A DNA stretch of 64,000 nucleotides. It comes from an uncultured Chloroflexia bacterium (GTDB taxonomy: Bacteria > Chloroflexota > UBA6077 > JACCZL01). This document shows positions 1-64,000 of this stretch, in pieces; within the stretch, counting starts at the first letter, position 1; each line of letters starts with the position of its first letter. The notes under the pieces were generated by a model, which saw only the letters and a program-made list of their open reading frames with translations, made no database searches and had not been told where the DNA came from. A program made the translations under genes and the position numbers. The stretch is taken from contig CAVXYC010000001.1 of the NCBI GenBank assembly GCA_963765765.1, positions 288,001 to 352,000 on the forward strand, given 5' to 3'.

Positions 1-52
1 ATTGACCCGTGGTCAAGCGAAGTGTGCCGCTCATTCCTGAGAGGTTAAAGCT

Positions 53-2290
53 ATGCTCAGAGTCGTTGGCCAGCGAGTTCCGAAGATCGAGGGTGCCGAA
101 AAGGTCACGGGTCACACGCCCTACACGGCCGATGTCCATCTCCCCGGGCTGCTCTGGGGCAAGGTGCTGCGGAGTCCGCACGCCTACGCGCGTATCAAGA
201 GCATCGATGTTTCAGCGGCGCGCGCGCTCCCGGGCGTCAAGGCTGTCATCACCGCCCAGGACATCCCTTACATCCTGGTTGGCCGTCGGCTCAAGGACGT
301 GCCTCCCCTGGCTAAGGACATCGTTCGCTTCGTCGGCGAGCGCGTGGCTGCTGTCGCCGCGGAAGATCCTAATGTGGCCCAGGAAGCACTGGGTCTTATC
401 GATGTCGAGTACGAGGAGCTCGAGCCGCTTCTGGATCCTCTGGAGGCCATAAAGCCGGGCGCGCCGCTACTCCATCCGGATATCGCGACCTACGAAGGCC
501 TACCCAAGACGCTTCCCGCCGACGTCCCGAACATTCACTCGTTTCTGGAGCGTCGGGCAGGAGATCTCGATGCCGGGTTCGCGGACGCGGACGAGATCTT
601 CGAGGCCACCTACCAGACGTCGATGATGCACCAGGCCTATCTGGAGCCGCATTCCTGCCTGGTCAACATCGACGATGCAGGTCGGGTTCACGTGTGGGCC
701 ACCAACAAAAGCCCCTACTCGCTGCGCACGCACGTGGCCCAGGCGCTCGATATAGATGAGGACAACGTCGTTGTCGAGCACACTCGTATCGGTGGAGAGT
801 TCGGCGGCAAGGGCGCGGTCATGGACATCCCGGTCGCCTATCACCTGGCCCGAATCACCGGCAGCCCGATCCGCATCGTCATGACATACACCGAGGAGTT
901 CCTTGCGGGGAATCCTCGTCATCCATCCGTCATTAAGTTCAAGACGGGCGTCAAGCGCGACGGCACGATTACCGCGCATCAGGCGGTGACCGTGTTCGAC
1001 AGCGGTGCGTATGGCGGGTTCAAACCCGTTCCCGACGTCTCCCTAGGCGGCGGCATGAAAACCGGCGGCTGCTATCGCATTCCCAATGTGCTCATACAGT
1101 CCTACATTGCGTACACCAACCACATACCGGGCGGCTTCATGCGCGCCCCGGGCGATCCTCAGGGCGTCTTCGCGGCAGAGAGCCATTTCGACGTGATAGC
1201 GCGGAAGCTCGATCTGGACCCGCTGGAGTTTCGTCGCAAAAACATCATTCAGCAGGGCGATTCTGCGCCATCAGGGCAGGTCTGGAGCGACATGATCGCT
1301 CCAGACGTACTCGAGCGCGCGATCGAAGCAGTTGATTGGCATGGACCCAAGGAGCCAAATGTGGGGCGCGGTCTGGCTGTGACGCATCGGCACCAGGGTG
1401 CTGGCGAGAGCAAGACGCGCTTGACGCTGCATCCCGATGGCCGTGTGGTCATCACCACGGGCGTCCCCGACGCTGGCCAGGGCTCGCACACGATGATGAA
1501 GCAGATCGCCGCGGAAGTGCTCACCATCCCGATGGAGCAGATCGATATCGCTGTGGGCAATACCGATGAAGCCCCACCGGATCCGGGCATCGGCGGGGCG
1601 CGCCACGGGCACATCGCCGGCCAGGGCGCCTTCGGAGGCTCGCAGGAGCTATTTGAGCGGATGCGCTTAGCGCTGGCGGAAGAGATGGGTTGGCAGGAGG
1701 ATCGGATCACCCTCCAGGATGGCGCCTTCGTGGTCGACGGTCAGCCTGATAGCGCCGCGCCATTCAATCGCGTCGCAGAGATTGCTACCAATCATAGTGA
1801 CGGTCTCATCGATTTCATCTACACCTACACCAAGAGCAGTGCAGAGCAGGAATGCTTCACAACGCAGATCGCCGAAGTGAAGGTTGATCCTGACACGGGA
1901 GCGTTTGAGATTCTCAAATTTGTCACCGCGCACGATGCCGGTACCTTGATCAATCCGATGATGGCAGAAGGTCAGATCGACGGCGGATTCGTCCAGGGCT
2001 TCGGCTTCAGCGTGATGGAAGAGATGCAGCTCGAAGACGGTCGCGTCACGAATGGCAATTTCGGGGATTACAAGATCCCAACCATCGCGGACATCCCGGA
2101 GCTCCAGACAATCTGGCTGGAGGCGGTAGGGCCAATCCCGTTCTCCGGCAAAGCCGTGGCCGAGCATTCCCTGATCCCCACCGCCGCGGCAATTGCCAAC
2201 GCCATCGACGACGCAGTCGGCGTTCGAATCACCTCAACGCCGATCACAGCGGAGAAGGTATTCGCCGCGCTACAGGAGAAAAAGGGGTAG
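53..2290 (+). CDS. Xanthine dehydrogenase/aldehyde oxidase family molybdopterin-binding subunit (CoxL/XdhA-like, not CO dehydrogenase)
   Basis: 745 aa; hallmark motifs EKVTG..YTAD, RSPHAYARI, QAYLEPH, GGEFGGK, GQG, QIDGGFVQGFG, DYKIPT; active-site loop FMRAPG rather than AYXCSFR or AYRGAGR. Confidence 0.93.
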   Translation: MLRVVGQRVPKIEGAEKVTGHTPYTADVHLPGLLWGKVLRSPHAYARIKSIDVSAARALPGVKAVITAQDIPYILVGRRLKDVPPLAKDIVRFVGERVAAVAAEDPNVAQEALGLIDVEYEELEPLLDPLEAIKPGAPLLHPDIATYEGLPKTLPADVPNIHSFLERRAGDLDAGFADADEIFEATYQTSMMHQAYLEPHSCLVNIDDAGRVHVWATNKSPYSLRTHVAQALDIDEDNVVVEHTRIGGEFGGKGAVMDIPVAYHLARITGSPIRIVMTYTEEFLAGNPRHPSVIKFKTGVKRDGTITAHQAVTVFDSGAYGGFKPVPDVSLGGGMKTGGCYRIPNVLIQSYIAYTNHIPGGFMRAPGDPQGVFAAESHFDVIARKLDLDPLEFRRKNIIQQGDSAPSGQVWSDMIAPDVLERAIEAVDWHGPKEPNVGRGLAVTHRHQGAGESKTRLTLHPDGRVVITTGVPDAGQGSHTMMKQIAAEVLTIPMEQIDIAVGNTDEAPPDPGIGGARHGHIAGQGAFGGSQELFERMRLALAEEMGWQEDRITLQDGAFVVDGQPDSAAPFNRVAEIATNHSDGLIDFIYTYTKSSAEQECFTTQIAEVKVDPDTGAFEILKFVTAHDAGTLINPMMAEGQIDGGFVQGFGFSVMEEMQLEDGRVTNGNFGDYKIPTIADIPELQTIWLEAVGPIPFSGKAVAEHSLIPTAAAIANAIDDAVGVRITSTPITAEKVFAALQEKKG

Positions 2291-2299
2291 ACGGCCCCA

Positions 2300-2398
2300 G
2301 ACGTAGTGGCGTCCCTTTACGGGCGCCACTTAGGTGTCAAACCCGCGCTCGCAACGGGGATGTCTAAGATGGCGCCCGTAAAGGGGCGCCACTACGTC
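2300..2398. repeat. REP doublet (REPIN-like inverted repeat, GTAG type)
   Basis: gacgtagtggcgtccctttacgggcgcca (2300-2328) inverted at 2370-2398 with 1 mismatch; lies between convergent genes. Confidence 0.8.
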
Positions 2399-2411
2399 GG
2401 CCTAGCAACAA

Positions 2412-3193
2412 TTACGCGTGGCGGAACTTCGCCGGGCGCTTCTCGATGAACGCCGACATGCCTTCTTTCTGGTCCTCGGTGGCGAAGGTGGAATGGAAGG
2501 CACGGCGCTCATGGAGCAGACCCTCGGAAAGCGGCGTCTCGAACGCCCGATTGACGGCCTCCTTGACCATCATTGACGCGTTGCGCGACGATTCCAGCGA
2601 CTTTGGCTGCTACCGCCAGCGCTTCATCGATGAGCTTGTCGGCCGGCACGATCCGCGACACGAGTCCGGACCGCTCGGCTTCCTCAGCGTCCATCATCCG
2701 ACCGGTGAGGCACATCTCCATGGCCTTGGCTTTGCCGACGGCACGGGTGAGCCGTTGCGATCCACCCATGCCCGGGAATGACGCCGAGCGTAATTTCAGG
2801 CTGGCCGAACCGGGCCGTGTCCGCGGCCAGTAGAATGTCGCACATCATGGCCAGCTCGCAGCCTCCGCCCAACGCGTAGCCTGAGACAGCAGCAATCAAC
2901 GGCGTGCGGACTCGATTCATGGCCTCCCAGCCACCGAACATATCGCTGGCGTAGGCATCGCTAAAGCTGTGCGGCTGCATTTCCTTGATGTCCGCGCCCG
3001 CTGCAAAGGCCCGCTCCGATCCGGTGATGACGATGGCGCCAATTGCCGGATCGCTGTCCAGCTCGGCGGCTGCTGAGGTCACTTCACGCATCACCGTCAG
3101 GTTCAGCGCATTGAGCGCTTGCGGTCGGTTGAGCGTGATCATCGCCACGCCGTCACCCGTGCGCTCCACCAGAATCGTCTCGTAGTCCGTCAC
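2412..3193 (-). CDS. Enoyl-CoA hydratase (EchA8-like), two frameshifts
   Basis: [44 protein letters not shown]; C-terminus [21 protein letters not shown] in a third frame. Confidence 0.9.
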
Positions 3194-4257
3194 CGTGTCC
3201 CCCTGTCACCTGCATTCTCGTCGAGCCCAAGCTCGCGCTCACCACTACCCTTGAAATATTCGCTCACTGCGTCATCGCTCACTTCGGCTAGCGTCGCGGG
3301 GAGCCAATGTGGGTTCCGATCCTTGTCGATCACCTGGGCACGAATGCCTTCTACCAGGTCGTGCGCGTGCAGACATACGCTGGCGATTCGGAACTCCTGG
3401 TTGAGCGCGGCTTCCACGGTGGACATCTTTGCCGCGGAGCGAATCGCCCGTAGGGTGATCTTCACCGAGGTGGGCGACCGCTTTTCGATCTCGCTTGCGA
3501 CGTCAGCCGCATCGCCCTCATGGGCTCTGAGCTCGGTCAGGATCTCTTCCGCCGAGGCCGCTCCATAGCTAGCGTCGATCCACTCAGCTTGGTCGGCGAG
3601 GCGACTGGGCGGCGGCACTTCAGCAAAGCGTGCAATAGCCGCCTGAGGCTCTTCGTCAACGAGCGCGCGAAGCAGATCCGACAGTTTGTGGCTGGGCACG
3701 AAGTAGTCGGCCAGCCCGCAATGGATCGCATCCGCGCCGGACACGTCTCCGCCCGTCATACCCATGTGCGTGCCAAGCTCGCCGGGGCATCTCGATAAGA
3801 GAAATGTACCGCCGATATCCGGCACGAAGCCGATCCGCGTCTCTGGCATGCCCACCCGAGATCGCTCGGTCACGACGCGAACGGATCCATGGGCGGAGAT
3901 TCCAACTCCCCCGCCCATGACGAGGCCGTCCATCAACGCCACGTACGGCTTCGGGTATCGGGCTATTCGCGCGTTCAAGTGATACTCATCGGCCCAGAAC
4001 TCGAGCGCCGCCGCCGGGTTTGATTTCGCGCCCTCGTAAATTGCGCGGACATCGCCGCCGGCACAGAGTCCGCGCTCGCCCTCTCCACGAATCGCCACAG
4101 CCCGAACTCGATCGTCTTCAGCCCAGGCCGCCAGTGTGTCGTCGATGGCGAGAATCATCCCGTGCGTGAGCGCATTGATCGCCTGGGGACGATTCAACGT
4201 GACTAACCCAAGCCCGTTCTCTACGGACGTGTGGACTTCAGTCTCCATCGCAGTCAT
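3190..4257 (-). CDS. Enoyl-CoA hydratase/isomerase family, 3-hydroxyisobutyryl-CoA hydrolase-like
   Basis: [48 protein letters not shown]. Confidence 0.92.
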
Positions 4258-4397
4258 GGCGCTTCTACCCGGTGCACAAGAAGAATCATTGTCTGCCGAT
4301 CCCTTTTGAGACCAGTGTATCCGCGGACGACTAGCGCGGGATTTGCCGGGACCATCGTCACTCTGAAATCAAGAACCGTCAAAAGACATCCGAGAGT

Positions 4398-4429
4398 CCT
4401 GGGGGCGCGGGGGTCCCGCGCGCTCCAGG
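4398..4429. repeat. GC-rich REP-like hairpin, similar to 62172-62204
   Basis: cctgggggcgcgggggtcccgcgcgctccagg resembles cctgggagacggggcgtcccgccgtcccagg. Confidence 0.45.
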
Positions 4430-4456
4430 ACGCAGCTGACCTTCCGCAATAAGCCG

Positions 4457-4485
4457 TTGCTAAAATAGCAAATATTCATTACACT
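4457..4485 (+). promoter_or_regulatory. Sigma70-type promoter with palindromic operator overlapping -35
   Basis: TTGCTA-17 bp-TACACT upstream of 4519; TTGCTA-aaa-TAGCAA inverted repeat at 4457-4471. Confidence 0.6.
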
Positions 4486-4518
4486 CATTTCTAGCATGCT
4501 GCCGGCTCGGAGGAGCCC

Positions 4519-5652
4519 ATGCCTTCAGATACGATGGAAGTTTTGCTTCGTGCCGCGCGGCAGCGCGTCGGACTATCCCAGGGTGAGCTTGCGTCCCGGG
4601 TGGGCGTGAGTCGACAAGCAATCAGCGCTATTGAGACGGGTCGCGCCGCGCCGACGATGCCGGTGGCCTTGCGCTGTGCTCAGGTGTTGGGCGTACGTGC
4701 CGATGAGCTATTTCGGCTGGTTGACGCCCTTCCCAGCCTGGAGGCTGACATTCTGGCTGCCACCGACCTGCCAGGTGGTGGACCGTATCGCGTACACGTG
4801 GCGCGCGTCGGCGGCCGAACCGTTGCGCGACCCTTGATCGGCGCCAGCGGACTGCTGGTCTCATTGCCGCGTGCAAATGGCTTGCTTCGCTCAGTGGGTG
4901 ACGGCCAACTGCGGGCCACCGTGGAGCTATTTGACGATCCGGACGATCTCGATCGCACTGTGGTTCTGGCGGGCTGCGACCCATCCATGAGCGTCCTTGC
5001 GGATCACGTTCGCCGACGCCACCCAGGCGTGGATCTCGTGTGCCAGGCGAGCAACAGCCGGGCGGCGTTGGAGTCGGTTGCGCGCGGGGAAGCGCACGTG
5101 GCAGGCCTGCATCTTCTCGACCCTGACACGGGTGAGTACAATCGGCCGTTCGCCCAGGAAGCGCTGGGTCGGGACGTGCGCCTGGTGACATTCGCGATCT
5201 GGGAGCAGGGCCTCATGGTCTCACCCGGTCGCGTGGGCGAGGTTCGTGGCATCCGATCGTTGGTGCACCCTGGGGTGCGCGTGGTGAATCGAGAAGTAGG
5301 TAGTGGCGCACGTGCGCTCCTCGATGCAGAGCTGCTCCGAGCCGGTATAGACTCCGCCGCGATCAGTGGATATGACACAGTGGTCAAGAGCCATCTGGCC
5401 GCTGCCGAGGCGGTGGCCGCTGGATTAGCGGACGTCGCCATTGGCGCCCGTGTAGCAGCCCAGGCGCTGGGCCTCGATTTCGTCCTGCTGACCGAAGAGC
5501 GATATGACCTGGCAATACCAGATAGATTCTTCGGACTCAGCCCAGTCCAGGCACTGCTAGAAACGCTAACAAGTCCACTGTTCAGGCGGGAGATTGATGC
5601 GTTTGGCGGTTACGACGTTGCGCCCATGGGCAATGAGATCGCCGCTGCATGA
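4519..5652 (+). CDS. XRE HTH plus PBP (molybdate-binding-like) transcriptional regulator
   Basis: N-terminal LSQGELASRVGVSRQAISAIETG; C-terminal PBP motifs GCDP, HVAGLHL, VNREVGSGAR, EERYDL; directly upstream of modA. Confidence 0.88.
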   Translation: MPSDTMEVLLRAARQRVGLSQGELASRVGVSRQAISAIETGRAAPTMPVALRCAQVLGVRADELFRLVDALPSLEADILAATDLPGGGPYRVHVARVGGRTVARPLIGASGLLVSLPRANGLLRSVGDGQLRATVELFDDPDDLDRTVVLAGCDPSMSVLADHVRRRHPGVDLVCQASNSRAALESVARGEAHVAGLHLLDPDTGEYNRPFAQEALGRDVRLVTFAIWEQGLMVSPGRVGEVRGIRSLVHPGVRVVNREVGSGARALLDAELLRAGIDSAAISGYDTVVKSHLAAAEAVAAGLADVAIGARVAAQALGLDFVLLTEERYDLAIPDRFFGLSPVQALLETLTSPLFRREIDAFGGYDVAPMGNEIAAA

Positions 5653-6498
5653 GCTTGAGAATCCGGCACCTCGCCATCATCCTTGTTTCGCTTTACCTGA
5701 GCGTCGGCTGCTCTGCCGGGAATACGACGCCGTCCACATCCACTCCGGCGAATACATCGACGCTTACGGTGTTCGCCGCATCCTCACTGACCGACGCGTT
5801 CAAAGAGGTCGGAACGATCTTCGAATCGAATCACCGGAACCGCCGTCGTTTTCAATTTTGGAGCGTCCTCGCAGCTTCGAACACAACTCGAGCAGGGCGC
5901 TCCCGCGGACGTGTTTGCGTCGGCCGACACCGTGCAAATGGAACGAGCGCGGCAGGCAGGTGTGATCGCTGGATCTGATCAGATCTTCGCGACCAATCGC
6001 CTGATGGTGATCACTCCGGCAACCAATCCCGCCGCAGTCACAGGACCCGAGGATCTCGGCAAGGGCGGAATCAAGATCGTGAGTGCACAACTTGACGTGC
6101 CCATCGGGGCGTACACGCAGTCGATGTTCGAGGCAATGAGCCGAGACACTCGGTTCGGCTCGGACTTCATGGACCGCGCCAACGCGAATATCGTCTCTCG
6201 CGAGCCGAACGTGCGCCAGATCGTGGCCAAGATTCAGCTCGGCGAGGGCGACGCGGCTCTGGTGTACAAGTCGGACATCACCCCCCAGGCTGCTCCGGAC
6301 CTGGCGACGTTCGAGATTCCGGATGTATTCAATACCGTTGCTGAATACCCGATCGCCAGAGTGACGAACGGACCGGCGAGTGACGTGGCGACACAATTCA
6401 TCGCCTTCGTGGTTTCACCTGAAGGCCAATCCGTTCTTCAGCGATGGAACTTCCTGGCCGCTGCGCCCACCGCTCGGGAGCCGGCAGCAGCACAATAG
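5649..6498 (+). CDS. modA: Molybdate ABC transporter substrate-binding lipoprotein (frameshifted)
   Basis: Lipobox SVGC, LTVFAASSLTDAF, DVFASAD, FATNRL, VPIGAY, GEGDAALVYKSD; frame change near 5840-5900. Confidence 0.9.
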
Positions 6499-6513
6499 CG
6501 CGGCGCGCGTTTG

Positions 6514-6611
6514 CCTTTGGACTGCGGGGGGCTTCGCCGCTTTCACGCCGGGCGGAAGCCGAACGCGCTCCACGCTCGCCTAAAGCGGCGAGAACCGCCG
6601 CACTCCAAAGG
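6514..6611. repeat. REP doublet (TGGAGTGCGGCGG...GCCGCTTT type)
   Basis: cctttggactgcggggggcttcgccgcttt / aaagcggcgagaaccgccgcactccaaagg, imperfect 30-bp inverted repeat. Confidence 0.7.
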
Positions 6612-6622
6612 TCTGGGGATTC

Positions 6623-6785
6623 TTAGCGCACGACCACCGTCTTGACGTTCATGAGCTCGCGGACGCCGTAGGCGCTTAAATCCCGTCGTCGCCCGACATC
6701 TTGACCCCGCCAAAAGCCAAACGGGAGACGCGGTCCGACGCTACCCGGCCAATGGTGAACGTGGCGCCCGCCTCGAGCTTCTCGT
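6623..6785 (-). pseudogene. Degenerate 3' fragment of an aldehyde dehydrogenase (paralog of gabD at 13824-15188)
   Basis: Reads LEAGATFTIGRVASD..FGGVKMSG/RRDLSAYGVRELMNVKTVVVR* versus gabD [49 protein letters not shown]. Confidence 0.85.
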
Positions 6786-6918
6786 CGACACCATCTGTGG
6801 GCCGGGGTTCGGCGGTATCCTGACAGGGCGCAAGAGCGCAGTTTCTCCATGTAGGATGCTGGCCTGCGTCGCCGCACGTCGGCTACCTGACGATCCCGCG
6901 ACTTGAACGGAGAAAGTG

Positions 6919-8094
6919 ATGCAGCGAAGTACGGGTCGAATCCTAACCACGCATACTGGGAGCCTGCCTCGTCCGACGGACCTGCTGGAAGCAATGCGGG
7001 CTCGAGAGCTCGGTCGGCCGTTCGACCAACCAGCGTTCGAGCAACGCTTGAAGGAAGCCGTAGCCGAGAACGTCCGTCAGCAAGTCGCCGCCGGCATCGA
7101 CATCGTGAATGACGGCGAGGTAGGCAAACCAAGCTTCTCAGCGTATGTTATGGATCGGTTGAGCGGTTTCGAAGCGCGGCCGCTGCCAGAGGGAGCTCCC
7201 CGACCCTCCGGCCCAATCGACCCCAACGGCCGTGACGCGCAGCGGTTCCCCGACTATTACGAATACGTGCTGGCCCATAGTCCGTTCGAGAACACCATCC
7301 GGATGGCGCCCCGTGTCTGTGTCGGCCCGGTGCGTTACGTGGGTCAGCAGCTAGTGCAGCGAGACATTGCCAACCTCAACGCGGCCACGGCCGGTCTCAA
7401 CGTGGTGGAGGCATTTCTACCCTCCGCGTCACCGATCCCCATGATCGGCCTGAACGAGCACTATGGCTCGGAAGAGGAATACGCTGTCGCTTACGCGGAC
7501 GCGATGCGCGAGGAATATCGGATCATCCTGGATGCCGGGCTGCTACTACAGATCGACGATCCCCGCATGGTCAGCAGCTGGGACAACCGGTACGATCTGA
7601 CTCTCGACGAGTACCGAAGAGATGCCCAGCGTCGCGTCGAGCTGATTAACTACGCGCTCCGTGACCTACCGGAAGACCGAATCCGGTACCACACCTGTTA
7701 CGGCGTCAACTTCGGGCCGCGCGTGAGCGACCTCCAGTTGGAGAATGTGATCGATATCTTCTTCCAGATCCACGCCGGCGCCTACTCGTTTGAGGCCGCC
7801 AATCCCCGCCACGAGCATGAGTGGCGGCTGTTCGAGCGCGTGAAGGTACCCGAAGGGAAAGTTCTCATCCCCGGGATGGTTACTCACTCCAACGTCATGA
7901 TCGAGCATCCGGAGACCGTGGCCGATCGCATCGAGCGCTGGGCGCGCACCGTTGGCAACGAAAGTCTGATCGTCGGTAACGATTGTGGCTTCGCGTCGAC
8001 CGCGGGCAACGCCGAGATTCCGCCCACCGTAGCCTGGGCCAAACTCCAGGCCCTGAGTGAAGGTGCCCAGGTGGCGTCCAGGCGTCTGATCTAA
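6919..8094 (+). CDS. Cobalamin-independent methionine synthase II-like (single-barrel MetE family) protein
   Basis: TTHTGSLPRP, DIVNDGE, LQIDDP, Zn ligands HTCYG, FEAANPRHEHEW, DCGF. Confidence 0.9.
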   Translation: MQRSTGRILTTHTGSLPRPTDLLEAMRARELGRPFDQPAFEQRLKEAVAENVRQQVAAGIDIVNDGEVGKPSFSAYVMDRLSGFEARPLPEGAPRPSGPIDPNGRDAQRFPDYYEYVLAHSPFENTIRMAPRVCVGPVRYVGQQLVQRDIANLNAATAGLNVVEAFLPSASPIPMIGLNEHYGSEEEYAVAYADAMREEYRIILDAGLLLQIDDPRMVSSWDNRYDLTLDEYRRDAQRRVELINYALRDLPEDRIRYHTCYGVNFGPRVSDLQLENVIDIFFQIHAGAYSFEAANPRHEHEWRLFERVKVPEGKVLIPGMVTHSNVMIEHPETVADRIERWARTVGNESLIVGNDCGFASTAGNAEIPPTVAWAKLQALSEGAQVASRRLI

Positions 8095-8125
8095 ACGATT
8101 CGGCTGGGTAGAGAAAAGCCGTTTC

Positions 8126-8512
8126 TCAGAGCGTCAGGATTGGAAGACTGAGAGAGCGAGCCGCGGCGACGAGGCGGCCATCATAGCTCGCCAACTCAAT
8201 CGACTGACCGCGCCCGTGGAGAAAATCGAGGGTGGCCAGGTGCAGAGCGTCCAGTGTACGCACGGGCACGGGGAACGGTTGGAGCGCACGCGCCAGGATT
8301 GGCGGAGCCAGCTCGACATAGATGACCCCGTTCAGCAGCTCACGTACCGCGTCGCCGTGCGTCGCCGCCAAACGCCGCGCGTTGACCCGATTCCAGACTT
8401 CGTACTGGAGCAAGCGGCTCGCCGTCAGCGGCTTCAGCCACAGATCCTCAGGCGGGAGCCGATCCTCTGCGAATAGCTGTGCAAGCGCGACCGAGGTGTC
8501 AAGGTAAATCAC
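8126..8512 (-). CDS. vapC: PIN-domain toxin (VapC family)
   Basis: IYLDTS, acidic E, RTLDALHLATL, SYDGRLVAAA. Confidence 0.92.
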   Translation of the reverse strand: MIYLDTSVALAQLFAEDRLPPEDLWLKPLTASRLLQYEVWNRVNARRLAATHGDAVRELLNGVIYVELAPPILARALQPFPVPVRTLDALHLATLDFLHGRGQSIELASYDGRLVAAARSLSLPILTL

Positions 8513-8799
8513 CGGTCGGCGCGGTCTTCCTCCAGCTCGCGCATCAAGTCACGCAAGGTGGTAATCGGCGCCCGCGATGGAGGTCCGCTGAGCGGGTGGG
8601 CTGCCGGTGTTAGCCATCCCTGGCGCATGAGGTCAACGAGCACCGCGTCCGCGACCGTTGTGGCACGGTCGACCCGAGGCGGGACCAGCTCCGCGACAAC
8701 CTGATCTCGATCGGTTACGAGTATCGTCTCACCACCACGGGCAAGACGGACGTATTCCGAGAGCTTATTCTTGAGCACCTTTATCCCGACTGCACGCAC
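8509..8799 (-). CDS. Phd/YefM-type antitoxin
   Basis: VRAVGIKVLKNKLSEYVRLARGGETILVTDRDQVVAELVPP; 4-nt overlap with the toxin. Confidence 0.9.
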   Translation of the reverse strand: MRAVGIKVLKNKLSEYVRLARGGETILVTDRDQVVAELVPPRVDRATTVADAVLVDLMRQGWLTPAAHPLSGPPSRAPITTLRDLMRELEEDRADR

Positions 8800-8805
8800 G
8801 ACCAA

Positions 8806-8835
8806 ATAGTAGCCCCCAGTAGCTACTTGAGTCAA
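8806..8835 (-). promoter_or_regulatory. Toxin-antitoxin promoter (probably leaderless) with palindromic operator
   Basis: Minus strand TTGACT-18 bp-TACTAT ending about 6 nt before GTG 8799; perfect palindrome AGTAGCTACT at 8818-8827. Confidence 0.7.
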
Positions 8836-8866
8836 TACCAACAGGGCGTGGTCCCCGCGGCGCAGC

Positions 8867-8989
8867 TCGTGGGTCATGATTGTGGCTTCGCGTCGACAGC
8901 GGGCGTGCCGAGTTTCACCCGCCGTTGCCTGGGACTAGCTCCAAGCTCTGAGCGAAGGTGCCCGGGTGGCCTCCGAGCGCCTGGGCTAA
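8867..8989 (+). pseudogene. Diverged direct copy of the 3' end of the MetE-like gene
   Basis: gattgtggcttcgcgtcgac...gaaggtgccc.ggtggc.tcc...ctaa matches 7970-8094, with indels. Confidence 0.88.
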
Positions 8990-9102
8990 CCGCTTCGCGG
9001 TCTTGGTAGTAAGGCTGAGCAGATCGCGCGCTGGCGTGGGACATCGAAAAGTGACGCCCAACAACCGCGGCCCCCGTCGCCGCGCCGTCGTCGACACATA
9101 TG

Positions 9103-9840
9103 TCAGATAACCTCTCGCGGCGTGACGAACCGTCGCGGCCACGAGTCGACGTGGCGTAGCAGCACGCGAGCCAGCTCCTCCTTGCGGGGCTCGAGATCCG
9201 GAGTCGGGCCCACGAGTGTGACTGACGCCACCGCCTCATTCGATTCATTACGCACGGTCGTCGCGATGGCGAAGCGCGTGCCGCCCAGGCGCAGGTTCCG
9301 CGCGATCCGAGTTCTCGCGATCTCTTGGTACTCCGCCAGGAAGGCGTGGACCAGATCCACCTCCTCCGCGCCGCGACGGCGCAGATAGGTCTCGAGCTCG
9401 GCTTCCGACTGCGCGGCGAGCAGCGCCTTGCCGCCGGCCGTGGCCAGCAGGGGCCGGCGGATGTTGGACCGCGCCTCGAACCCGGTCAGGGCATCGCTCC
9501 CCACCTCGGCGATGTACACAAGATGGTCGCCGGCCCGGACGCCGAGAAACGCCGCCACGTTTGTCTCCTGGTAGAGCGCGGCCAGGTCCGCGTGTGTGAC
9601 TAATCCCGCCCGAATATGGCCGCTCGCGAGAGTGAGGCTGTACACGGCGGGCCCAAGATAGAAACGGTGATCCTGCTCGTGGAGCCAGCCCTTGGAGAGT
9701 AGCCCGCGAACGAAGCCGTGGACGGAGCTCTTCGGCGCATCGAGAGTGCGCGCGAGGTCGGCGAGCGTCATCCCCGGGTGATAGACGACCGTCTCGACGA
9801 TGTGCGTGATCCGATCGACGGTGCGATGGCTTTCTGGCAT
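9103..9840 (-). CDS. IclR family transcriptional regulator
   Basis: HTH TLADLARTLDAPKSSVHGFVRGL; effector domain ATAGGKALLA, VASVTLVGP; start taken at MPESHR. Confidence 0.88.
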   Translation of the reverse strand: MPESHRTVDRITHIVETVVYHPGMTLADLARTLDAPKSSVHGFVRGLLSKGWLHEQDHRFYLGPAVYSLTLASGHIRAGLVTHADLAALYQETNVAAFLGVRAGDHLVYIAEVGSDALTGFEARSNIRRPLLATAGGKALLAAQSEAELETYLRRRGAEEVDLVHAFLAEYQEIARTRIARNLRLGGTRFAIATTVRNESNEAVASVTLVGPTPDLEPRKEELARVLLRHVDSWPRRFVTPREVI

Positions 9841-10023
9841 AGCGTGGATATCGTACAGCCGATCTTCGACCACTGAGTCCAGCTCGGGTTGCCCTCGCCG
9901 CACCTTCGATAGGTCGCCGCGCACTGGCATAAGGCGTGCACAGATTCGCCCAATCATCCGTATATACGAACACTCGAACGATTGGCAATGTGGGATCCGG
10001 GCTTTAATGAGAGGCATTCAGAT

Positions 10024-12413
<2,390 letters not shown>

Positions 12414-12414
12414 C

Positions 12415-13164
12415 ATGCACCAGCACGCCGAGACCGACCCCACCCGCGACCGGGCGATAGGGACGACGCTCGGGTACGGCAGGCCGATCGCGCTGGGGCG
12501 GCGCTCGTTCCTGCGGGGTGCCCTTGTGGGGGTAGCAGGCATGGTGATCGGCGCCGGGATGAGTAGCTGCTCCGCGTCTTCACCGAGCCGCGTGGAAGCC
12601 CAGCCCGAGCCGAAACCGGTGACGCCCCCGTCGACCGGAAACACGGCCTTGTTAGCCTATTTCTCGCGGGCCGGCGAGAACTACTACTACGGCGGACGGA
12701 CCTACCTCACGCTCGGGAACACCGAAGTGCTGGCGGGCATGATCGCCCGGCTCATCGGGTGTGACGTCCACCGCATCGACCCCGTCGATCCCTATCCCGA
12801 GGACTACGAGGAGACCCGCGAGCGGAACGTCAGGGAGCAACGCGCCAATGCCCGTCCGGCCATCGCGAACCCGCTGGACTCGATCGAGCGCTATGACACC
12901 GTGCTGCTGGGCAGCCCGATCTGGAACGTCAGGGCTCCCATGATCATGTCGACCTTCGTCGAGAGTTTCGACTTCACCGGCATGACCGTCTTCCCGTTCG
13001 TGACGTACGCGGTGAGCGGACTGGGCACGACGATGCGCGATTATGCCGCGGCGTGCCCCGGCGCAACCATCGGGGAGGGTCTCGCGGTGCGCGGCGAAGA
13101 AGTGGGGGAGGCCGGTGCCGCGGTCGAGTCGTGGCTGCGGCGCATCGACCTGCTCAAGACATGA
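12415..13164 (+). CDS. Flavodoxin (Flavodoxin_4 type) with Tat/lipoprotein signal
   Basis: GRRSFLRG ... MSSC; LAYFSRAGENY, GNTE, LGSPIWN, PFVTY. Confidence 0.88.
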   Translation: MHQHAETDPTRDRAIGTTLGYGRPIALGRRSFLRGALVGVAGMVIGAGMSSCSASSPSRVEAQPEPKPVTPPSTGNTALLAYFSRAGENYYYGGRTYLTLGNTEVLAGMIARLIGCDVHRIDPVDPYPEDYEETRERNVREQRANARPAIANPLDSIERYDTVLLGSPIWNVRAPMIMSTFVESFDFTGMTVFPFVTYAVSGLGTTMRDYAAACPGATIGEGLAVRGEEVGEAGAAVESWLRRIDLLKT

Positions 13165-13292
13165 CGCAGGCCGGACGCTTGGCGGCGGCAGACGCCGGGC
13201 AGAAGCGCGGACGTGGCCACAACACAGGAGCAGCGGTGATACTCGCAGCTCACCAGTCAATCGGGACAACCGGGCATAAAGGAGAACGACCC

Positions 13293-13644
<352 letters not shown>

Positions 13645-13763
13645 TAGCTAGGCTGACGAGCGGTACATCGAGTTGCTCTCAATGACGCATCTGAAATGGT
13701 GCATCTCGACTTGCGCGTGCCGGTCTTTCTCCATGCGAATGTCCTTCAGAGGGATTGAGCTGG

Positions 13764-13807
13764 CCGGAGAAGCAGGCGCCGGAAGGCGGAGGCGCCTGCT
13801 TCTCCGG
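13764..13807. terminator. Perfect 17-bp hairpin downstream of gabD
   Basis: ccggagaagcaggcgcc-10 nt-ggcgcctgcttctccgg. Confidence 0.7.
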
Positions 13808-13823
13808 TGAGGCTGAATGACGG

Positions 13824-15188
13824 TTAGCTAACCACCACCGTCTTGATGTTCATGAACTCGCGGATGCCATAGCTGCTCAGCTCGCGGCCGTAGCCGGACA
13901 TCTTGATGCCGCCGAACGGCAGGCGCGGGTCGGAGGCCACCAGGCCATTGATGAACGTCGACCCTGCCTCGAGCTCACGGGCAACCCGTTCGCCGCGCTC
14001 GATGTCGCGGGTGAACACGGCCGCGCCGAGTCCGAACACTGAGTCATTGGCGATGCGAATGGCGTCTTGCTCGTCCTTCGCGGTGATGATCGACGCAACC
14101 GGACCGAACAGCTCTTCATCGTAGGCTGGCATACCTGGCTTCACGTCGGTCAGCACCGTGGGCGGGTAGTACGCTCCGGCGTCAGGCGGAACTTCTCCGC
14201 CGAGGAGCACCTTCGCGCCGCGTGCGATGGAGTCCTTCACTTGCTGGTGGAGCTCATCGCGGAGTTCGTGTCGCGCCTGCGGGCCAACATCCGTGTCATC
14301 GGCCAGAGGGTCACCCATCTTCTTGGCTCTCATGAACGCCACGTACTTCTCAGTGAACGTCGCCGCGACCGGCTCCACCACGACGAAGCGCTTTGCGTTG
14401 ATGCAGCTCTGCCCGCTGTTGAGCAGCCTGGAGTTGACGCACGTCTGCGCGGCGAGCTCCAGGTCGGCGTCCTCGAGCACCAGGTACGCGTCCGATCCGC
14501 CCAGCTCCAGTACGGTCTTTTTCAGCACCGCGCCCGCCTGTGACGAGACTGCTTGACCCGCCGGCGTGCTTCCGGTCAGGGTCACCGCCTTGACCAACGG
14601 GTTCTCGATGACCGCCTGCACCTGCTTACTGCCGATGAGCAGGGTGCGGAAAACGTCCTTCGGGAACCCAGCCTGAACGAAGATTTCCTCGATCGCCATT
14701 GCGCAGCCGGGAACGTTGGACGCGTGCTTCAGAACTCCGGCGTTACCCGCCATGAGCGCGGGCGCCGCGAAACGGAACACCTGCCAGAATGGAAAGTTCC
14801 AAGGCATGACGGCCAGCACAATGCCGATTGGATCGAATGCTACGTACGATTTGGCCGAGTCCGTCTTGACCTGTTCCGAAGCAAGCTGCTTCTCGGCGTT
14901 CTCCGCGTAGTACTCGCAGCCCCAGGCACTTTTCTCCGCCTCGGCAACACCCTGCTTCAGCGGCTTGCCCATCTCCTCGGCCATCATCTGTGCGAGCTCT
15001 GTCTTTCGATCGCGCAGGATGCTGGCCGCTCGCTTCATCAGCTCTGCACGATGCGCGAAGGAGGTTGTCCGCCAGGATCTCCACGCTTCGTGCGTCTGCT
15101 TGATGATTTCGGAGACTTGCTCGGGGGTGTGCTCGTCGTAGCTCTTGATCGACTGGCCTGTAGCGGGGTTTACGGATGTGATGGGCAT
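13824..15188 (-). CDS. gabD: NAD(P)-dependent succinate-semialdehyde dehydrogenase
   Basis: AVMPWNFPFWQ, LKHASNVP, LTGS, LELGGSD, catalytic GQSC, EELFGPV. Confidence 0.9.
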   Translation of the reverse strand: MPITSVNPATGQSIKSYDEHTPEQVSEIIKQTHEAWRSWRTTSFAHRAELMKRAASILRDRKTELAQMMAEEMGKPLKQGVAEAEKSAWGCEYYAENAEKQLASEQVKTDSAKSYVAFDPIGIVLAVMPWNFPFWQVFRFAAPALMAGNAGVLKHASNVPGCAMAIEEIFVQAGFPKDVFRTLLIGSKQVQAVIENPLVKAVTLTGSTPAGQAVSSQAGAVLKKTVLELGGSDAYLVLEDADLELAAQTCVNSRLLNSGQSCINAKRFVVVEPVAATFTEKYVAFMRAKKMGDPLADDTDVGPQARHELRDELHQQVKDSIARGAKVLLGGEVPPDAGAYYPPTVLTDVKPGMPAYDEELFGPVASIITAKDEQDAIRIANDSVFGLGAAVFTRDIERGERVARELEAGSTFINGLVASDPRLPFGGIKMSGYGRELSSYGIREFMNIKTVVVS

Positions 15189-15926
15189 CGGCGTTGGTGC
15201 TCCTCGAGTTAGATGCGAGTTGATAGGTACATCGTAACTCCGATGAAGCTGGGCGGCTGGAGGGAAACGCGAGAAGACGACCCCCGAGCACGGGGAGGGC
15301 TCGGGGGGCTAGCGGGGAGGGTGGTGGCCTGGCGCCTGTGCGGGCAAACTGAGCTAAGGATCAGCGAAATGTCTATTCAATGGGCAGCGCGGGCCGCATT
15401 GACCTTCGAAGCGAGAGATGTGCCGTGCGCCGAGTCGTCTGCCGTTACCCCGTGACCCGAGACAGAGGGCTCATTCCAACCTGCCCAGCGCGGGTAGCAA
15501 CGCACGATGCCGCTCCATGTTGATCCAGCTCCCGAAATACGGTGTCCTTCAATTGGTCGAGCGTGCGTGGTCCGATGATCGGGCTGGACGCCCCGGGCGG
15601 TCCAGGCACCAAGCAAGCGCAAGCTGAGTCAGTGAACAGCCTCGTTCCGCCGCAAGGTGTGTCAGAGTATCAATCGCGTCGAAGACGGACCTCGCTTAAC
15701 CCGTTCGGTGAGATTGTGGGCACTGGAGCCCTCGCCGCGTCGTATGTAAATGACATAGATTCGGCGCCGACATGCCATTCGCCATAGTCGAGGAGCGTCC
15801 CACTGCCTTGAGCTGATCGGACGGGAAATCGGGTCGGTCTACGGTAGGAGTCGCTGCCAGAACTGGACAATAGCCTGATCGGGCTATGGGGACCGCTCGT
15901 AAGTTTCAAGGGGTCTTGCCTCACTG

Positions 15927-16739
15927 CTACAAACCATTCGTCGGCGGGGGGCATGCGCCGTGCTCGACGGCACAGACAGCGATCTCGGTACGGCTTTTCA
16001 GCACCCACGCTTCCCCATGATGTGGTTGGCCATCGTCCCGGGCGCGAGCACATGACGCTGGGCGATGCGTTTATTCGTCAGACCCCTCGGCCACCAGCGC
16101 GGTGAGCTCTCGCTCGCGGGCTTTGAGCTACAGTCCGGATCGCGCGGTGCTGTGCCGATCCCGACGACGGGCATCGTGGGTGATTGGCTCGGCACGTGCG
16201 GCGGAATTCACGATCACCGCCATCGCGATTACGCGCGCGGCAGCCTCCAGAAACTCCTGGTCCGCGGCCGTGAAGTGATTGGGGGATCCGGCGTGCGCAT
16301 CGAGCACGCCGACGGCCTGGTTGCCCACCTGCATCCGGCTGAGCACGCCGCTCCGGCTTTCCAGGGCTGTGGCGATGTCACGGCGCTCCTCGGGCTCCGT
16401 ATCGCGGTGCCCGGTGCGGACGCTGGCGCCATCCCTGAAGACCCTGACCGCCAGGCCCCCATCCGGGAGCGGCAGACGATCGACACCGATCGCCCGCTCC
16501 AGACGACCCATGGGGGAACGCGGCGCACGGACGGCGATGAGGCTTTCGGACGAAGCGTCATACAGGAAGATGTCCAGCGCATCAGCCCCCACGGCCTTGA
16601 CGATGATCGCCGACGCCGCATCGAACACGGTCTGGAGCGGCGCGGTGGGATCAACCTGCGCCAGGGCGCAGAGCGCCGCATACCGATTGGTCGCCGGGCG
16701 TGAAGCTTCGGCAGTTGGTGTAAGGAAATTCATCACCAT
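15927..16739 (-). CDS. GAF plus LuxR-HTH regulator (frameshifted or degenerate), paralog of 27222-28022
   Basis: GAF DALDIFLYD..SLIAV..PMGR..GVDRLP..TGH; HTH GLTNKRIA..LAPGTMANH, KSRTEIAVCAVEHG spread over several frames. Confidence 0.8.
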
Positions 16740-16904
16740 AGGGACACCTCGAATGATGGTCGCTGGGAATCTCAGTGGGGGGACATTGAGATGGCATGGT
16801 GCCCACTGTATTGGGGTGACTCGCGCGGGATATGTATGAAATTGCACATCCTCCCATGCAGCGTTCGGTTCATTGTTAGCTGAGCACCAGGAGGGGAGCT
16901 GTCC

Positions 16905-17196
16905 ATGCCGCCAACGGAAGTTATCGCGCTCACGGATGAGATTCACGCACGGTTTGAGCATGGCGAATTCGCCGGGCTGGGCCCGATCGCGGTGGAGGGC
17001 GGGATGTTCCTCCCCGACGCGGAGGTGGTCGCCCGGATCCTGCTCGCGGACGTCGAGGATTGGGCGGTACGCGAGTCCTGGGATCACGTCAGCCCCCCGC
17101 AGTGGAACCATCTCGACCGCGCAGCTGCGCGATTTCCTGCATGAGGTGGAGCACCTTCGCGTCGCGCACGCTCGGCGGAACCGCGTCCCGGCTTGA
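16905..17196 (+). CDS. Protein X family member (copy A), frameshift near 17120
   Basis: EVIALTDEIHARFEHGEFAGLGPIAVEGG..DAEVVARILLADVEDW; strong RBS ggagggg; C-terminus QLRDFLHEVEHLR in another frame. Confidence 0.75.
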
Positions 17197-17218
17197 CGAG
17201 GCGGCGTCCCCTTCCATC

Positions 17219-18220
17219 GTGAAGTGGTTCGAGCTGGCGCTCCAGCGATCACCGATCGTCGTCTACAGTCAGGACACCGAGCTGCGGTACACCTGGATCT
17301 ACAATCCGCACCCGGATTTCGTGCCGGAGACCGTCGGCAAGACCGACGCGGAATTGCTCCGTCCGGACGAGTTCGAGCGGATCCGGGACATCAAGCGGCG
17401 CGTCATGGACACGGGCATCGGCACCCGAGAAACGGTCGTGGTGTCGGTAAGTGGCACGCCCACGTACTTCGACATGACGGTCGAACCGCTGTACGACGCA
17501 CGCGGCGCGATCATCGGCGTGACCGGCTCGTCGGCGGACATCACGGCCCTCATGCGCACCGAGCAGGCGCTGGCCCGGCGCGAGGCCCAGCTCAATGAAG
17601 CGCAGCATGTCGCGCAGATCGGCAGCTGGGAGTGGGACGTGGTCACCAACCAGCTGAGCTGGTCCGCCGAGCAGTATCGCATCATGGGTTTCGATCCGGA
17701 GGCGGGGATGCCGAGCCGTCCGGCGGCGCAGGCACGGATCCATCCCGATGATCGGGAACGAGCCATGCAGCTGTCGCAGCGGAGTGCCGAGACGGGCGAG
17801 CCGTATGCCTCTGATCTGCGCCTGGTGCATCCCGACGGCAATGAGCGCGTGATTCACAGCCGCGGCGCCGTGGTGCGCGATGCCACCGGCCGTGTGGAGC
17901 GCTTGATCGGGACGTCGCAGGACATCACCGAGCGGGTGCAGGCGGATGCCGCGCGGGCGGCCGACCGCGAGGTGCAGGCGCGCCTGGATGGCATGATCTT
18001 CGCGGCCCGGCAGCTCGCCGACCGGATGTCCGACAGCCTGGAGCGATCCTGCGGATGCATGGAGGCATTTCCCTCGGACTCGGCGACCGACGTGGAGATG
18101 CGCGTAGCACTGGACGCGGCCATGCACGACCTCCGCGAGCTGCGGCAGCTGGTGGGCGATGCGTCATCGAGCGATGGGATCGGCTTTCAGGGTGAAGCGA
18201 GTGAGCGGACACCGGGCTGA
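17219..18220 (+). CDS. PAS-PAS(PAS_3) sensory protein with no recognisable output domain
   Basis: VYSQDTELRYTWIYNP..GKTDAEL, DMTVEPLYDARGAIIG; AQIGSWEWDV, IHPDDR, GTSQDITER; start codon uncertain. Confidence 0.82.
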   Translation: MKWFELALQRSPIVVYSQDTELRYTWIYNPHPDFVPETVGKTDAELLRPDEFERIRDIKRRVMDTGIGTRETVVVSVSGTPTYFDMTVEPLYDARGAIIGVTGSSADITALMRTEQALARREAQLNEAQHVAQIGSWEWDVVTNQLSWSAEQYRIMGFDPEAGMPSRPAAQARIHPDDRERAMQLSQRSAETGEPYASDLRLVHPDGNERVIHSRGAVVRDATGRVERLIGTSQDITERVQADAARAADREVQARLDGMIFAARQLADRMSDSLERSCGCMEAFPSDSATDVEMRVALDAAMHDLRELRQLVGDASSSDGIGFQGEASERTPG

Positions 18221-18232
18221 GACGGCGCCACG

Positions 18233-20993
18233 ATGACCGGGATCCAAGCTCGGCAGGTGCCGAGCACGACCATCCCGAGCACCAAGCTCCGCCCTCCCGA
18301 GCTGCCCTCGGATTTCATTCCCCGGCCGCGGGTGCACCAGCGGCTGACGGCCGGCTGGGGATGCCCGCTGATGCTGGTGTGCGCGCCGGCCGGATTCGGG
18401 AAGACGATCGCGCTGGCCGGCTGGCTGCAGGACGCTCGGCGTCCCTGGGTGTGGGTCAGCCTGGACGAGCACGACAGCGACCTGGTGAGCTTCACGCGCG
18501 TGCTCGTCGCGGCGCTGGGCACCGTCGTTCCGCGGGCCGGTCACCAGGCGCTGGCGCTGGCCGCGCAGACCGAGCACCCGTCGCTCAGCCAGTTGAGCGC
18601 CCTGCTGGCCGACGATCTCGCGGGGATCGACCACGAGCTGGTCATCGTGCTGGACGACTTCCACCTGATCCGCGACGAGGCGATCCACGCGCTCGTGGCG
18701 CTGCTGGCGCGGCGTCTCCCGCCGAGCATCCAGCTGGTGCTGGCGAGCCGCGCGGCGCCGCCGCTGCCGGTGGCGCTGCTGGGCGGCCGGCACGCGCTGG
18801 TCGAGGTGCGCGCCGACGACCTGCGCTTCGATCGGGCCGAGGCGCTGGCGTTCGTGCGGGGGATGAGCACGGCCCCGCTCGATCTGCGCGGGGTCGCCGA
18901 AGCGGTCGAGCGGTCGGAGGGCTGGGCGGTGGGGCTGCGCCTGCTGACCCTGGTCGGCGGACCATCCGGGGCGCGGCGGACCGGCCGGTCCGGCGGCTCC
19001 GCAGAAGCAGGACGTGGACGCCTATCTTTTTGACGAGGTGCTGGCCCGCCAGACGCCGGAGCTGCGGCGCTTTCTGATGCAGAGCGGCGATCCTGGAGCG
19101 CTTCTGCGCGCCGCTGTGCGAGGCGGTCGTGGATGGCCTGCAGCCCGGCGACGGCCGGCGCCTGCTGGACGAGAGCCTGGCCGCCGGGCTGTTTGTGACG
19201 GCGCTCGACGACGAGCAGCGCTGGTACCGCTTCCACCACCTGTTCCGCGCCATGCTGCAACGCCGCCTCGAGCACGATGCCGGGGCGGAGGGCGTGCGGG
19301 CGCTGCGGCAGCGGGCCAGCGACTGGCTGGCCGGCCAGGGGTTGTGGGACGAGGCGGCGGCCCAGGCGATCGAGGCGGACGACGTCGGTCGGGTCACGTC
19401 GCTGGTCGAGACCTGTCTGATGACCGAGCGGAGCATCGACGTGGGATTGATGCTCGAGGCGTGGACCCGTCGGCTGCCGCGTGACGTCGTGGAGGCGAGC
19501 CCGACGCTCGTCGCTGGCCCGCTGCGGGATGCTGGCTATCCGCGGCGAGGTGGACGAGCTGGAGTCGGAGCTGCGTCGGCTCGACGCGCTGCTCGCCGCA
19601 TGAGCCGGCGCGCATGAGCGCCGGCCTTGCTGCCGATCGCGCGCGGTCAGATCGACAGGCAGCTCGCGTGGGTGCTCCATCTGAAGGGCGGCGACGATCA
19701 TGAAGCGCTCGCGCGTGCTCGAGCGCGCGCTCGACCTGCTCCCGATGGACCAGTACGACTTCCGCGGCGGCGCCGTCGCACTCTACGCCTTCACGTTGCA
19801 CTGTCTGGGACGGACCGACGAGGCGCTCGCCTGGATCCGCGCCGAGCACGGTCGCGACACGGCGCGGCATCCCGACTACGCCGCGCGCCTGCTGATTGGC
19901 CGGCTGTACGTCGAGCTCGCATCGGGGCGGCTGCCGGCCGCCGTCGAGACCGGCCGGCAGATGGTGGTCTTCGGCAGCGCGCACCAGCAGCCCCTGGCGA
20001 TCGGCTGGGGGCACTACGCCCAGGGACGGGTCGCGTACGAGTGGAACGATCTCGACGGGGCGCGCGCGCACTTCGAGGCCGTGCGGGCGCTCGGCCGCGA
20101 TGCCCATCGCCTGTGCGCGGTCAATGCGACGCTCGGGCTGGCGCAGACGCTCATGGCCGGAGGGCAGCCGGCCGAGGCGGAGCAGCTGGTGCGCGCGGAG
20201 CTCGCGGAAGCCGAGGACGCGGGCAACGCGTTCTTCGTCGAGCGCGTGCGGTCGTTTCTGGCCCGCCTGGCGCTCGCGTCGGATGACCTGGACGGCGCCA
20301 CCCGGTGGCTGGCGGGGGTCACGATCACCCGCCAGGGGATCACGGGGTTCGACATCGAGGATGCGCGGCTCACCCGCGCGCGCGTCCTGGTGGCGCGGGC
20401 CACCTCCGAGGACCTGGAGCCCGGATGAAGCGGCCGCCGCGGTGGACCACGCGATCGCGGCCGCCGACGGCGCGGCACATGATCGCCTCGCTCGTCCAGG
20501 GGCTGGCGCTGCGCGCCGTGGTCGAGCGGTCGCGCGGCGAGCTGCAGCGGGCCGCCGGGTCGCTGGCGCGGGCGCTGGAGCTCGGCGGGCCGGGGCGCTT
20601 CACGCGGACGTTCATCGATCTCGGGCCGCCGCTGACCGCGCTGCTGGCCGAGCTGATGCGCCAGGGCGAGCTGGCGCCGGGCGGACGGCGGGTGCTCATG
20701 GCCTGCCGGGCGGCGTCCGTGGGGACGGCGTTCGGCCGGCCGAGCCGGACGAATCGGTGGTGCCGCTGTCCCGCCGGCCGAGCCGGGACCCGGCTGAGCC
20801 GAGCGTCGCCGAAGCACTGACCTGGCGGGAGCTCGACGTGCTGGCGTTGATGGACGGACACCTCAGCAACGAGGAGATCACGCGGCTGCTGGGGCTGGAC
20901 GACGCGACGCGTGCAGCGGCACATCACCAGCATCGCCAGCAAGCTCCGGGTGGTCGGCCGAGACGACGCGGTGCTGCAGGCCGACGATGGTGA
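18233..20993 (+). CDS. MalT-like ATP-dependent LuxR regulator (multiple frameshifts)
   Basis: TKLRPP, Walker A APAGFGKT, WVSLD, Walker B VLDDFH, SEGWAVGL, WYRFHHLF, TPR-like middle, LTWRELDVL..HLSNEEI HTH. Confidence 0.85.
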
Positions 20994-21071
20994 GACGCCG
21001 CCATCCGACTAACGCTGGCGGCGGAGTGGGACCTCGGCTGACCACCGAGCGCATGACGGCCAGCACCGACG

Positions 21072-22285
21072 ATGGCGAGCGCCATGCGCGCTGATGGTCA
21101 CCTGACGAAGGCGTCGGTGGCGGCGGTCGTGCTCCCGGCCGCCGCCAGCCAGCTGTGGTTCGTCACGCTGCCGCCCTTCCTCCCGACGATCGCCGAGGCG
21201 ATCGGGGTGAGCACGGCGCTGGCGGGCCAGATCGTGGGCCTGCCGGTGTTGCTCGCCGCGGTGCTGATCCTGGGGGTGGGCCCGCTCATCGACGCCTACG
21301 GGCATGCGCGGGTGATGACGGTCGCCCTGGTGGCCATCGCCGTCAGCTCGCTGGGCACCGCGGTGGCCACCGGCGCCGGCGTGCTGCTCGCCGCCCGGCT
21401 GGTGGGCGCATTCGGTCGGGCCGGGGTCATCCCGGCCGCGTTCGTCGATGCCGTGGAGCGGCCCAGCCAGGAGCAGCGCCGCCACGGCACCAGCTGGGTG
21501 GTCGCGGGCGCGGCGGCGGCACCCCTCCTCGGCGTCCCGCTGCTCACGCAGGTCGGGCGCGCAGGCCGGCTGGCGTGTGGCGTTTGTCTTGATCGGCGTC
21601 CTGGCCGCGCTCGCTGCCATGCTGGCGTGGCGACAGCCTCGCGGGCATCCGTCGGCCTCGGCGCGAGCGTCCCGGCCAACGCTGCGCAGTTTCCGGCCGC
21701 TGCTGTCCCGAGCCGGCCATCACGACGGTGCTGCTCTCCTCGCTGGTGGGGAACGCCGGCCTGTGGACGGTCTCACCTACCTCGGGGTGCTCTATCAGAA
21801 CCGGCTGGGGCTTGGGCCCCAGGATGCCGGCTGGGCCCTCACCGCCTTCGGGCTCGGCCAGCTCGCCGGGTCACTGGCGGCGCGGGACCGCCGCGTCGGC
21901 CGGGCCTCGCGTCGCCTGCTGGCCGCCTGTCGTGTGGGGATCGGCGTGCTGCTGGGCCTCGCGTTCCTCATGCCCATCGGAGCGACCGGCCTGGTGGTGC
22001 TGCTCTTCGTGTGGTGGGGTGCTTGGGGGTGTGCAAGCATCCATCATGCCGCTGATCTTGAGTCGACAGCCGTCGTCGGAGACGGGGACCGTCCAATCGC
22101 TCAACTGGCTGGCGCTCACCGCCGGCATCGCCCTGGGGGCCTCGTTCGGCGGCGTCCTCCTTGCGGCCGGCGATATCCCGCTCGTGGGGTTGGGCACGCT
22201 CGGCCTCTCGTGCTTGGCTGCGACGATTCTCTTCTGGCCGCGTTCAGCGAGTCCCACCCCTGCACCACGCTGGCAGAAGTCATAG
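21072..22285 (+). CDS. MFS transporter (frameshifted)
   Basis: Multiple transmembrane segments; GPLIDAYGHARV motif A, LLAARLVGAFG, GWRVAF. Confidence 0.8.
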
Positions 22286-22713
22286 TTTGCTCGCGACGGC
22301 TGCCTAGCGACATGGAGAAATCTGCATCTTTACGGTCGAGACCCGGATGAGCGCCCCGGTCTGGCTCTAGTGTGCTACGCTTGTAGCAGCCGGTCTCCAC
22401 GATGGAGATAAATGGGCGTGGTTTGTTCACGCACGATGTGGCACTTTGGGTCGGCCGCCAGAGGCGTCTCACCAGGCCGTAACGCGAACTTACCTGCTCA
22501 TATTTTGTCCTAGGATTCTTTTCAGCGCCTGGGTGCGCCACACCCAAGAAGTTCCCGGGCACCAGTTACCTGAATACGCTGATTGTCTCGCCAGTGAAGC
22601 GGGGCACACGGATTGCGCTACACATGACACCCGAGCGCCGGGGCGGTGGTCGTGGTTTCCTGACCATTGACCCTTCCCACGCCGAAGCCCAGCCGGTGCC
22701 CAAAGGATTGAAC

Positions 22714-22983
22714 ATGACAGAGCCACCATTGGGATCCGATCGTGCACTGCGACGTTTTCGTGTCGCTCTGGCAGCCGCCGAAGCGGCTCCATCTGCAGCG
22801 TCCGTTGCCTCGCTCAGCGAGGCGGCGCTTCTGCTGAACACCGAGCTTCGCGCTGCTTACGTGGCTGCCGGCAGTCCGTACGGCGATGACCGTGCAGGCA
22901 TGTACCGCTGGCTCCGAGAGGGCATCGGGCGACCGGACACAGGACCTGATGAGATGCAGAGCGATCGCTTCATGACGAGCTAG
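22714..22983 (+). CDS. Small hypothetical protein
   Basis: Helical ORF with AYVAAGSPYGDDRAGMYRWL motif; aagga RBS. Confidence 0.55.
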   Translation: MTEPPLGSDRALRRFRVALAAAEAAPSAASVASLSEAALLLNTELRAAYVAAGSPYGDDRAGMYRWLREGIGRPDTGPDEMQSDRFMTS

Positions 22984-23381
22984 GTCCTACTAGCTAGGAA
23001 GGTGCCGTCCCGACCGGTTGCTACGTCGTCGCCCATAAACGATCGCCGTCTAAAATGAAGAAGCGACAAGAACCCGTTGATGGGAACCAAGCGAACTTCG
23101 CACCGGATGTCGGGCGGATTACCGCCAGCCGGTCTTCGCAGATCGCAGTCGAAGGCCCGTGCTTTACGTGTAGTCGCGCTTTACAAGCGCCACCCGATCG
23201 GGCGCACGACGACCCGGGCTGAGCTAACCTGCCGGTTCACTCTGCCTTGAAGGGGCGCGGTGCAGCGCCCATCGCGATTCGCGACGCGCAAACGTCAGGC
23301 GGCCGCGGTCCATGGCGAGGATGCAGCAGTCCCTGGATGATGTCGGAATGCGCGGTGGCTCCACCACCGCCGAGACGATGG

Positions 23382-23624
23382 TCAACGGTGCAATCCGTGC
23401 TCCATCGTCCACACCGCGATCTGTAAGCGGCTGAACAGTCCCAACGCCCGGAACATGTGCGCTATCTCGTTGGACACGGCTTCGGGCGTCAACGCGAGCC
23501 GCGCGGCAATCTCGCGGTTCGAGAGGCCCTCGGTCACGAGGGCGGCAATGTCTTCCTGGAGCGGACTAAGCACTCCTGGGCAATCGTCGCCGGAATTCGG
23601 GGGCGGATCAAGGTCGGTACGCAT
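23382..23624 (-). CDS. Stand-alone LuxR HTH protein (module 1)
   Basis: LSPLQEDIAALVTEGLSNREIAARLALTPEAVSNEIAHMFRALGLFSRLQIAVW. Confidence 0.85.
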   Translation of the reverse strand: MRTDLDPPPNSGDDCPGVLSPLQEDIAALVTEGLSNREIAARLALTPEAVSNEIAHMFRALGLFSRLQIAVWTMEHGLHR

Positions 23625-23795
23625 CGAGCCACTCCTCAGCACTGGCCGGCTGGTCTCGTCATCGGAGAACCAGCACGCACTCTCTGCGCGATGCTCCCGG
23701 TGGCAGGGCTCAGGCCCAGCAAAAACTGCCGTTCCCCAGGATAGCAGCCAGTGGGAGGAATTACCAAGGGTCTCGCTAGGAATTACCGAGCTCGG

Positions 23796-24071
23796 TCAGC
23801 CGGCAGCGTCGCGCTCGTCCCGATCCTGTCGGAGAAGCTGCCGGGCTTCCGTTCCAACGGTCCGCAGCCGCTGCTCACTGGACGGATGCGTCGGGTGCGT
23901 GCGATCCCACTCGCGGATGTCCTCGATGTCGGCGAGGACGATCCGCGCCACAAGCTCCGCTTCCATCACTGTTCCGCCGTCGAGCGTCACCGGCGGCAGC
24001 CCGTAAAAGGCGCCGCGCTGCAATCTAGCATCCAGCTCCGCGGCGAGGGCGTCTAATTCGGGCCAATCCAT
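23796..24071 (-). CDS. Protein X family member (copy B)
   Basis: MDWPELDALAAELDARLQRGAFYGLPPVTLDGGTVMEAELVARIVLADIEDIREWD; RBS ggggag. Confidence 0.82.
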   Translation of the reverse strand: MDWPELDALAAELDARLQRGAFYGLPPVTLDGGTVMEAELVARIVLADIEDIREWDRTHPTHPSSEQRLRTVGTEARQLLRQDRDERDAAG

Positions 24072-24093
24072 CGCCAACTCCCCATTGAGTGCG

Positions 24094-24190
24094 CTACGTT
24101 TTGCGATGTGATCCGTCGGGCCGCGGTGAACGGATCACACCAGCATCGATGGTGTTCCGGCCCCAGCTCCAGTCTGCGAATCGTTAGCAC
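24094..24190 (-). promoter_or_regulatory. Conserved leader element, diverged copy (module 1)
   Basis: Minus strand GTGCTAACGATTCGCAGACTG...GGGCCG...CGGCCC GACGGATCAC ATCGCAAAACGTAG, homologous to 25113-25200 and 29377-29471. Confidence 0.55.
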
Positions 24191-24570
24191 CATCTCGCGA
24201 TTTAAGAGGCGCGGTGGAGGATAGTCCAGTAAGCCCGCAGGTGCGACACGTGTAATACATAACGGGTGAGTACACAGTCTGGTTGGCACAGTCTCCCTGC
24301 GTAGTGCAACGCGCAGGGCGGTTCGGATCTTCGTCGATGTCGAGCAGGTCAGTTATAGGTCGTACGGGACTTAAATGCGACGTCGCCTGCGGTGGTCACA
24401 GATCCAGCGCCCTGTATGAATGGTGCGCCCGGGGCCGAGTCGGGGGAGTCACGGCGCAACGTGTCGTCTCGGGCCCCGGGCACCACGTTAGCGGTGTAGG
24501 GGCGGACTGACTCACGGTCAGTGCGGTATCGAACACAGCGCGTCCGTCCGCTTCGACCAGGGGTCAGTGA

Positions 24571-24768
24571 TTACGATGGGTGGTCGATCGCCCACAGGGC
24601 AATCTGTACGCGGGTGATAAGTCCCAACGCCCGGAACAGGCCCACTATTTGGTCGGACACGGCTTCGGGCGTTAACGCGAGCCGCGCGGCAATCTCACGG
24701 TTCGAGAGGCCCTCGGCCACGAGCGCGGCAACGTCCGCCTGGAAAGTGTAAGCATTCATCGACACCAT
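24571..24768 (-). CDS. Stand-alone LuxR HTH protein (module 2)
   Basis: QADVAALVAEGLSNREIAARLALTPEAVSDQIVGLFRALGLITRVQIALWA. Confidence 0.82.
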   Translation of the reverse strand: MVSMNAYTFQADVAALVAEGLSNREIAARLALTPEAVSDQIVGLFRALGLITRVQIALWAIDHPS

Positions 24769-24780
24769 CAGACGGCAGGT

Positions 24781-25074
24781 TCAATAGATGTAGGCAGATT
24801 GTGTTGCGGCAGCGTGGCGCTCGTTCCGGCCAAGTCGCAGAAGCTGCCGAGCATGCGTTCCAACAGCTTGCAGCCATCTCTCACCGGTCGGATGCGGCCG
24901 GTTCTTACGATCCCACTCGCGGATGTGCTCAATATCGGCGAGGACGATTCGCGCCATGAGCTCCGCTTCTATAACATGTCCGCCCTCGAGCGTCACAGGC
25001 AGCCCCCGCAAGCCTCCGCGCTGTAATCGGGCTTGCAGCTTCATCGCGAGCGCGTCTAATTCCGGGCAATTCAT
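24781..25074 (-). CDS. Protein X family member (copy C)
   Basis: MNCPELDALAMKLQARLQRGGLRGLPVTLEGGHVIEAELMARIVLADIEHIREWD. Confidence 0.82.
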   Translation of the reverse strand: MNCPELDALAMKLQARLQRGGLRGLPVTLEGGHVIEAELMARIVLADIEHIREWDRKNRPHPTGERWLQAVGTHARQLLRLGRNERHAAATQSAYIY

Positions 25075-25112
25075 TGCCAACTCCACGTGGGTGCGTCGGC
25101 CTGGTTTGACTC

Positions 25113-25200
25113 CTACGTTGCGGTGTGCTCCGTCTGCAGGCCGCGATCAAATGTATCCAATGCTCTTCGACCTGCAGCGACAGTCTGCGAGTCGGAGCAC
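25113..25200 (-). ncRNA. Candidate structured 5' leader (module 2)
   Basis: Outer stem GUGCUCCG/CGGAGCAC, bulge ACUCGCAGACUG, inner stem CUGCAGGUCG/CGGCCUGCAG, tail ACCGCAACGUAG. Confidence 0.5.
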
Positions 25201-25764
25201 CACTGGAATACAAATCGCAGGTTACCAAGCGAGCCGGCCGCGCGGAACATGCAGTTGTGCACTAATTCGGGCGCCCAAAGACACAAGAGACCGCCAGCAC
25301 GATGAAACCCGGCTCTCTCAGTGCTGGCGGTCTACCGTCCGAGCGCATTCTAACGGTGCACGTTCCAGAAATCGGTTAACGGCTTGACAGTCTAGATGGG
25401 GCCACATCACCGTAGCAGTGTGCCGTTGTATACATAGGGGGCTGCCGAGCCATTGCTATGCTGAGATGCCCGTGTGAGCCTCGCGGAGTCCGGGCATGCA
25501 TGGTTCCGATTCAGGTCCCATGCACTCTCCATGAGCGAACTCCGGGAGGCTCAACCAGAGAACACCGTCGCGGGGCTCGTCGGCACCACGTTGGCGGAGT
25601 GGATGTCGACTCCTACCTGAGCCGATTCCGCGAATGATCACGGCTCGGGACAGCTCTGTGCTCCTCGACGTGGTCACAAATCGCCTGCGCACGCCGAGGC
25701 ATCGGAGCGCTGCCTACGCCACTGTTCAGAAGTAGGGGGAGAGCCAGGCGATGTTCGATGTTCT

Positions 25765-25888
25765 TCGTAGCACGGGGGCTTGTCCTGTCCTGAGTTGCCC
25801 CGGCATCCGACGACGGATCCAGCCTGATTCTCCCCGTGGCCGGCGCCTATGGCGCTCCAGGCACAAGGGACAAGCCCCCGTGCTACGA
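25765..25888. repeat. REP doublet (GTAG type)
   Basis: Perfect 21-bp inverted repeat tcgtagcacgggggcttgtcc (25765-25785) / 25868-25888. Confidence 0.8.
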
Positions 25889-26078
25889 CAGTCGTCCGGC
25901 GGATCGTCCCCGCAACTCTGAACACGTCCATCTGGTCGAGAAGCTTCCAACAAACGTCCGACTTCCCTCTAACTGATCTCTGATGCGAGCGTCGGTATGC
26001 TCTGGTCGAGGCCGTTTCGGATCCTCCCAGCGATCCGAAAGGCTGTCGAATCCATTCTTTGCAGAGGAGGGATTGACC

Positions 26079-26294
26079 ATGCCCCAATCATGGTCACCGA
26101 CAGTCGGCGACGAAGTACGCGTGAAATCATTTGGAGAACGTGGGCCTATCGTGCGCATCGAAGGCTCCGGTGATTCGGCCGTGTACGCGGTGAACAGCCG
26201 CAGGTATCGCTTTGTTGACGCCGACGGTCAGATCAAGAACACCGCCCTGGAGCCGAGGGAGTGCTCCATCGCCGATCTCGAGCCAATCAGCTAG
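26079..26294 (+). CDS. Small SH3/KOW-like beta-barrel hypothetical protein
   Basis: RBS gaggagg; PTVGDEVRV..GPIVRIEG..YAV..DLEP pattern; own terminator follows. Confidence 0.7.
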   Translation: MPQSWSPTVGDEVRVKSFGERGPIVRIEGSGDSAVYAVNSRRYRFVDADGQIKNTALEPRECSIADLEPIS

Positions 26295-26301
26295 ATAAAG
26301 A

Positions 26302-26333
26302 CAGATAAGCCCCGTATTCCCGGGGCTTATCTG
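26302..26333 (+). terminator. 13-bp perfect hairpin
   Basis: cagataagccccg-tattcc-cggggcttatctg. Confidence 0.7.
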
Positions 26334-26398
26334 GTTCCACGGTGCCCCTGCTGCAGCGCAGGGACACGGTGTCGATCGCACCGCTAACCAAACTGCTC

Positions 26399-26620
26399 AT
26401 GTCACGAAGACGGACACGTGCTGCCGGTCCTGGACGGGCACAATCAACCACGGATATGGGTCTGGTATGAAGCACATCTTCGCGCATGTCACAGCCTGGT
26501 AAGAGAAGCACGGCCCGTCCCGCCCGGACATCGGCTGACAACGACGTGTCGCCCCCGCCACTGCATCAACCCTGATGACTGGGCCGCCGTGCGCAGAGGT
26601 GACTTCTTCCGATCAATGAA
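26399..26620 (+). pseudogene. HNH endonuclease remnant (phage HNH_3-like)
   Basis: CCRSWTGTINHGYG..AHVTAW*EKHGP/VPPGHRLTTTCRPRHCINPDDW; in-frame stop plus frameshift. Confidence 0.7.
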
Positions 26621-26806
26621 GCGCCCTGTTCATCGGTGTTGGTGTGATCGTTCGAGTCCATACGCATCTCTCGGGAGCATGGGACTAGACAGAGCTCGGC
26701 GACACGGGCCCAACGCATGGGTCAAGGCCTGATCGATGCGGCGGCTCCGCGCGGTATGGTCTCTGCAGGACAGCGGCATTCCTCATACACGACGCGAGGT
26801 GGTGCC

Positions 26807-27077
26807 ATGGAATGGTTGGAGGTGGACAGAGTCGCGGACCAGCTGCATCGCTTGCTCCATCGGGGAGCGTTTCGGGGACTCCCCGGAGGTGGCCGTGGAT
26901 GCGGTTCATATGATGGATGCGGAGCTGGTGGTTCGGATCACGCTGGCGGATATGGCGCACATCCGCGACTGGGATGTCGCGCATCCGCTTACGCCAATGC
27001 CCGATTCTCGCCGACGGGACTTGGCCGAGGCCGGCTATCGACTCCTGGGACTGGTGGAAGCGGTTCGGTCGCTCTGA
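26807..27077 (+). CDS. Protein X family member (copy D), one frameshift near 26885
   Basis: MEWLEVDRVADQLHRLLHRGAFRGLP/EVAVDAVHMMDAELVVRITLADMAHIRDWD. Confidence 0.78.
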
Positions 27078-27221
27078 CTGGTCCGGCCATCTGGTATCCT
27101 TCTGCACGGGCATGTTTCGCCGGCCCGCTCGTCGGGCTTGGCTTCGGGGCAACACCAGCCTCGGCAACACTTCTTTCGTCCTTGCTGACGAGACCTGCCC
27201 AGTACGCGGCAGGTAAGTGCC

Positions 27222-28022
27222 ATGCTCGGCAATTTCGACTTTCTCTCCTATTCGGACGACCGGTTGCTGGACGCGCTCGAGCGTCTGGTCGTTCTCCCAG
27301 GGTTGGAGCTGCGTCCCACGCTTGACGAGGCGTCGACGGTGGTGGCCGAGGCGGTGGACGCCGACAAGGTTGACGTCTTTTTGTACAAGGCGAATAAAGA
27401 CAGCCTGGTGGCGCTGGGCACCAGCGACACACCCATGGGACGCAAACAGCTCGCGCTCGGGCTGGACCGCTTCCCGCGCGCCAACGCCGGACCACTCTGG
27501 CGGGTGTTCGAGACGGGCGAGACGTATCGCACCGGCCACGCCGAGCAGGACCCGACCCAGCCCCGTGGGCTGATCGAGGCGCTCGGGGTGTGCAGCCAGG
27601 TGCATGTGGCCGTGGATGTGCGGGGCGAGCGGCGCGGTGTCCTGGGGGTCGTGAGCCAGCGCGAGGAGCACTTCAGCGAACGCGATCAGCGCTTTCTCAC
27701 TGCCGTGGCCGGCTGGATCGGGCTGCTCATGCACCGAGCCGAGGTGGTGGAGCAGCGCGACCGGGAGATCGACCGGCAGGCGCGGCGGGAGGCCGGCGAC
27801 GAGCTGGCCCGAATCACCCGCCGACAGCAGGAAGTCGCTGCGCTGGTGGCGGAGGGTCTGAGTAACGAGGAGATCGGCGTACGGCTCACGCTGGAGGCCG
27901 GCACGGTGGCCAATCACATGGAAAACATCCTGAAGCGGCTCGAGCTGCGGAATCGGACCAGCCTGGCGGTCTGGGCGGTGGAGCGCGGACTGTATCGGTC
28001 CGATTGGGGCGAGAACGGATGA
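27222..28022 (+). CDS. GAF plus LuxR-HTH transcriptional regulator
   Basis: ADKVDVFLY..SLVALGTSDTPMGR..FSERDQRFL; ITRRQQEVAALVAEGLSNEEIG..TVANH. Confidence 0.9.
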   Translation: MLGNFDFLSYSDDRLLDALERLVVLPGLELRPTLDEASTVVAEAVDADKVDVFLYKANKDSLVALGTSDTPMGRKQLALGLDRFPRANAGPLWRVFETGETYRTGHAEQDPTQPRGLIEALGVCSQVHVAVDVRGERRGVLGVVSQREEHFSERDQRFLTAVAGWIGLLMHRAEVVEQRDREIDRQARREAGDELARITRRQQEVAALVAEGLSNEEIGVRLTLEAGTVANHMENILKRLELRNRTSLAVWAVERGLYRSDWGENG

Positions 28023-28109
28023 GCGCGCCCGACGACGGAAGGGCAATTGGACGACTGGATCGTGAACGGCGCGATTGGCGCTTCGACCTCACGGCGGAAG
28101 GGGTAATAG

Positions 28110-28625
28110 TTACCGAGACCGATGACATCGCACCGGATTCCTGTCGCTCGGTCCTTGGTCAAACCGACTCCCACCGAGCCGCGCCCGGCAATCCGTTGCC
28201 CAGCCCGCTGCCTGTGCTGAAACCGTCCGAAGGCGCTCGGCGTCGAGCACGGCCTGATGTTCCGCCTCGAGTCGAAGCTGGGCATCGCGCTGACTCTGCG
28301 CGAGACGGAGCTCCAAGTGCTCCTGGAACTGCACACCGTAGGCGATCATGACTTCGAGCAGGAATTGCTGACCGCATCCCTCGAGGTGGGCACGCTCGCG
28401 GGCCGATTGGCCGGCGAGCGCCCGATCGAAGCTCTCGAAGTGGAGCGCGATGATGTCCTCGGGCCCGAGTCCTCCGCGGATCAGGTGCTGACTCAGCTGC
28501 GAGACCCGGTAGAGCGCATCCTCGCTGCGCGTGGCGATGTAGCCGCGCAGGAGGTCTTCGTACGCGTCGGGGCCGAACTCCGGCTCATCAGTAGCGAGCT
28601 GTGCGGCCTGGGAATCAAAAACCAT
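28110..28625 (-). CDS. RsbU N-terminal domain protein with no catalytic domain (stand-alone or truncated)
   Basis: YEDLLRGYI..SEDALY..LGPEDIIALH..FLLEVMIAYG resembles the B. subtilis RsbU N-terminus; coiled coil, then non-homologous tail. Confidence 0.8.
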   Translation of the reverse strand: MVFDSQAAQLATDEPEFGPDAYEDLLRGYIATRSEDALYRVSQLSQHLIRGGLGPEDIIALHFESFDRALAGQSARERAHLEGCGQQFLLEVMIAYGVQFQEHLELRLAQSQRDAQLRLEAEHQAVLDAERLRTVSAQAAGWATDCRARLGGSRFDQGPSDRNPVRCHRSR

Positions 28626-28806
28626 GGGAGGCTTGTTCAGTCGGACGGATGGACGGCGACGGCGCCAGGCGCGTGTCCAAGGCGGGACCGACGGATGCGC
28701 CATTGTCGCGGGCTCAGCTTTCGGCCGGGCAGATTCCTCGTGCGGAGCAGGCGCCGCACGGTCAGTCCGCTACCGAACACGGCGCGTCCGTCCGCTTCGA
28801 GCACGG

Positions 28807-28998
28807 TCAGCGGTGCGATCCATGCTCGATCGCCCACGGAGCAATCTGTAAGCGGGAGGTCACTCCCAGCGCCCGGAACAGGCTCGCTATCTCGTTGGAC
28901 ACGGCTTCGGGCGTTAACCCGAGTCGCTCGACAATCTCGCGGTTCGAGAAGCCCTCCGCCACGAGTGCGGCAACGTCCTTCTGGAGGGGTGTAACCAT
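28807..28998 (-). CDS. Stand-alone LuxR HTH protein (module 3)
   Basis: TPLQKDVAALVAEGFSNREIVERLGLTPEAVSNEIASLFRALGVTSRLQIAPWAIEHG. Confidence 0.82.
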   Translation of the reverse strand: MVTPLQKDVAALVAEGFSNREIVERLGLTPEAVSNEIASLFRALGVTSRLQIAPWAIEHGSHR

Positions 28999-29010
28999 TC
29001 ATCGACACTA

Positions 29011-29322
29011 TCAGACAGCAGGTTCAATGGATATCGGGTGAGATTGGGCCCTGGCACCGTCACACTCGTCCCGGTCCATTTGCAGGAGCTGCTGGGCATC
29101 CGTTTCGACAGCTCGCAGTCGTCTCTTCCCGGAGAGATGCGTCGGGCGCGTCGGGTACCACTCGCAGAGATCCTCGATGTCGGCGAGGACAAGCCGCGCC
29201 ACGAGCTCCGCTTCCATGACCTTCCCGCCGTCGAGCGTCACAGGCGACAGCCCGCGAAACGCTCCGCGCTGCAATCTGGCCTGCAGCTCCACAGCGAGCG
29301 CGTCCAATTCGGGGCAATCCAT
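29011..29322 (-). CDS. Protein X family member (copy E)
   Basis: MDCPELDALAVELQARLQRGAFRGLSPVTLDGGKVMEAELVARLVLADIEDLCEW; RBS ggaggt. Confidence 0.82.
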   Translation of the reverse strand: MDCPELDALAVELQARLQRGAFRGLSPVTLDGGKVMEAELVARLVLADIEDLCEWYPTRPTHLSGKRRLRAVETDAQQLLQMDRDECDGARAQSHPISIEPAV

Positions 29323-29376
29323 CGCCACCTCCACATGGGTGCGTCGGGCCCACAATCATGCCGCCTGCTTTCGATC

Positions 29377-29471
29377 CTACGTTGCGGTGTGCTCCGTGGT
29401 GGGTCGGCAGACCACGATTGAACGTATCCGATCGTCTTCGGCCCACCACGCCAGTCCGCGAGTCGGAGCAC
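29377..29471 (-). ncRNA. Candidate structured 5' leader (module 3)
   Basis: Outer stem GUGCUCCG/CGGAGCAC, bulge ACUCGCGGACUG, inner stem GUGGUGGG/CCCACCAC, tail ACCGCAACGUAG. Confidence 0.5.
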
Positions 29472-29543
29472 CACTGCCCAAGATATCAAGCGACCGGGGC
29501 GCGCGAACCCATAGATATGCACAAATTGGGGTACGGAAAGCGA

Positions 29544-29656
29544 CTTACGCAGTGTGGAAGGATTTCGGACAATCAGGTTACGAGGGACCTGATACGGCGT
29601 TCGAGGACGGCCATTTCATATCAGGGCACCCGACCGGGCAGCGAAATTGGTCTTGG
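29544..29656 (+). repeat. Diverged direct repeat of a regulatory-like element (copy 1; copy 2 at 31017-31130)
   Basis: gtggaaggatttcggacaatcaggttacga and agcgaaattggtcttgg, starts 86 nt apart. Confidence 0.75.
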
Positions 29657-30155
29657 TCAAGGCGGACCCGACTCCGTGCCTGGGCGGGGCGCTGGTGAGC
29701 AGGTAGAGCACTGCCGCGCCAAACGGCCGCCGCGTGCTCAGGATTAGCCGAAGGGAAAGCCGGAAAGGCGAAGTGAGGCACGCCCGCCCCGGCTTTCCCG
29801 AGCGCCGCTGGGGGGTGGGTCCACCTCCCACGGTACTTAGAGATTACCGAATGGGGACCGCCCCGGTGGGATTTATCGGGTCTCGGGTCCGTCACGACGC
29901 CCATACCGTGGACGCCTCGCAGACTTGGTTGCTCGAATCGCTTCTGGCGAACGGAAGCGGTCGCCTTGGACGCCGGTCCTGCCGCCGCCTGCGTCGGCAG
30001 TCAAGCGGCCCCGAGCACCACGGCGTGGATGCCGATGCCAGGGGCCGTCTAAGTTCGGCTGCGGAGCTCGGGGTTGACGTGGGCGGGCCGCCTGGTGACT
30101 GCCCGCTGCGTGATCGGAATCTCCGCCGCGGCACGTGGGAAATACGCGGGTAGGG

Positions 30156-30206
30156 GAAGGCCACACCGATCGCTCCTGAGGTTCAGGAGCGATCGGTGTG
30201 GCCTTC
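30156..30206 (-). terminator. Perfect 24-bp hairpin downstream of the secreted protein gene
   Basis: gaaggccacaccgatcgctcctga-ggt-tcaggagcgatcggtgtggccttc. Confidence 0.75.
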
Positions 30207-30234
30207 GGTACGGTCGTGGCGAATGCTGGAGGAC

Positions 30235-30741
30235 TTACGGGTCGAGGATTCCTACCAGCGCGCAGAGCAGGTTGCCCAGCAGGCTGCCCGGGCCCGCTAT
30301 CGCGTAGATGTCGATCTCGATCGGCCCAATATCAACCACCAGCCCCAGGAGGTTGAGGACGAGCCCGTCGTCCGGTATGAAGAGGCTGAGGATGGGACAC
30401 GACCCCTCCGGTGCTACGGTGGCTTCAACGTTGTTGAACTTCTCCGAGACTTTCTTTTCTTGCCCGTTCTGCTTCGCGGTACCCTCGACCTCGCCGCTGA
30501 TGAGCAGCTTATTGCTGCCCTTCTTCGCCTTGACGTCGGTGATCTCGATCTGGCCGTCGAAGGTGCCGACCTTCTTGCCGGACTTGTCCTTGAGGTCCGC
30601 CCCCTTCACGTCCTTCTTGATCGTCTTCTCCGCGGCCGGAGCGGCAGCATCGGCGGTTTGCGGTGGGAGTAGGAGTCCGGGGACTATGAGCGCGCCCACG
30701 AGGGCTGCAGTCAGAGAAAACATAGTCAGACGCAGTTTCAC
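30235..30741 (-). CDS. Secreted protein with Cys-bounded hydrophobic C-terminal domain (CPIL..LNLLGL..GPGSLLGNLLC)
   Basis: Signal peptide ending ADA; Lys-rich beta region; GC3-rich codon usage; RBS gaggt. Confidence 0.85.
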   Translation of the reverse strand: MKLRLTMFSLTAALVGALIVPGLLLPPQTADAAAPAAEKTIKKDVKGADLKDKSGKKVGTFDGQIEITDVKAKKGSNKLLISGEVEGTAKQNGQEKKVSEKFNNVEATVAPEGSCPILSLFIPDDGLVLNLLGLVVDIGPIEIDIYAIAGPGSLLGNLLCALVGILDP

Positions 30742-31016
30742 GTCACTACCTCACTTGGTCCATGAATCGAATGGTTATGAATCGAACGGAGATCCTGCTG
30801 AAGAGCAGACTCTACGAAGGCAAAGAATTCGATAGAGCCGCCGCACCGAGCGCAGGAAGCGCGAATGCGGTTGTAAGAGTGGCAACTAAGGCCAATGCTA
30901 TTAACCGTAAGCGAATTTACCGACCATCGTGAACTCTCCTCCTTGGGAATCGGATCTGGGACTCGATCTGTTCGTCCCATCAACATTCACGCTACGTGGC
31001 CCGATGCTGTCCAAAC

Positions 31017-31130
31017 CTTAAGAAGAGTGGAAGGCTTTCGGACAATTTGGTTACGAAAGGCTTAAGAGCGGGTCCAAGGAGATGGTTAAATGGACCTCAG
31101 GCTCTCCCCGACTAGCGACATTGGTCTTGG
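31017..31130 (+). promoter_or_regulatory. Second copy of the duplicated regulatory-like element, upstream of the OmpR regulator
   Basis: gtggaaggctttcggacaatttggttacga and agcgacattggtcttgg, starts 87 nt apart. Confidence 0.65.
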
Positions 31131-31317
31131 AGCAAGTCCAAGACGCAGCGTGGCATGAGGAATGCTTATTCGCTTCTTCACGAGCATGAGGTCATTCTTT
31201 AGCGGTCAAGGGCATCTCCAGGCTTCCCGAGCGTCAGTGTTGAATGCCGCTTCGGTGCAAAGCGTCGGCTACGGAGGCCGCAATCCGGCGACCTTGCTAC
31301 CGCGGGGAGGGCCAACG

Positions 31318-32481
31318 ATGACGGCCACGTCGGAGCTGCGTGCAACCATTCTCCTGGTGGAAGATGATCCGGCCCTCACGATGCTCTTAATCGATCGGCT
31401 CGGGGCCGAAGGGTACAGCGTTCACAAGGCCGCGAGTGCTGCACAAGCCGTAGAGCTCACTGCTCAGATTTCCCCCGACCTCATTCTCCTTGACCTCTCG
31501 CTCCCCGACCAACATGGGCTGGTCTTGTGTGCTGAGCTCAAGGAGAAACACGAGGCTCCGATCATCATTTGCAGTGGAACGAAACACGAGCATGAGGCGA
31601 TTCTCGCGTTGAAACTTGGAGCGGATGACTTCGTTGCCAAACCCTTCTCGGTCGATGAGCTGGCTGCCCGGATCGAAGTCGTCTTGCGTCGGACAAGGCC
31701 TCCCACCGGTCCGGAATTGGACGGTCTCGAGGACATTGAGCGCGTCGGCGAGCTCGTGATCGATCGGGCCGGATACGTGATCACTGTGTGCGACGAGCCG
31801 CTCAAGCTCACCCCGACGGAGTACCGGTTGCTGTGCACACTGGCTCACCGGCCCGACCAGGTGCTCTCCCGCCAGGAGCTGACCGAGGCACTCTGGGGTT
31901 ACTACGATGTAGGCGTGAGCCGGTCACTTGACGTGCACATCCGCCGCCTGCGTGCGAAGCTGAAGGCCTGCGCAGGGGACGCCCCGGACATTGTTACGGT
32001 GCGTGGGTTTGGCTTCAAAATCACCTGCAACCCTCAACGTCAAACGGAAAACGGTCGTTTTCAGGAGGCTCCGATCAGCCCGTGGGCGGCCGATAAAATC
32101 CGTTTAGGGGCCGGATGTGCCAATCTTGCCTCCTCTCCGCATAGCCCGGTGGTTGCTCTCAGGGTGCGGCAGAGCGTTCGCCGCGCCAGTCCTCCCGGCG
32201 TCGGACGGCTAACCCGATCGTGGAAACACGACGACGCTCCCGATGGCACCGACCGAGGCTGCTGGCACAGTCCTTTCCGGCGCGCACGCGCTATCGTCAC
32301 CGCATCGAGGGCGGCGATCAAAAAGCGGTTCCCCGGGTGCCAACGGCCAGAGCCGCTTTACTCAATCTCATTCGAATCCCATAACCCAGGAGTGGCGACA
32401 ATTGTTCGGGTCCGAACGGTCGCAGGGCTGGTGTGCATGAGATCCGTAACCGACGAGGAGCGACAAAAGTTTGATGAATGA
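31318..32481 (+). CDS. OmpR/PhoB-family response regulator (orphan); homology ends near 32030 and the ORF reads on
   Basis: ILLVEDD, LILLDLSLPD, GADDFVAKPFS; LTPTEYRLL, SLDVHIRRLRAKL, IVTVRGFGF. Confidence 0.9.
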   Translation: MTATSELRATILLVEDDPALTMLLIDRLGAEGYSVHKAASAAQAVELTAQISPDLILLDLSLPDQHGLVLCAELKEKHEAPIIICSGTKHEHEAILALKLGADDFVAKPFSVDELAARIEVVLRRTRPPTGPELDGLEDIERVGELVIDRAGYVITVCDEPLKLTPTEYRLLCTLAHRPDQVLSRQELTEALWGYYDVGVSRSLDVHIRRLRAKLKACAGDAPDIVTVRGFGFKITCNPQRQTENGRFQEAPISPWAADKIRLGAGCANLASSPHSPVVALRVRQSVRRASPPGVGRLTRSWKHDDAPDGTDRGCWHSPFRRARAIVTASRAAIKKRFPGCQRPEPLYSISFESHNPGVATIVRVRTVAGLVCMRSVTDEERQKFDE

Positions 32482-32677
32482 CTCCGTGTGGACAGAACCC
32501 GCGAGTGAGATCGATCCCGATGGGCGGATTCGAGCAGCGGTTCGCCGGCACCAGCTGACACCGGAGCAGGTGCCCGATTTCATCCACGCTTGCGCGGACC
32601 TGGACGACATCTCCTGCTCGCCTGAACAGCTCAGGGCCTACGTCATGACGCTCGTCGACCACCCGCCGTTGGACTGA
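32474..32677 (+). CDS. Small hypothetical protein
   Basis: RBS gaggag; GC3-rich codons; helical composition. Confidence 0.5.
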   Translation: MNDSVWTEPASEIDPDGRIRAAVRRHQLTPEQVPDFIHACADLDDISCSPEQLRAYVMTLVDHPPLD

Positions 32678-33355
32678 TCGCTCTCGATATGGAACAGCAG
32701 ACCCGGTTGCCAGCCCACGTCAGAGTGTGATCTCGACCACGTGACCTGGTCTCACCACGAACTCGGGTTGAGCGCCGGCTAGCACCTAGAACTCAGCGCG
32801 AACCGCCCAGACCGGGCGTCAGCACACAGGCCACAACCGTCCGCTCATGCACACCGAGTCCCGCACAGCGCGGTGCACGACCTCCATACCCATGCCTCCT
32901 CAGGATCTGAGGGACCACGGGGCCGCCCAGGGCGACGTTCACGATTCTCTCGTGCGGGCTCGAAGCGCCAGGTACTGATGCCGATTGCCGGGCGGGGCCA
33001 ATCTCGGGAGCGGGATCGTGGCACCAGGCACGAACGGCCTGCCTGTCCCGGGTCCTCCACCGCTATCCTAGCGCCAGCGCACCGGCCTGTTGCCGCGCAT
33101 TTTCATCGGTGTTGGCGCGCCCCGGGCGCATGGGCATCTCGGCATGACAAGCGGCCGGCAGGGCGAAACGAGCCCAGCGAAAGTGTGTTCACGAGAGGTA
33201 CGAAGGATCTGCACGGACATCGCCGACAGCGATCATGCTGTGGGGTCGCTGGCTTCTGAGGTAGCACGAACACGTCTCCGCTGCCGTAAACGCTGTGACG
33301 CGAATGGAGCGACGCGCCTGGCTTAGTGCCGACGTCGCGGTACGACAATGCGGCC

Positions 33356-33568
33356 ATGGACTGGCGAGATGAGCGTCTCCAGGAGCTCCTCCGCGCGGGC
33401 AAGCGCTATGACGAGGCCGAGCGGATCATCCGCGAGGAAGCTCTGGAGCTGAAGAAGCAGAGACGGCGCGAGCAACGTGGTAAACGCGCAGCAGCGGACC
33501 CGAGGGCGCGAATGCCTGCCGCAGACACAGTAGAAGAGCGAAGCGCTCCGGGCGAGGAGGATCGGTAA
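33356..33568 (+). CDS. Small charged hypothetical protein
   Basis: MDWRDERLQELLRAGKRYDEAERIIREE; coding-like codon bias. Confidence 0.55.
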   Translation: MDWRDERLQELLRAGKRYDEAERIIREEALELKKQRRREQRGKRAAADPRARMPAADTVEERSAPGEEDR

Positions 33569-33670
33569 TCCGGTCGGTCAGGGCACCGTCGTTCTTCTTC
33601 CGACCGGCGTCCTAGCCGCGCCGAGATGTACGCGGCTAACGTGCTTTCGACGACCGAGCGGCTTCGAGCC

Positions 33671-34097
33671 TCAGGAGACGCTGGATGCGGTCGGAGTACC
33701 CGGTGGCTTCACCAATGAGGCGACGATGCACAGCAGATCGTCCAGGTCGAACGGTTTGCACAGGAATGGTCCGGCGGCGAATGCACCGAATTCGCGCGTG
33801 AGCTGCTCAACGAGGGTCAGGCCGGCGGACATGGGCACGATGGGGATGCCGGGCCACAATCCGCGTTCCCGAAGATCGTGCAGGAGCTCGACCCCATTGC
33901 GGACCGGCATGCGGAGGTCCAAGAGCACGAGTGCCCGGTGGTGTGGCTTCGATCCGCCTCAGCGCCTCGACACCGTTGTCGGCTGTGTCGGTGGCGTAGC
34001 CCTCACTCTCCAGCACGTCGACTAACACCGATCGGATCGCAGCGTCATCGTCGACGACGAGGATCAGTGCGCCTCGGACGTCATCATCGAGGGCCAT
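33671..34097 (-). CDS. Single-domain response regulator (frameshift near 33940)
   Basis: ILVVDDDAAIR..NGVEAL / LLDLRMPVRNG..MSA..KPFDLDDLL. Confidence 0.85.
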
Positions 34098-34388
34098 AGG
34101 TCGGCTTCACTCCACTCCAAAAGGTGCCAGGGGCGGCTGCGAAGGTATCCGGAAGGCGCGAGCTTTGTCAACCGATTAGGCGGATGCGATATCTGGTTAG
34201 ACCCGGCTCCGTTCGTCAACGAGGGCCGCTTTGCCATCTGAGTACATCACAGACATGTCATTCGGATGACGCGATCGTGCCAATGGGTATGACCAGATGG
34301 GTGGCCCTTGCTCCACCGATAAAGCGACTACTGGAACATCGAGCATGTGTAGACCAGCCGGCACGTCGTCTGCGAAAGCGATCCCGCC

Positions 34389-35363
34389 GTGCCGAGAATT
34401 GCTCAGACATTCGTTCGTGAACCAGAGTCGCTGACGCCCGAACAATACCAACGGCGGGTTACTCAGCTGGCCTGGGCGTACGTCGCCCTCTTTCTTTTCT
34501 CCCTTATTGGAGCGATATTGCTTGTCTGGCACGGCCAGCTCTTTGTCGGGCTCGCGCAGCGCTCTAATGTGGAGACACTGACGCTGGCTTTCTTTCTGGT
34601 GTTCTTTGCCTATATCGCGGTCATCAGCGCGCCGGGAGCCTGGGGCGCGCTGAGGGTGCTTCGATTCGATCTCGAACGCCATTGGGCAGGCGATCCCCTA
34701 TCGGTGGAGCAAAAGATGGCCGCGCGCCTCGGGCCGCCTCGCGCCGAAGCCCCGATCGCCGCGTTGAATCGTCTACTGGAACGAGACGGGATGGACGGCC
34801 AAGCATTCGATCTCGCGATCACGGACACCGCCGGCAGCCAGGGAAGCATCCGCGTCGATGGGGCGCAGATGACGCACTTTTCGAAATTCGGAGAGGGATC
34901 CAATTCCCTGCTCGCGTTCGTTGTGCATCAGGTCAATTCACTCATCACGCAGCGCGGCGAGCAGAGCCGGCTCGACGTGGTGGAGTGGCAAACCATTGAC
35001 GACGAAAGCGCCCAGAAGTACCTGAGCTCCGTGCACTTCGCCCGGAACCTCGAGCGCACGCTTAACGCCGGTGAGCTGTGGCCCAAAACCGTCTTAACTG
35101 GTGACGAGTGCTGGAGCTGGAGCGACGTCTCACGGCGGTCTGCCCTGCACTCCGATCGGAGGGTTTCCTGCCGGATTGGGAATTCAGCGGCGAGCACAAG
35201 CTGCCTATCATCCCCGAGCCGCTTGGCCTGGTATCCCTTCGGGCGTTCGGAGCGGCGCGTGGACCCACTGGCATCCATGGGATGCGCAGTCATCGTGGTT
35301 GTTGGCATTGTGATCATTCTCGGGCTCTTCATCCTGTTCCCACCATGGGTCCCGGGCGTGTGA
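34389..35363 (+). CDS. Membrane protein of unknown function (compensated frameshift about 35105-35240)
   Basis: Two N-terminal and one C-terminal transmembrane helices; alternate frame gives LELERRL..FLPDWEFSGEHKLPIIPEPLG. Confidence 0.7.
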   Translation: MPRIAQTFVREPESLTPEQYQRRVTQLAWAYVALFLFSLIGAILLVWHGQLFVGLAQRSNVETLTLAFFLVFFAYIAVISAPGAWGALRVLRFDLERHWAGDPLSVEQKMAARLGPPRAEAPIAALNRLLERDGMDGQAFDLAITDTAGSQGSIRVDGAQMTHFSKFGEGSNSLLAFVVHQVNSLITQRGEQSRLDVVEWQTIDDESAQKYLSSVHFARNLERTLNAGELWPKTVLTGDECWSWSDVSRRSALHSDRRVSCRIGNSAASTSCLSSPSRLAWYPFGRSERRVDPLASMGCAVIVVVGIVIILGLFILFPPWVPGV

Positions 35364-35376
35364 GCGGAGTCGATCG

Positions 35377-35721
35377 TTGACAGTCCGGGGCATGATCCTG
35401 ATCGCTCTATTGGCGCTGATGAGCGTGGGCTGGTTGCTTCAGTGCACGGGTCCAAAGCCCGAGGTCCAGGCAGTGACCGTCCGCGAACCGGCCCAGCCGG
35501 GTCTCCCCTATCAAGTTGACGTTCAGGTGCGGAACACCTGGCGAGGGCACGGAGAGATGCAAGTTCAGGTTGAGCTGAATGACCAGGCGACTGATCGCCG
35601 CTATCAGGGACAGCAGAACGCCACGCTTGATGCGATGGAGTCGATTAATGTGGTTGTGCCCATCCACGCCCAGCCCGGCAACTACGAGCCGCGAGTGGAA
35701 GTGGTGTATCCGCCGCGATGA
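35377..35721 (+). CDS. Membrane-anchored Ig-like beta protein
   Basis: N-terminal transmembrane helix; beta-strand pattern YQVDVQVRN..QVQVEL..VVVPI..VEVVYPP. Confidence 0.65.
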   Translation: MTVRGMILIALLALMSVGWLLQCTGPKPEVQAVTVREPAQPGLPYQVDVQVRNTWRGHGEMQVQVELNDQATDRRYQGQQNATLDAMESINVVVPIHAQPGNYEPRVEVVYPPR

Positions 35722-35942
35722 CCAGCAATCGCCGGGCCCCGTTGCTATGAGGACACAAGCCACCGTCAGCGCTCGCGATTGACTTTTGACCCTGTCATGC
35801 CGAGGGCGAAGCCGGCGGGCCACTTCGATTACAGCGCGCTCCGACGTCCGGGAATGCCTCGACCGTCTCGTCAACACCCCTTCGCCGGCTGTCCTCTCAA
35901 CCGTAGCATCTGGTCATCCTGAGCCGCGACGGTCATCCGCCA

Positions 35943-36180
35943 TCACCGCTGTCCGGGGATCGTTTCTTGGCCCGTGCCTCGGCGTAGTGTTTTGAGGAAT
36001 GAGACCAGGTCACTCAGCTCCTCGCTCGGCATCGTACCGGCGTAAGCAGGCATGCTCCCCCGTCCACGGAGAATCGTCTGAACCAGCGTGGCATCGTCAT
36101 ACCGGCCGCCCACGTTGGTTAGATCGGGGCCCGATTGGCCGCCAATATCGCCGACCGCGTGCCAGCTTCGGCAGCCAGTT
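35943..36180 (-). pseudogene. Class I cytochrome c remnant with broken heme motif (CRSWH)
   Basis: GCRSWHAVGDIGGQSGPDLTNVG..GRGSMPAY..EELSDLVSFL; no signal peptide or N-terminal domain. Confidence 0.7.
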
Positions 36181-36300
36181 GTCCTCGGCATGACCCCATT
36201 AGAGAGAGGCCGGGCAAAGGGAACGCCCGCGCACCCTCGTACGTGTCCTCTGCCGCTGGCACGCACGCTGCAATGGGAGCGTCACCCCGAGGACACGACC

Positions 36301-36549
36301 ATGTTGAACTTAATTGAACCACCCGCTCCCGAATCGCCCGAATACACTGAAACGAGCATTACCGATCGGCTACGAGAATTGGACACGGAGCTGGCGGAGA
36401 TTGACCGCCGTCTCGCCGATCTGCCTCTGACCGATTGGCTCGATCCGCGATCACTGGCCGCCGCGGACCGCCATGAGCTCCGATACCGACGGACGCGGCT
36501 GGAAGCTGAGCGGGCGGACCTGCTCCGCCTGATGTATCGGCCCGTGTAG
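36301..36549 (+). CDS. Small coiled-coil hypothetical protein heading the oxidoreductase operon
   Basis: RBS gagga; RLRELDTELAEIDRRL; stop overlaps next start. Confidence 0.55.
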   Translation: MLNLIEPPAPESPEYTETSITDRLRELDTELAEIDRRLADLPLTDWLDPRSLAAADRHELRYRRTRLEAERADLLRLMYRPV

Positions 36550-37757
36550 TGATCGGTGATCGGTCAGTTGAGACCGTTGTAGTAGGAGCCGGACCGGCGG
36601 GAAGCGCTACCGCCACACTCCTCGCGCAGGCGGGCCACGAGGTAGTGCTTCTCGATAGTGCGAAGTTTCCGCGCCACAAGCCGTGCTCCGAGTTTGTAAG
36701 CCCCGGTACGGAGCGACTTCTCACCCGGTTCGGTGCAGCGGATCTGATTGCGCACGGAGGAGGTCGCCCCCTGAAGGGCATGGTCGTCCAGGCTCCCAAT
36801 GGTGATCGTTTTCAGATGGAGTATTCGTCGAGCGGCTCACGCCGAGTGGCGTTCGCCATCCCGCGGTTGCGTCTCGACGCGACCTTAGTAGACACAGCAC
36901 GATGCAATGGGGTGGAAATTCGGGAGCATCTTCGCGCCTGTGCTTTCCATCGATCAGCCCACGGCGTTCACACGCTCACAGTGAGAGACCGTGATGGGGA
37001 AACAGGTCAAATACACGCCAGACTTGTCATCGGCGCCGACGGTCGGCATTCGCTCGTTGCGCGCTCGTTGAACCTGCAGCAGGCTGTGAAATGGCCGAAC
37101 CGTCTTGGCCTGGTGACCCACTACGGAAACGTCCCCTGGAGTGCGAACGAGGGAATGATGAGCGTAGGGCCCAACGGATACCTCGGCGTTGCTCCGATAG
37201 CGCCGGACGTGGTTTCAATCGGACTCGTCGCCCCAATGCCTCAGGCTTCCCTTGGGTCGCCCGGAGATGCGTTTGAGTCCGCGGTTCGTGATTATCCGAC
37301 GCTAGCGCGACTGCTTGCGAGAGGCGAGCGAATGGAACCGGTGCGCGGGGTTGGCCCGCTCGCCCATCGCGTCAGCGCAGTGGCCGGACCAGGTTTTCTC
37401 CTGGTTGGGGACGCGGCGGGCTTTCTGGATCCGTTCACAGGGGAGGGCATTCACCGAGCGCTTCGCGGAGCCGAGCTAGCCGCGAAAGCTGCGCATCAGG
37501 CGCTACAACGCCCCGGACCTGTGGTGAATCCGTCACCGGTATATGAGCGCTTGCGCCAGCGTGTGTTTGGAGCAAAGGAGCGACTCACGATGCTCATTCA
37601 AATCTTCGTTCACGTGCCGACGTTGATGAATTACGTGGTCGCCCGGCTGCGTCGTCGTCCGGATCTTGCCGCGGAGCTCAGCAATGTTCTCGGCGATCTC
37701 GCACCAGCTCAACGGGTGCTCAATCCGACGTTTCTCACTTCTTTGCTGGGTCCCTGA
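36549..37757 (+). CDS. FAD-dependent oxidoreductase (geranylgeranyl reductase/monooxygenase family)
   Basis: VVGAGPAGS, FPRHKPCSE, IGADG, LVGDAAGFLDPFTGEGI. Confidence 0.9.
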   Translation: MIGDRSVETVVVGAGPAGSATATLLAQAGHEVVLLDSAKFPRHKPCSEFVSPGTERLLTRFGAADLIAHGGGRPLKGMVVQAPNGDRFQMEYSSSGSRRVAFAIPRLRLDATLVDTARCNGVEIREHLRACAFHRSAHGVHTLTVRDRDGETGQIHARLVIGADGRHSLVARSLNLQQAVKWPNRLGLVTHYGNVPWSANEGMMSVGPNGYLGVAPIAPDVVSIGLVAPMPQASLGSPGDAFESAVRDYPTLARLLARGERMEPVRGVGPLAHRVSAVAGPGFLLVGDAAGFLDPFTGEGIHRALRGAELAAKAAHQALQRPGPVVNPSPVYERLRQRVFGAKERLTMLIQIFVHVPTLMNYVVARLRRRPDLAAELSNVLGDLAPAQRVLNPTFLTSLLGP

Positions 37758-38303
37758 ATGGCCACGATTCGATCGAGCACAGCGCCATCTCGTGGCACCA
37801 GGGCAGAATACGAGCCGCACGGTGTGCACACCGAGATTCACATTCGCGCCCCGTCCGCGGTGGTCTTTCGGCTAGCCGCGGCAGTCGAGCATTGGCCGGT
37901 GTTGTTGCCACACTATCGTTCCGTCAAAATCGTCCGCTCCGACGGACGGCGTCGATTGGTCCGGATGGCTGCGCACCGGGACGGAATCCCGGTGCGCTGG
38001 ACATCGATTCAGGTGCTCCATCCTGACCAGGACCGTATTGAGTACCTGCATGTGGCCGGCATCACACGTGGAATGGAGGTCGCCTGGGTACTCCGGCCCA
38101 CGGATAGCGGAGTATGGGTTCGCATAAGCCATCGATTTCACCCACGCTGGCCACTCATTCCATCGGTCCTGGTGGACTGGGTGGTCCACAGGTTCTTCGT
38201 CAACGCGATCGCGACAAAGACGCTCTTACATATAAGAAGGCTTGCGGAAGCAGAAACTCCGACAGCCACCGATGTGGGATCTATTGAGTACGGCGATCGG
38301 TGA
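37758..38303 (+). CDS. SRPBCC/START polyketide cyclase-aromatase family protein
   Basis: IRAPSAVVFRLAAAVEHWPVLLPHYR, PVRWTS, HVAGITRGMEVAW. Confidence 0.85.
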   Translation: MATIRSSTAPSRGTRAEYEPHGVHTEIHIRAPSAVVFRLAAAVEHWPVLLPHYRSVKIVRSDGRRRLVRMAAHRDGIPVRWTSIQVLHPDQDRIEYLHVAGITRGMEVAWVLRPTDSGVWVRISHRFHPRWPLIPSVLVDWVVHRFFVNAIATKTLLHIRRLAEAETPTATDVGSIEYGDR

Positions 38304-38308
38304 AGCCC

Positions 38309-38415
38309 CCAGCCTCCAAGCCGCGACCGTGAGCGAGCGGTTCCCTCCGCGATTATCGCGGGCCCCAGGTTCGGAGAAAGGAATCGCTCGCTCACGGTCG
38401 CGGCTCGGAGGCTGG
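38309..38415. repeat. REP doublet (AGCCGCG-ACCGTGAGCGAGCGG type)
   Basis: 36-bp inverted repeat 38309-38344 / 38380-38415 with 2 mismatches. Confidence 0.8.
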
Positions 38416-39102
38416 CGAATCGGGCGGCTGCTCCCAGACGCTAATGGACGGCTTCCGCGCATGGGCCAGAATGCCGAGCCCGTCCAGCACCTCGCGCGTC
38501 TCACAGCTCACGAAACCTGACCTAGCCAACGTTACGCTGAGTCCGCGCGGAGTAAAGCGGCCATGCAGGCGACTGAATAGCCGCCAGAGAGATGATGCCA
38601 GCAGGTGCCTTGGCTCTCGCTTGAAGCTGAAGAGCTGACGAATTGGCACCGGGCGACGATGAGGCTCCATGAGCATGATGTGCCCTCCCGGGCGCAGTAC
38701 TCGACGGATCTCGAACAGTGCTCGCCTGCGATCGGGCAACAGGTAGAGCAGACTGTGACCGGTAATGACGTCGACACTGCAATCCAGAAACGGTAGCCGG
38801 CCAGCATCCGCGCACATCCAAGTGATCGGCAGTGCATCCTTGCCATGCGCTGACCTGCGTTGGGCCTGGTGCAGCATGCGGGGCGCTAGATCCAGCCCTA
38901 CGACCAGTGCGTTGGGACGCGCACGAGCCAGCTCAATCGTGGATCCGCCGGGGCCGCACCCGATATCAACCACGCGGAGCGGCGCATCGGTCGGGAGCAT
39001 TTCTGCCAGCTCACGGCAGCTCGATTGCCACCTGGGCTGAGTCGTGAACCAGCGATAGAGCTCCGCTCCGAGGTTGAAGACCCATGCGACGTTGTGCCGC
39101 AT
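38392..39102 (-). CDS. Class I SAM-dependent methyltransferase
   Basis: VVDIGCGPG, GLDLAPRML, ADAGRLPF, RVLRPGG. Confidence 0.9.
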   Translation of the reverse strand: MRHNVAWVFNLGAELYRWFTTQPRWQSSCRELAEMLPTDAPLRVVDIGCGPGGSTIELARARPNALVVGLDLAPRMLHQAQRRSAHGKDALPITWMCADAGRLPFLDCSVDVITGHSLLYLLPDRRRALFEIRRVLRPGGHIMLMEPHRRPVPIRQLFSFKREPRHLLASSLWRLFSRLHGRFTPRGLSVTLARSGFVSCETREVLDGLGILAHARKPSISVWEQPPDSPASEPRP

Positions 39103-39265
39103 ACCGTCAACCCTTTGCCGGGTAAGGCTTCAGAATGTGGGGCATGTGTGCGGTCCTGCGCGCTGCAGTTCAGGCAATGGCTAACTGGCGGTCTGTCACA
39201 CGACTATGGCTCACCTGAAATTGTGCTCGCAATTCGCAGGGCATGATTGATGCCTATTCGGCTGC

Positions 39266-40495
39266 ATGAATGCCCGGCGCGTGGCCATTACCGGTATCGG
39301 GGTCGTCTCCCCCATTGGCAATAGCGCGACCGAACTGTGGAGCGGCGCCTTAGCCGGCCGATCGGCCGTTCGACACATCACCCGCTTTGATCCGAGTCCG
39401 TTCCGATCTCGGATCGCGGCGGAGATCGATGAGTTACCCTTCGTGTGCGGCGCATCTACGAAGCGCGCACGGCGACTCGATCGTTTCTCCAAGCTTGCCG
39501 TCGCGGCCGGCCTCCAAGCATGGAATGACGCCGGCATCGGGCCATGCTCCGCGGATCTGCGGGACCGCATCGGCGTGTCGCTGGGAAGCGCTCTGGGAGG
39601 CGTGGCTTCCGCGGAGGACGAGCACACTGACTTCGTCCATCAGGGCGTACGAAGCGTCAGCCCCAGTCTGGCGCTCTCGGTCTTCGGGGCGGCCGGGTCC
39701 ACCAATCTGGCGATGGAGCTGGGGCTCCATGGGCCGAATACCAGCAATTCAAACTCGTGCGCCTCAGGTGCAGTGGCAATCGGTGATGCACTGGCACATA
39801 TCCGCTCTGGGCGGGCCGATATCATGCTCGCGGGCGGGGCGGAGGCTCCTCTTGCTCCGCTCACCTTCGGGGCGTTCTCCGTAATCCGGGCCCTTTCCGA
39901 GCGGAATGAGGACCCAGAACACGCAAGTCGGCCGTTTGATCGAGACCGGGACGGTTTTGTGATGGCGGAGGGAGCAGCCGTTCTCGTGCTAGAGGAATGG
40001 GATCGCGCCGCTCATCGGGGAGCCCACGTATACGCGGAGCTGGTGGGCTACGCCACAACGAACGACGCCTACCATATGACGGTGCCCAGGCCAGACGGCG
40101 CGCAGGCGCGGCAATGTATGGAGCGTGCTCTTGTTGACGCGCACCTGACCGTGCAGGATGTCTCTCTCGTTTCGGCGCATGCGAGCTCCACTATGCTCGG
40201 CGATCGAGCGGAAGCGTGCGCCCTGGAACAGCTCTTCGGCGATTGCCGCCCTGTTGTATTCGCCACGAAGGGCGCCCACGGGCACGCGCTGGGCGCCACG
40301 CCAGCCATTGAAACAGCCATCCTTGCATTGGCACTACAGCATCAATGCGCTCCCCGGACCGTCAATCTCGCCCATCGGGACGGCGACTGTCATCTCTCGC
40401 TCACCGATTCCGCAACCCGCGTTTCCGCCCGATATGCGCTCAAGAACGCATTCGGGTTTGGCGGGATCAACGCCTGCCTGGTACTGGCAGCCTAG
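39266..40495 (+). CDS. Beta-ketoacyl-ACP synthase II family (FabF/KS-alpha-like)
   Basis: Catalytic triad intact: NSNSCASG, AHASST, GHALGA; also SRPFDRDRDGFV, NAFGFGG. Confidence 0.92.
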   Translation: MNARRVAITGIGVVSPIGNSATELWSGALAGRSAVRHITRFDPSPFRSRIAAEIDELPFVCGASTKRARRLDRFSKLAVAAGLQAWNDAGIGPCSADLRDRIGVSLGSALGGVASAEDEHTDFVHQGVRSVSPSLALSVFGAAGSTNLAMELGLHGPNTSNSNSCASGAVAIGDALAHIRSGRADIMLAGGAEAPLAPLTFGAFSVIRALSERNEDPEHASRPFDRDRDGFVMAEGAAVLVLEEWDRAAHRGAHVYAELVGYATTNDAYHMTVPRPDGAQARQCMERALVDAHLTVQDVSLVSAHASSTMLGDRAEACALEQLFGDCRPVVFATKGAHGHALGATPAIETAILALALQHQCAPRTVNLAHRDGDCHLSLTDSATRVSARYALKNAFGFGGINACLVLAA

Positions 40496-40949
40496 AACAG
40501 GGGCCCATGAGCCTGGCCCATGTGGAGGCTCCATGGCCCACTCGGGCCCCGCTCACGTGCGGGATTATCAATTGCAGAAAGGCACGGTGCGTGCGGGCGT
40601 CCATCCCGCAACCGTACGAAAGGCTCTGACCTAGGAAAGCGAGGGGCTCTGGGCCGCGTGCCCGCGGGAAGAGAATCGATCATATCTAACGCGCCTTCGG
40701 TGCTTGTTGTCGATGACACAGCAGATATTAGGAGCCGACGCCCGCGGCGGGTGTGCTTGGGCGCAGGTCCTGATAGTTCCCGTAACGCCCTATTGACTCG
40801 GTTGGAAGCACCAGCGATGGCTGTGCCGGACGTATAGCGTCGCGAACGCAGTGAGTCTCCGAAGTCCATCCTGTCCGCATCGACCGCGGCTACTTCCATC
40901 TCTACACCGAGTAGACTCTCGGGACATTAGGCAATCCGGAGGCAAGCGT

Positions 40950-41597
40950 GTGAAGCTGGTCCAAATGCCAACCGACCTGCTGCACCTTGATGAAGCTGAG
41001 CTTTCGGCCGTGGGCGTTGCCCCGAGGCTATTGGAGGCGTTCCGCTTGTACCTGCCGCGTGCCCTGGATGATCGACGCGGCGCGGCGATGTTGGCACCGC
41101 CCTCAGCCCGAACCCGCGAGCTCCTAATGGTCCTTGCGCGACGCGTTGGCGCAACGCTCAGGGACGAGAACATCCGGTTACGCGAGCGGGGTGGCGACCT
41201 GCGGAGTGGACGCAAGAAGCTCTGCTACCTGCCGGGCCGGGCGGTGCCCAACGCGCTGCACGATCCGATCGCGCACCGAGCGCTGACGCATGAGGCGGCC
41301 TGCTTCATCCAGGATTTAGAAACGGCCTGGCCGGAGGATCAAATCGGCCGAAAGCCATTCGCGCCGACTGCTGTACTTGCCTTAATCGACGAGCGATGCG
41401 CCGCCGGGCGGCCTACGTTCATAACTGCCGACCCGGCACGGCTACCGAGTCGAGCTCGAGCGCGACTTACGTACCCGCTTGTGGATCCTGGAGATGTGCT
41501 GACTCCACGGCTCCTGGCGGCGATCATGGAGGAGCCATTTGGATCTTTCGGATGGCCCCTCATCGCAGTTGGCAGATCGACCGCAGGCGGCTGCTGA
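40950..41597 (+). CDS. Degenerate IstB/DnaC-like AAA protein lacking Walker A (C-terminus probably frameshifted)
   Basis: GAAMLAPPSARTRELL at the P-loop position, CFIQDL at Walker B, LIDER..GRPTFITAD; RBS ggagg. Confidence 0.5.
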   Translation: MKLVQMPTDLLHLDEAELSAVGVAPRLLEAFRLYLPRALDDRRGAAMLAPPSARTRELLMVLARRVGATLRDENIRLRERGGDLRSGRKKLCYLPGRAVPNALHDPIAHRALTHEAACFIQDLETAWPEDQIGRKPFAPTAVLALIDERCAAGRPTFITADPARLPSRARARLTYPLVDPGDVLTPRLLAAIMEEPFGSFGWPLIAVGRSTAGGC

Positions 41598-41626
41598 TCC
41601 TCCGGGCGTGCCTGCGGTCGAAGTAT

Positions 41627-42499
41627 TTATGCGCCCGTGTCGGACGCAAGTCCCCCGGCTCGCGCGGCGGACAGCCGGCGCCCAAGGAGACCCCGCGGGG
41701 CCACGAGCGCCGAGACTCCAAACATCCCGGAAAGTGTCAACACGATGACGCCGGCAGGGGCTACGGCCACATAGTAGGCGACGTACAAACCCAATGCCCC
41801 GGCCAACGCGCCGATCGCGGCTGCCACCAGCATCACGTTCTTCAGGCTTCGGGCCCAGAGCCCCGCAGTGGCGGCCGGTGTGACAAGCGTGGCGATGGTG
41901 AGAATGACGCCGACGACCTGCACGCCGACGATCACCGTTCCGGCGACCGAGATCAGCAAGATGAGATCGATGAGCCCTGTCGGTAATCCGAGCGCTATCG
42001 CGGAGGTTCGATCAAAGGTAGTGAGCACCAGCGGCCCTTTGAGCAGCCAGATAGTGGCGCACAGCACCACCACCAGGCCCACGCTCAGCGCCAGTTCCGC
42101 CGGGCCTATGCCGAGCAGGTTGCCAACCAGCGCCGCCCCGACATCGCGCGAGCGGACGCGGAAGAGGCCCACCAGCACCACGCCCAGTGCAAACATCCCG
42201 ACGAAAGCGATCCCCACAGCGCTGTCCTCCGCAATGTGGCTTCGCCCTTGGAGCAGCAGGATGAGCGCCAGTGTGAGCATCGCGCCCGCGGCGGCTCCGA
42301 TCACGACGTCCACCCGGAGAATGGCAGCCAGTACGACGGCCGGAAAGATCGTTTGGGAGAGGGCGTGCGCCAGGAAGGTGAGATTCCGGTGCACCACAAA
42401 CGGCCCAATCAGACCGCATGCCAGGCCCAGGAGGACCACCTCTACCAGACCATTGCGCATGAACGGTAAGGCGAGCGGATCGAGCACGACGCCGATCAT
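41627..42499 (-). CDS. Zn/Mn ABC transporter permease
   Basis: ABC-3 family: AHALSQTIFP, EDSAVG, FDRTSA. Confidence 0.88.
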   Translation of the reverse strand: MIGVVLDPLALPFMRNGLVEVVLLGLACGLIGPFVVHRNLTFLAHALSQTIFPAVVLAAILRVDVVIGAAAGAMLTLALILLLQGRSHIAEDSAVGIAFVGMFALGVVLVGLFRVRSRDVGAALVGNLLGIGPAELALSVGLVVVLCATIWLLKGPLVLTTFDRTSAIALGLPTGLIDLILLISVAGTVIVGVQVVGVILTIATLVTPAATAGLWARSLKNVMLVAAAIGALAGALGLYVAYYVAVAPAGVIVLTLSGMFGVSALVAPRGLLGRRLSAARAGGLASDTGA

Positions 42500-43380
42500 G
42501 TGGCGGGCCGCGCCTCGCGGAGCTGGCGCCGCAAGCGGCGTGCGGTGAGGAGAGCAGGGATGCCCGCACGAGGCGACACGATCAACGTCACACCGAAAAG
42601 GCCGACCGCGGCGAGCACCACGGCGCCACCGGAAGCAACGGGGTAGTAATACGAGACATACAGTCCGATCCATCCCGCCAACGTGCCGAGGCCTGCGCTG
42701 ACCAGCATTTGCTTGTGCACGTGGTCTGTGAGCAGACGCGCCGCCGACGCCGGGACGATCAGCAACGCCGTGACCAGCAAACTCCCCACTGCCGCGAGGC
42801 CGGAGATGACCGCCAGAGCAATCAAGGCATACAGGACCGCGTCGAGCAGACGCACGGGCAGGCCGAGCGCGGTCGCGGACGTCGGATCGAACGAGGCCAG
42901 CACGAGTGGTCGATAGAGCAGCACGATCGCCACGAGGGCAATGAGTCCCGCGACAGAGCTGATGAGGATGTCGCTCTCGTTCACGGCCAGGACGTTGCCA
43001 AATAAGATCTCTGTCAGGTCGTTGAAGTAGCTACCGGTGGCGCTGATCATGGTCAAACCGAGCGCAAACATGGCCGTAAACACCACTGCGATCGATGCAT
43101 CCCCTCCCAGCCATCTTGTTCGTGCCAGCAGGCCGATGGCCCAGGCGGAGATCAATGCCGCCAGCAGTCCCCAGAGCTCGAAGCTCGTGCGCGTCAGAAA
43201 TCCGACCACGACGCCTGGGACGACGCAGTGCGCCAGCGCATCACCGATGAACGACAGCCCCCGCAGGACGACCAGGACACCGACCGCACCGCATGCCAGG
43301 CCCACGAGCGTCACCTCGATGAGTGCCCGTCGGGTGAGCTCGAATTCGAGCGGCCCCAGCAGCACACCGATCAACTCCAC
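42496..43380 (-). CDS. Zn/Mn ABC transporter permease
   Basis: RGLSFIGDALAHCVVPG, ILFGNVLAV, SFDP. Confidence 0.92.
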   Translation of the reverse strand: MELIGVLLGPLEFELTRRALIEVTLVGLACGAVGVLVVLRGLSFIGDALAHCVVPGVVVGFLTRTSFELWGLLAALISAWAIGLLARTRWLGGDASIAVVFTAMFALGLTMISATGSYFNDLTEILFGNVLAVNESDILISSVAGLIALVAIVLLYRPLVLASFDPTSATALGLPVRLLDAVLYALIALAVISGLAAVGSLLVTALLIVPASAARLLTDHVHKQMLVSAGLGTLAGWIGLYVSYYYPVASGGAVVLAAVGLFGVTLIVSPRAGIPALLTARRLRRQLREARPAT

Positions 43381-43395
43381 GATGCACCCGGGGTG

Positions 43396-44202
43396 TTAGG
43401 CGCGATGTCCGCCCACCGAGGCCGGTTCGTGGTGGGCGTCGCCGAAGAACGTAGCCAGCTTTTCCGCCGGTACCCCGCCCCACGCCTGTGCGAGCGCCTG
43501 CGGCGTAAGAACCTGCTGGGGACGCCCGAGCGCTACCACGCGCCCATTGAGGAGACAGAGTCGATCGCAGACCTCCGCCGCCTGAGCGAGATCATGAGTC
43601 GCCATGACGAGAACCTGTCGCGATCCTCGGAGATCGGCCAGGAGGTTGAGAATAACTGCCTGGGTGCTCTCGTCCACTCCCGTGAGAGGCTCATCCAGCA
43701 GCATGACGTCGCCGCCCTGCGCGATCGAACGAGCCAGAAAGACACGCTGCTGCTGGCCGCCGGATAGCTCAGAGATCTGCGCGCGTCGATTTTCGGCCAT
43801 GCCGAGCCGCTCCAGCGCATCCAGCGCGATCCGCCGGTCCGTCGCATCGGGACGCCCAAAGAGTCCCAGCCGACCCTGCCGTCCGAGGAGCACGACGTCC
43901 TCCACGGTAATCGGGAAATTCCAGTCGACGTCGCTACGCTGTGGTGTGTAGGCCACGCGAGCGCGCATCGTCCGATCGAGAGACCGACCATCGAGCGTGA
44001 CCTCGCCGGCCACTTTGCCCACGAGCCCCATGATTCCCTTGAGCAGCGTACTCTTCCCCGAGCCGTTCGGCCCGAGCAGACCCAGCAGCTCGCCGCGCGG
44101 ACAACGTACTGAGACGTCTTCGAGCGCCAGGCGCGAACCGTAGGCAATCCGTAACTGGCTGACTCGCAGGCCATCATCAGGGCACGGTGCGGACGATGCC
44201 AC
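43396..44202 (-). CDS. Zn/Mn ABC transporter ATP-binding protein
   Basis: GPNGSGKST, LSGGQQQR, LLDEP, THDL. Confidence 0.93.
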   Translation of the reverse strand: MASSAPCPDDGLRVSQLRIAYGSRLALEDVSVRCPRGELLGLLGPNGSGKSTLLKGIMGLVGKVAGEVTLDGRSLDRTMRARVAYTPQRSDVDWNFPITVEDVVLLGRQGRLGLFGRPDATDRRIALDALERLGMAENRRAQISELSGGQQQRVFLARSIAQGGDVMLLDEPLTGVDESTQAVILNLLADLRGSRQVLVMATHDLAQAAEVCDRLCLLNGRVVALGRPQQVLTPQALAQAWGGVPAEKLATFFGDAHHEPASVGGHRA

Positions 44203-45134
44203 TACTTGAGGGCGTCCACGATCGTCTGAGTGTTGTATTGCATCATCGTGATATACGTATCGCCCTGGCTCCCTTCCGGCCCCAGTGAATCGCCGAAGAG
44301 ATCCGTCACGACCTTGACGCCTGCCTGCTGGGCGATCTGCTGCTCGAGCCTCGGGCTAAGACTCCGCTCGGTGAAGATCGCTTTCACCTGCTGGTCTTTG
44401 ATCTTCTGGATCAGCATCCGAGTCTCCGAGGCGGACGGCTGTGCCTCAGTACTCAAGCTGGGAATGATGGATCCGATGAACTCGAGACCGTAGCGATCAA
44501 TGTAGTACCCAAATACGTCATGGTTGGTGACCATCTTGCGCTGACTCGCCGGAATTGTGGAGATCTGCTGTTGTATCTGGGCATCGAGCTGATCCAGCAG
44601 GCCGCTGTAGTTCTGCGCGTTCACCCCATAGCTCGAGGCGCCTTCTGGATCGGTCGCGCTGAGCGTATCGCGGATGGCGCCGACCATCCTCTGAACGTTG
44701 GTCGGGTCGAACCAGACGTGCGGGTCATCGCCGCCCTCCGACTCTTCCCCCGCGCGAACGGTCAGGACCGCGGTCTCGGCAAGGTTCACGATAGGTACGC
44801 CTGGACGGGTGTTGTAAGCGAGATCATCCAGCCAGCTCTCCAGCCCGACGCCGTTGTAGAAGACCACGTCAGCCTGAGCAAACTTGCGCGCATCCTCGGC
44901 GGTCGGCTGGTAGTCGTGCGCATCGGCATCCGCGGGCAGGATGCCCAGCATGTTGATGCGGCTCATACCGACGTTTCGCGTGAAGTCCTGAACCTGGGTC
45001 GTCGTAGCAACCACGTTGAGTTTCTGCGCGGGCGCGTCGTCGGCCTGAATATTCAGAGACGGAAGAACCAGGCCGATCACCACTACGGCCGCGGTAACTC
45101 CCCATTGCAACAGGCGAACCGTCATATCTCGCAT
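44202..45134 (-). CDS. Zn/Mn ABC transporter substrate-binding protein
   Basis: DAHDYQPT, DPHVWFDP, TNHDVFGY, DSLG metal-site motifs. Confidence 0.93.
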   Translation of the reverse strand: MRDMTVRLLQWGVTAAVVVIGLVLPSLNIQADDAPAQKLNVVATTTQVQDFTRNVGMSRINMLGILPADADAHDYQPTAEDARKFAQADVVFYNGVGLESWLDDLAYNTRPGVPIVNLAETAVLTVRAGEESEGGDDPHVWFDPTNVQRMVGAIRDTLSATDPEGASSYGVNAQNYSGLLDQLDAQIQQQISTIPASQRKMVTNHDVFGYYIDRYGLEFIGSIIPSLSTEAQPSASETRMLIQKIKDQQVKAIFTERSLSPRLEQQIAQQAGVKVVTDLFGDSLGPEGSQGDTYITMMQYNTQTIVDALK

Positions 45135-45232
45135 CTCTCCCCGTTCGCTTCCATGAGCCTGCACATTCCTCAGCCACAAAGCTCACGTAGCGTCGGTCGC
45201 GCGTGTCGCGTCCTACAGCGGGCGCGAAGTCA

Positions 45233-45249
45233 ATGAGACCCGCTCTCAA
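45233..45249. promoter_or_regulatory. Candidate Fur/Zur-family box between the divergent ABC operon and regulator
   Basis: aTGAGA-cccgc-TCTCAa inverted repeat. Confidence 0.55.
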
Positions 45250-45333
45250 CGATACACTATATCAATACCTTCTTGAAGGGCGTGCGGGCGCTATACTCGC
45301 GAGTGCGGGTATCTCCCGCTGCCGGGAGGCATC

Positions 45334-45808
45334 ATGAGATCGGCGGAGAAAGCGCCGCTGCCCGAGGGCCGCGCCGCGGACATACTCGAGCGTTTGGCGG
45401 AGGAAGGCCATCGGCTCGACCGGCCCGCGCCAGGCGCTCGTTCAGCTTCTCGCCGATCGCGATCATTTATTTACCGCTCAGGAAGCCTGGGAGCAGGTTC
45501 AGGCCACCGGACTGCAGGTTGGCCGAGCCACGGTATTCCGGACACTCGATCTACTTGCCGAGCTTGGTGCGCTCGATCGCGTGCACGAGGGAGATGGCTG
45601 CCATCGGTATATCCTATGTGCGCCCGCCCACCACCATCATCTCATGTGCACCGAATGCGGGCGTGTGCAGCCCTTTGCGGCGCCTGAGGTAGAAGCCATA
45701 ATTCGTCACGTCGCACAGGAAGCGAACTTCGAACCGCTGACGCACCACCTTGAGCTGGTAGGCCGGTGTGGCGACTGTACGCCCCGCTCTGAAGCGTCGA
45801 AGCAATAA
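45334..45808 (+). CDS. Fur family metal-responsive regulator (Zur-like), frameshifted
   Basis: GRATVFRTLDLL, HHHHLMCTECG, LELVGRCGDC. Confidence 0.85.
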
Positions 45809-45917
45809 TTCAATGTGGTCCCGCTAGCAGGATCCGCATTCCGCTGGCGAAAGTCCAGCGGATTCATGGCTTGGGCCTGACCTGGCGGGAGCGAGAGATG
45901 AGCCGATTACGGTACGC

Positions 45918-45948
45918 CCTCTGTATCGATCCGAGATCGATACAGAGG
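45918..45948. terminator. 14-bp perfect hairpin between fur and the M23 gene
   Basis: cctctgtatcgatc-cga-gatcgatacagagg. Confidence 0.55.
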
Positions 45949-45971
45949 CCACCGACCCTAATCTGGGAGCT

Positions 45972-47216
45972 ATGAACTCCGGGGTCCCGAAGGTGTCACT
46001 CCGCTCTGCCGACTATGGGCCACGTTTAAGAGGCGGTCGCCGCACAAGAGGTTCGCGACGGGCTTCCGGGATGTTGGTGCCCCTGGTTATCGGGCTGATG
46101 TTTCTGGTGAGCTGGGTCACTGGATTGGGTCCGTTTGCCATCTGGTGGTTGACAAACACTGAGCCGCCATCGGTCTCATTGAGCGGCCCGACGGGACCGG
46201 TGCGCGGTGTGGTACAGATTGACGTCAAGCTCAGCCCAGCCGATCGGGCGAGCATCGTCCGTGCCTTCGTTGACGATCAACCTATCTCGGTGCAGCGTCC
46301 TCTGACGGTCGATACGGCGGCCGGTGAAGATGGCCTGCATCGCCTACGGGTCCAGGCCGAGGACACGTCTCGACTCCGCAATCAGTCCGAGGCCGAGTTA
46401 ACGCTGCGTTCTGATAATACGCCGCCTCGACTGCGCATGGAGCTCAGCTCGGACGCCGTGGACCAGGGGGGGACGCTGCTACTTACCGTGCGTGCAAACG
46501 AACCCAGCACCACCATGGCTTTGTTGGACGGTCAGCCATTGGAGCTCCAACACGAGGCCGACGTCGACTGGGCCGTCGTCGGGATCGGCCCCGACACGGC
46601 GGCACAGTCGATCCCCATCGTGATGCGCGCCACCGACCAGGCCGGGAATGTCGCGGAGCAGACGAGCTCCGCCCGAGTGGCGACGCATCGGTTCACCGAA
46701 GACCGGGTTCAGGTCCCTCAACGACTGGTGGCCCTCCTGGAAGCACGGATCCGTGCCGAGGAAGATGCGCACCTGGCGCCCGCCTATGCCCGACGTTCTC
46801 CTGTGCGCCTCTGGTCCGGTCCATTCGCGGTGCCGGTGCGCGGCACGATCATCACGGAGTTCGGGGAGATCCGCTCGTACAACGGCGGACCCTTCGAAGG
46901 ACACCACGCCGGCGTGGACTTCGCCGTGTCAGCCGGGACACCGGTCACGGCGCCAGCGCGCGGAATTGTGGCGCTGGCGGATCCGGTCGCGTTGCGGGGC
47001 AACGTGGTCATCCTGGATCACGGACTGGGCGTCTTCACCACCTACGCACATCTATCATCCATTGTCGTGAAACCCGGTGATGAGATCCAGCGCGGGCAGG
47101 CGTTCGCAAGCGTGGGCAGTACCGGCCTTTCGGAAGGGCCTCACCTCCATTGGGAGCTCTGGATCGCCGGGCAGAACGTTGACCCGCTGCCCTGGACTCG
47201 ACGCGCATTCCCCTGA
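45972..47216 (+). CDS. Membrane-anchored M23 metallopeptidase with Ig-like domains
   Basis: HHAGVDF, YAHLS, GSTGLSEGPHLHWE; N-terminal transmembrane helix; DNTPP and ATDQAGN Ig-like repeats. Confidence 0.92.
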   Translation: MNSGVPKVSLRSADYGPRLRGGRRTRGSRRASGMLVPLVIGLMFLVSWVTGLGPFAIWWLTNTEPPSVSLSGPTGPVRGVVQIDVKLSPADRASIVRAFVDDQPISVQRPLTVDTAAGEDGLHRLRVQAEDTSRLRNQSEAELTLRSDNTPPRLRMELSSDAVDQGGTLLLTVRANEPSTTMALLDGQPLELQHEADVDWAVVGIGPDTAAQSIPIVMRATDQAGNVAEQTSSARVATHRFTEDRVQVPQRLVALLEARIRAEEDAHLAPAYARRSPVRLWSGPFAVPVRGTIITEFGEIRSYNGGPFEGHHAGVDFAVSAGTPVTAPARGIVALADPVALRGNVVILDHGLGVFTTYAHLSSIVVKPGDEIQRGQAFASVGSTGLSEGPHLHWELWIAGQNVDPLPWTRRAFP

Positions 47217-47499
47217 ACCGATGCGGATTCCGAGCTAACTTCCTGTGCGCCAGGTGTCCGAATTCGGCACCTGGCTTCACCCTCTAGGCGCCGGGCGGAA
47301 GGACAGAGGGAGTTGAAGTGATGCGCGGCAGACAAGCTCAATCCCGCATTCGTACCCGGCCTCTCCGCCCTGGATGTTCGGCTCACCGACGAGGACCGCG
47401 ATTGCATACATACCGGTGATGACCTCAGCGAGCTGGCTGCACAGCCTCTCGTCGAATGAGGAGTGGGCGACGGCCACTCCCCGGCCGTCAGCTTTGAGA

Positions 47500-47651
47500 C
47501 GGAGACTTACTCAATTGACACCATCGTTGTGATCTTGCCGGAATTCGTCCCTGGTCGCTGGTGGGAGCATCTGCTGCACAACCAGACCGCCCTGCTCCTC
47601 AAGGCCGTACTGCTTTCCCACCCGGGGGTCATCGTCGCGAGCATCCCTTAG
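47500..47651 (+). pseudogene. C-terminal remnant of a YdaO/KimA-like APC transporter
   Basis: TIVVILPEFVPGRWWEHLLHNQTALLLKAVLL..GVIVASIP. Confidence 0.8.
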
Positions 47652-47841
47652 CATCTCCAGCCGGCCGTGTGGCGAGTCGAACAACTCTCGCGGCGGAGTC
47701 TCAGAGAGCGCGGCTTATAAGGACCGCGTTCCCTGAGACTGACTCAACGTCCTGTTACGCTTGGCTACGCATGGGCACGCATCTTGCGTCATGCGCCGAC
47801 ACGGACTCGGCGCCGAGCGTCGAGTTGTAGAAGGTGCTTGA

Positions 47842-50304
47842 ATGGTCCCCGCACATCCTGCCGGCGCCGCTTCTCGAGCGCTGAGCAACGGCGAGTCACG
47901 TTACTGCAACGTCTCTGAGGCGGCCGCCCTGCTCGGTGTGAGCCGAATGACAATGTCACGTTGGATCCGAGACGGCCGCGTACCCGTAGCTCGCCTCGGT
48001 CACCGAACGATTCGCATACGGCGCGAGGACCTGGACCAGCTTCTCCACGACGCGGGGAGTCCCGTTCAGTCTCGACTTGACCGCATGCCCGGTGAGTTGC
48101 CTTCGGGTGGCCTTGAAGGGGAGCGCGCAATCTGGAGCGGCCTCGAAGAGGCGGACCACTTCCTCCACTTGTACGAAGAGGACGCTGTGCTCATTGACTC
48201 GGTCGGTGAATACATTGGCGCGGTCCTGCGCGCGGAAGGCGCCGGAATCGTGATCGCCACAGCCGCCCACCGCAACGGGATCGAGTCGCTATTGCGGGCA
48301 AATGGGCTGAATCCCGACGAAGAGCGTGCGGCGGGCCGTTACGTCGATCTCGACGCAACCGAGACTCTGGAACGCTTTCTGGTGAACGGCCAGCCGGACG
48401 CCGATCGGTTCAATGAGGTGATCGGCTCTGTCGTTGAGACGGCCGCGGCGGGTGGACGTCCGGTCCGAGCGTTCGGAGAAATGGTTGCCATTCTGGCGGC
48501 CGATGGAAATCATGCTGCGGCGATGGAACTGGAACGACTCTGGAATCAGCTCCAGGAAAGGCACCGATTCGCGCTCTTTTATGCCTATCCGATGGACGTC
48601 TTTCGTGATGCCGGCCTATCAGAGGCGTTTGAATCGATTGCCGACGAGCATGGCCATGTCATCCCCGCGGAGAGCTTTACGGCGCGCGCGAATCTGGAGG
48701 AGCGACGGCGCGAAGTGGCAAGGCTGCAGCAGCAGTCCGCGGCACTTCGCGCAGAGGTTGCGGAGAGCCGCCGCCTCCAGGCGGAGCTCCGCCGCAGCGA
48801 GCGAGAGCTGCGCGACTTCGTTGAGAACGCGACCGAAGGACTTCATTGGGGAGGGCCGGACGGGCGAATTATCTGGGCCAATCAGGCGGAGCTGGAGCTG
48901 CTTGGATACACCGCCGATGAGTACATCGGACGCTCGATTACCGAGTTCCATGCCGATCAGGACGTCATCACTAACATTTTGAACCGCTTGCGGGCTGGCG
49001 AAGAGCTCCGCGATTACGAAGCCACCCTCCGTGCCAAAGATGGCTCACTAAAGCACGTACTGATCAACTCTAGCGTGTACCGAGAGGACGGCCGTTTCAT
49101 CCATAGCAGGTGCTTCACTCGCGATATCACCGCGTGGAGGCAGAGCCGAGGAAGCCTCGCGGCGACTGGCAGCTATCGTTGCTTCATCGGATGATGCAAT
49201 CATTGGCAAGACGCTCGACGGAACGGTTACGGACTGGAATCAGGGCGCCGAGCGACTGTACGGATATACGTCCGAGGAGATGGTGGGGCAGCCGATCTCC
49301 CAGCTCATACCCATTGACCGTCCGGACGAATTCCCGTCAATCATGAATCGATTGCGACGCGGCGAGAGAATCGACCATTACGAGACGGAGCGCATTTGTA
49401 AAGACGGGCGGCGTCTGACTGTCTCGGTAACGATCTCACCCGTTCGGGATTTATCCGGCCGTATTGTTGGAGCCTCCGCTATCGCCCGCGACGTGAGCGA
49501 ACGAAAAATGATTGAACGCGAGCGTGAAGCGCTGTTGGCTCGGGAGCGCGAAGCGCATGCATCAGGCGGCTGCCGCGTTACGTCTGCGCGACGAATTTCT
49601 CTCAGTCGCGGCGCACGAGCTGCGGACGCCATTGGCGAGCCTCAAGGCGCACGCGCAAGTTGCCATGCGGCGACTCGAGCGATCGGGTGAGCTGGAGCCA
49701 GAGCGCGTCGCCGAAGCGCTAAAAGCAATGGCATCTCAGTCGGACAAGCTCAATCGCCTTCTAGGACACTTGCTGGATATCTCACGGATCAATGCCGGTA
49801 AGCTGGTCCTGGACGTGCAGCAAGTGGACCTGGTGACCATGGTGGAGGAAGTCGTCAAGAATGCGCGGACGCGGAATTCCACGCATCAGATCACCCTCGC
49901 AGCTCCGGCCCGCTCTTGAGGTCGAAGTCGATCCATTGCGGCTTGAGCAGGTCCTAACAAACTTACTGGATAACGCCGTGAAGTACAGCGCCGAGGGGAG
50001 TTCGATTGAGATTGACGTCTCTCAAGCGGGAGAGGGTACGCTGGAAATTGCTGTGCGCGATCACGGCGTCGGTATTCCGACTGAAAAACGCGCCCGAATT
50101 TTTGAGCGCTTCTACCAGGCGCACGGCTCCGGATTTCAGAGCGGCCTGGGGCTCGGGCTGTATGTGAGCGGGGAGATCGTGGAGCTGCACGGAGGCGAGA
50201 TTCGGGCCGAGTTTCCTCCGGATGGCGGGAGTCGCTTCGTCGTTCGACTGCCGATCCAATCAGGGGCGGAGCGCGCGGATTGCTCTGGAGACGCGGCCGC
50301 TTGA
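47842..50304 (+). CDS. Sensor histidine kinase: excisionase-type HTH, MEDS, two PAS, HisKA, HATPase (three frameshifts)
   Basis: VSEAAALLGVSRMTMSRWIRDG; MEDS HFLHLYE..RAFGEMV..LERLWN..YAYP; PAS; AAHELRTPL; NLLDNAVKYS, DHGVGI, GLGLGL. Confidence 0.88.
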
Positions 50305-50322
50305 CACCAATCCTCAAATGGC

Positions 50323-50673
50323 ATAGCGTCCGTCCTGGTCATTGACGATGACCAGGACCTGAGGCGGGTGCTCACGCTGGCTCTTACGGACGAGGGTTAC
50401 GCGGTGCGTGCTGCGCCAAATGGACGAGACGCCCTGGCTCTGCTGGAATCGTGGCGCCCCGACGTCATTCTGCTCGATCTGATGATGCCCGAGATGGACG
50501 GCTGGACTTTTCGAGCTCGGCAGTTAGCCACGCCCGGCTCGGAGGATGTGCCGGTCATCATTCTGTCGGCGGCCCGAGAAACAAAAGCCGAGGCGCTTCG
50601 GCCGGCGGCTATCGTGGCCAAGCCCTTCAACTTATCGGACCTCCTGGACACTGTTGCCGCGATCGCGCGTTGA
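50323..50673 (+). CDS. Single-domain response regulator (start uncertain)
   Basis: VLVIDDD, ILLDLMMPEMDG, LSA, KPF. Confidence 0.9.
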   Translation: MASVLVIDDDQDLRRVLTLALTDEGYAVRAAPNGRDALALLESWRPDVILLDLMMPEMDGWTFRARQLATPGSEDVPVIILSAARETKAEALRPAAIVAKPFNLSDLLDTVAAIAR

Positions 50674-51400
50674 GAAACCATCGAACTTGGGCCGGCACGC
50701 TTCGCTCGCTGCATCGTGCCGGCGATGACGCGCGAAAGCGCTGTCTAGATTCAACGTCGTGCGTGCCTGCAACGCGCCTCGGCCGCCTCTCGACCGGATT
50801 GCCACACCCGGCCAATAATCCGATCCGCTGGCCCATCTAGACTGGGCACATGCAGCAAATTATTCATTGATTCCGCGAACAACGAGGTCTTAGCAGCGCT
50901 GATCGCGTCATCAATAGACTCGAGACTGCGATCGACTCCGTGGAGAGGGAGCCGCTCATCTTTCCCGTGCGCCGCCGTCATGCGATGCGTTGGTCAGATC
51001 GCAGATACCCAGGGAACGTCCGCGCCCTCAGTCCTCGCTAATAGCCGACACGCTCCACGAGCCGTTGTTGGTTCCAAGCTGACGACTGTCAGTGTCGCCG
51101 TGCTTGACTTCGGCCTCAATCAATGAGCGTGCGCATCAGGTTGGCGGATACGGCCCGACGTCTGTAGGAGTCAGGCCGAGAGTATGACTCGCCCGCTACC
51201 GAGCTCTCATGAAGCCCCCAATATGGCATGAATATGCCGCCGGTCGTTCCCTGGCGGGCACAGCTGCTCCACTTCTCATATTCCCAACACAGAATGAGAC
51301 GCATCTGTTATGCATTCCCTCCTTTCATCAATGCGATAGGGCCGTTAATTAGAGTGGACGGTATGGGGCCGGATGGACGGCTAACCGATACGGAGGGACT

Positions 51401-51664
51401 GTGGCTCAGCGATTTATCAGCGTTGTGGCGGATGGAAACGAGCGCGTGTGGATTAACCCGGAGCGTATAACCCGGATCCTTCGACACGGTGCTGGTTCCA
51501 CAATCTACTTCGATGGTGTCTCGGGAGCTGACGCACTCGACCGTTGCTGTGGTCCGCTCAATGTGCGCGATCACCCTGCTGATATTGCGCGCCGGATGGA
51601 GCAGCTCCATGAAGGCGCCCAGGATCTCAATCCTGGAACATCAGCCGATTTGGTGGAGCTGTAG
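51401..51664 (+). CDS. Small FlbD/SwrD-like hypothetical protein
   Basis: RVWINPERITRI..STIYF..VRDHPADI pattern; RBS ggaggg. Confidence 0.55.
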   Translation: MAQRFISVVADGNERVWINPERITRILRHGAGSTIYFDGVSGADALDRCCGPLNVRDHPADIARRMEQLHEGAQDLNPGTSADLVEL

Positions 51665-52071
51665 CGAGAGACAGTCGCTCCACAACGCTTCATTTCTGGT
51701 TGGACTTCAAACAGAGCGCCCCCTTCCGGTCGCTACCCTGTGAATTTCATATTGATGACCGCCGTGCATTGGCATGCGTTGAAGTGGCGGAGCCAGCAGG
51801 TGTCCCAGGCGCGCCAATAGCGTGCGCTCAAGACGAGAATGAATTTCCATGAGAAATGGGAAGATTCACACTTGCCGCCACTGCCTTGAAGATGGTTAAG
51901 TGTGCCGGCGCAAAGCGCGATCTGGCGACTCAACTGCCAGGCGCGCTAACGTCGGTGCACTCATCATCCTTCGCCCATGACATTCCGCCTCTGTAATGGC
52001 TCTCCCAGTTCGCACAGCGTCAGGATTCTGATGCAGGCGGAACCTCGGTGCCTGCTGGAGAGACGTTCGTG

Positions 52072-53805
52072 ATGAGTCTCCAGCGCATGGTTAGCGCACT
52101 GATTGTGCTGCTCGCCATGACGCTGTCGACTTCGACCCAAAGCGCCATGCGCGCTGATTCTGAGGACGATGGCTCTTCGCTGGAATCGGATCAACCTCGG
52201 CCGCCGCTTACTCCGCGCTGGGTGTTCCTACCCTGGGCCTGGGAGGACGACGACCAGGATGCTCGTGCCGTCATTGATCTCGTTGACGGTTATCAATCCC
52301 GGGGCATCCCGCTCGGGGCGGTCGTCATCGATAGCCCGTGGGCTACGAACTACAACACCTTTGAATTTGGACCCAATTACGCGAAGCCTGCCGAGCTCAT
52401 GTCCGAGCTCAAACAACGAGGCATTCGAGTCATTCTGTGGACTACCGGAATGATCAATGTGTCGTCTACTGATGGAGCCAATCTCGGCAAGGCCGACAAC
52501 TACGATGAGGCTTACGCGGCCGGCTACTTCGTCAATCGCGGTCAGACTTACAACTGGTGGAAGGGTGTAGGAAGCGGCATCGACTTCTTCAATCCGGCCG
52601 CCGTCGCCTGGTGGGAAAAGCAGCTCGATAAGATCATGTCGCTGGGAGTCTCAGGCTGGAAGGTGGACTATGCCGAACGCCAGCTTCCATCAAAGGTAGA
52701 AACCGCCGCTGGCACCAAGACCCAGGCGGAGTACGGAGATGCCTACTATCGAGCTTTTTACAGGTACACCATCAGCCGCGACCCGGAGGGCATCATCCTG
52801 GCGCGGCCATTCGATGACAAGGAAAATTTTGCACCTGTAGATGCGAACCCGGCTGGCTGGGTAGGCGATCAGAACCCATCCTGGGGCAATGACGGCATTG
52901 ACGAGGCAGTGGACAACATGATGATTTCCGCCGAGCGCGGCTATGCCGTGGTTGGATCGGACATCGGCGGCTACGCTTACGGCGAGCGTGACGCTGAGCA
53001 GTTCGTTCGATGGGCACAACTTGGCGCTCTTAGTCCGCTCATGGAAAACGGCGGTAGAGGCGAGCATCGTCCGTGGCGGTATGGCCCCGAGGTGCTGAAC
53101 ATTTATCGGCGCTTTGCCATTCTGCACTATGAGCTTGTGCCATACCTGTACAGCCTGGGCATCGAGGCGCATCGAACGGGTACACCAATACTCCGTCAGA
53201 CCAATCGGAACAATCGTCAATACCAGCTTGGCCCCGACCTGCTGGTCGTTCCGATGACGGGCGCGGGAGGGCAGCGTGCAGTGGAGCTGCCTGAAGGCGA
53301 GCGCTGGTACGACTTCTGGGACGACGATGAGGTCCTGGAAGGCGGGGCGCGGTTTCAGGTGTCAATGCCGCTCGACAGGGCGCCACTCTACATCCGCTCC
53401 GGTGCGATTCTGCCTCTTCAGGTTGAAGACGACACGTGGGGGCACGGCGGCGCGGCTTCGGCTGACGCATTGACGCTGCTCATCTATCCCGCGGCTCACT
53501 CTCGCATTGCCTACTATCCGGACCCCAGTCACAAGATCGATATCGAGGTGAAGCGCCAGATGTTCTCCGGCTCGGTACAGATAGGGGCGGGGCAGGACTC
53601 GTTCGTCCTGCGGATCAAAGAGTCGTCCGCCCCCGCGTCCGTGTCAGCGCAGCAGCGTAATTCGGAGTTGAGCGTCGATGAGATAGCAACCTGGGATGCA
53701 TTCGACCGACCTGTAGACGGCTGGTACTACGACGCGGCCGGTCAATATCTATGGATAAGACTCACCGGTGATGGCTCTCCGCTGAGCGTCTCGTACCGCT
53801 TCTGA
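52072..53805 (+). CDS. Secreted glycoside hydrolase family 31
   Basis: Signal peptide; VVIDSPW, nucleophile GWKVDY, acid/base WVGDQ, GSDIGGY, RWAQLGA, PLYIRSG. Confidence 0.9.
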   Translation: MSLQRMVSALIVLLAMTLSTSTQSAMRADSEDDGSSLESDQPRPPLTPRWVFLPWAWEDDDQDARAVIDLVDGYQSRGIPLGAVVIDSPWATNYNTFEFGPNYAKPAELMSELKQRGIRVILWTTGMINVSSTDGANLGKADNYDEAYAAGYFVNRGQTYNWWKGVGSGIDFFNPAAVAWWEKQLDKIMSLGVSGWKVDYAERQLPSKVETAAGTKTQAEYGDAYYRAFYRYTISRDPEGIILARPFDDKENFAPVDANPAGWVGDQNPSWGNDGIDEAVDNMMISAERGYAVVGSDIGGYAYGERDAEQFVRWAQLGALSPLMENGGRGEHRPWRYGPEVLNIYRRFAILHYELVPYLYSLGIEAHRTGTPILRQTNRNNRQYQLGPDLLVVPMTGAGGQRAVELPEGERWYDFWDDDEVLEGGARFQVSMPLDRAPLYIRSGAILPLQVEDDTWGHGGAASADALTLLIYPAAHSRIAYYPDPSHKIDIEVKRQMFSGSVQIGAGQDSFVLRIKESSAPASVSAQQRNSELSVDEIATWDAFDRPVDGWYYDAAGQYLWIRLTGDGSPLSVSYRF

Positions 53806-54073
53806 CCCATAGGAGCGCTCATTCTTCGAAGCATCCCGCGTTGTCATGGTGTCCTGGTAGCCAACGTTGATCCGCTCGTTTTGCGCTGACGCTGGCTGCG
53901 CGGGGTTTCGGACCTGAGCGCAATATCAACGTTCTATAAAAAAATCACACCGTGGTCCGATCAGTGCCTATTGTGTATGGAATTAGTCGTGTCGATGCGA
54001 TTGAATGAAGTGAGGAAATACGCCGGAAGAAGAATTCGACGCGAGACTCCTTCCGCACAGGAGAATCCGACAT

Positions 54074-54589
54074 ATGACCAAGAGAACGGCGCTGGTGGAA
54101 CAGGCCGGAGGAATCGTCGTCTGGGGCGACAAACTGATACTTCATCGGACCGACAAGCGAAACCTGATATTTCCCAAGGGACACGTAGAAGCTGGTGAAT
54201 CCACCGTCGAGGCGGCGGTGCGCGAGGTGGAGGAGGAGACAGGGCTGATTGCCGAGCCGATCGAGTGCGCCGGCACGGCGGAGTTCACGGAAGACGAGGA
54301 GATCCGTCGAGTCACCTACTTCGTGATGCAGGCTTGCCGTGAAACCCCTGAGTGGCGCAAACATTGTGGAACCGACGCGTTCCCGGTTCCGCTTGAGTGG
54401 GCAGATTCGCTCCTGAAGCATGAGCAGACTCGGGCGATCCTCGCCCCCGTGCTGCCGCGAGTGGAGCGGCTCGCTCACGCTGGGAACAGACGGAAGCGAT
54501 CAGCAGGACGCGAGGCCGTTTTGATGGGCGCGCCTCTGGGGTTGTCATCAATGGACCTGCAAGGTCTGCTTACGCCCACGCTAGATTAG
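54074..54589 (+). CDS. NUDIX hydrolase
   Basis: Nudix box FPKGHVEAGESTVEAAVREVEEETG. Confidence 0.9.
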   Translation: MTKRTALVEQAGGIVVWGDKLILHRTDKRNLIFPKGHVEAGESTVEAAVREVEEETGLIAEPIECAGTAEFTEDEEIRRVTYFVMQACRETPEWRKHCGTDAFPVPLEWADSLLKHEQTRAILAPVLPRVERLAHAGNRRKRSAGREAVLMGAPLGLSSMDLQGLLTPTLD

Positions 54590-55606
54590 CGCCAGGCGTC
54601 ATCATCCGGCGGTGATTGCGGCCACTCGGAGCCACGCTCCGAGAACCCGGCTATCTGGTGCGACGGCTCGCAGTCAAAGTACGGACCTTGCCCATCGCCC
54701 CCGATGCGAACTACTGAGAATTGAGCATTCTCAACGATGCTCATGCACACAGCCACGTCATGTCCGGTCGGGAGACTGACCGGACTGGTGAGCGGCCAGC
54801 GAATCCGAACCACGCTTCGCATAGGCGCTTCCAACATGGGTGGACGTGCGTGATCTCGCTCACATTGGAAATGGTGCTGGTGCAGCTCGAGGATGAGGGC
54901 TGATGCGAGGTTGCTGTGCATCCGTCGGTCTTGACTCTTTTCTCTAGTTTGTGAGGATTTTGACTGCGGCGAGAGGTGCAGCATTTTCGCGGTAACCGTA
55001 GCTACTTGAGCCGGCGCACTGGTTCGGACGCGGTGCACAAAACTCCCATCGAGTCAACGCCGATTCTTCGTTAACCGCGTAGCTCTTTGATGTCGGGGAG
55101 CCGAGCACGTCGGAACGAAATCCGCACCACTAATGAGAGATGGGCTCCGGCGAATGAGGCAACCCGGCTTGACTGATCTATCGAGGGCTAGTCCTGAAGC
55201 TGGCCGAGCAGAGAGCCCACTGTAGACGGTCGTAAGAGATCACGCTCCTCCGCGTTGCCGGGGCTGAGTGTGACTCCGCGGCCGCTTCCACGGCCTCTTC
55301 CGAGACTTTGCCGGATGACGAGCTCAGAATCGTGCCGAGTTTCGGTCCGGTAGCGGGCAATCCTCAGCCTGGTGATCCCGCCCAAGAAAATCCGCCATCA
55401 CACTCCTGAAAATTGCCATTGCTGAATGTAGTTTATATCTAGATACTACACACCGCTCGTGTGCGGGCCATCGATTCTGATCGAGCCTCTCAGTCGCAAA
55501 ATGACGGTGTCATTCGGTAAGCCCGGTCGGGCGAGACGAATCCGGCTGACAATGTGTTCATTGAGGGCTTGACTGACAATGCCTCTTGGTTGATTCCGAC
55601 GGAGAT

Positions 55607-56161
55607 CTAGGCGGGACGCGGAGCTCCGGAAAGGCGCCAGGCAGCACGCTCCTCGTAGCGATCACCGCGCAGCTCCAGCAACACGACCCGGTCAATAGTC
55701 CAGGGCTGCTCAAACCTCAAGCCGGCTGTGATTCGGCGAGTCTCTTCGAGGTCTCGCCGGGCGCCGTAGCGAATACAAGTCACGTGCCAGGTCCAGGTCT
55801 CTGGTCCCGAGAGCTTCAAATGCGTTCCATCGAATAGTCGGCGCCGAGCCGTATCCAGCTCCTGCGTATTTTCGACGCTGACGTAGAACGTGTGATCGGT
55901 GTTGTCCAGCTCGTGAACGTCATCCAGCGTGACAGTCACAGGGCGCGGGAACGCGCGTCTGATCTGGAGTCCGAGTGCCGCGGTCGCATTGGGTGCGCGA
56001 TAGCAGAGCGTCGCGTGAGGGGGAAGTCGCTGCGCTTGCTCGGGGTCGTGCTGTAGCCGAAACTCCTGGATTCGATCACCGGCAACACCGCTGACGACGG
56101 CTACGAGCACGCGCCGTGCAGCGGGTGAGTCATCTGACGGGGGTAAGCTTTGATTCGACAC
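55607..56161 (-). CDS. 2H phosphoesterase (2'-5' RNA ligase family)
   Basis: Two HxT motifs: PPHATL and WHVTC. Confidence 0.8.
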   Translation of the reverse strand: MSNQSLPPSDDSPAARRVLVAVVSGVAGDRIQEFRLQHDPEQAQRLPPHATLCYRAPNATAALGLQIRRAFPRPVTVTLDDVHELDNTDHTFYVSVENTQELDTARRRLFDGTHLKLSGPETWTWHVTCIRYGARRDLEETRRITAGLRFEQPWTIDRVVLLELRGDRYEERAAWRLSGAPRPA

Positions 56162-56691
56162 TGGCGCGCCGGCCTCTATTTAGAGCACCAGAGCGTGGCC
56201 ACAATCGAGATGGGTTGATCGGGTAGCTGCACACATCTCGCAAATGAGGCACAAGCTTCAGTGAGCGAAAGCCCGGGTGCTTCCTTCATCATGCCGCAGG
56301 AACAGGATGAAGTCGATAGAGCACGTTGCTCGTGACATTTGCTGATTCCACGGTGGCCTACTACCTCAGCTAATCTGCCATGAAGCGCCAGTGCCAGATT
56401 GCGTGTTCTCAATGCCGCGATCAACGCCCCGGCATTTCGGACCGCCGTAGCGGTGGACTTCCAGCCCATCCGCATAGCGAGGCGAAGTTCCACGAGCGAT
56501 GTCCATGCTCAGACGCAAGCCAATGGGACGCAACGCAAATGCACTTCGGTACGAGAATTGGTTGACGGAGGAGTAAGCGATGGGTAGCGTTAATGCGCAA
56601 ACACGGAGTGGGGGAGCGACTGCACGCGGGGATTGAAAACACGCTGACAGAGTGAGGCTTGTAGATCGGATACACGGCCAAAGGGGTTGCC

Positions 56692-57961
56692 ATGGCTCGT
56701 CGAAGCAGATCATCAGTGAGCGCCGGCGAAGTGAGTCGCCGAGGTTTCTTGCAGGTCCTTGTCGTGAGTGGAGGCGCGGCGCTTCTCTCCGCCTGTCAGT
56801 CGGCCCCCGCGGCCGCTCCCACAACTGCTCCCAAGCCTGCCGCCGAGCCGACGGCTGCGCCCGCCGCGGCTGCGCCCAAGGTGGCCCCAACCGCGGCGCC
56901 CGCACAGGCCGCCGCTGCCGCGGCTCCCGCGGAGTGGGACGAGATGCAGCGGCTTGCCAAACAAGAGGGCGAGGTCGTTATTTCCATGGGCCGCGCAGCA
57001 TCTCGCCAGATCAGCCCAGTCTTCAAGCAGTTCGAGGAGAAATTCGGCGTCAAGGTGACCGGCCTTATTGGCTCAGGTACCGAGAACGCGCAAAAAGTAA
57101 CGGCAGAGCGCGACACCGGGCTGTTCACCGTGGATGTCTGGATGGGCGGCCTCACGTCGATGAACACCCAGCTTGCGCCGCAGGAGCGCCATGGACCCGA
57201 TTGCACCGTACCTTGTGCTGCCCGAGGTCAAGGACGAAAAGCTCTGGTTCGGGGGCAAGCATCTGTACGGCGATAAGGATGGGAAGCTCATTTTCCTTTT
57301 CGCCGCCAGCCCCACCGCCTACCTCGCCTATAACACCAACATGGTGAAGGTTGACGAGATCCAATCCTGGTGGGACCTGCTGGATCCGAAGTGGAAGGGC
57401 AAGATCGTCGGTCGCGATCCAACAGTCGCCGGCACTGGGGGCAGCCTGCTTGGCTTCTATTTCACACCCAGCCTGGGCCAGGACTTCCTGAGGCGCCTGT
57501 ATACCGAACAGGAGATCGTGCTCACCAAAGATGGCCGTCAGGGTGCGGAGTGGCTGGCGTTGGGTAAGTACCCGTTGTACTTCATCCCGTCAGGCAGCGA
57601 TCCGGAGGAGGCCAAAGCGCAGGGCCTACCCGTGGACACGGTGGTGCGACCGATGAAGGAGGGCGCCTGGATCACCTCGGGCGGCACAGGCACCATCGCC
57701 CCGATGAACAAGGCTCCGCATCCTAACGCCGGCAAGCTTTTCATCAACTGGTGGCTGAGCAAGGAAGCTCAGTTAGCGTATATGAAGAACAATCCGATCG
57801 ATGAGTCCCTGCGTGAGGACATCTCCAAGGACGACGTGGACCCCGAGTATCGCCGCAAACCGGGCGTCAACTACATGCACCTGGACTCCGACCAGAACAT
57901 CATGGGCAAGGACGGTGAGCCGAACGAGTTCATGAAGAAGGTGATCGAAGCGCGGAGCTAA
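56692..57961 (+). CDS. Tat lipoprotein ABC substrate-binding protein (Fe3+/thiamine-like cluster), frameshift near 57185
   Basis: SRRGFL..LSAC, Pro/Ala linker, AKQEGEV, AYNT, DLLDPKWKGKI, APHPNAGKLFINW. Confidence 0.88.
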
Positions 57962-57978
57962 GTCCCAAGATCAGTCCG

Positions 57979-58064
57979 AGCCGCGCACGTGAGTAAGCGG
58001 TTCCTCTCGAGACAGCTCTGACTCCGGACGTCTCGAAAGGAGCCGCTTACTCACGTGCGCGGTT
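57979..58064. repeat. REP doublet (AGCCGCG-CACGTGAGTAAGCGG type)
   Basis: 33-bp inverted repeat 57981-58013 / 58030-58062 with 2 mismatches; related to 38309-38415. Confidence 0.8.
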
Positions 58065-58764
58065 CTGTCGCTTTGTGGGACCGCCGCAGGGAACCGCACC
58101 CTTATGGGCTGTGGCTGCGTTTTGCTTTCCGCAGCGTGGCGATGCCCGGGCTGATGCCACTGCCCGCGTAGCTGACTTCCTCACCCCGCCGCGGCGCGCC
58201 ACCTCCGCGCCCCAGCGCCGACCCACGCATCCCGTCCCGCGCGCCCGCTACGTAGCTCGGCGCACCAGGCGCTGCTGCTCGCGCGGCAGGTCCGCGTTCC
58301 ACCCGCCACCACCGCCAGTTTCACTCGTGCCACCCGTCTCGATAGCGCACCAGCACGCCATCGGTCTCCGCACCAGCTCGACCTGAGCCGATCGATGGGC
58401 CGACGGGGCCTTGGTCCGGCCACCGTGGCGGCGTCATCCTGGAGCTGGGCGTCGAGCGCCTCGCAGCGATTCGGTGAGGCGGCGCAGCTCTCGGCCTCAC
58501 CGGCACGGGTCAACGTGGCGAGCTGCGCGCGGCGTGGCGAGCGCAGAGGCGCCAGGGACACCAGCATGCTGGAGGCGGTGCTGCTGCGTTGCTGCGGCGG
58601 CACGCCGAGGTGGAGTGGGGCCGTCGATTAGTTGACTGAGCATCGAGCGTTAGGTAGCGTTTCGATATCCGCTAAATGAGTAGGAGGAAGCCGCGAAGGG
58701 CAGTCGAATACGTGCTGACTGGTTGAGACTTGTAGATCCGTCCACGGCCAAGGGGGAATTCACC

Positions 58765-60025
58765 ATGGCTCGTCGAATCAGATCACGAATTAGCGGTGGC
58801 GAAGTAGATCGCCGTTACTTCTTACAGGTGCTTGTCGCGAGTGGAGGCGCCGCGCTTCTGTCAGCCTGTCAATCGGCCCCCGCGGCCGCTCCGACAACTG
58901 CTCCCAAGCCAGCTGCCCCGCAGACGGCCGTCCCTGCGCCCGCGGTTTCGACGGCACCGCCAGCGCAAGCCGCCCCCGCCGCCGCCCCTCCTGCCGAATG
59001 GGAAGAGCTGCAACGCCTCGCCAAGCAAGAGGGCGAAGTCGTCATCTACATGGGTCGGGCGGCCTCCCGCCAGATCAGCCCGGTGTTCAAGCAGTTTGAA
59101 GAGAAGTTCGGCGTCAAGGTGACCAGTGTCATCGGCTCCGGTAGCGAGAACGCGGACAAAGTGGGCGCTGAGCGTGACACCGGCCTGTTCACCGGAGATA
59201 TCTGGATGGGCGGCCTCACCTCCATGAACACCCAGTTGGCGCCGAGAGGCGCGCTGGATCCGATCGCGCCCGTACATGTTGCTCCCCGAGATCAAGGACC
59301 AATCGCTCTGGTGGGGGGGTAAGCATCTCTACGGCGACAAGACTCAGAATCTCATCTTCCTGTTCGCCGCCAGTCCGCCATCCTACCTGGCGTACAACAC
59401 TCAGCTCGCCAAGGTGGATGAGATCCAATCATGGTGGGATTTGCTCGATCCCAAGTGGAAGGGCAAGATCGTGTCACGCGACCCGAGCGTAGCCGGCACG
59501 GGCGGAAGCATGGCGAGCTTCTACTTTACACCCAGTCTCGGACCCGAATTCCTGCGCAAGATTTACACCGAACAGGACGTCACACTCACTCGCGATGGGC
59601 GACAGGGCGCCGAGTGGCTGGCGCTCGGCAAGTACTCGCTCTACTTTGCCCCCGGGGGCAGCGATCCAGAGGAGCTAAAGGCGCAAGGTCTGCCCGTGGA
59701 CACGGTCATGCGACCGATGAAGGAGGGCGCCTGGGTAACCTCTGGCGGTACCGGCACCATCTCGCCGATGAACAAGGGGCCACATCCGAACGCCACCAAG
59801 CTATTCATCAACTGGTGGCTCGGCAAGGACGCTCAGCTAGCCTACCAGAAGGTCAATCCCATTGATGAGTCCCTCAGAGAAGACATCTCGAAGGACGACG
59901 TGATGCCCGAGTATCGTCGTCGCCCAGGCGTCCAGTACATGCACATTGATGCCAATGCCGACATCATGGGACGGGACGGGGAGCCGAATGAATATATGAA
60001 GAAGGTGCTCGAGGGTAGAACCTAA
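58765..60025 (+). CDS. Tandem paralog of the Tat lipoprotein substrate-binding protein, frameshift near 59270
   Basis: Highly similar to 56692-57961, including about 50 nt of upstream leader. Confidence 0.88.
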
Positions 60026-60046
60026 ACGCGGGCTGCCGCAGAGCGC

Positions 60047-60092
60047 CGGTTTCTCGAGATCGCCAACTTAGGGTCGCGATCTTGAGAAACCG
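60047..60092. terminator. 17-bp hairpin between convergent genes
   Basis: cggtttctcgagatcgc / gcgatcttgagaaaccg. Confidence 0.65.
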
Positions 60093-60138
60093 CGCCATTG
60101 TACGTGCACTCCAGCACTTCGCGCCCACCGTTGCCGGA

Positions 60139-61125
60139 TTATCTCGTGAGCTCGCTTCCCCGTAGCAGAGCCTTCTCCGCCTCCGCGACGATCCGCCCCA
60201 CAATTTCGGCCGCGGGCAAAACTTCGTGGATCATTCCCGCCGTCTGACCGGCAAACGGCAGAAGCTCGTGCAGCCGCCCCTGGCGGAGAGCCGAGACCAC
60301 CTCGCCGCGTATGCGCTCAGCTTCTTGCTGTGCCTCGTCGCGCCGGCCGCGCCACTTTTCCACAAATGGAGACGCGATCAGGCGCGGTACCACTGAATAC
60401 GCACTACCACTTGCCGGCGCGAAGAACGCCGACCACTCCTCGAATCGCGTGACCTCTTCAGACTCCGCCGCCAGGATGGCTTGTTTCCAATTCGCGTGGG
60501 CCGAGGTTTCTACGGATGCCAGGAACCTTGTGCCAATGTTCACGCCCTGCGCTCCCAGGACCAGCGCAGCCGCGAGCCCACGCCCGTCGGCGATCCCGCC
60601 TGCCGCCAGAACGGGGATGGGTGCTACCGCGTCCACGATCTGAGGTACGAGGGCCAGTCCACCAACTCCCAGGGCAGGTCCCTGACCACCGGCCTCACTA
60701 CCCTGGGCGACAATCGCGTCCACGCCGAGCTCTGCCGTCACACGCGACTGTTGCACGGTATGCACCTGGTGGACGACCAGAGCCCCTGCTTCGCGGGCGC
60801 GCCGTACGAGGTCTCCTGGGTCTCCAAGGGCGAATGAGATCACCTTGGGCCGGGCATCGAGCGTGAGAGAGAACGCCTCCTCGTTTAACGACGGCACGAC
60901 GTGATTCACCGCGAATGGCGCGTTCGTTAGCTGCCTCACACGCTCGATCTGTCTTCCGAGGCTCTCGGCCGACTCGTTGACCGCACCGATGCTGCCTAGG
61001 CCGCCGGCGTTCGATACGGCCGCCACAAGCTCCGGCGCGGATGCCGGCCAGATGGGTGCCTGCACGATTGGATGGTCGATGCCGAAGAGATCACATATTT
61101 GTGTGCGTAACATAGCCGTATCCAA
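60139..61125 (-). CDS. Nitronate monooxygenase family flavoenzyme
   Basis: PIVQAP, VSNAGGLG, AQGSEAGG, AAGGIADGRG, GTRF, FAGQ. Confidence 0.9.
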   Translation of the reverse strand: MDTAMLRTQICDLFGIDHPIVQAPIWPASAPELVAAVSNAGGLGSIGAVNESAESLGRQIERVRQLTNAPFAVNHVVPSLNEEAFSLTLDARPKVISFALGDPGDLVRRAREAGALVVHQVHTVQQSRVTAELGVDAIVAQGSEAGGQGPALGVGGLALVPQIVDAVAPIPVLAAGGIADGRGLAAALVLGAQGVNIGTRFLASVETSAHANWKQAILAAESEEVTRFEEWSAFFAPASGSAYSVVPRLIASPFVEKWRGRRDEAQQEAERIRGEVVSALRQGRLHELLPFAGQTAGMIHEVLPAAEIVGRIVAEAEKALLRGSELTR

Positions 61126-61145
61126 ATGAAGCGATACGCCGGAGG

Positions 61146-62075
61146 CTAAACCTCCGCGAAGAGCTCCTCCGCCGAGGGAGCGCTCGGAAGGATCTCCTGT
61201 TCAACGAGCGCTTTGACGAGCAGATCGATCGAGTGCTTGTTCGCCTTGACTCCGTACGGAAGCGGATCGCCACCAATGACCGAGGCCTGCCAGAGGATGC
61301 GCTCATCCGCGGGGGTGTTTGCCGTTCCCGCCTTCAACGCCCCGAGATAGACATCGCGCGATGCTTCGAAGAGTCGATAAAGCTCACCAGCGAGCCAGGG
61401 ATACTCATTGATGAGAGCGTCCTTGACCACCAGAAAGGAAACCAGCGGATAGTCCAGCGTGCGGCGATACGAGACCTCTTCCACAGGACGAGGATCCGGG
61501 ATGAGCAGCTTGACTCCGTCAGTCTGAGGCAGGCCACCAGCGATGCCGGCATCGATCTCCCCACCGATGAGCATGTCGTTGAGCTTCTTGCCCGCCGGCG
61601 CGCGTGAGACGATAAGCGGCTCGTGATACTCCGCCACGTGCGGGTCTTCGTACGAGACGTAGCGGATAGCCTTGAGGTCCACATCGTAATCCGTCCGCAG
61701 AACGATGCGGCCATAGACGCCGGTGGTGATAGTCCATGAGCCGACCCCAGCCGTTCGACCTTCCAGATCCTTCGGTTCTCGAATGCCGGAGGCCACGTTG
61801 TAGGCCATCACCCCATGATGGAAATGCCGATCCAGAAACACGGGTAGCGCCGTCACCGGCTTGCCCACGGATCGCGCAACCAGATAGGTCGTGGGTGACA
61901 TCTGGCACAGGTCATAGGCCTGGTCGCGCACCATTCGTGGATAGGCGTCATTCACGCGAGGCATATCGACAAACTCAAGCTGCACGCGATCGGATTGGAT
62001 GTCGCCATCCTTTAGCGCCTTTGTCCAGGGCGCCGTGGCCAGCACGGTGGAGAGTTTCAGTGGTGCTCCCGACAT
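61146..62075 (-). CDS. 4,5-dihydroxyphthalate decarboxylase-like (PBP2 fold) protein
   Basis: TKALKDG, ALPVFLDRHFHH, PKDLEGR, GEIDAGI, DPLPYGVKAN. Confidence 0.8.
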   Translation of the reverse strand: MSGAPLKLSTVLATAPWTKALKDGDIQSDRVQLEFVDMPRVNDAYPRMVRDQAYDLCQMSPTTYLVARSVGKPVTALPVFLDRHFHHGVMAYNVASGIREPKDLEGRTAGVGSWTITTGVYGRIVLRTDYDVDLKAIRYVSYEDPHVAEYHEPLIVSRAPAGKKLNDMLIGGEIDAGIAGGLPQTDGVKLLIPDPRPVEEVSYRRTLDYPLVSFLVVKDALINEYPWLAGELYRLFEASRDVYLGALKAGTANTPADERILWQASVIGGDPLPYGVKANKHSIDLLVKALVEQEILPSAPSAEELFAEV

Positions 62076-62171
62076 GTCAGGCTCCCCTGTGATTCATTGG
62101 TCGGACGGCACGAAGATCGACGAGATCGTCATGCCGGACTGCAGCTCGAGTGTACTCCTCGGCGGCCTCCG

Positions 62172-62204
62172 GCCTGGGAGACGGGGCGTCCCGCCGTCCC
62201 AGGC
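62172..62204. repeat. GC-rich REP-like hairpin
   Basis: gcctgggagacggggcgtcccgccgtcccaggc; similar to 4398-4429. Confidence 0.45.
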
Positions 62205-62229
62205 TTGCCGTTCTCTGCCTCGGTGCGCG

Positions 62230-62860
62230 CTAGCGACTCATGAGCCCGATCGCCTCGTCCACCGTCATCACCCGCGCGAAGAGCGGGAAGATCTCATTCA
62301 TATACATATCGAACACGGACTTGCGACCCGAGCTACAGGCGTCGCGCAGGATGATCTGATTGAAGTCCAGGTCTCTGGCCGCGCGAGCAGTGTTTGCGAG
62401 TCCCACCTCTACGGATCCCCCGGCGAGCATGAGCGTGTCGATGCCGGCGGTGCGCAGGCTCAGCTCGAAGTGCGTTTGAAAGAATGCGCTCCAACGATGC
62501 TTCTTGATAACGTAGTCGCCGGGTTGCGGAGCGATCTCGTTCAGGATCTCCGTCCCGGGGGCTCCAGCGATCGCCGCGGATGGGAGGCTCCGCTTGGGGC
62601 CGGAACCTGGCTCGCCGTGGATGCCCGCATCAACGATGAGTGACGCGGAATCGCGGAAGTCCGGCCGATGGTCAGCGCCCGGATAGAACACGGCAATTCC
62701 GGCAGCGCGACTGGCCGTGTTGATTCTCTTGAAGGCATTCGACAATTCCCGACGCCTCGACCTCGGCGCGCTTCACGGGGTCCTCGGGCTGGTAATACAG
62801 CTTCAGACAGTCAAAGAAGACCAGTGCCGTTTTTGATGGCTCGATCGGAAATTCGGGCAT
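62230..62860 (-). CDS. Isochorismatase-family hydrolase (frameshifted), paralog of the next gene
   Basis: KTALVFFDCL, IKKHRWSAF, NTARAARDLDF, LRDACS. Confidence 0.85.
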
Positions 62861-62884
62861 CGCTGTTTCCCTCTCTCTCCGAGA

Positions 62885-63514
62885 TCAGGCGTTGATCAAG
62901 GCGATCGCATCGTCCACATCCATCACGCGGGCGTAAATAGGAAACACGCGCGTCATGAATATGTCCTTTACTTCCGGGCGCATGGAGCTGCAGGCATCGC
63001 GCAGAACGATCTGGTTGAAATCCATATCACGGCCCGCGTAAGCGGTGCTGGCGATTCCCACTTCAATGGCACCGCCGGCCAGCAGAATGGTGTCGATGCC
63101 TGCTGTGCGTAGGCTGAGCTCGAAGTGCGTCTGGAAAAACGTGCTCCAGCGGTGCTTCTTGATAACGTAGTCGCCCGGCTGGGGGGCGATCTCGGGGATG
63201 ACCTGAGAGCCGGTGCTGTCTCCTACCACGGGCGGTGGCATGGTCTTTCTCGGTGGATCGCCCGGACTGCCCGTGTAGCCAAGATCAGCGATGTGCGGCG
63301 CAAAGTCTTTGTGGTCGGGGCGATGATCCGCCTGTGCATAGAACACCGAGATGCCCGCCTCACGACAGGCGGAATTGATTTTCTGGAGCGTTGGAATGAT
63401 TCCTGACGCGTCCACGGCGGCCTGCTTCTCAGGGTCGTCAGGATGCAAATAAATATTGAGACAGTCGAAGAAGAGCAACGCTGTCTTCGATGGGATGATC
63501 GGGAACTCAGCCAC
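62885..63514 (-). CDS. Isochorismatase-family hydrolase
   Basis: KTALLFFDCL, KKHRWSTF, AGGAIEVGIAST, LRDACS. Confidence 0.9.
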   Translation of the reverse strand: MAEFPIIPSKTALLFFDCLNIYLHPDDPEKQAAVDASGIIPTLQKINSACREAGISVFYAQADHRPDHKDFAPHIADLGYTGSPGDPPRKTMPPPVVGDSTGSQVIPEIAPQPGDYVIKKHRWSTFFQTHFELSLRTAGIDTILLAGGAIEVGIASTAYAGRDMDFNQIVLRDACSSMRPEVKDIFMTRVFPIYARVMDVDDAIALINA

Positions 63515-63606
63515 GGTGGACCTCCATGCGATTAGGCCTAAACATTGATGGATGGATTGTCGGAATTTCGAGCTGCTTCATCCACAGACGCAGCTCACAG
63601 GCTGTT

Positions 63607-64000
63607 TTACTGAACCGCGCGTTTGAGCACCGGTTCCTGCTTCGTCCAGAATTCAAACTCGCGCTCTTTGAGCTGTCGAAATTCGCGTGCTGAAACCGGG
63701 GACAGCTCGGACTCGAACCCCGACGTCTTTGTCCATTCGAGGAACGTCGGGTCCGCGGCAGCCCTGAGCGTGGCCCGCTCCAGTATGTCCAGGATCTCGG
63801 CTGGCGTGCCGGGCGGCGCCGCGAAGCCGGAACGCATCGCCCCAACGCCCTCGATGGTCTCTTGATTCGGCAATCCCAGCTCGCGTGCGTTGGGGACATC
63901 CGGAAGGAGCGGGCTCCGCCCGTCCTGTGGCCACAGGACGGCCACCGGTCGCGAGTCACCCGACTGAATAAAGGGCAGGCCGGATGACACGCCCGCATTG
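63607..64000 (-). CDS. Tripartite tricarboxylate transporter substrate-binding protein (TctC/Bug), 3' part
   Basis: RSPLLPDVPNARELG, GFAAPPGTPAEI, AAADPTF; runs off the window. Confidence 0.85.
   Translation of the reverse strand, partial: NAGVSSGLPFIQSGDSRPVAVLWPQDGRSPLLPDVPNARELGLPNQETIEGVGAMRSGFAAPPGTPAEILDILERATLRAAADPTFLEWTKTSGFESELSPVSAREFRQLKEREFEFWTKQEPVLKRAVQ

Follow-up and report, generated by a model that had tools for sequence, protein, structure and literature searches.

The LuxR/GerE-type helix-turn-helix (HTH) is among the commonest bacterial output domains. In response regulators of the NarL/FixJ type it follows a receiver (REC) in the same chain. In the NepR/PhyR/sigma-EcfG system of the Alphaproteobacteria, a short helical protein binds a sigma region-4-like, HTH-like domain, and a receiver-controlled mimic competes.

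In the accounts drawn on here, proteins that control LuxR/GerE HTH proteins by direct contact amount to a handful of unrelated cases: TraM, QslA, Aqs1 and RapF. According to the relevant part of the RapF paper, the three-helix bundle and linker of this Bacillus subtilis protein bind the LuxR-type HTH of ComA and prevent DNA binding, the dimer interface of ComA is formed by helix alpha10, the alpha7-alpha8 loop and alpha8, and Rap three-helix bundles also contact the stand-alone receiver Spo0F (PMC3246441). The same section carries its authors' speculation that the bundle and linker alone might suffice (PMC3246441). For the quorum-sensing regulators, the pertinent portion of the source describes phage Aqs1 as binding the LasR DNA-binding domain itself, TraM as acting allosterically on TraR, and QslA as binding the ligand-binding domain of LasR (PMC13043044).

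Here we describe X, a small protein family encoded beside LuxR-type regulators. The X copies come from an uncultured soil bacterium, and the window is the stretch of 64,000 nucleotides of its DNA that was analysed (Table 1). A first reading made from the letters alone (the sequence-only reading) had listed five X copies, each as a gene of about 95 residues, and the family profile recovers all five in those places with E-values far beyond chance. X2, X3 and X5 are the only intact stand-alone X genes in the window; X1 and X4 are broken.

Table 1. Features of the X-LuxR region, in window coordinates
Feature	Position	Strand	Description
GAF-LuxR (class D)	15924..16869	-	Divergent from X1; frame-broken within HTH; GAF domain in ORF 16128-17252
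X1	16905..17144	+	X domain, N-terminal part of frame-broken X-PAS-PAS gene; profile 16905-17129, E 1e-21
PAS-PAS part with C-terminal helical tail lacking a family match	17174..18220	+	Third frame of the X1 gene; PAS_4, PAS_3 and PAS matches
MalT-like regulator (AAA_16, TPR_MalT, LuxR HTH)	18233..20993	+	At least four frames; Pfam matches on separate ORFs
Y	22594..22983	+	Second small-protein family without assignment, ~14 paralogs, also beside LuxR genes; convergent with X2-LuxR2
LuxR2	23382..23624	-	HTH-only LuxR/GerE, 80 aa, class A; GerE 35.2 bits; disordered N-terminal tail
X2	23796..24071	-	Intact stand-alone gene, 91 aa; profile 23802-24071, E 1e-46
LuxR3	24571..24768	-	HTH-only LuxR/GerE, 65 aa, class A; GerE 26.2 bits; 12 nt past X3 stop
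X3	24781..25074	-	Intact stand-alone gene, 97 aa; profile 24796-25074, E 2e-42; repeat family D1
X4	26807..27077	+	Broken gene; halves 26807-26884 (E 2e-5) and 26871-27062 (E 3e-17) in two frames
GAF-LuxR (class B)	27222..28022	+	Intact, downstream of X4; GAF_2, GerE 52.8 bits
RsbU_N ORF	28110..28703	-	RsbU_N 57.8 bits, without catalytic domain; downstream of X5-LuxR5; two paralogs in genome
LuxR5	28807..28998	-	HTH-only LuxR/GerE, 63 aa, class A; GerE 34.4 bits; 12 nt past X5 stop
X5	29011..29322	-	Intact stand-alone gene, 103 aa; profile 29041-29322, E 8e-43

X1, first taken for a separate 95-residue gene, is instead the N-terminal domain of an X-PAS-PAS gene broken at ~17115 and ~17170. The intact counterpart of this gene, on contig C14 (L002:5773-7089(-)), encodes 439 aa; its residues 1-70 align to 16905-17114 at 88.6%, residues 71-88 to 17116-17169 in a second frame, and residues 90-437 are 79% identical to the PAS-PAS part. 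The break in X4 consists of one extra C in the C-run 26881-26884, and the C14 twin of X4, 97% identical in DNA, is interrupted by a different insertion, likewise of one base. Together with its flanks (28757-29476), the X5-LuxR5 unit is a duplicate of the X3-LuxR3 unit (24513-25205), and the one further homolog found for LuxR5 is a metagenome protein, 83% identical to it.

The gene neighbours reported at first sight are indeed there: an HTH-only GerE gene directly follows each of X2, X3 and X5, a GAF-LuxR gene is found downstream of X4, and X1, divergent from another GAF-LuxR gene, is followed by PAS-PAS and MalT-like genes. The class B GAF-LuxR is 68% identical to a C14 paralog that likewise follows an X4-type copy. 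The class D gene is 76% identical to an intact paralog on contig C32 across 16736-15924, with an HTH remnant at 16019-16087 (E 2e-5) and the alpha2-alpha3 part of the HTH in another frame (16087-15947). In the MalT-like gene the HTH is split at ~20909, and at each of 18990, 19084 and 20910 one base is missing from related soil contigs; an MFS gene is also frame-broken. The Y family has no Pfam, PHROGs or PADLOC match and is unrelated to X by hhalign.

The X family extends beyond the window. Using a profile search of six-frame ORFs, we identified 23 copies of this ~85-residue domain on seven contigs of the genome, about eight of them (two of the five in the window) truncated or frame-broken. 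The family is rare: a search of 1.84 billion representative proteins gave 131 clusters (E<=1e-3), of which 117 are shorter than 150 aa. It is present in two of the 41 relatives examined, this genome included, and gave no match in a genome of the same genus (G001) or in the plasmids and phages searched. The sequence-only reading had recognised no domain in X, and the library searches agree: X is unmatched in Pfam, NCBIfam, PHROGs, PADLOC and PDB sequences (the sole PDB match is chance-level, E 1.6), and no Pfam family recurs among 39 X members at E<=5.

Within the 39-member alignment D48 is the sole invariant column, R43, I44 and W55 are near-invariant along with it, and the signature of helix 2 is an A-R-I-x-L-A-D motif followed by a conserved Trp. 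Several known families were considered and rejected. An HPt phosphotransfer domain is contradicted by the absence from the alignment of the invariant phospho-accepting His; several members have Asp or Tyr in place of the His that follows the A-D-I-E/D motif. Anti-sigma domains (zf-HC2, RskA, NepR) and RsbU_N gave no Pfam match at E<=5 for any of the 39 members, and a kinship with TraM, QslA, Aqs1 or the Rap N-terminal bundle found no match in Pfam, NCBIfam, PDB sequences or PHROGs. A type II toxin-antitoxin module was discarded as well, on the variable gene order and orientation and the lack of a Pfam or PADLOC match.

Across all ten pairs of the five paralogs, dN/dS has a median of 0.42 and a range of 0.29-0.50. 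The ratio had been proposed as a check on whether the ORFs are constrained, and these values, well away from 1, indicate purifying selection; at 0.3-0.5 the constraint is only moderate. Start codons are conserved, and X2-type genes have a GGAG 7 nt before the ATG as well as a ~190 nt conserved stretch upstream.

Structure prediction yielded an acidic three-helix bundle for X. The AF2 model of X2 (pLDDT 87) places helices at 3-18, 38-58 and 64-90 and adds a small hairpin. A Foldseek search found nothing at E<=1e-3, and a wide VIA-align search found only generic three-helix bundles, the best at Z 9.9, which is below the meaningful level for helical bundles. TraM, QslA, Aqs1 and the Rap bundle were absent from the fold matches listed; a likeness of fold to them may exist all the same. 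Net charge is negative in 35 of 39 members and the median pI is 5.5, values that speak against X itself binding DNA.

A count of LuxR neighbours had also been proposed, and it bears out the linkage. GerE matches lie within 1 kb of 14 of the 23 genome copies (random placements give a mean of 0.44, and 0 of 5000 reach 14), and a REC gene lies within 300 nt of four of the 23 (0.30 expected, 0 of 5000 random placements), although these are not independent events, since the copies are paralogs from whole-module duplications. Among 15 metagenome loci on independent contigs, 10 have GerE adjacent to X, as do three of six loci of a related, unpublished genome (G006); the remaining five and three loci, without GerE, lie on contigs of only 1-3 kb. 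Nine of the 23 genome copies have no GerE match within 1 kb, and X1, which sits beside a broken HTH, is among them. The idea of a two-gene module therefore keeps its LuxR linkage and loses its strictness: X may precede LuxR, follow it, or be divergent from or convergent with it; and GAF-LuxR and MalT-like regulators are also found paired with it. The distances among X copies and those among their LuxR partners showed no significant correlation (Mantel r 0.38; 1045 of 5000 permutations as high).

X is also found fused to sensor domains. X-PAS-PAS occurs in metagenome proteins P0045 and P0103 and in the intact C14 gene, X-PAS in P0072, X-GAF in P0111 (three members on three contigs) and REC-X in P0066 (two members). 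The X motif is kept in all of these, and in REC-X and X-GAF proteins X is the sole non-sensor part. The X-PAS-PAS proteins carry a second, C-terminal helical segment without a family match, which could be their true output. Joined in this way to REC, PAS-PAS, PAS and GAF, X behaves like an output or adaptor domain belonging to sensors, and less like the trans-acting input domain that had been offered as one option.

Using a PF00196 match above the gathering score of 23.5 bits as the definition of a LuxR/GerE HTH, we could assign LuxR2, LuxR3, LuxR5 and the class B GAF-LuxR to this family. The AF2 model of LuxR2 has four helices (21-31, 36-42, 47-60, 66-77), and its best Foldseek match is DNA-bound NarL (1je8_E; E 3.7e-3, probability 1.00, TM 0.73 by target, 37% identity over 60 columns), followed by DosR, VpsT, LiaR and GerE; the HTH-only partners are thus predicted to fold like the C-terminal domains of NarL, DosR and GerE. 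The X neighbourhoods share with NarL/FixJ-type regulators the presence of both a receiver and a LuxR HTH. However, a NarL/FixJ response regulator was rejected as an identification of the X-linked LuxR proteins: they are HTH-only or GAF-HTH, with no receiver in the chain. Receivers in the vicinity of X are encoded by single-domain genes of their own, X lying between receiver and HTH or next to them, and in REC-X the receiver is joined to X instead of to an HTH.

The five LuxR HTHs, at first thought to be all alike, fall into three classes: the three HTH-only proteins form one class (A) with an unusual, acidic recognition helix, and the two GAF-LuxR proteins belong to two others (B and D). Taking the usual recognition-helix pattern from the other GerE copies of this genome (T-V-x-x-H/Y ... 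K/R, net positive), we found it retained in the GAF-LuxR partners and missing from all six class A HTHs, which read A-V-S-N/D-E-I (one has T-A-S-D-E-I and one Q for E). The net charge of this segment is 0 to -2 in class A and +1 to +5 in 38 of the 40 other GerE copies. To judge from these residues, class A HTH partners may not bind DNA at all.

Complex modelling, also suggested by the sequence-only reading, favoured an X2-LuxR2 pair. The predicted complex scored 0.63 (runs 0.63, 0.65, 0.63) against 0.00 for the best of three controls, a score that expresses model confidence only and was obtained with nine rows in the LuxR alignment. For scale, 116 of 157 solved complexes attain the mark used for such scores, against 2 of 215 mismatched pairs; with own alignments as input, these counts are a rough gauge. 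At least 98% of contacts are common to the runs, and the partner pLDDT is 76-77. On the X side the predicted interface includes R43, I44, D48 and W55; on the LuxR side it includes the invariant V30, G33, N36, P47, I54, F58, R66 and A70, with contacts at 30-36 (where helix 1 ends and the loop to helix 2 follows), 47-58 (helix 3) and 64-75 (helix 4). Both X and class A LuxR are acidic, so charge complementarity is not the driver of this predicted contact.

The proposal that X is a dedicated LuxR partner thus gains from the lack of a known family, the LuxR linkage, the selection and the predicted binding. We favour, at about an even chance, the reading that X is an output or adaptor domain that binds LuxR HTHs and is probably inhibitory; the sign of regulation and the flow of signal are what we infer from here on. 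X would act on LuxR/GerE-type HTH domains through protein-protein contact, made by its conserved helix 2 (the A-R-I-x-L-A-D motif and the Trp) and by helix 3. Stand-alone X (X2, X3, X5) would be co-produced with a minimal HTH-only LuxR and bind it, covering the loop between HTH helices 1 and 2 with the adjoining end of helix 1, one side of the recognition helix, and the final helix. The surface so covered would be the one through which NarL/ComA-type HTH domains dimerise; if the model is right, X most likely blocks the DNA-binding dimer and is an anti-activator. Furthermore, the REC-X, X-GAF and X-PAS-PAS proteins and the copies beside single-domain receivers suggest that X is an output or adaptor module that would link sensors to a LuxR regulator in trans. 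The simple anti-activator picture is weakened by class A, whose members, lacking T-V-x-x-H...K, are possible non-DNA-binders.

A scaffolding or co-activating role, in which X supplies an oligomerisation or regulatory domain and the X-LuxR complex is the active transcription factor, is possible, although we consider it unlikely. The predicted X2-LuxR2 complex would serve this role too, the partners are bare HTH proteins of 63-80 aa without an N-terminal domain, and the 12-nt spacing in two units suggests co-translation. However, a predicted contact on the HTH dimerisation surface and part of the recognition helix fits blocking better than assembly, regulatory domains are already present in the GAF-LuxR and MalT-like regulators with which X is also paired, and the usual DNA-contact pattern is missing from the recognition helix of class A.

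The anti-activator reading invites comparison with RapF, which in the relevant part of its source has, as is predicted for X, an antiparallel, electronegative three-helix bundle that acts on a four-helix HTH of the LuxR/FixJ/NarL type (PMC3246441). Rap proteins contact both an HTH and a receiver in that account, and X genes adjoin both LuxR HTH and receiver genes; by analogy, X would be a minimal form of the RapF bundle idea. As described there, RapF differs in its large TPR domain and its response to Phr peptides, whereas X is ~85 aa or fused to REC, PAS or GAF, and RapF buries the DNA-contact residues of ComA and spares the dimer interface, whereas the contact predicted for X lies chiefly on the surface used for dimerisation, at helix 4 and the loop joining helices 1 and 2. 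No sequence relation between X and Rap was found in Pfam or PDB sequences. Aqs1, TraM and QslA are, like X, small and mostly helical and shut off LuxR-type regulators by contact, which for X is a prediction; in the portion of the source drawn on here they are single genes, unlike the ~23-copy X family, their targets are acyl-homoserine-lactone receptors, and no sensor fusions are described (PMC13043044). On the favoured reading, RapF-ComA and Aqs1-LasR would be parallels to X in mechanism, with no kinship in sequence.

A more elaborate scheme, which we think quite unlikely, is a LuxR-centred partner switch based on domain mimicry, with X as inhibitor, class A HTHs as decoys and sensor-linked X as the control. 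X would cap the dimerisation face of the true LuxR regulators (GAF-LuxR, MalT-like, NarL-type); class A HTH-only proteins, having kept the X-binding face and lost the usual DNA-contact residues, would titrate X; and REC-X, X-PAS-PAS, X-GAF or receiver-linked X would make the titration signal-dependent. A small helical binder, HTHs seemingly unfit for DNA contact, and receivers would be functional analogues of the parts of the NepR/PhyR system, which differs in acting on ECF sigma factors rather than LuxR-type HTHs; moreover, X has no Pfam anti-sigma match. If true, this switch would be the LuxR counterpart of sigma-EcfG/NepR/PhyR and would give receiver, PAS and GAF sensors a new type of output domain.

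Adjacency per se would also fit a regulator and its target, and the conserved region upstream of X2-type genes could hold an operator. Nevertheless, the fusions and the predicted interface disfavour X as the regulated target of the neighbouring LuxR, with a function unrelated to the regulator protein, and we find this very doubtful: the fused domains are sensors, X is the only candidate output in REC-X and X-GAF, the most conserved X residues fall in the predicted HTH interface, and the tight units have X in front of LuxR in the same orientation instead of divergent from it. The earlier option of X as the conserved output of these regulators suffers accordingly.

The small, tightly linked pairs in 23 copies, their patchy distribution (0 in G001, two of 41 relatives including this genome) and the broken third of X copies might also recall selfish, toxin-antitoxin-like addiction cassettes, with the HTH as antitoxin or autorepressor, once amplified and now decaying. 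This is highly improbable: X matches nothing in PADLOC, PHROGs or the Pfam toxin families, it is absent from the plasmids and phages searched, order, orientation and partners (GAF-LuxR, REC) vary, and sensor-domain fusions are not a feature of toxins. To our knowledge, an acidic three-helix bundle like X resembles no known toxin class. Most remote is the view that X ORFs have no function today and are repeats specific to the lineage, whether decayed or never functional, that duplicate along with LuxR. This view can point to the two broken window copies, the all-broken X1 block and the merely moderate constraint, but is opposed by dN/dS below 1 in 10 of 10 pairs, conserved start codons and ribosome-binding sites, one motif kept by 131 clusters from many metagenome contigs, and a confident fold prediction.

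Control of LuxR HTHs by contact is a known type of mechanism; what X suggests is a new coupling of sensors to LuxR regulators. Its minimal size would match the idea, voiced in the part of the RapF paper drawn on here, of a bare helical bundle blocking an HTH (PMC3246441), and X could serve as a tool. To the few contact-based controllers of LuxR proteins, X would add a modular wiring of sensors to LuxR regulators in trans and a new output domain for two-component and one-component signalling.

X, a family of acidic, predicted three-helix domains of ~85 residues, was searched for in the window's genome (G000; metagenome-assembled, 6.49 Mb in 33 contigs, 91.8% complete with 6.9% contamination) with a profile derived from the window's own copies. 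The search yielded 23 copies among 99,334 six-frame ORFs, spread over contigs C1, C10, C14, C15, C20, C27 and C32; about 15 of these span the full length and have a start codon, and the other 8 are truncated or broken in frame. X gave no family match in Pfam, NCBIfam, PHROGs, PADLOC or PDB sequences, and was assigned to no characterised family there; no usable match was found in the ESM Atlas, and none in plasmids or phages. The 27 close relatives returned by a word-based search are without exception unnamed metagenome proteins. When 1.84 billion representatives were searched exhaustively with the profile, 131 clusters were obtained at E<=1e-3, 31 of them at E<=1e-10 and 117 shorter than 150 aa. 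A pattern scan of genome contigs with the X alignment returned no relatives. Among 41 genomes (G000 and 40 relatives), matches were confined to G000 (24) and to G006, an unpublished genome of a different genus (8); there were none in G001, which shares the genus of G000 and is 92% complete, nor in 400 further genomes of the phylum, under a lower-sensitivity search that scored only 13 candidates per genome and did recover G000. In the alignment of 39 members a single column, D48, is invariant and L13, A38, A42, R43, I44, L46 and W55 are nearly so. Since dN/dS among five paralogs is 0.29-0.50 (median 0.42), unconstrained drift with a ratio near 1 does not apply, and the sequences point to purifying constraint that is only moderate.

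All five window copies were found at the starts given by the sequence-only reading and all are real, but the layout it described is tidier than what was found. X2, X3 and X5 each have an ATG start with GGAG 7 nt 5' of it. Set against its twin on C14 (97% identical), X4 has an extra C in the C-run 26881-26884; the twin carries a one-base insertion of its own, ~22 nt upstream of X4's site, and the downstream GAF-LuxR gene is intact in both. These insertions could reflect independent inactivation or an assembly error within the repeated region. X1 had been taken for a separate small gene, but its counterpart on C14, 88% identical, forms the N-terminus of an X-PAS-PAS protein that is intact at 439 aa.

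Features of the window and of related loci. Plain numbers are positions in the window, which is C1:288001-352000; C, contig of the window's genome; L, locus.
Feature	Position	Strand	Description
X1	16905-17144	+	N-terminal domain of frame-broken X-PAS-PAS gene
X2	23796-24071	-	91 aa, intact
X3	24781-25074	-	97 aa, intact
X4	26807-27077	+	split over two frames
X5	29011-29322	-	103 aa, intact
X4 twin, C14	L002:4030-4320		one-base insertion
X-PAS-PAS, C14	L002:5773-7089		intact
X1 block	15924-22350		G+C-rich, frame-broken genes
Region 5' of X2-type genes	24072-24260, 25075-25234, 29323-29482	-	~190 nt; also at L001, L024-L031
Y	22594-22983	+	second small-protein family; core from ~22714
Y paralogs	C1:1279-1455, C28:21273-21461, C20:470762-470938, C20:696554-696739, C10:46716-46940, C14:309430-309648, C25:69049-69234, C27:95613-95904, and others
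RsbU_N ORF	28110-28703	-	RsbU N-terminal domain (57.8 bits), coiled-coil-like tail, no phosphatase domain; directly downstream of X5-LuxR5
RsbU_N ORF paralogs (two)	C1:33302-33751, C32:205636-205998		the C32 one near a receiver gene
Kinase-HTH fusion	L001:4937-6394 (C10:62936-64393)		486 aa, single chain
LuxR-family cluster	C32:221000-250000		dense
Sixth class A copy	C17:80234-80395		HTH-only, acidic recognition helix
Aldehyde dehydrogenase	13824-15188		nearest an Acidobacteriota MAG protein (75%), then many phyla at 60-69%

The block around X1 has a G+C content of 73-75%, against ~62% in its surroundings, and every gene in it (GAF-LuxR, X-PAS-PAS, MalT-like, MFS) is frame-broken. Relative to the C14 protein, the X1 gene runs through three frames in succession (16905-17114, 17116-17169 and 17174-18214); the GAF-LuxR gene divergent from X1 has its HTH in another frame, and the MalT-like gene is spread over four or more frames, its HTH being interrupted at ~20909. 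An X1-type copy on C32, 98.6% identical, is broken at another site, and the one on C14 is unbroken. Indels are not rife genome-wide: 29 open frames of at least 1000 aa and 687 of at least 500 aa are kept, so the breaks are local and reflect genuine decay or else an error in the assembly of this region. No sequencing run shared more than 18% of the stretch's words, and no RNA run was listed among them; contigs from 4 soil runs, which come from related organisms and not from G000 itself, have single bases missing or added near the breaks at 18990, 19084, 20750, 20910, 21028 and 21364-21367.

The genome has 54 matches to GerE, the LuxR-type HTH, and 77 receiver matches. Of the 23 X copies, 14 have a GerE HTH no more than 1 kb away, where 0.44 were expected and none of 5000 random placements reached 14, and 4 have a receiver no more than 300 nt away (0.30 expected; 0/5000 placements), although because the copies are paralogs these counts are not independent events. 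The loci differ in order and orientation, with X preceding LuxR, LuxR preceding X, or the two divergent or convergent. The linkage also holds in homologs elsewhere: GerE adjoins X in 9 of 15 metagenome loci, a tenth has part of an HTH where its contig ends, and the other 5, all on contigs of 1-3.3 kb, have none; LuxR linkage is found at three of the six X loci in G006. Co-evolution of X with LuxR was not significant over 7 pairs (Mantel r 0.38, 1045 of 5000 permutations as high). One LuxR-type protein, flanked by two X copies, is an unusual fusion of PAS, HisKA and HATPase_c domains with a C-terminal GerE HTH. The LuxR-family cluster on C32, without X, holds several class B GAF-LuxR genes, receivers and two copies of a further small protein, Y.

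About 14 paralogs of Y occur in the genome, sharing a conserved core of ~70 residues; many are 0.2-1 kb away from a GerE gene, and some belong to X loci. It has no match in Pfam, PHROGs or PADLOC, and hhalign gave only 0.2% probability for a relation to X; at least two small helical families without assignment therefore occur in the LuxR neighbourhoods of this genome. Additionally, the ~190-nt region 5' of X2-type genes is conserved over paralogs and metagenome contigs; within it are the ribosome-binding site and, seen by eye, inverted repeats. A structured RNA leader is not supported, as RNAalifold gave no consensus and z-scores of 6 leaders (-1.9 to +1.45) were no better than shuffled; Rfam had no match at E<=0.1 in 15000-31000. 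The region may be a promoter or operator.

The sequence-only reading had all five partner HTHs alike, which holds for the helix 1-2 region only, a part generic to the family, because the LuxR partners fall into separate classes. Class A proteins (HTH-only, 63-80 aa) adjoin X2-type copies, class B (GAF-LuxR) X4-type copies, class C those X copies with a divergent receiver as well, and class D (GAF-LuxR) is divergent from X-PAS-PAS. In all six class A copies of the genome the recognition helix has an acidic or neutral version in place of the T-V-x-x-H ... K pattern; the net charge of the segment is 0 to -2, where 38 of the 40 other GerE copies have +1 to +5, and whole-protein pI is 4.5-6.0. The metagenome partners keep this version too, so it is conserved and not random decay; judged from these sequences, class A proteins may lack the usual mode of DNA binding. 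The sixth copy lies on C17, where a profile search of six-frame ORFs detected no X across the contig.

The AlphaFold2 model of X (39-row alignment; pLDDT 87, pTM 0.77) consists of a helix at 3-18, a small hairpin and helices at 38-58 and 64-90. Foldseek found nothing in the PDB at E<=1e-3, and a wide VIA-align search returned generic helical bundles only. In its model (pLDDT 77), LuxR2, the HTH-only partner of X2, has four helices behind a disordered tail of 20 residues and matches the C-terminal domains of NarL, DosR, LiaR and GerE. For this single pair, with both partners entered as alignments, the median run gave the predicted complex a score of 0.63, and the best control among three had 0.00; 116 of 157 solved complexes and 2 of 215 mismatched pairs attain the tool's mark, rough figures here as our own alignments were used. 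At least 98% of contacts agree between runs, with partner pLDDT of 76-77, and the model, as a prediction, supports LuxR2-X2 binding. The predicted contact takes in X residues 40-58 and 65-75, including R43, I44, D48 and W55, and LuxR residues 30-36, 47-58 and 64-75, among them the invariant V30, G33, N36, P47, I54, F58, R66 and A70; it covers, on LuxR, the end of helix 1, the loop joining it to helix 2, one side of the recognition helix, and helix 4. The RapF study (PMC3246441) places the ComA dimer interface at helix alpha10, the alpha7-alpha8 loop and alpha8. Because these are, on that description, the equivalents of the elements that X covers in the model, X binding and HTH dimerisation would, we infer, exclude each other.

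According to the same study, the N-terminal antiparallel three-helix bundle and linker of RapF bind the LuxR-type HTH of ComA and block DNA binding, another Rap protein contacts the receiver Spo0F through a different bundle face, and the authors speculate that bundle and linker alone might suffice (PMC3246441). RapF is the closest precedent for X in mechanism. Other anti-activators, as described in PMC13043044, are Aqs1, directed at the DNA-binding domain of LasR, TraM at TraR, and QslA at the ligand-binding domain of LasR. No sequence relation of X to RapF, Aqs1, TraM or QslA was detectable; X would act similarly if the prediction holds, but by sequence lies outside their families and differs in copy number, sensor fusions, receiver link and the dimer face as its predicted contact site. 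Full-text searches of one open-access library for small helical proteins that inhibit LuxR-type HTHs yielded known anti-activators and nothing like X.

The odd recognition helix of class A proteins is the basis of an alternative, in which X caps true LuxR regulators and class A proteins, as decoys or switching partners, titrate it away; we consider this improbable. That X itself binds DNA is argued against by its acidity (net negative in 35 of 39 members, median pI 5.5).

Pfam scans of 18 of the longer X relatives revealed fusions to sensor domains, all retaining the core X motif: X-PAS-PAS (P0045, P0103), X-PAS (P0072, P0077), X-GAF (P0111, three members on three contigs) and REC-X (P0066, a receiver with X C-terminal, two members), as well as GerE-X (P0105, one protein on a single contig). 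As X is their only non-sensor domain, it is taken to be the output of REC-X and X-GAF; the argument is weaker for X-PAS-PAS proteins because of their additional C-terminal helical tail, which has no family assignment.

The best supported reading is the original one, that X is a partner of LuxR regulators. We give its binding to them an even chance, and an inhibitory role is more likely than an activating one. X would then be a new protein family with a known kind of job, and possibly a new kind of sensor output domain.

Follow-up and report, generated by a model that had tools for sequence, protein, structure and literature searches.

The window, the whole 64-kb stretch of DNA that was analysed, carries on its minus strand three neighbouring gene pairs, each coding for a small protein X and a tiny LuxR-type DNA-binding protein (H). 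Upstream of each of the three X–H pairs lies a related leader of about 95 bases that can form a long hairpin. The conserved ATG starts of the X genes are located at 24071, 25074 and 29322 (copies 1, 2 and 3), and the features of the locus are as follows.

23382–23642, minus strand: H1, LuxR/GerE-type helix-turn-helix (HTH) protein (PF00196, E 9.2e-09), probable ATG at 23624
23796–24071, minus strand: X1, protein X gene
24093–24197, minus strand: leader copy 1 (subtype E), degenerate outer helix (CM R1 77.1 bits)
24571–24768, minus strand: H2, 65-aa LuxR/GerE-type HTH protein adjoining the 3' side of X2 (PF00196, E 6e-06)
24781–25074, minus strand: X2, protein X gene (97 aa; three helices and a small beta hairpin)
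25113–25207, minus strand: leader copy 2 (subtype A; nhmmer E 1.8e-21, CM R1 97.4 bits)
25193–25200 and 25125–25132, minus strand: outer arms of copy 2
25171–25177 and 25134–25140, minus strand: inner helix of copy 2, CTGCAGG/CCTGCAG
25113–25124, minus strand: tail of copy 2
25208–25270, minus strand: probable promoter region of copy 2, with conserved GTGCA(T/C)A..., GGTTCGCG and the TGnTAnnnT-like TTGGTAACCT
25274–25333, minus strand: 13-bp hairpin resembling a terminator, with CUUGUGUCUUUGG after it, immediately 5' of the promoter region of copy 2
28807–28998, minus strand: H3, 63-aa LuxR/GerE-type HTH protein (PF00196, E 8.3e-09)
29011–29322, minus strand: X3, protein X gene
29377–29476, minus strand: leader copy 3 (subtype B; CM R1 88.8 bits)
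29464–29471 and 29389–29396, minus strand: outer arms of copy 3
29442–29449, minus strand: inner 5' arm of copy 3
29477–29535, minus strand: probable promoter of copy 3, with GTGCATATCTATGGGTTCGCG ... TTGATATCTT and its end 7 nt short of the 5' arm region

X2 had no match in Pfam or NCBIfam. In one soil lineage the X–LuxR module has multiplied to about 21 copies; between the operons of copies 2 and 3 the X proteins are 63% and the four-fold sites 71% identical.

The 8-nt complementary arms are identical in leader copies 2 and 3, which also share the ACUCGCRGACUG block and the ACCGCAACGUAG tail. Two 20-mers occur exactly twice each in the window, GTGCTCCGACTCGCRGACTG at 25181–25200 and 29452–29471 and CGGAGCACACCGCAACGTAG at 25113–25132 and 29377–29396 (0.04 and 0.01 occurrences expected from shuffles), which bears out an earlier note on this DNA that had described the outer helix of both copies as identical. 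Its account of copy 1 was also correct: ATTCGCAGACTG and GGGCCG/CGGCCC are retained next to a degenerate outer helix, an architecture shared by metagenome locus L027. The elements end 22, 38 and 54 nt before the ATG in copies 1, 2 and 3, inside the 20–55 nt proposed. In the minimum-energy folds of copies 2 and 3, arm complementarity continues past a 2-nt bulge as GUGGU/ACCGC, with a similar extension in L033. Conservation is highest in the two mutually complementary arms; a 26-nt internal block is likewise conserved in sequence. Inspection of the sequence found no local dyad symmetry within either arm. Centre-to-centre spacing of the arms in seven full-length leaders is 65, 66, 67, 68, 75, 78 and 80 nt, with no helical phasing; this fits a hairpin, since phasing matters for two sites on duplex DNA and not for a hairpin.

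There is no conserved promoter-like spacing inside or downstream of the element, where the insertion in copy 3 would shift any −35, and copy 1 leaves just 22 nt before the ATG; the promoter is therefore probably located upstream and the element transcribed with X. A strict sigma-70 scan returned nothing at the promoter regions of copies 2 and 3, where the −10 candidates chosen would place the transcription start 0–12 nt before the stem. The terminator-like hairpin at 25274–25333, the 3' half of which is common to L024 and the 20-nt loop of which exceeds the limit of the terminator scan, suggests that the X2 transcript begins downstream of it. Terminator scans of 23300–25500 and 28700–29900 gave no terminator-like sites beside the elements, and the 3' arm is followed by ACCGCAACGUAGGA, not by the U tract that directly follows the hairpin in an intrinsic terminator or attenuator.

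The element was found upstream of the closest X paralogs only, three in this genome and 8 of 10 soil-metagenome loci, so that the close X clade has it in 11 of its 14 leaders; the earlier view of a conserved cis element in X leaders was thereby upheld. Leaders of close paralogs on contig C20 and at L029 are devoid of it, that of the contig C10 paralog has a remnant only, and a search of GTDB species genomes did not find it: the element is confined to one lineage. Mean pairwise identity is 0.36–0.55 in the 100 nt upstream, rises to 0.73–0.90 exactly at CAGTGGTG..., amounts to 0.44–0.50 in the hairpin interior and to 0.78–0.81 over GGATACGTTCGATCGCGGCCTGCCGA and the 3' arm, and stays at 0.80–0.87 onward to the ATG. 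Such a jump at the 5' arm is the pattern expected if conservation starts at the transcription start. The element as a whole changes at about the same rate as the four-fold degenerate sites of X (mean identity 0.69 vs 0.67). Similarities of element and protein do not agree, and this points to recombination or gene conversion; the protein of L026, for instance, is closest to that of copy 3 (0.75) and its element to that of L033 (0.89).

The claim that the inner helix changes its sequence and still pairs was right in part. Both helices exist, CTGCAGG/CCTGCAG in copy 2 and GTGGTGGG/CCCACCAC (29442–29449/29396–29403) in copy 3, but their 3' sides are non-homologous: the CCCACCAC arm is formed by CCCACCA, 7 nt inserted behind the conserved CTGCCGA and present also, minus one C, in metagenome locus L031. 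The homologous columns of copy 3 still pair, as UGGUGGG/UCUGCCG with three G-C and four G.U pairs, and include one true double change, U-A to G-C. The inner 5' arm of copy 3 can take as its partner either the inserted CCCACCAC or, via wobbles, the homologous UCUGCCG (29405–29411). Because the final C of CCCACCAC is the first C of CGGAGCAC, inner and outer helices of copy 3 cannot both form at full length. A strong helix, engaging the 3' arm or continuing the outer stem, is found in every subtype: CUGCAGG/CCUGCAG in subtype A, GUGGUGGG with the inserted CCCACCAC in B, UCGGCG/YGCCGA, stacking on the outer helix, in C, and GGUGUGAUCCGU/ACGGAUCACAUC in E, where A-to-C and G-to-U changes convert two A.G mismatches to pairs. 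The minimum-energy fold of copy 1 contains a different 12-bp hairpin (24105–24141), which captures the 3' arm and with which GGGCCG (24158–24163) and CGGCCC (24118–24123) would form a pseudoknot. In subtype C (L033, L026 and L025) the ACUCGCRGACUG block is cut to ACUC-G, with about 8 nt (GCRGACUG) gone.

The description of the stem-loop as covarying did not survive a small alignment of 11 leaders from five subtypes, which bears signs of recombination between leaders and genes. None of the eight outer-helix pairs showed compensatory changes, four departed by mismatches only, and two of seven inner pairs had changed on both sides. The covariation score of 0.188, compared with 0.149 ± 0.022 in shuffles, was reached by 21 of 500 shuffles, and six of the nine leaders having both arms contained at least one uncompensated mismatch. 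Standard pairs fill 85.5% of the outer-helix cells vs 30–46% with the partner slid by 1–3 columns. RNAalifold found no consensus fold for the 11 leaders (−1.14 kcal/mol); the structure conservation index was 0.06 for subtypes A–D, 0.27 for A–C and 0.70–0.79 within subtypes. The wider comparison reveals more sequence conservation than true covariation, and a regulatory RNA is for this reason a plausible candidate. The Rfam check proposed earlier was also run and no known family matches the elements: Rfam 15 gave no matches in the entire window at gathering thresholds, and the four matches at E ≤ 10 in 23500–30000 lie outside the elements, all 42–72 bits below threshold.

With the closing stem formed, copy 2 has a minimum free energy of −36.1 and copy 3 of −39.9 kcal/mol; this stem also forms in L024, L033, L026 and L025. 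In the minimum-energy folds of nine full leaders the element pairs internally and the Shine–Dalgarno sequence (SD) is located in a separate proximal domain. A stable hairpin precedes the ribosome-binding site, as in 5'-terminal stabiliser stem-loops. On the X-sense strand hairpin stability exceeds chance only marginally (z −2.34 in copy 2, −1.42 in copy 3 and −1.65 in copy 1). Mean z over the 11 leaders is −0.83 sense and −1.2 antisense; the sense value is below −2 in one leader and near zero in six. The antisense (plus) strand folds better in copy 2 (z −3.15, 0 of 200 shuffles folding as well), copy 3 (−3.49, 0/200) and L031 (−2.56, 1/200), the remaining eight leaders ranging from −1.67 to +0.56. 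Pairing is kept solely on the X-sense strand by U.G pairs of L024 in both helices, by a G.U closing pair in L033, L026, L025 and L030 and by three wobble/Watson–Crick switches between copy 1 and L027, and several substitutions give A.C mismatches on the plus strand. The sense-strand G.U excess is largely compositional, since slid registers have it too; as the earlier note had held, wobbles do not fix the strand.

Binding of the element by X had also been proposed, and we found no evidence in its favour; structure prediction places X on the LuxR-type protein instead, in contact with its recognition and dimerisation helices. Median ipSAE for this pair was 0.65, and 0.01 for the best of three controls; among 157 solved complexes 116 attained the ipSAE mark, among 215 mismatched pairs 2, counts that apply only roughly here, where own alignments were used. 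Runs share at least 94% of contacts, with a partner pLDDT of at least 67. X is thus predicted to be an anti-LuxR-like partner, not an RNA binder. Foldseek returned nothing for the X structure at E ≤ 0.001, and the best VIA-align matches were generic helical bundles (Z 8.7 or less), with no known anti-activator among the matches listed. As a small helical protein predicted to sit on LuxR-type DNA-binding helices, X would resemble the antagonists in TraM–TraR, QslA–LasR and phage Aqs1–LasR; Aqs1, according to PMC13043044, binds the DNA-binding domain of LasR and blocks DNA binding. Unlike TraM, QslA and Aqs1, X belongs to no sequence family and its fold has no informative match; its partner, unlike TraR and LasR, is a stand-alone HTH of 63–86 aa without ligand-binding domain, and the X–HTH pair differs from theirs in being co-transcribed, X first.

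We tentatively read the element as part of a lineage-specific, selectively conserved and structured 5'-UTR of a bicistronic X–LuxR-HTH mRNA that acts at the RNA level, an explanation we prefer while rating it at somewhat less than an even chance. Conservation of sequence, complementarity of the arms, confinement to X leaders and lack of a known family are established by the analysis; transcription start, strand, in vivo fold and effect on expression are inferred. The transcript would start 0–12 nt before block CAGUGGUGCUCCG, and this block would pair with CGGAGCAC(AC)ACCGC 65–80 nt downstream, closing in vivo an irregular hairpin of ~90 nt with an interior apparently rebuilt differently in each subtype. 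Such a 5'-proximal domain would determine how stable the X–HTH message is and/or how well it is translated, and may also be a feedback target of the operon's own products. Improbable in our estimation is the more specific case of a new protein-responsive riboregulator, in which the hairpin and its GGAUACGUUCGAUCG loop block are bound by free HTH or the X–HTH complex. If true, the X/HTH ratio would feed back on stability or translation of its own mRNA, and a LuxR-solo/anti-LuxR module would thereby regulate itself at the RNA level.

Regulator pairs of this kind usually control themselves at their own promoter or leader, and this counts in favour of control at the DNA level, which we nevertheless regard as rather unlikely. 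Operators for the operon's own HTH would then lie in the 5' arm region (roughly +1 to +25), in the GGATACGTTCGATCG block and in the 3' arm, the arms serving as oppositely oriented sites and X modulating binding by sequestration of the HTH. The operon does encode a DNA-binding protein, the recognition helix of which X is predicted to cover; neither strand can be assigned, X promoters repeatedly contain GTGCAT-type dyads, and the arm changes, never compensated, fit a constraint on sequence rather than on pairing. Moreover, ACGTTCG and CGTTCGA from the best-conserved block were found five times each in the sense orientation (expected 0.65 and 0.92) in 19 other X-paralog upstream regions, one occurrence forming a perfect CGTTCG-GA-CGAACG dyad in front of the C20:474458 paralog. 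LuxR/GerE dimers, however, normally use dyads of about 16–20 bp, whereas the arms are 65–80 bp apart, unphased and neither of them locally dyad-symmetric, and so are not lux-box-like. The long intramolecular helices recreated in each subtype and the complementarity beyond the 8-mers would also be left unexplained.

The same helices would be by-products of G+C-rich sequence and template-switch or quasi-palindrome mutation if the hairpin had no specific function, and the leaders simply reflected the common descent of X cassettes that were duplicated recently and recombine, together with ordinary promoter- or SD-proximal 5'-UTR constraints. We find this doubtful, although the element is about as diverged as four-fold sites, was lost from leaders of close paralogs, conflicts with protein similarity in L026 and has sense z near zero in 6 of 11 leaders; the 7-nt insertion, perfectly complementary to a nearby 8-mer, may itself be a template-switch product. 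Against it stand the patterned identity (low upstream, high in the arms, low in the middle), arms identical in copies 2 and 3 despite the divergence of their X genes, and four independent helix solutions, all on the same 3' region. An antisense RNA over the X leader, transcribed from the plus strand and folded into the more stable hairpin, would account for the plus-strand z of copies 2, 3 and L031, but not for the values of the other eight leaders or the A.C mismatches, and no plus-strand gene, promoter-like or terminator-like site flanks the element; we consider it very improbable.

Among known leader types, the riboswitch suggested by the earlier note is an unlikely match. The leader position and, in copies 2 and 3, conserved unpaired nucleotides between helices are riboswitch features, but subtype C has lost most of the bulge, an expression platform is missing (no terminator, and an SD free of the element), the genes concerned are regulators rather than metabolic genes or transporters, and the element is restricted to one lineage. 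With ribosomal-protein leaders and other cis-regulatory RNAs of Rfam the element shares a conserved irregular 5'-UTR hairpin, conserved unpaired blocks and an operon product that could bind it; such autoregulatory protein-binding families typically have covariation support, which together with an Rfam match is lacking here. The leader also resembles the 5'-terminal stem-loop mRNA stabilisers of the E. coli ompA / papA 5'-UTR type, reportedly the subject of Emory et al. 1992, Bouvet & Belasco 1992 and Bricker & Belasco 1999: the hairpin would be at or near the mRNA 5' end, the SD downstream is accessible, and no ligand or terminator is needed. For those stabilisers 5'-terminal pairing suffices and conserved sequence is not needed, whereas here sequence is conserved in both arms and throughout the 26-nt internal block, and the −10 candidates chosen may leave about 12 nucleotides unpaired at the 5' end of copy 2.

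Three paralogous two-gene cassettes are encoded on the minus strand of the window. Each joins a small unknown protein (X1–X3, 91-103 aa counted from a conserved ATG) to a small LuxR/GerE protein encoded downstream (H1–H3, 63-86 aa, barely more than the helix-turn-helix (HTH) itself, with PF00196 E values of 9e-09 to 6e-06). The features are as follows:

23382-23642, minus strand, H1 (PF00196)
23796-24071, minus strand, X1
24093-24197, minus strand, copy 1 of the leader element (degenerate)
24571-24768, minus strand, H2 (PF00196)
24781-25074, minus strand, X2
25113-25207, minus strand, copy 2 of the leader element
26807-27077, plus strand, fourth X-like gene, 5' of a GAF–LuxR gene (27222-28022, plus strand)
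28807-28998, minus strand, H3 (PF00196)
29011-29322, minus strand, X3
29377-29476, minus strand, copy 3 of the leader element

The outer arms (GTGCTCCG/CGGAGCAC), both inner helices, the tail and the degenerate state of copy 1 agree with their description in the earlier note, as do the tail-to-ATG gaps of 22, 38 and 54 nt (20-55 nt had been given). Within the window, the flanking 20-mers are confined to copies 2 and 3; each occurs twice, where 0.04 and 0.01 occurrences would be expected. In folds of copies 2 and 3 the complementarity of the arms runs past the 8-mers, as GUGGU/ACCGC across a 2-nt bulge; arm spacing is variable (65-80 nt), with no helical phasing.

The element is a real, lineage-restricted and conserved leader that is able to form a hairpin and that falls in none of the known families. 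The window holds no Rfam 15 match at gathering thresholds, and the four sub-threshold matches between 23500 and 30000 are all irrelevant. In the genome of origin (6.49 Mb), blastn, nhmmer and R1, a covariance model (CM) of the element, recovered only the three copies plus one weak remnant (contig C10:61807-61886; nhmmer E 1.3, CM E 0.92), properly placed 5' of a close X paralog. The two-arm gapped pattern GCTCCGACTCN{45,75}GGAGCACACYGCAA had no match in 185,579 species genomes. Two of 101 genomes searched as relatives matched R1, namely the genome of origin and one further genome with a single hit (G025, E 0.008); this hit falls within a 322-aa ORF and was taken as chance. Contigs of four soil DNA runs, searched at 80% likeness, gave patchy cover and no within-element variant among the matches listed.

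Protein X has 21 matches in its own genome. Among 41 genomes of relatives it was matched in two, the genome of origin and the unpublished G006 (two weak hits, which support none of the conclusions drawn here); across the phylum it was matched in one of 401 genomes at E<=1e-5, the genome of origin, and in none of the other 400. A scan of species-genome contigs with the X alignment yielded no relatives among 30 pattern matches. The protein database contains 33 X homologues, 30 of them of metagenome origin, and ten JGI metagenome loci were recovered. Eight of these (L024-L027 and L030-L033) carry the element; L029 is without it in 155 nt of leader, and the upstream sequence of L028 is too short to judge. 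Altogether, the close X clade, including the contig C10 and C20 paralogs, has the element in 11 of 14 leaders, a remnant in one and none in two. By these searches, its occurrence is restricted to a single uncultured soil lineage, where the element marks only part of the X family.

The 11 element-bearing leaders form subtypes A (copy 2, L024), B (copy 3, L031), C (L033, L026, L025), D (L030, L032) and E (copy 1, L027). RNAalifold of all 11 elements gave -1.14 kcal/mol and no helix fitting the structure proposed earlier; the structure conservation index was 0.70-0.79 within subtypes, 0.27 for A-C and 0.06 for A-D. In the proposed structure, 85.5% of outer-helix cells are paired; none of its eight pairs changed on both sides, and four vary through mismatches only. 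For the inner helix the paired share is 72.7% of cells, and two of seven pairs are compensated. A covariation score of 0.188 was obtained, a value reached by 21 of 500 shuffles. Folding z on the X-sense strand was -2.34, -1.65, -1.42, -1.20, -0.84, +0.22, -0.03, -0.44, +0.49, -1.65 and -0.27 over the 11 leaders (mean -0.83), and on the opposite strand -3.15, -1.67, -3.49, -2.56, -0.92, +0.10, -1.54, -0.33, +0.56, -0.82 and +0.14 (mean -1.24). The earlier description of the stem-loop as covarying is overstated: significant covariation was not reached in the larger alignment, where 11 sequences give little power.

The inner helix had been said to change sequence and still pair. Both helices do exist, but they are not homologous on the 3' side. 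In copy 3, the inner 3' arm (CCCACCA) arises from an insertion of 7 nt after the conserved ...GGYCTGCCGA, not from substitution at the helix positions of copy 2, and one C of copy 3 is common to its inner and outer 3' arms. The homologous columns of copy 3 pair as UGGUGGG/UCUGCCG (three G-C and four G.U), with one true double change, U-A to G-C, relative to copy 2.

Conservation along the 11 leaders is distinctly blockwise. Sliding-window identity is 0.36-0.55 upstream, rises abruptly to 0.73-0.90 at CAGTGGTGCTCCGACTCGCRGACT, is 0.44-0.50 in the element interior and 0.78-0.81 over GGATACGTTCGATCGCGGCCTGCCGA and the 3' arm, and reaches 0.80-0.87 between AAACCAGGC and the ATG; four-fold sites of X, for comparison, have a mean identity of 0.67. 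Every subtype builds its own strong helix on a common 3' region. In subtype E, two A.G mismatches become pairs through an A-to-C change within the GGAUACG block together with a G-to-U change in the 3' arm, yielding a 12-bp hairpin in place of the outer helix. We read this pattern as helix turnover in a transcribed leader. A constraint on RNA (or on a single strand) accounts for it better than a pair of duplex-DNA sites would, and it is also compatible with quasi-palindrome mutation without selection. If the hairpin is functional, it would illustrate a mode of turnover in which structure is kept via insertion and re-pairing, not by classical compensatory substitution, and which covariation tests miss.

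Within the leader, conservation is widest over the 30-40 nt before the ATG (25075-25112 and 29323-29376; CGACGCACCCAYGUGGAGKUGGCGAUG). This Shine-Dalgarno (SD)-proximal stretch is also found in L029 and in the contig C10 paralog, and can fold a small hairpin, GCCGAC/GUUGGC, partly over the SD, whose closing pair shows a G-C to A-U double change in L030 and L032.

The element most probably forms the 5' part of the X mRNA, as we infer from four features of the sequence. Copy 1 ends 22 nt from its ATG; any internal -35 would be displaced by the copy 3 insertion; a 13-bp hairpin (AGACCGCCAGCAC/GTGCTGGCGGTCT, 20-nt loop) followed by a U-rich tail, CUUGUGUCUUUGG, lies directly 5' of the copy 2 promoter region (25274-25333, minus strand), with its 3' half conserved in L024; and TAnnnT-type -10 candidates occur 7-20 nt upstream of the 5' arm. 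The terminator scan missed this hairpin, whose 20-nt loop is above the limit of the scan, and a strict sigma-70 scan returned nothing. Transcripts would start 0-12 nt upstream of CAGUGGUG. A search for RNA runs that include this locus found none. A possible internal promoter of copy 2, TGCAGA-17-TAGGAG, was rejected: neither copy 3, with its insertion, nor the tail of L033 conserves it. A GTG-initiated upstream ORF, alike in copies 2 and 3, was ruled out, its frame being broken by indels of 1 nt (L024), 7 nt (copy 3) and ~8 nt (subtype C). Sequestration of the SD by CUCC of the 5' arm was not favoured in folds of nine full leaders. Cassette 2 is separated from the promoter region of copy 1 by an inverted repeat rich in G+C (GGTGCGCCCGGGGCCGAG ... 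CTCGGGCCCCGGGCACC, loop of ~26 nt; 24428-24487, either strand), which has no U tract after it and may be a terminator or insulator.

We tentatively favour, at somewhat less than an even chance, a structured domain in the 5'-UTR of the X–H mRNA that would act on stability or translation, possibly under feedback. 5'-terminal stabiliser stem-loops offer an analogy. If functional, the element would belong to the cis-acting 5'-UTR structures, and a hairpin working in this way would be an undescribed cis-regulatory RNA. The conserved blocks might instead be operators for H, an account we regard as unlikely; in its favour, leaders of distant X paralogs are enriched in two 7-mers of the best-conserved block, ACGTTCG and CGTTCGA (five hits each against 0.65 and 0.92 expected), one occurrence there being a perfect dyad. 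Just as unlikely in our estimate is a relic of duplication and gene conversion, to which the disagreement between the similarities of element and of protein points, as does loss of the element in close paralogs.

The earlier note held that wobble positions do not fix the strand, and this stands: the sense strand has 24 G.U against 4 A.C cells, and slid registers are equally biased, so that the G.U excess cannot serve as a strand test. We give a plus-strand antisense RNA very little credence. The element had also been called riboswitch-like; a metabolite riboswitch is very unlikely, since the bulge is deleted in subtype C, an expression platform is missing and the regulated genes are themselves regulators.

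Protein X matches no Pfam or NCBIfam family. AlphaFold predicts a fold of three helices and a beta hairpin (pLDDT 75.5, pTM 0.60), for which Foldseek found nothing at E<=0.001, VIA-align gave Z of 8.7 or less, to generic bundles, and the ESM Atlas contained no usable match. Twelve of 22 X loci lie <=1.5 kb from one of the 52 GerE matches of the genome (by our own estimate ~2-3% per locus is expected by chance), and in seven of these twelve the GerE domain is directly downstream on the same strand. The modelled X2–H2 complex has a median ipSAE of 0.65, the best of three controls reaching 0.01; 116 of 157 solved complexes attain the ipSAE mark, against 2 of 215 mismatched pairs, and these counts apply only roughly, since our own alignments were used. 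The model runs have at least 94% of contacts in common, with partner pLDDT at least 67. The predicted interface involves H2 residues 34-46 and 51-61, which we take, from GerE topology, to be the recognition and dimerisation helices.

The model supports binding of H2 by X2, and X may represent a new anti-LuxR partner family. Such binding would resemble that of LuxR-type anti-activators, the closest analogue being phage Aqs1, which is reported to act on the LasR DNA-binding domain (PMC13043044). Binding of the hairpin by X, which had been suggested, therefore ranks as less likely than titration of H by X. If the hairpin is functional, the RNA would be tied to an undescribed module, with about 21 X paralogs in one genome, in which, by prediction, a family-less protein covers the helices that stand-alone LuxR-type proteins use to bind DNA. 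A non-exhaustive search of the structured-RNA discovery and LuxR anti-activator literature found no LuxR-associated leader motif described. Of the new findings, the pairing of X with a LuxR-type HTH protein is arguably easier to test than the hairpin.

Several minor observations concern the paralogs and gene surroundings. Leaders of distant X paralogs (e.g. C15:655668, C20:697158 and C20:474458) have conserved motifs of their own, namely a perfect GTGCAT-CTTT-ATGCAC dyad, a CGTTCG-GA-CGAACG dyad and repeated ACGTTCG/CGTTCGA at -42 to -96, which are candidate operators for LuxR-type partners. The fourth X-like gene has its N-terminal X-like part (MEWLEVDRVADQL...) and its C-terminal part in different frames, switching near a CCCC run at ~26880; its paralog at contig C14:320032-320367 is 89% identical and retains the same long ORF. 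A frameshift common to both genes, a pseudogene or recoding might account for the split. In L026 and L029 the HTH gene 3' of X appears broken across two frames, which could reflect frameshifts, pseudogenes or assembly errors. Some 50-100 nt just 3' of the stop codons of H2 (24480-24570, minus strand) and H3 (28700-28806, minus strand) are alike in cassettes 2 and 3, e.g. TCGAAGCGGACGGACGCGCYGTGTTCG...ACTGACCGTG, and would be either a conserved 3'-UTR or an unannotated short frame. The gene 3' of cassette 3 (28110-28703, minus strand) encodes an RsbU N-terminal domain (PF08673, E 1.2e-15), and many signalling and partner-switching type regulators surround this cassette.
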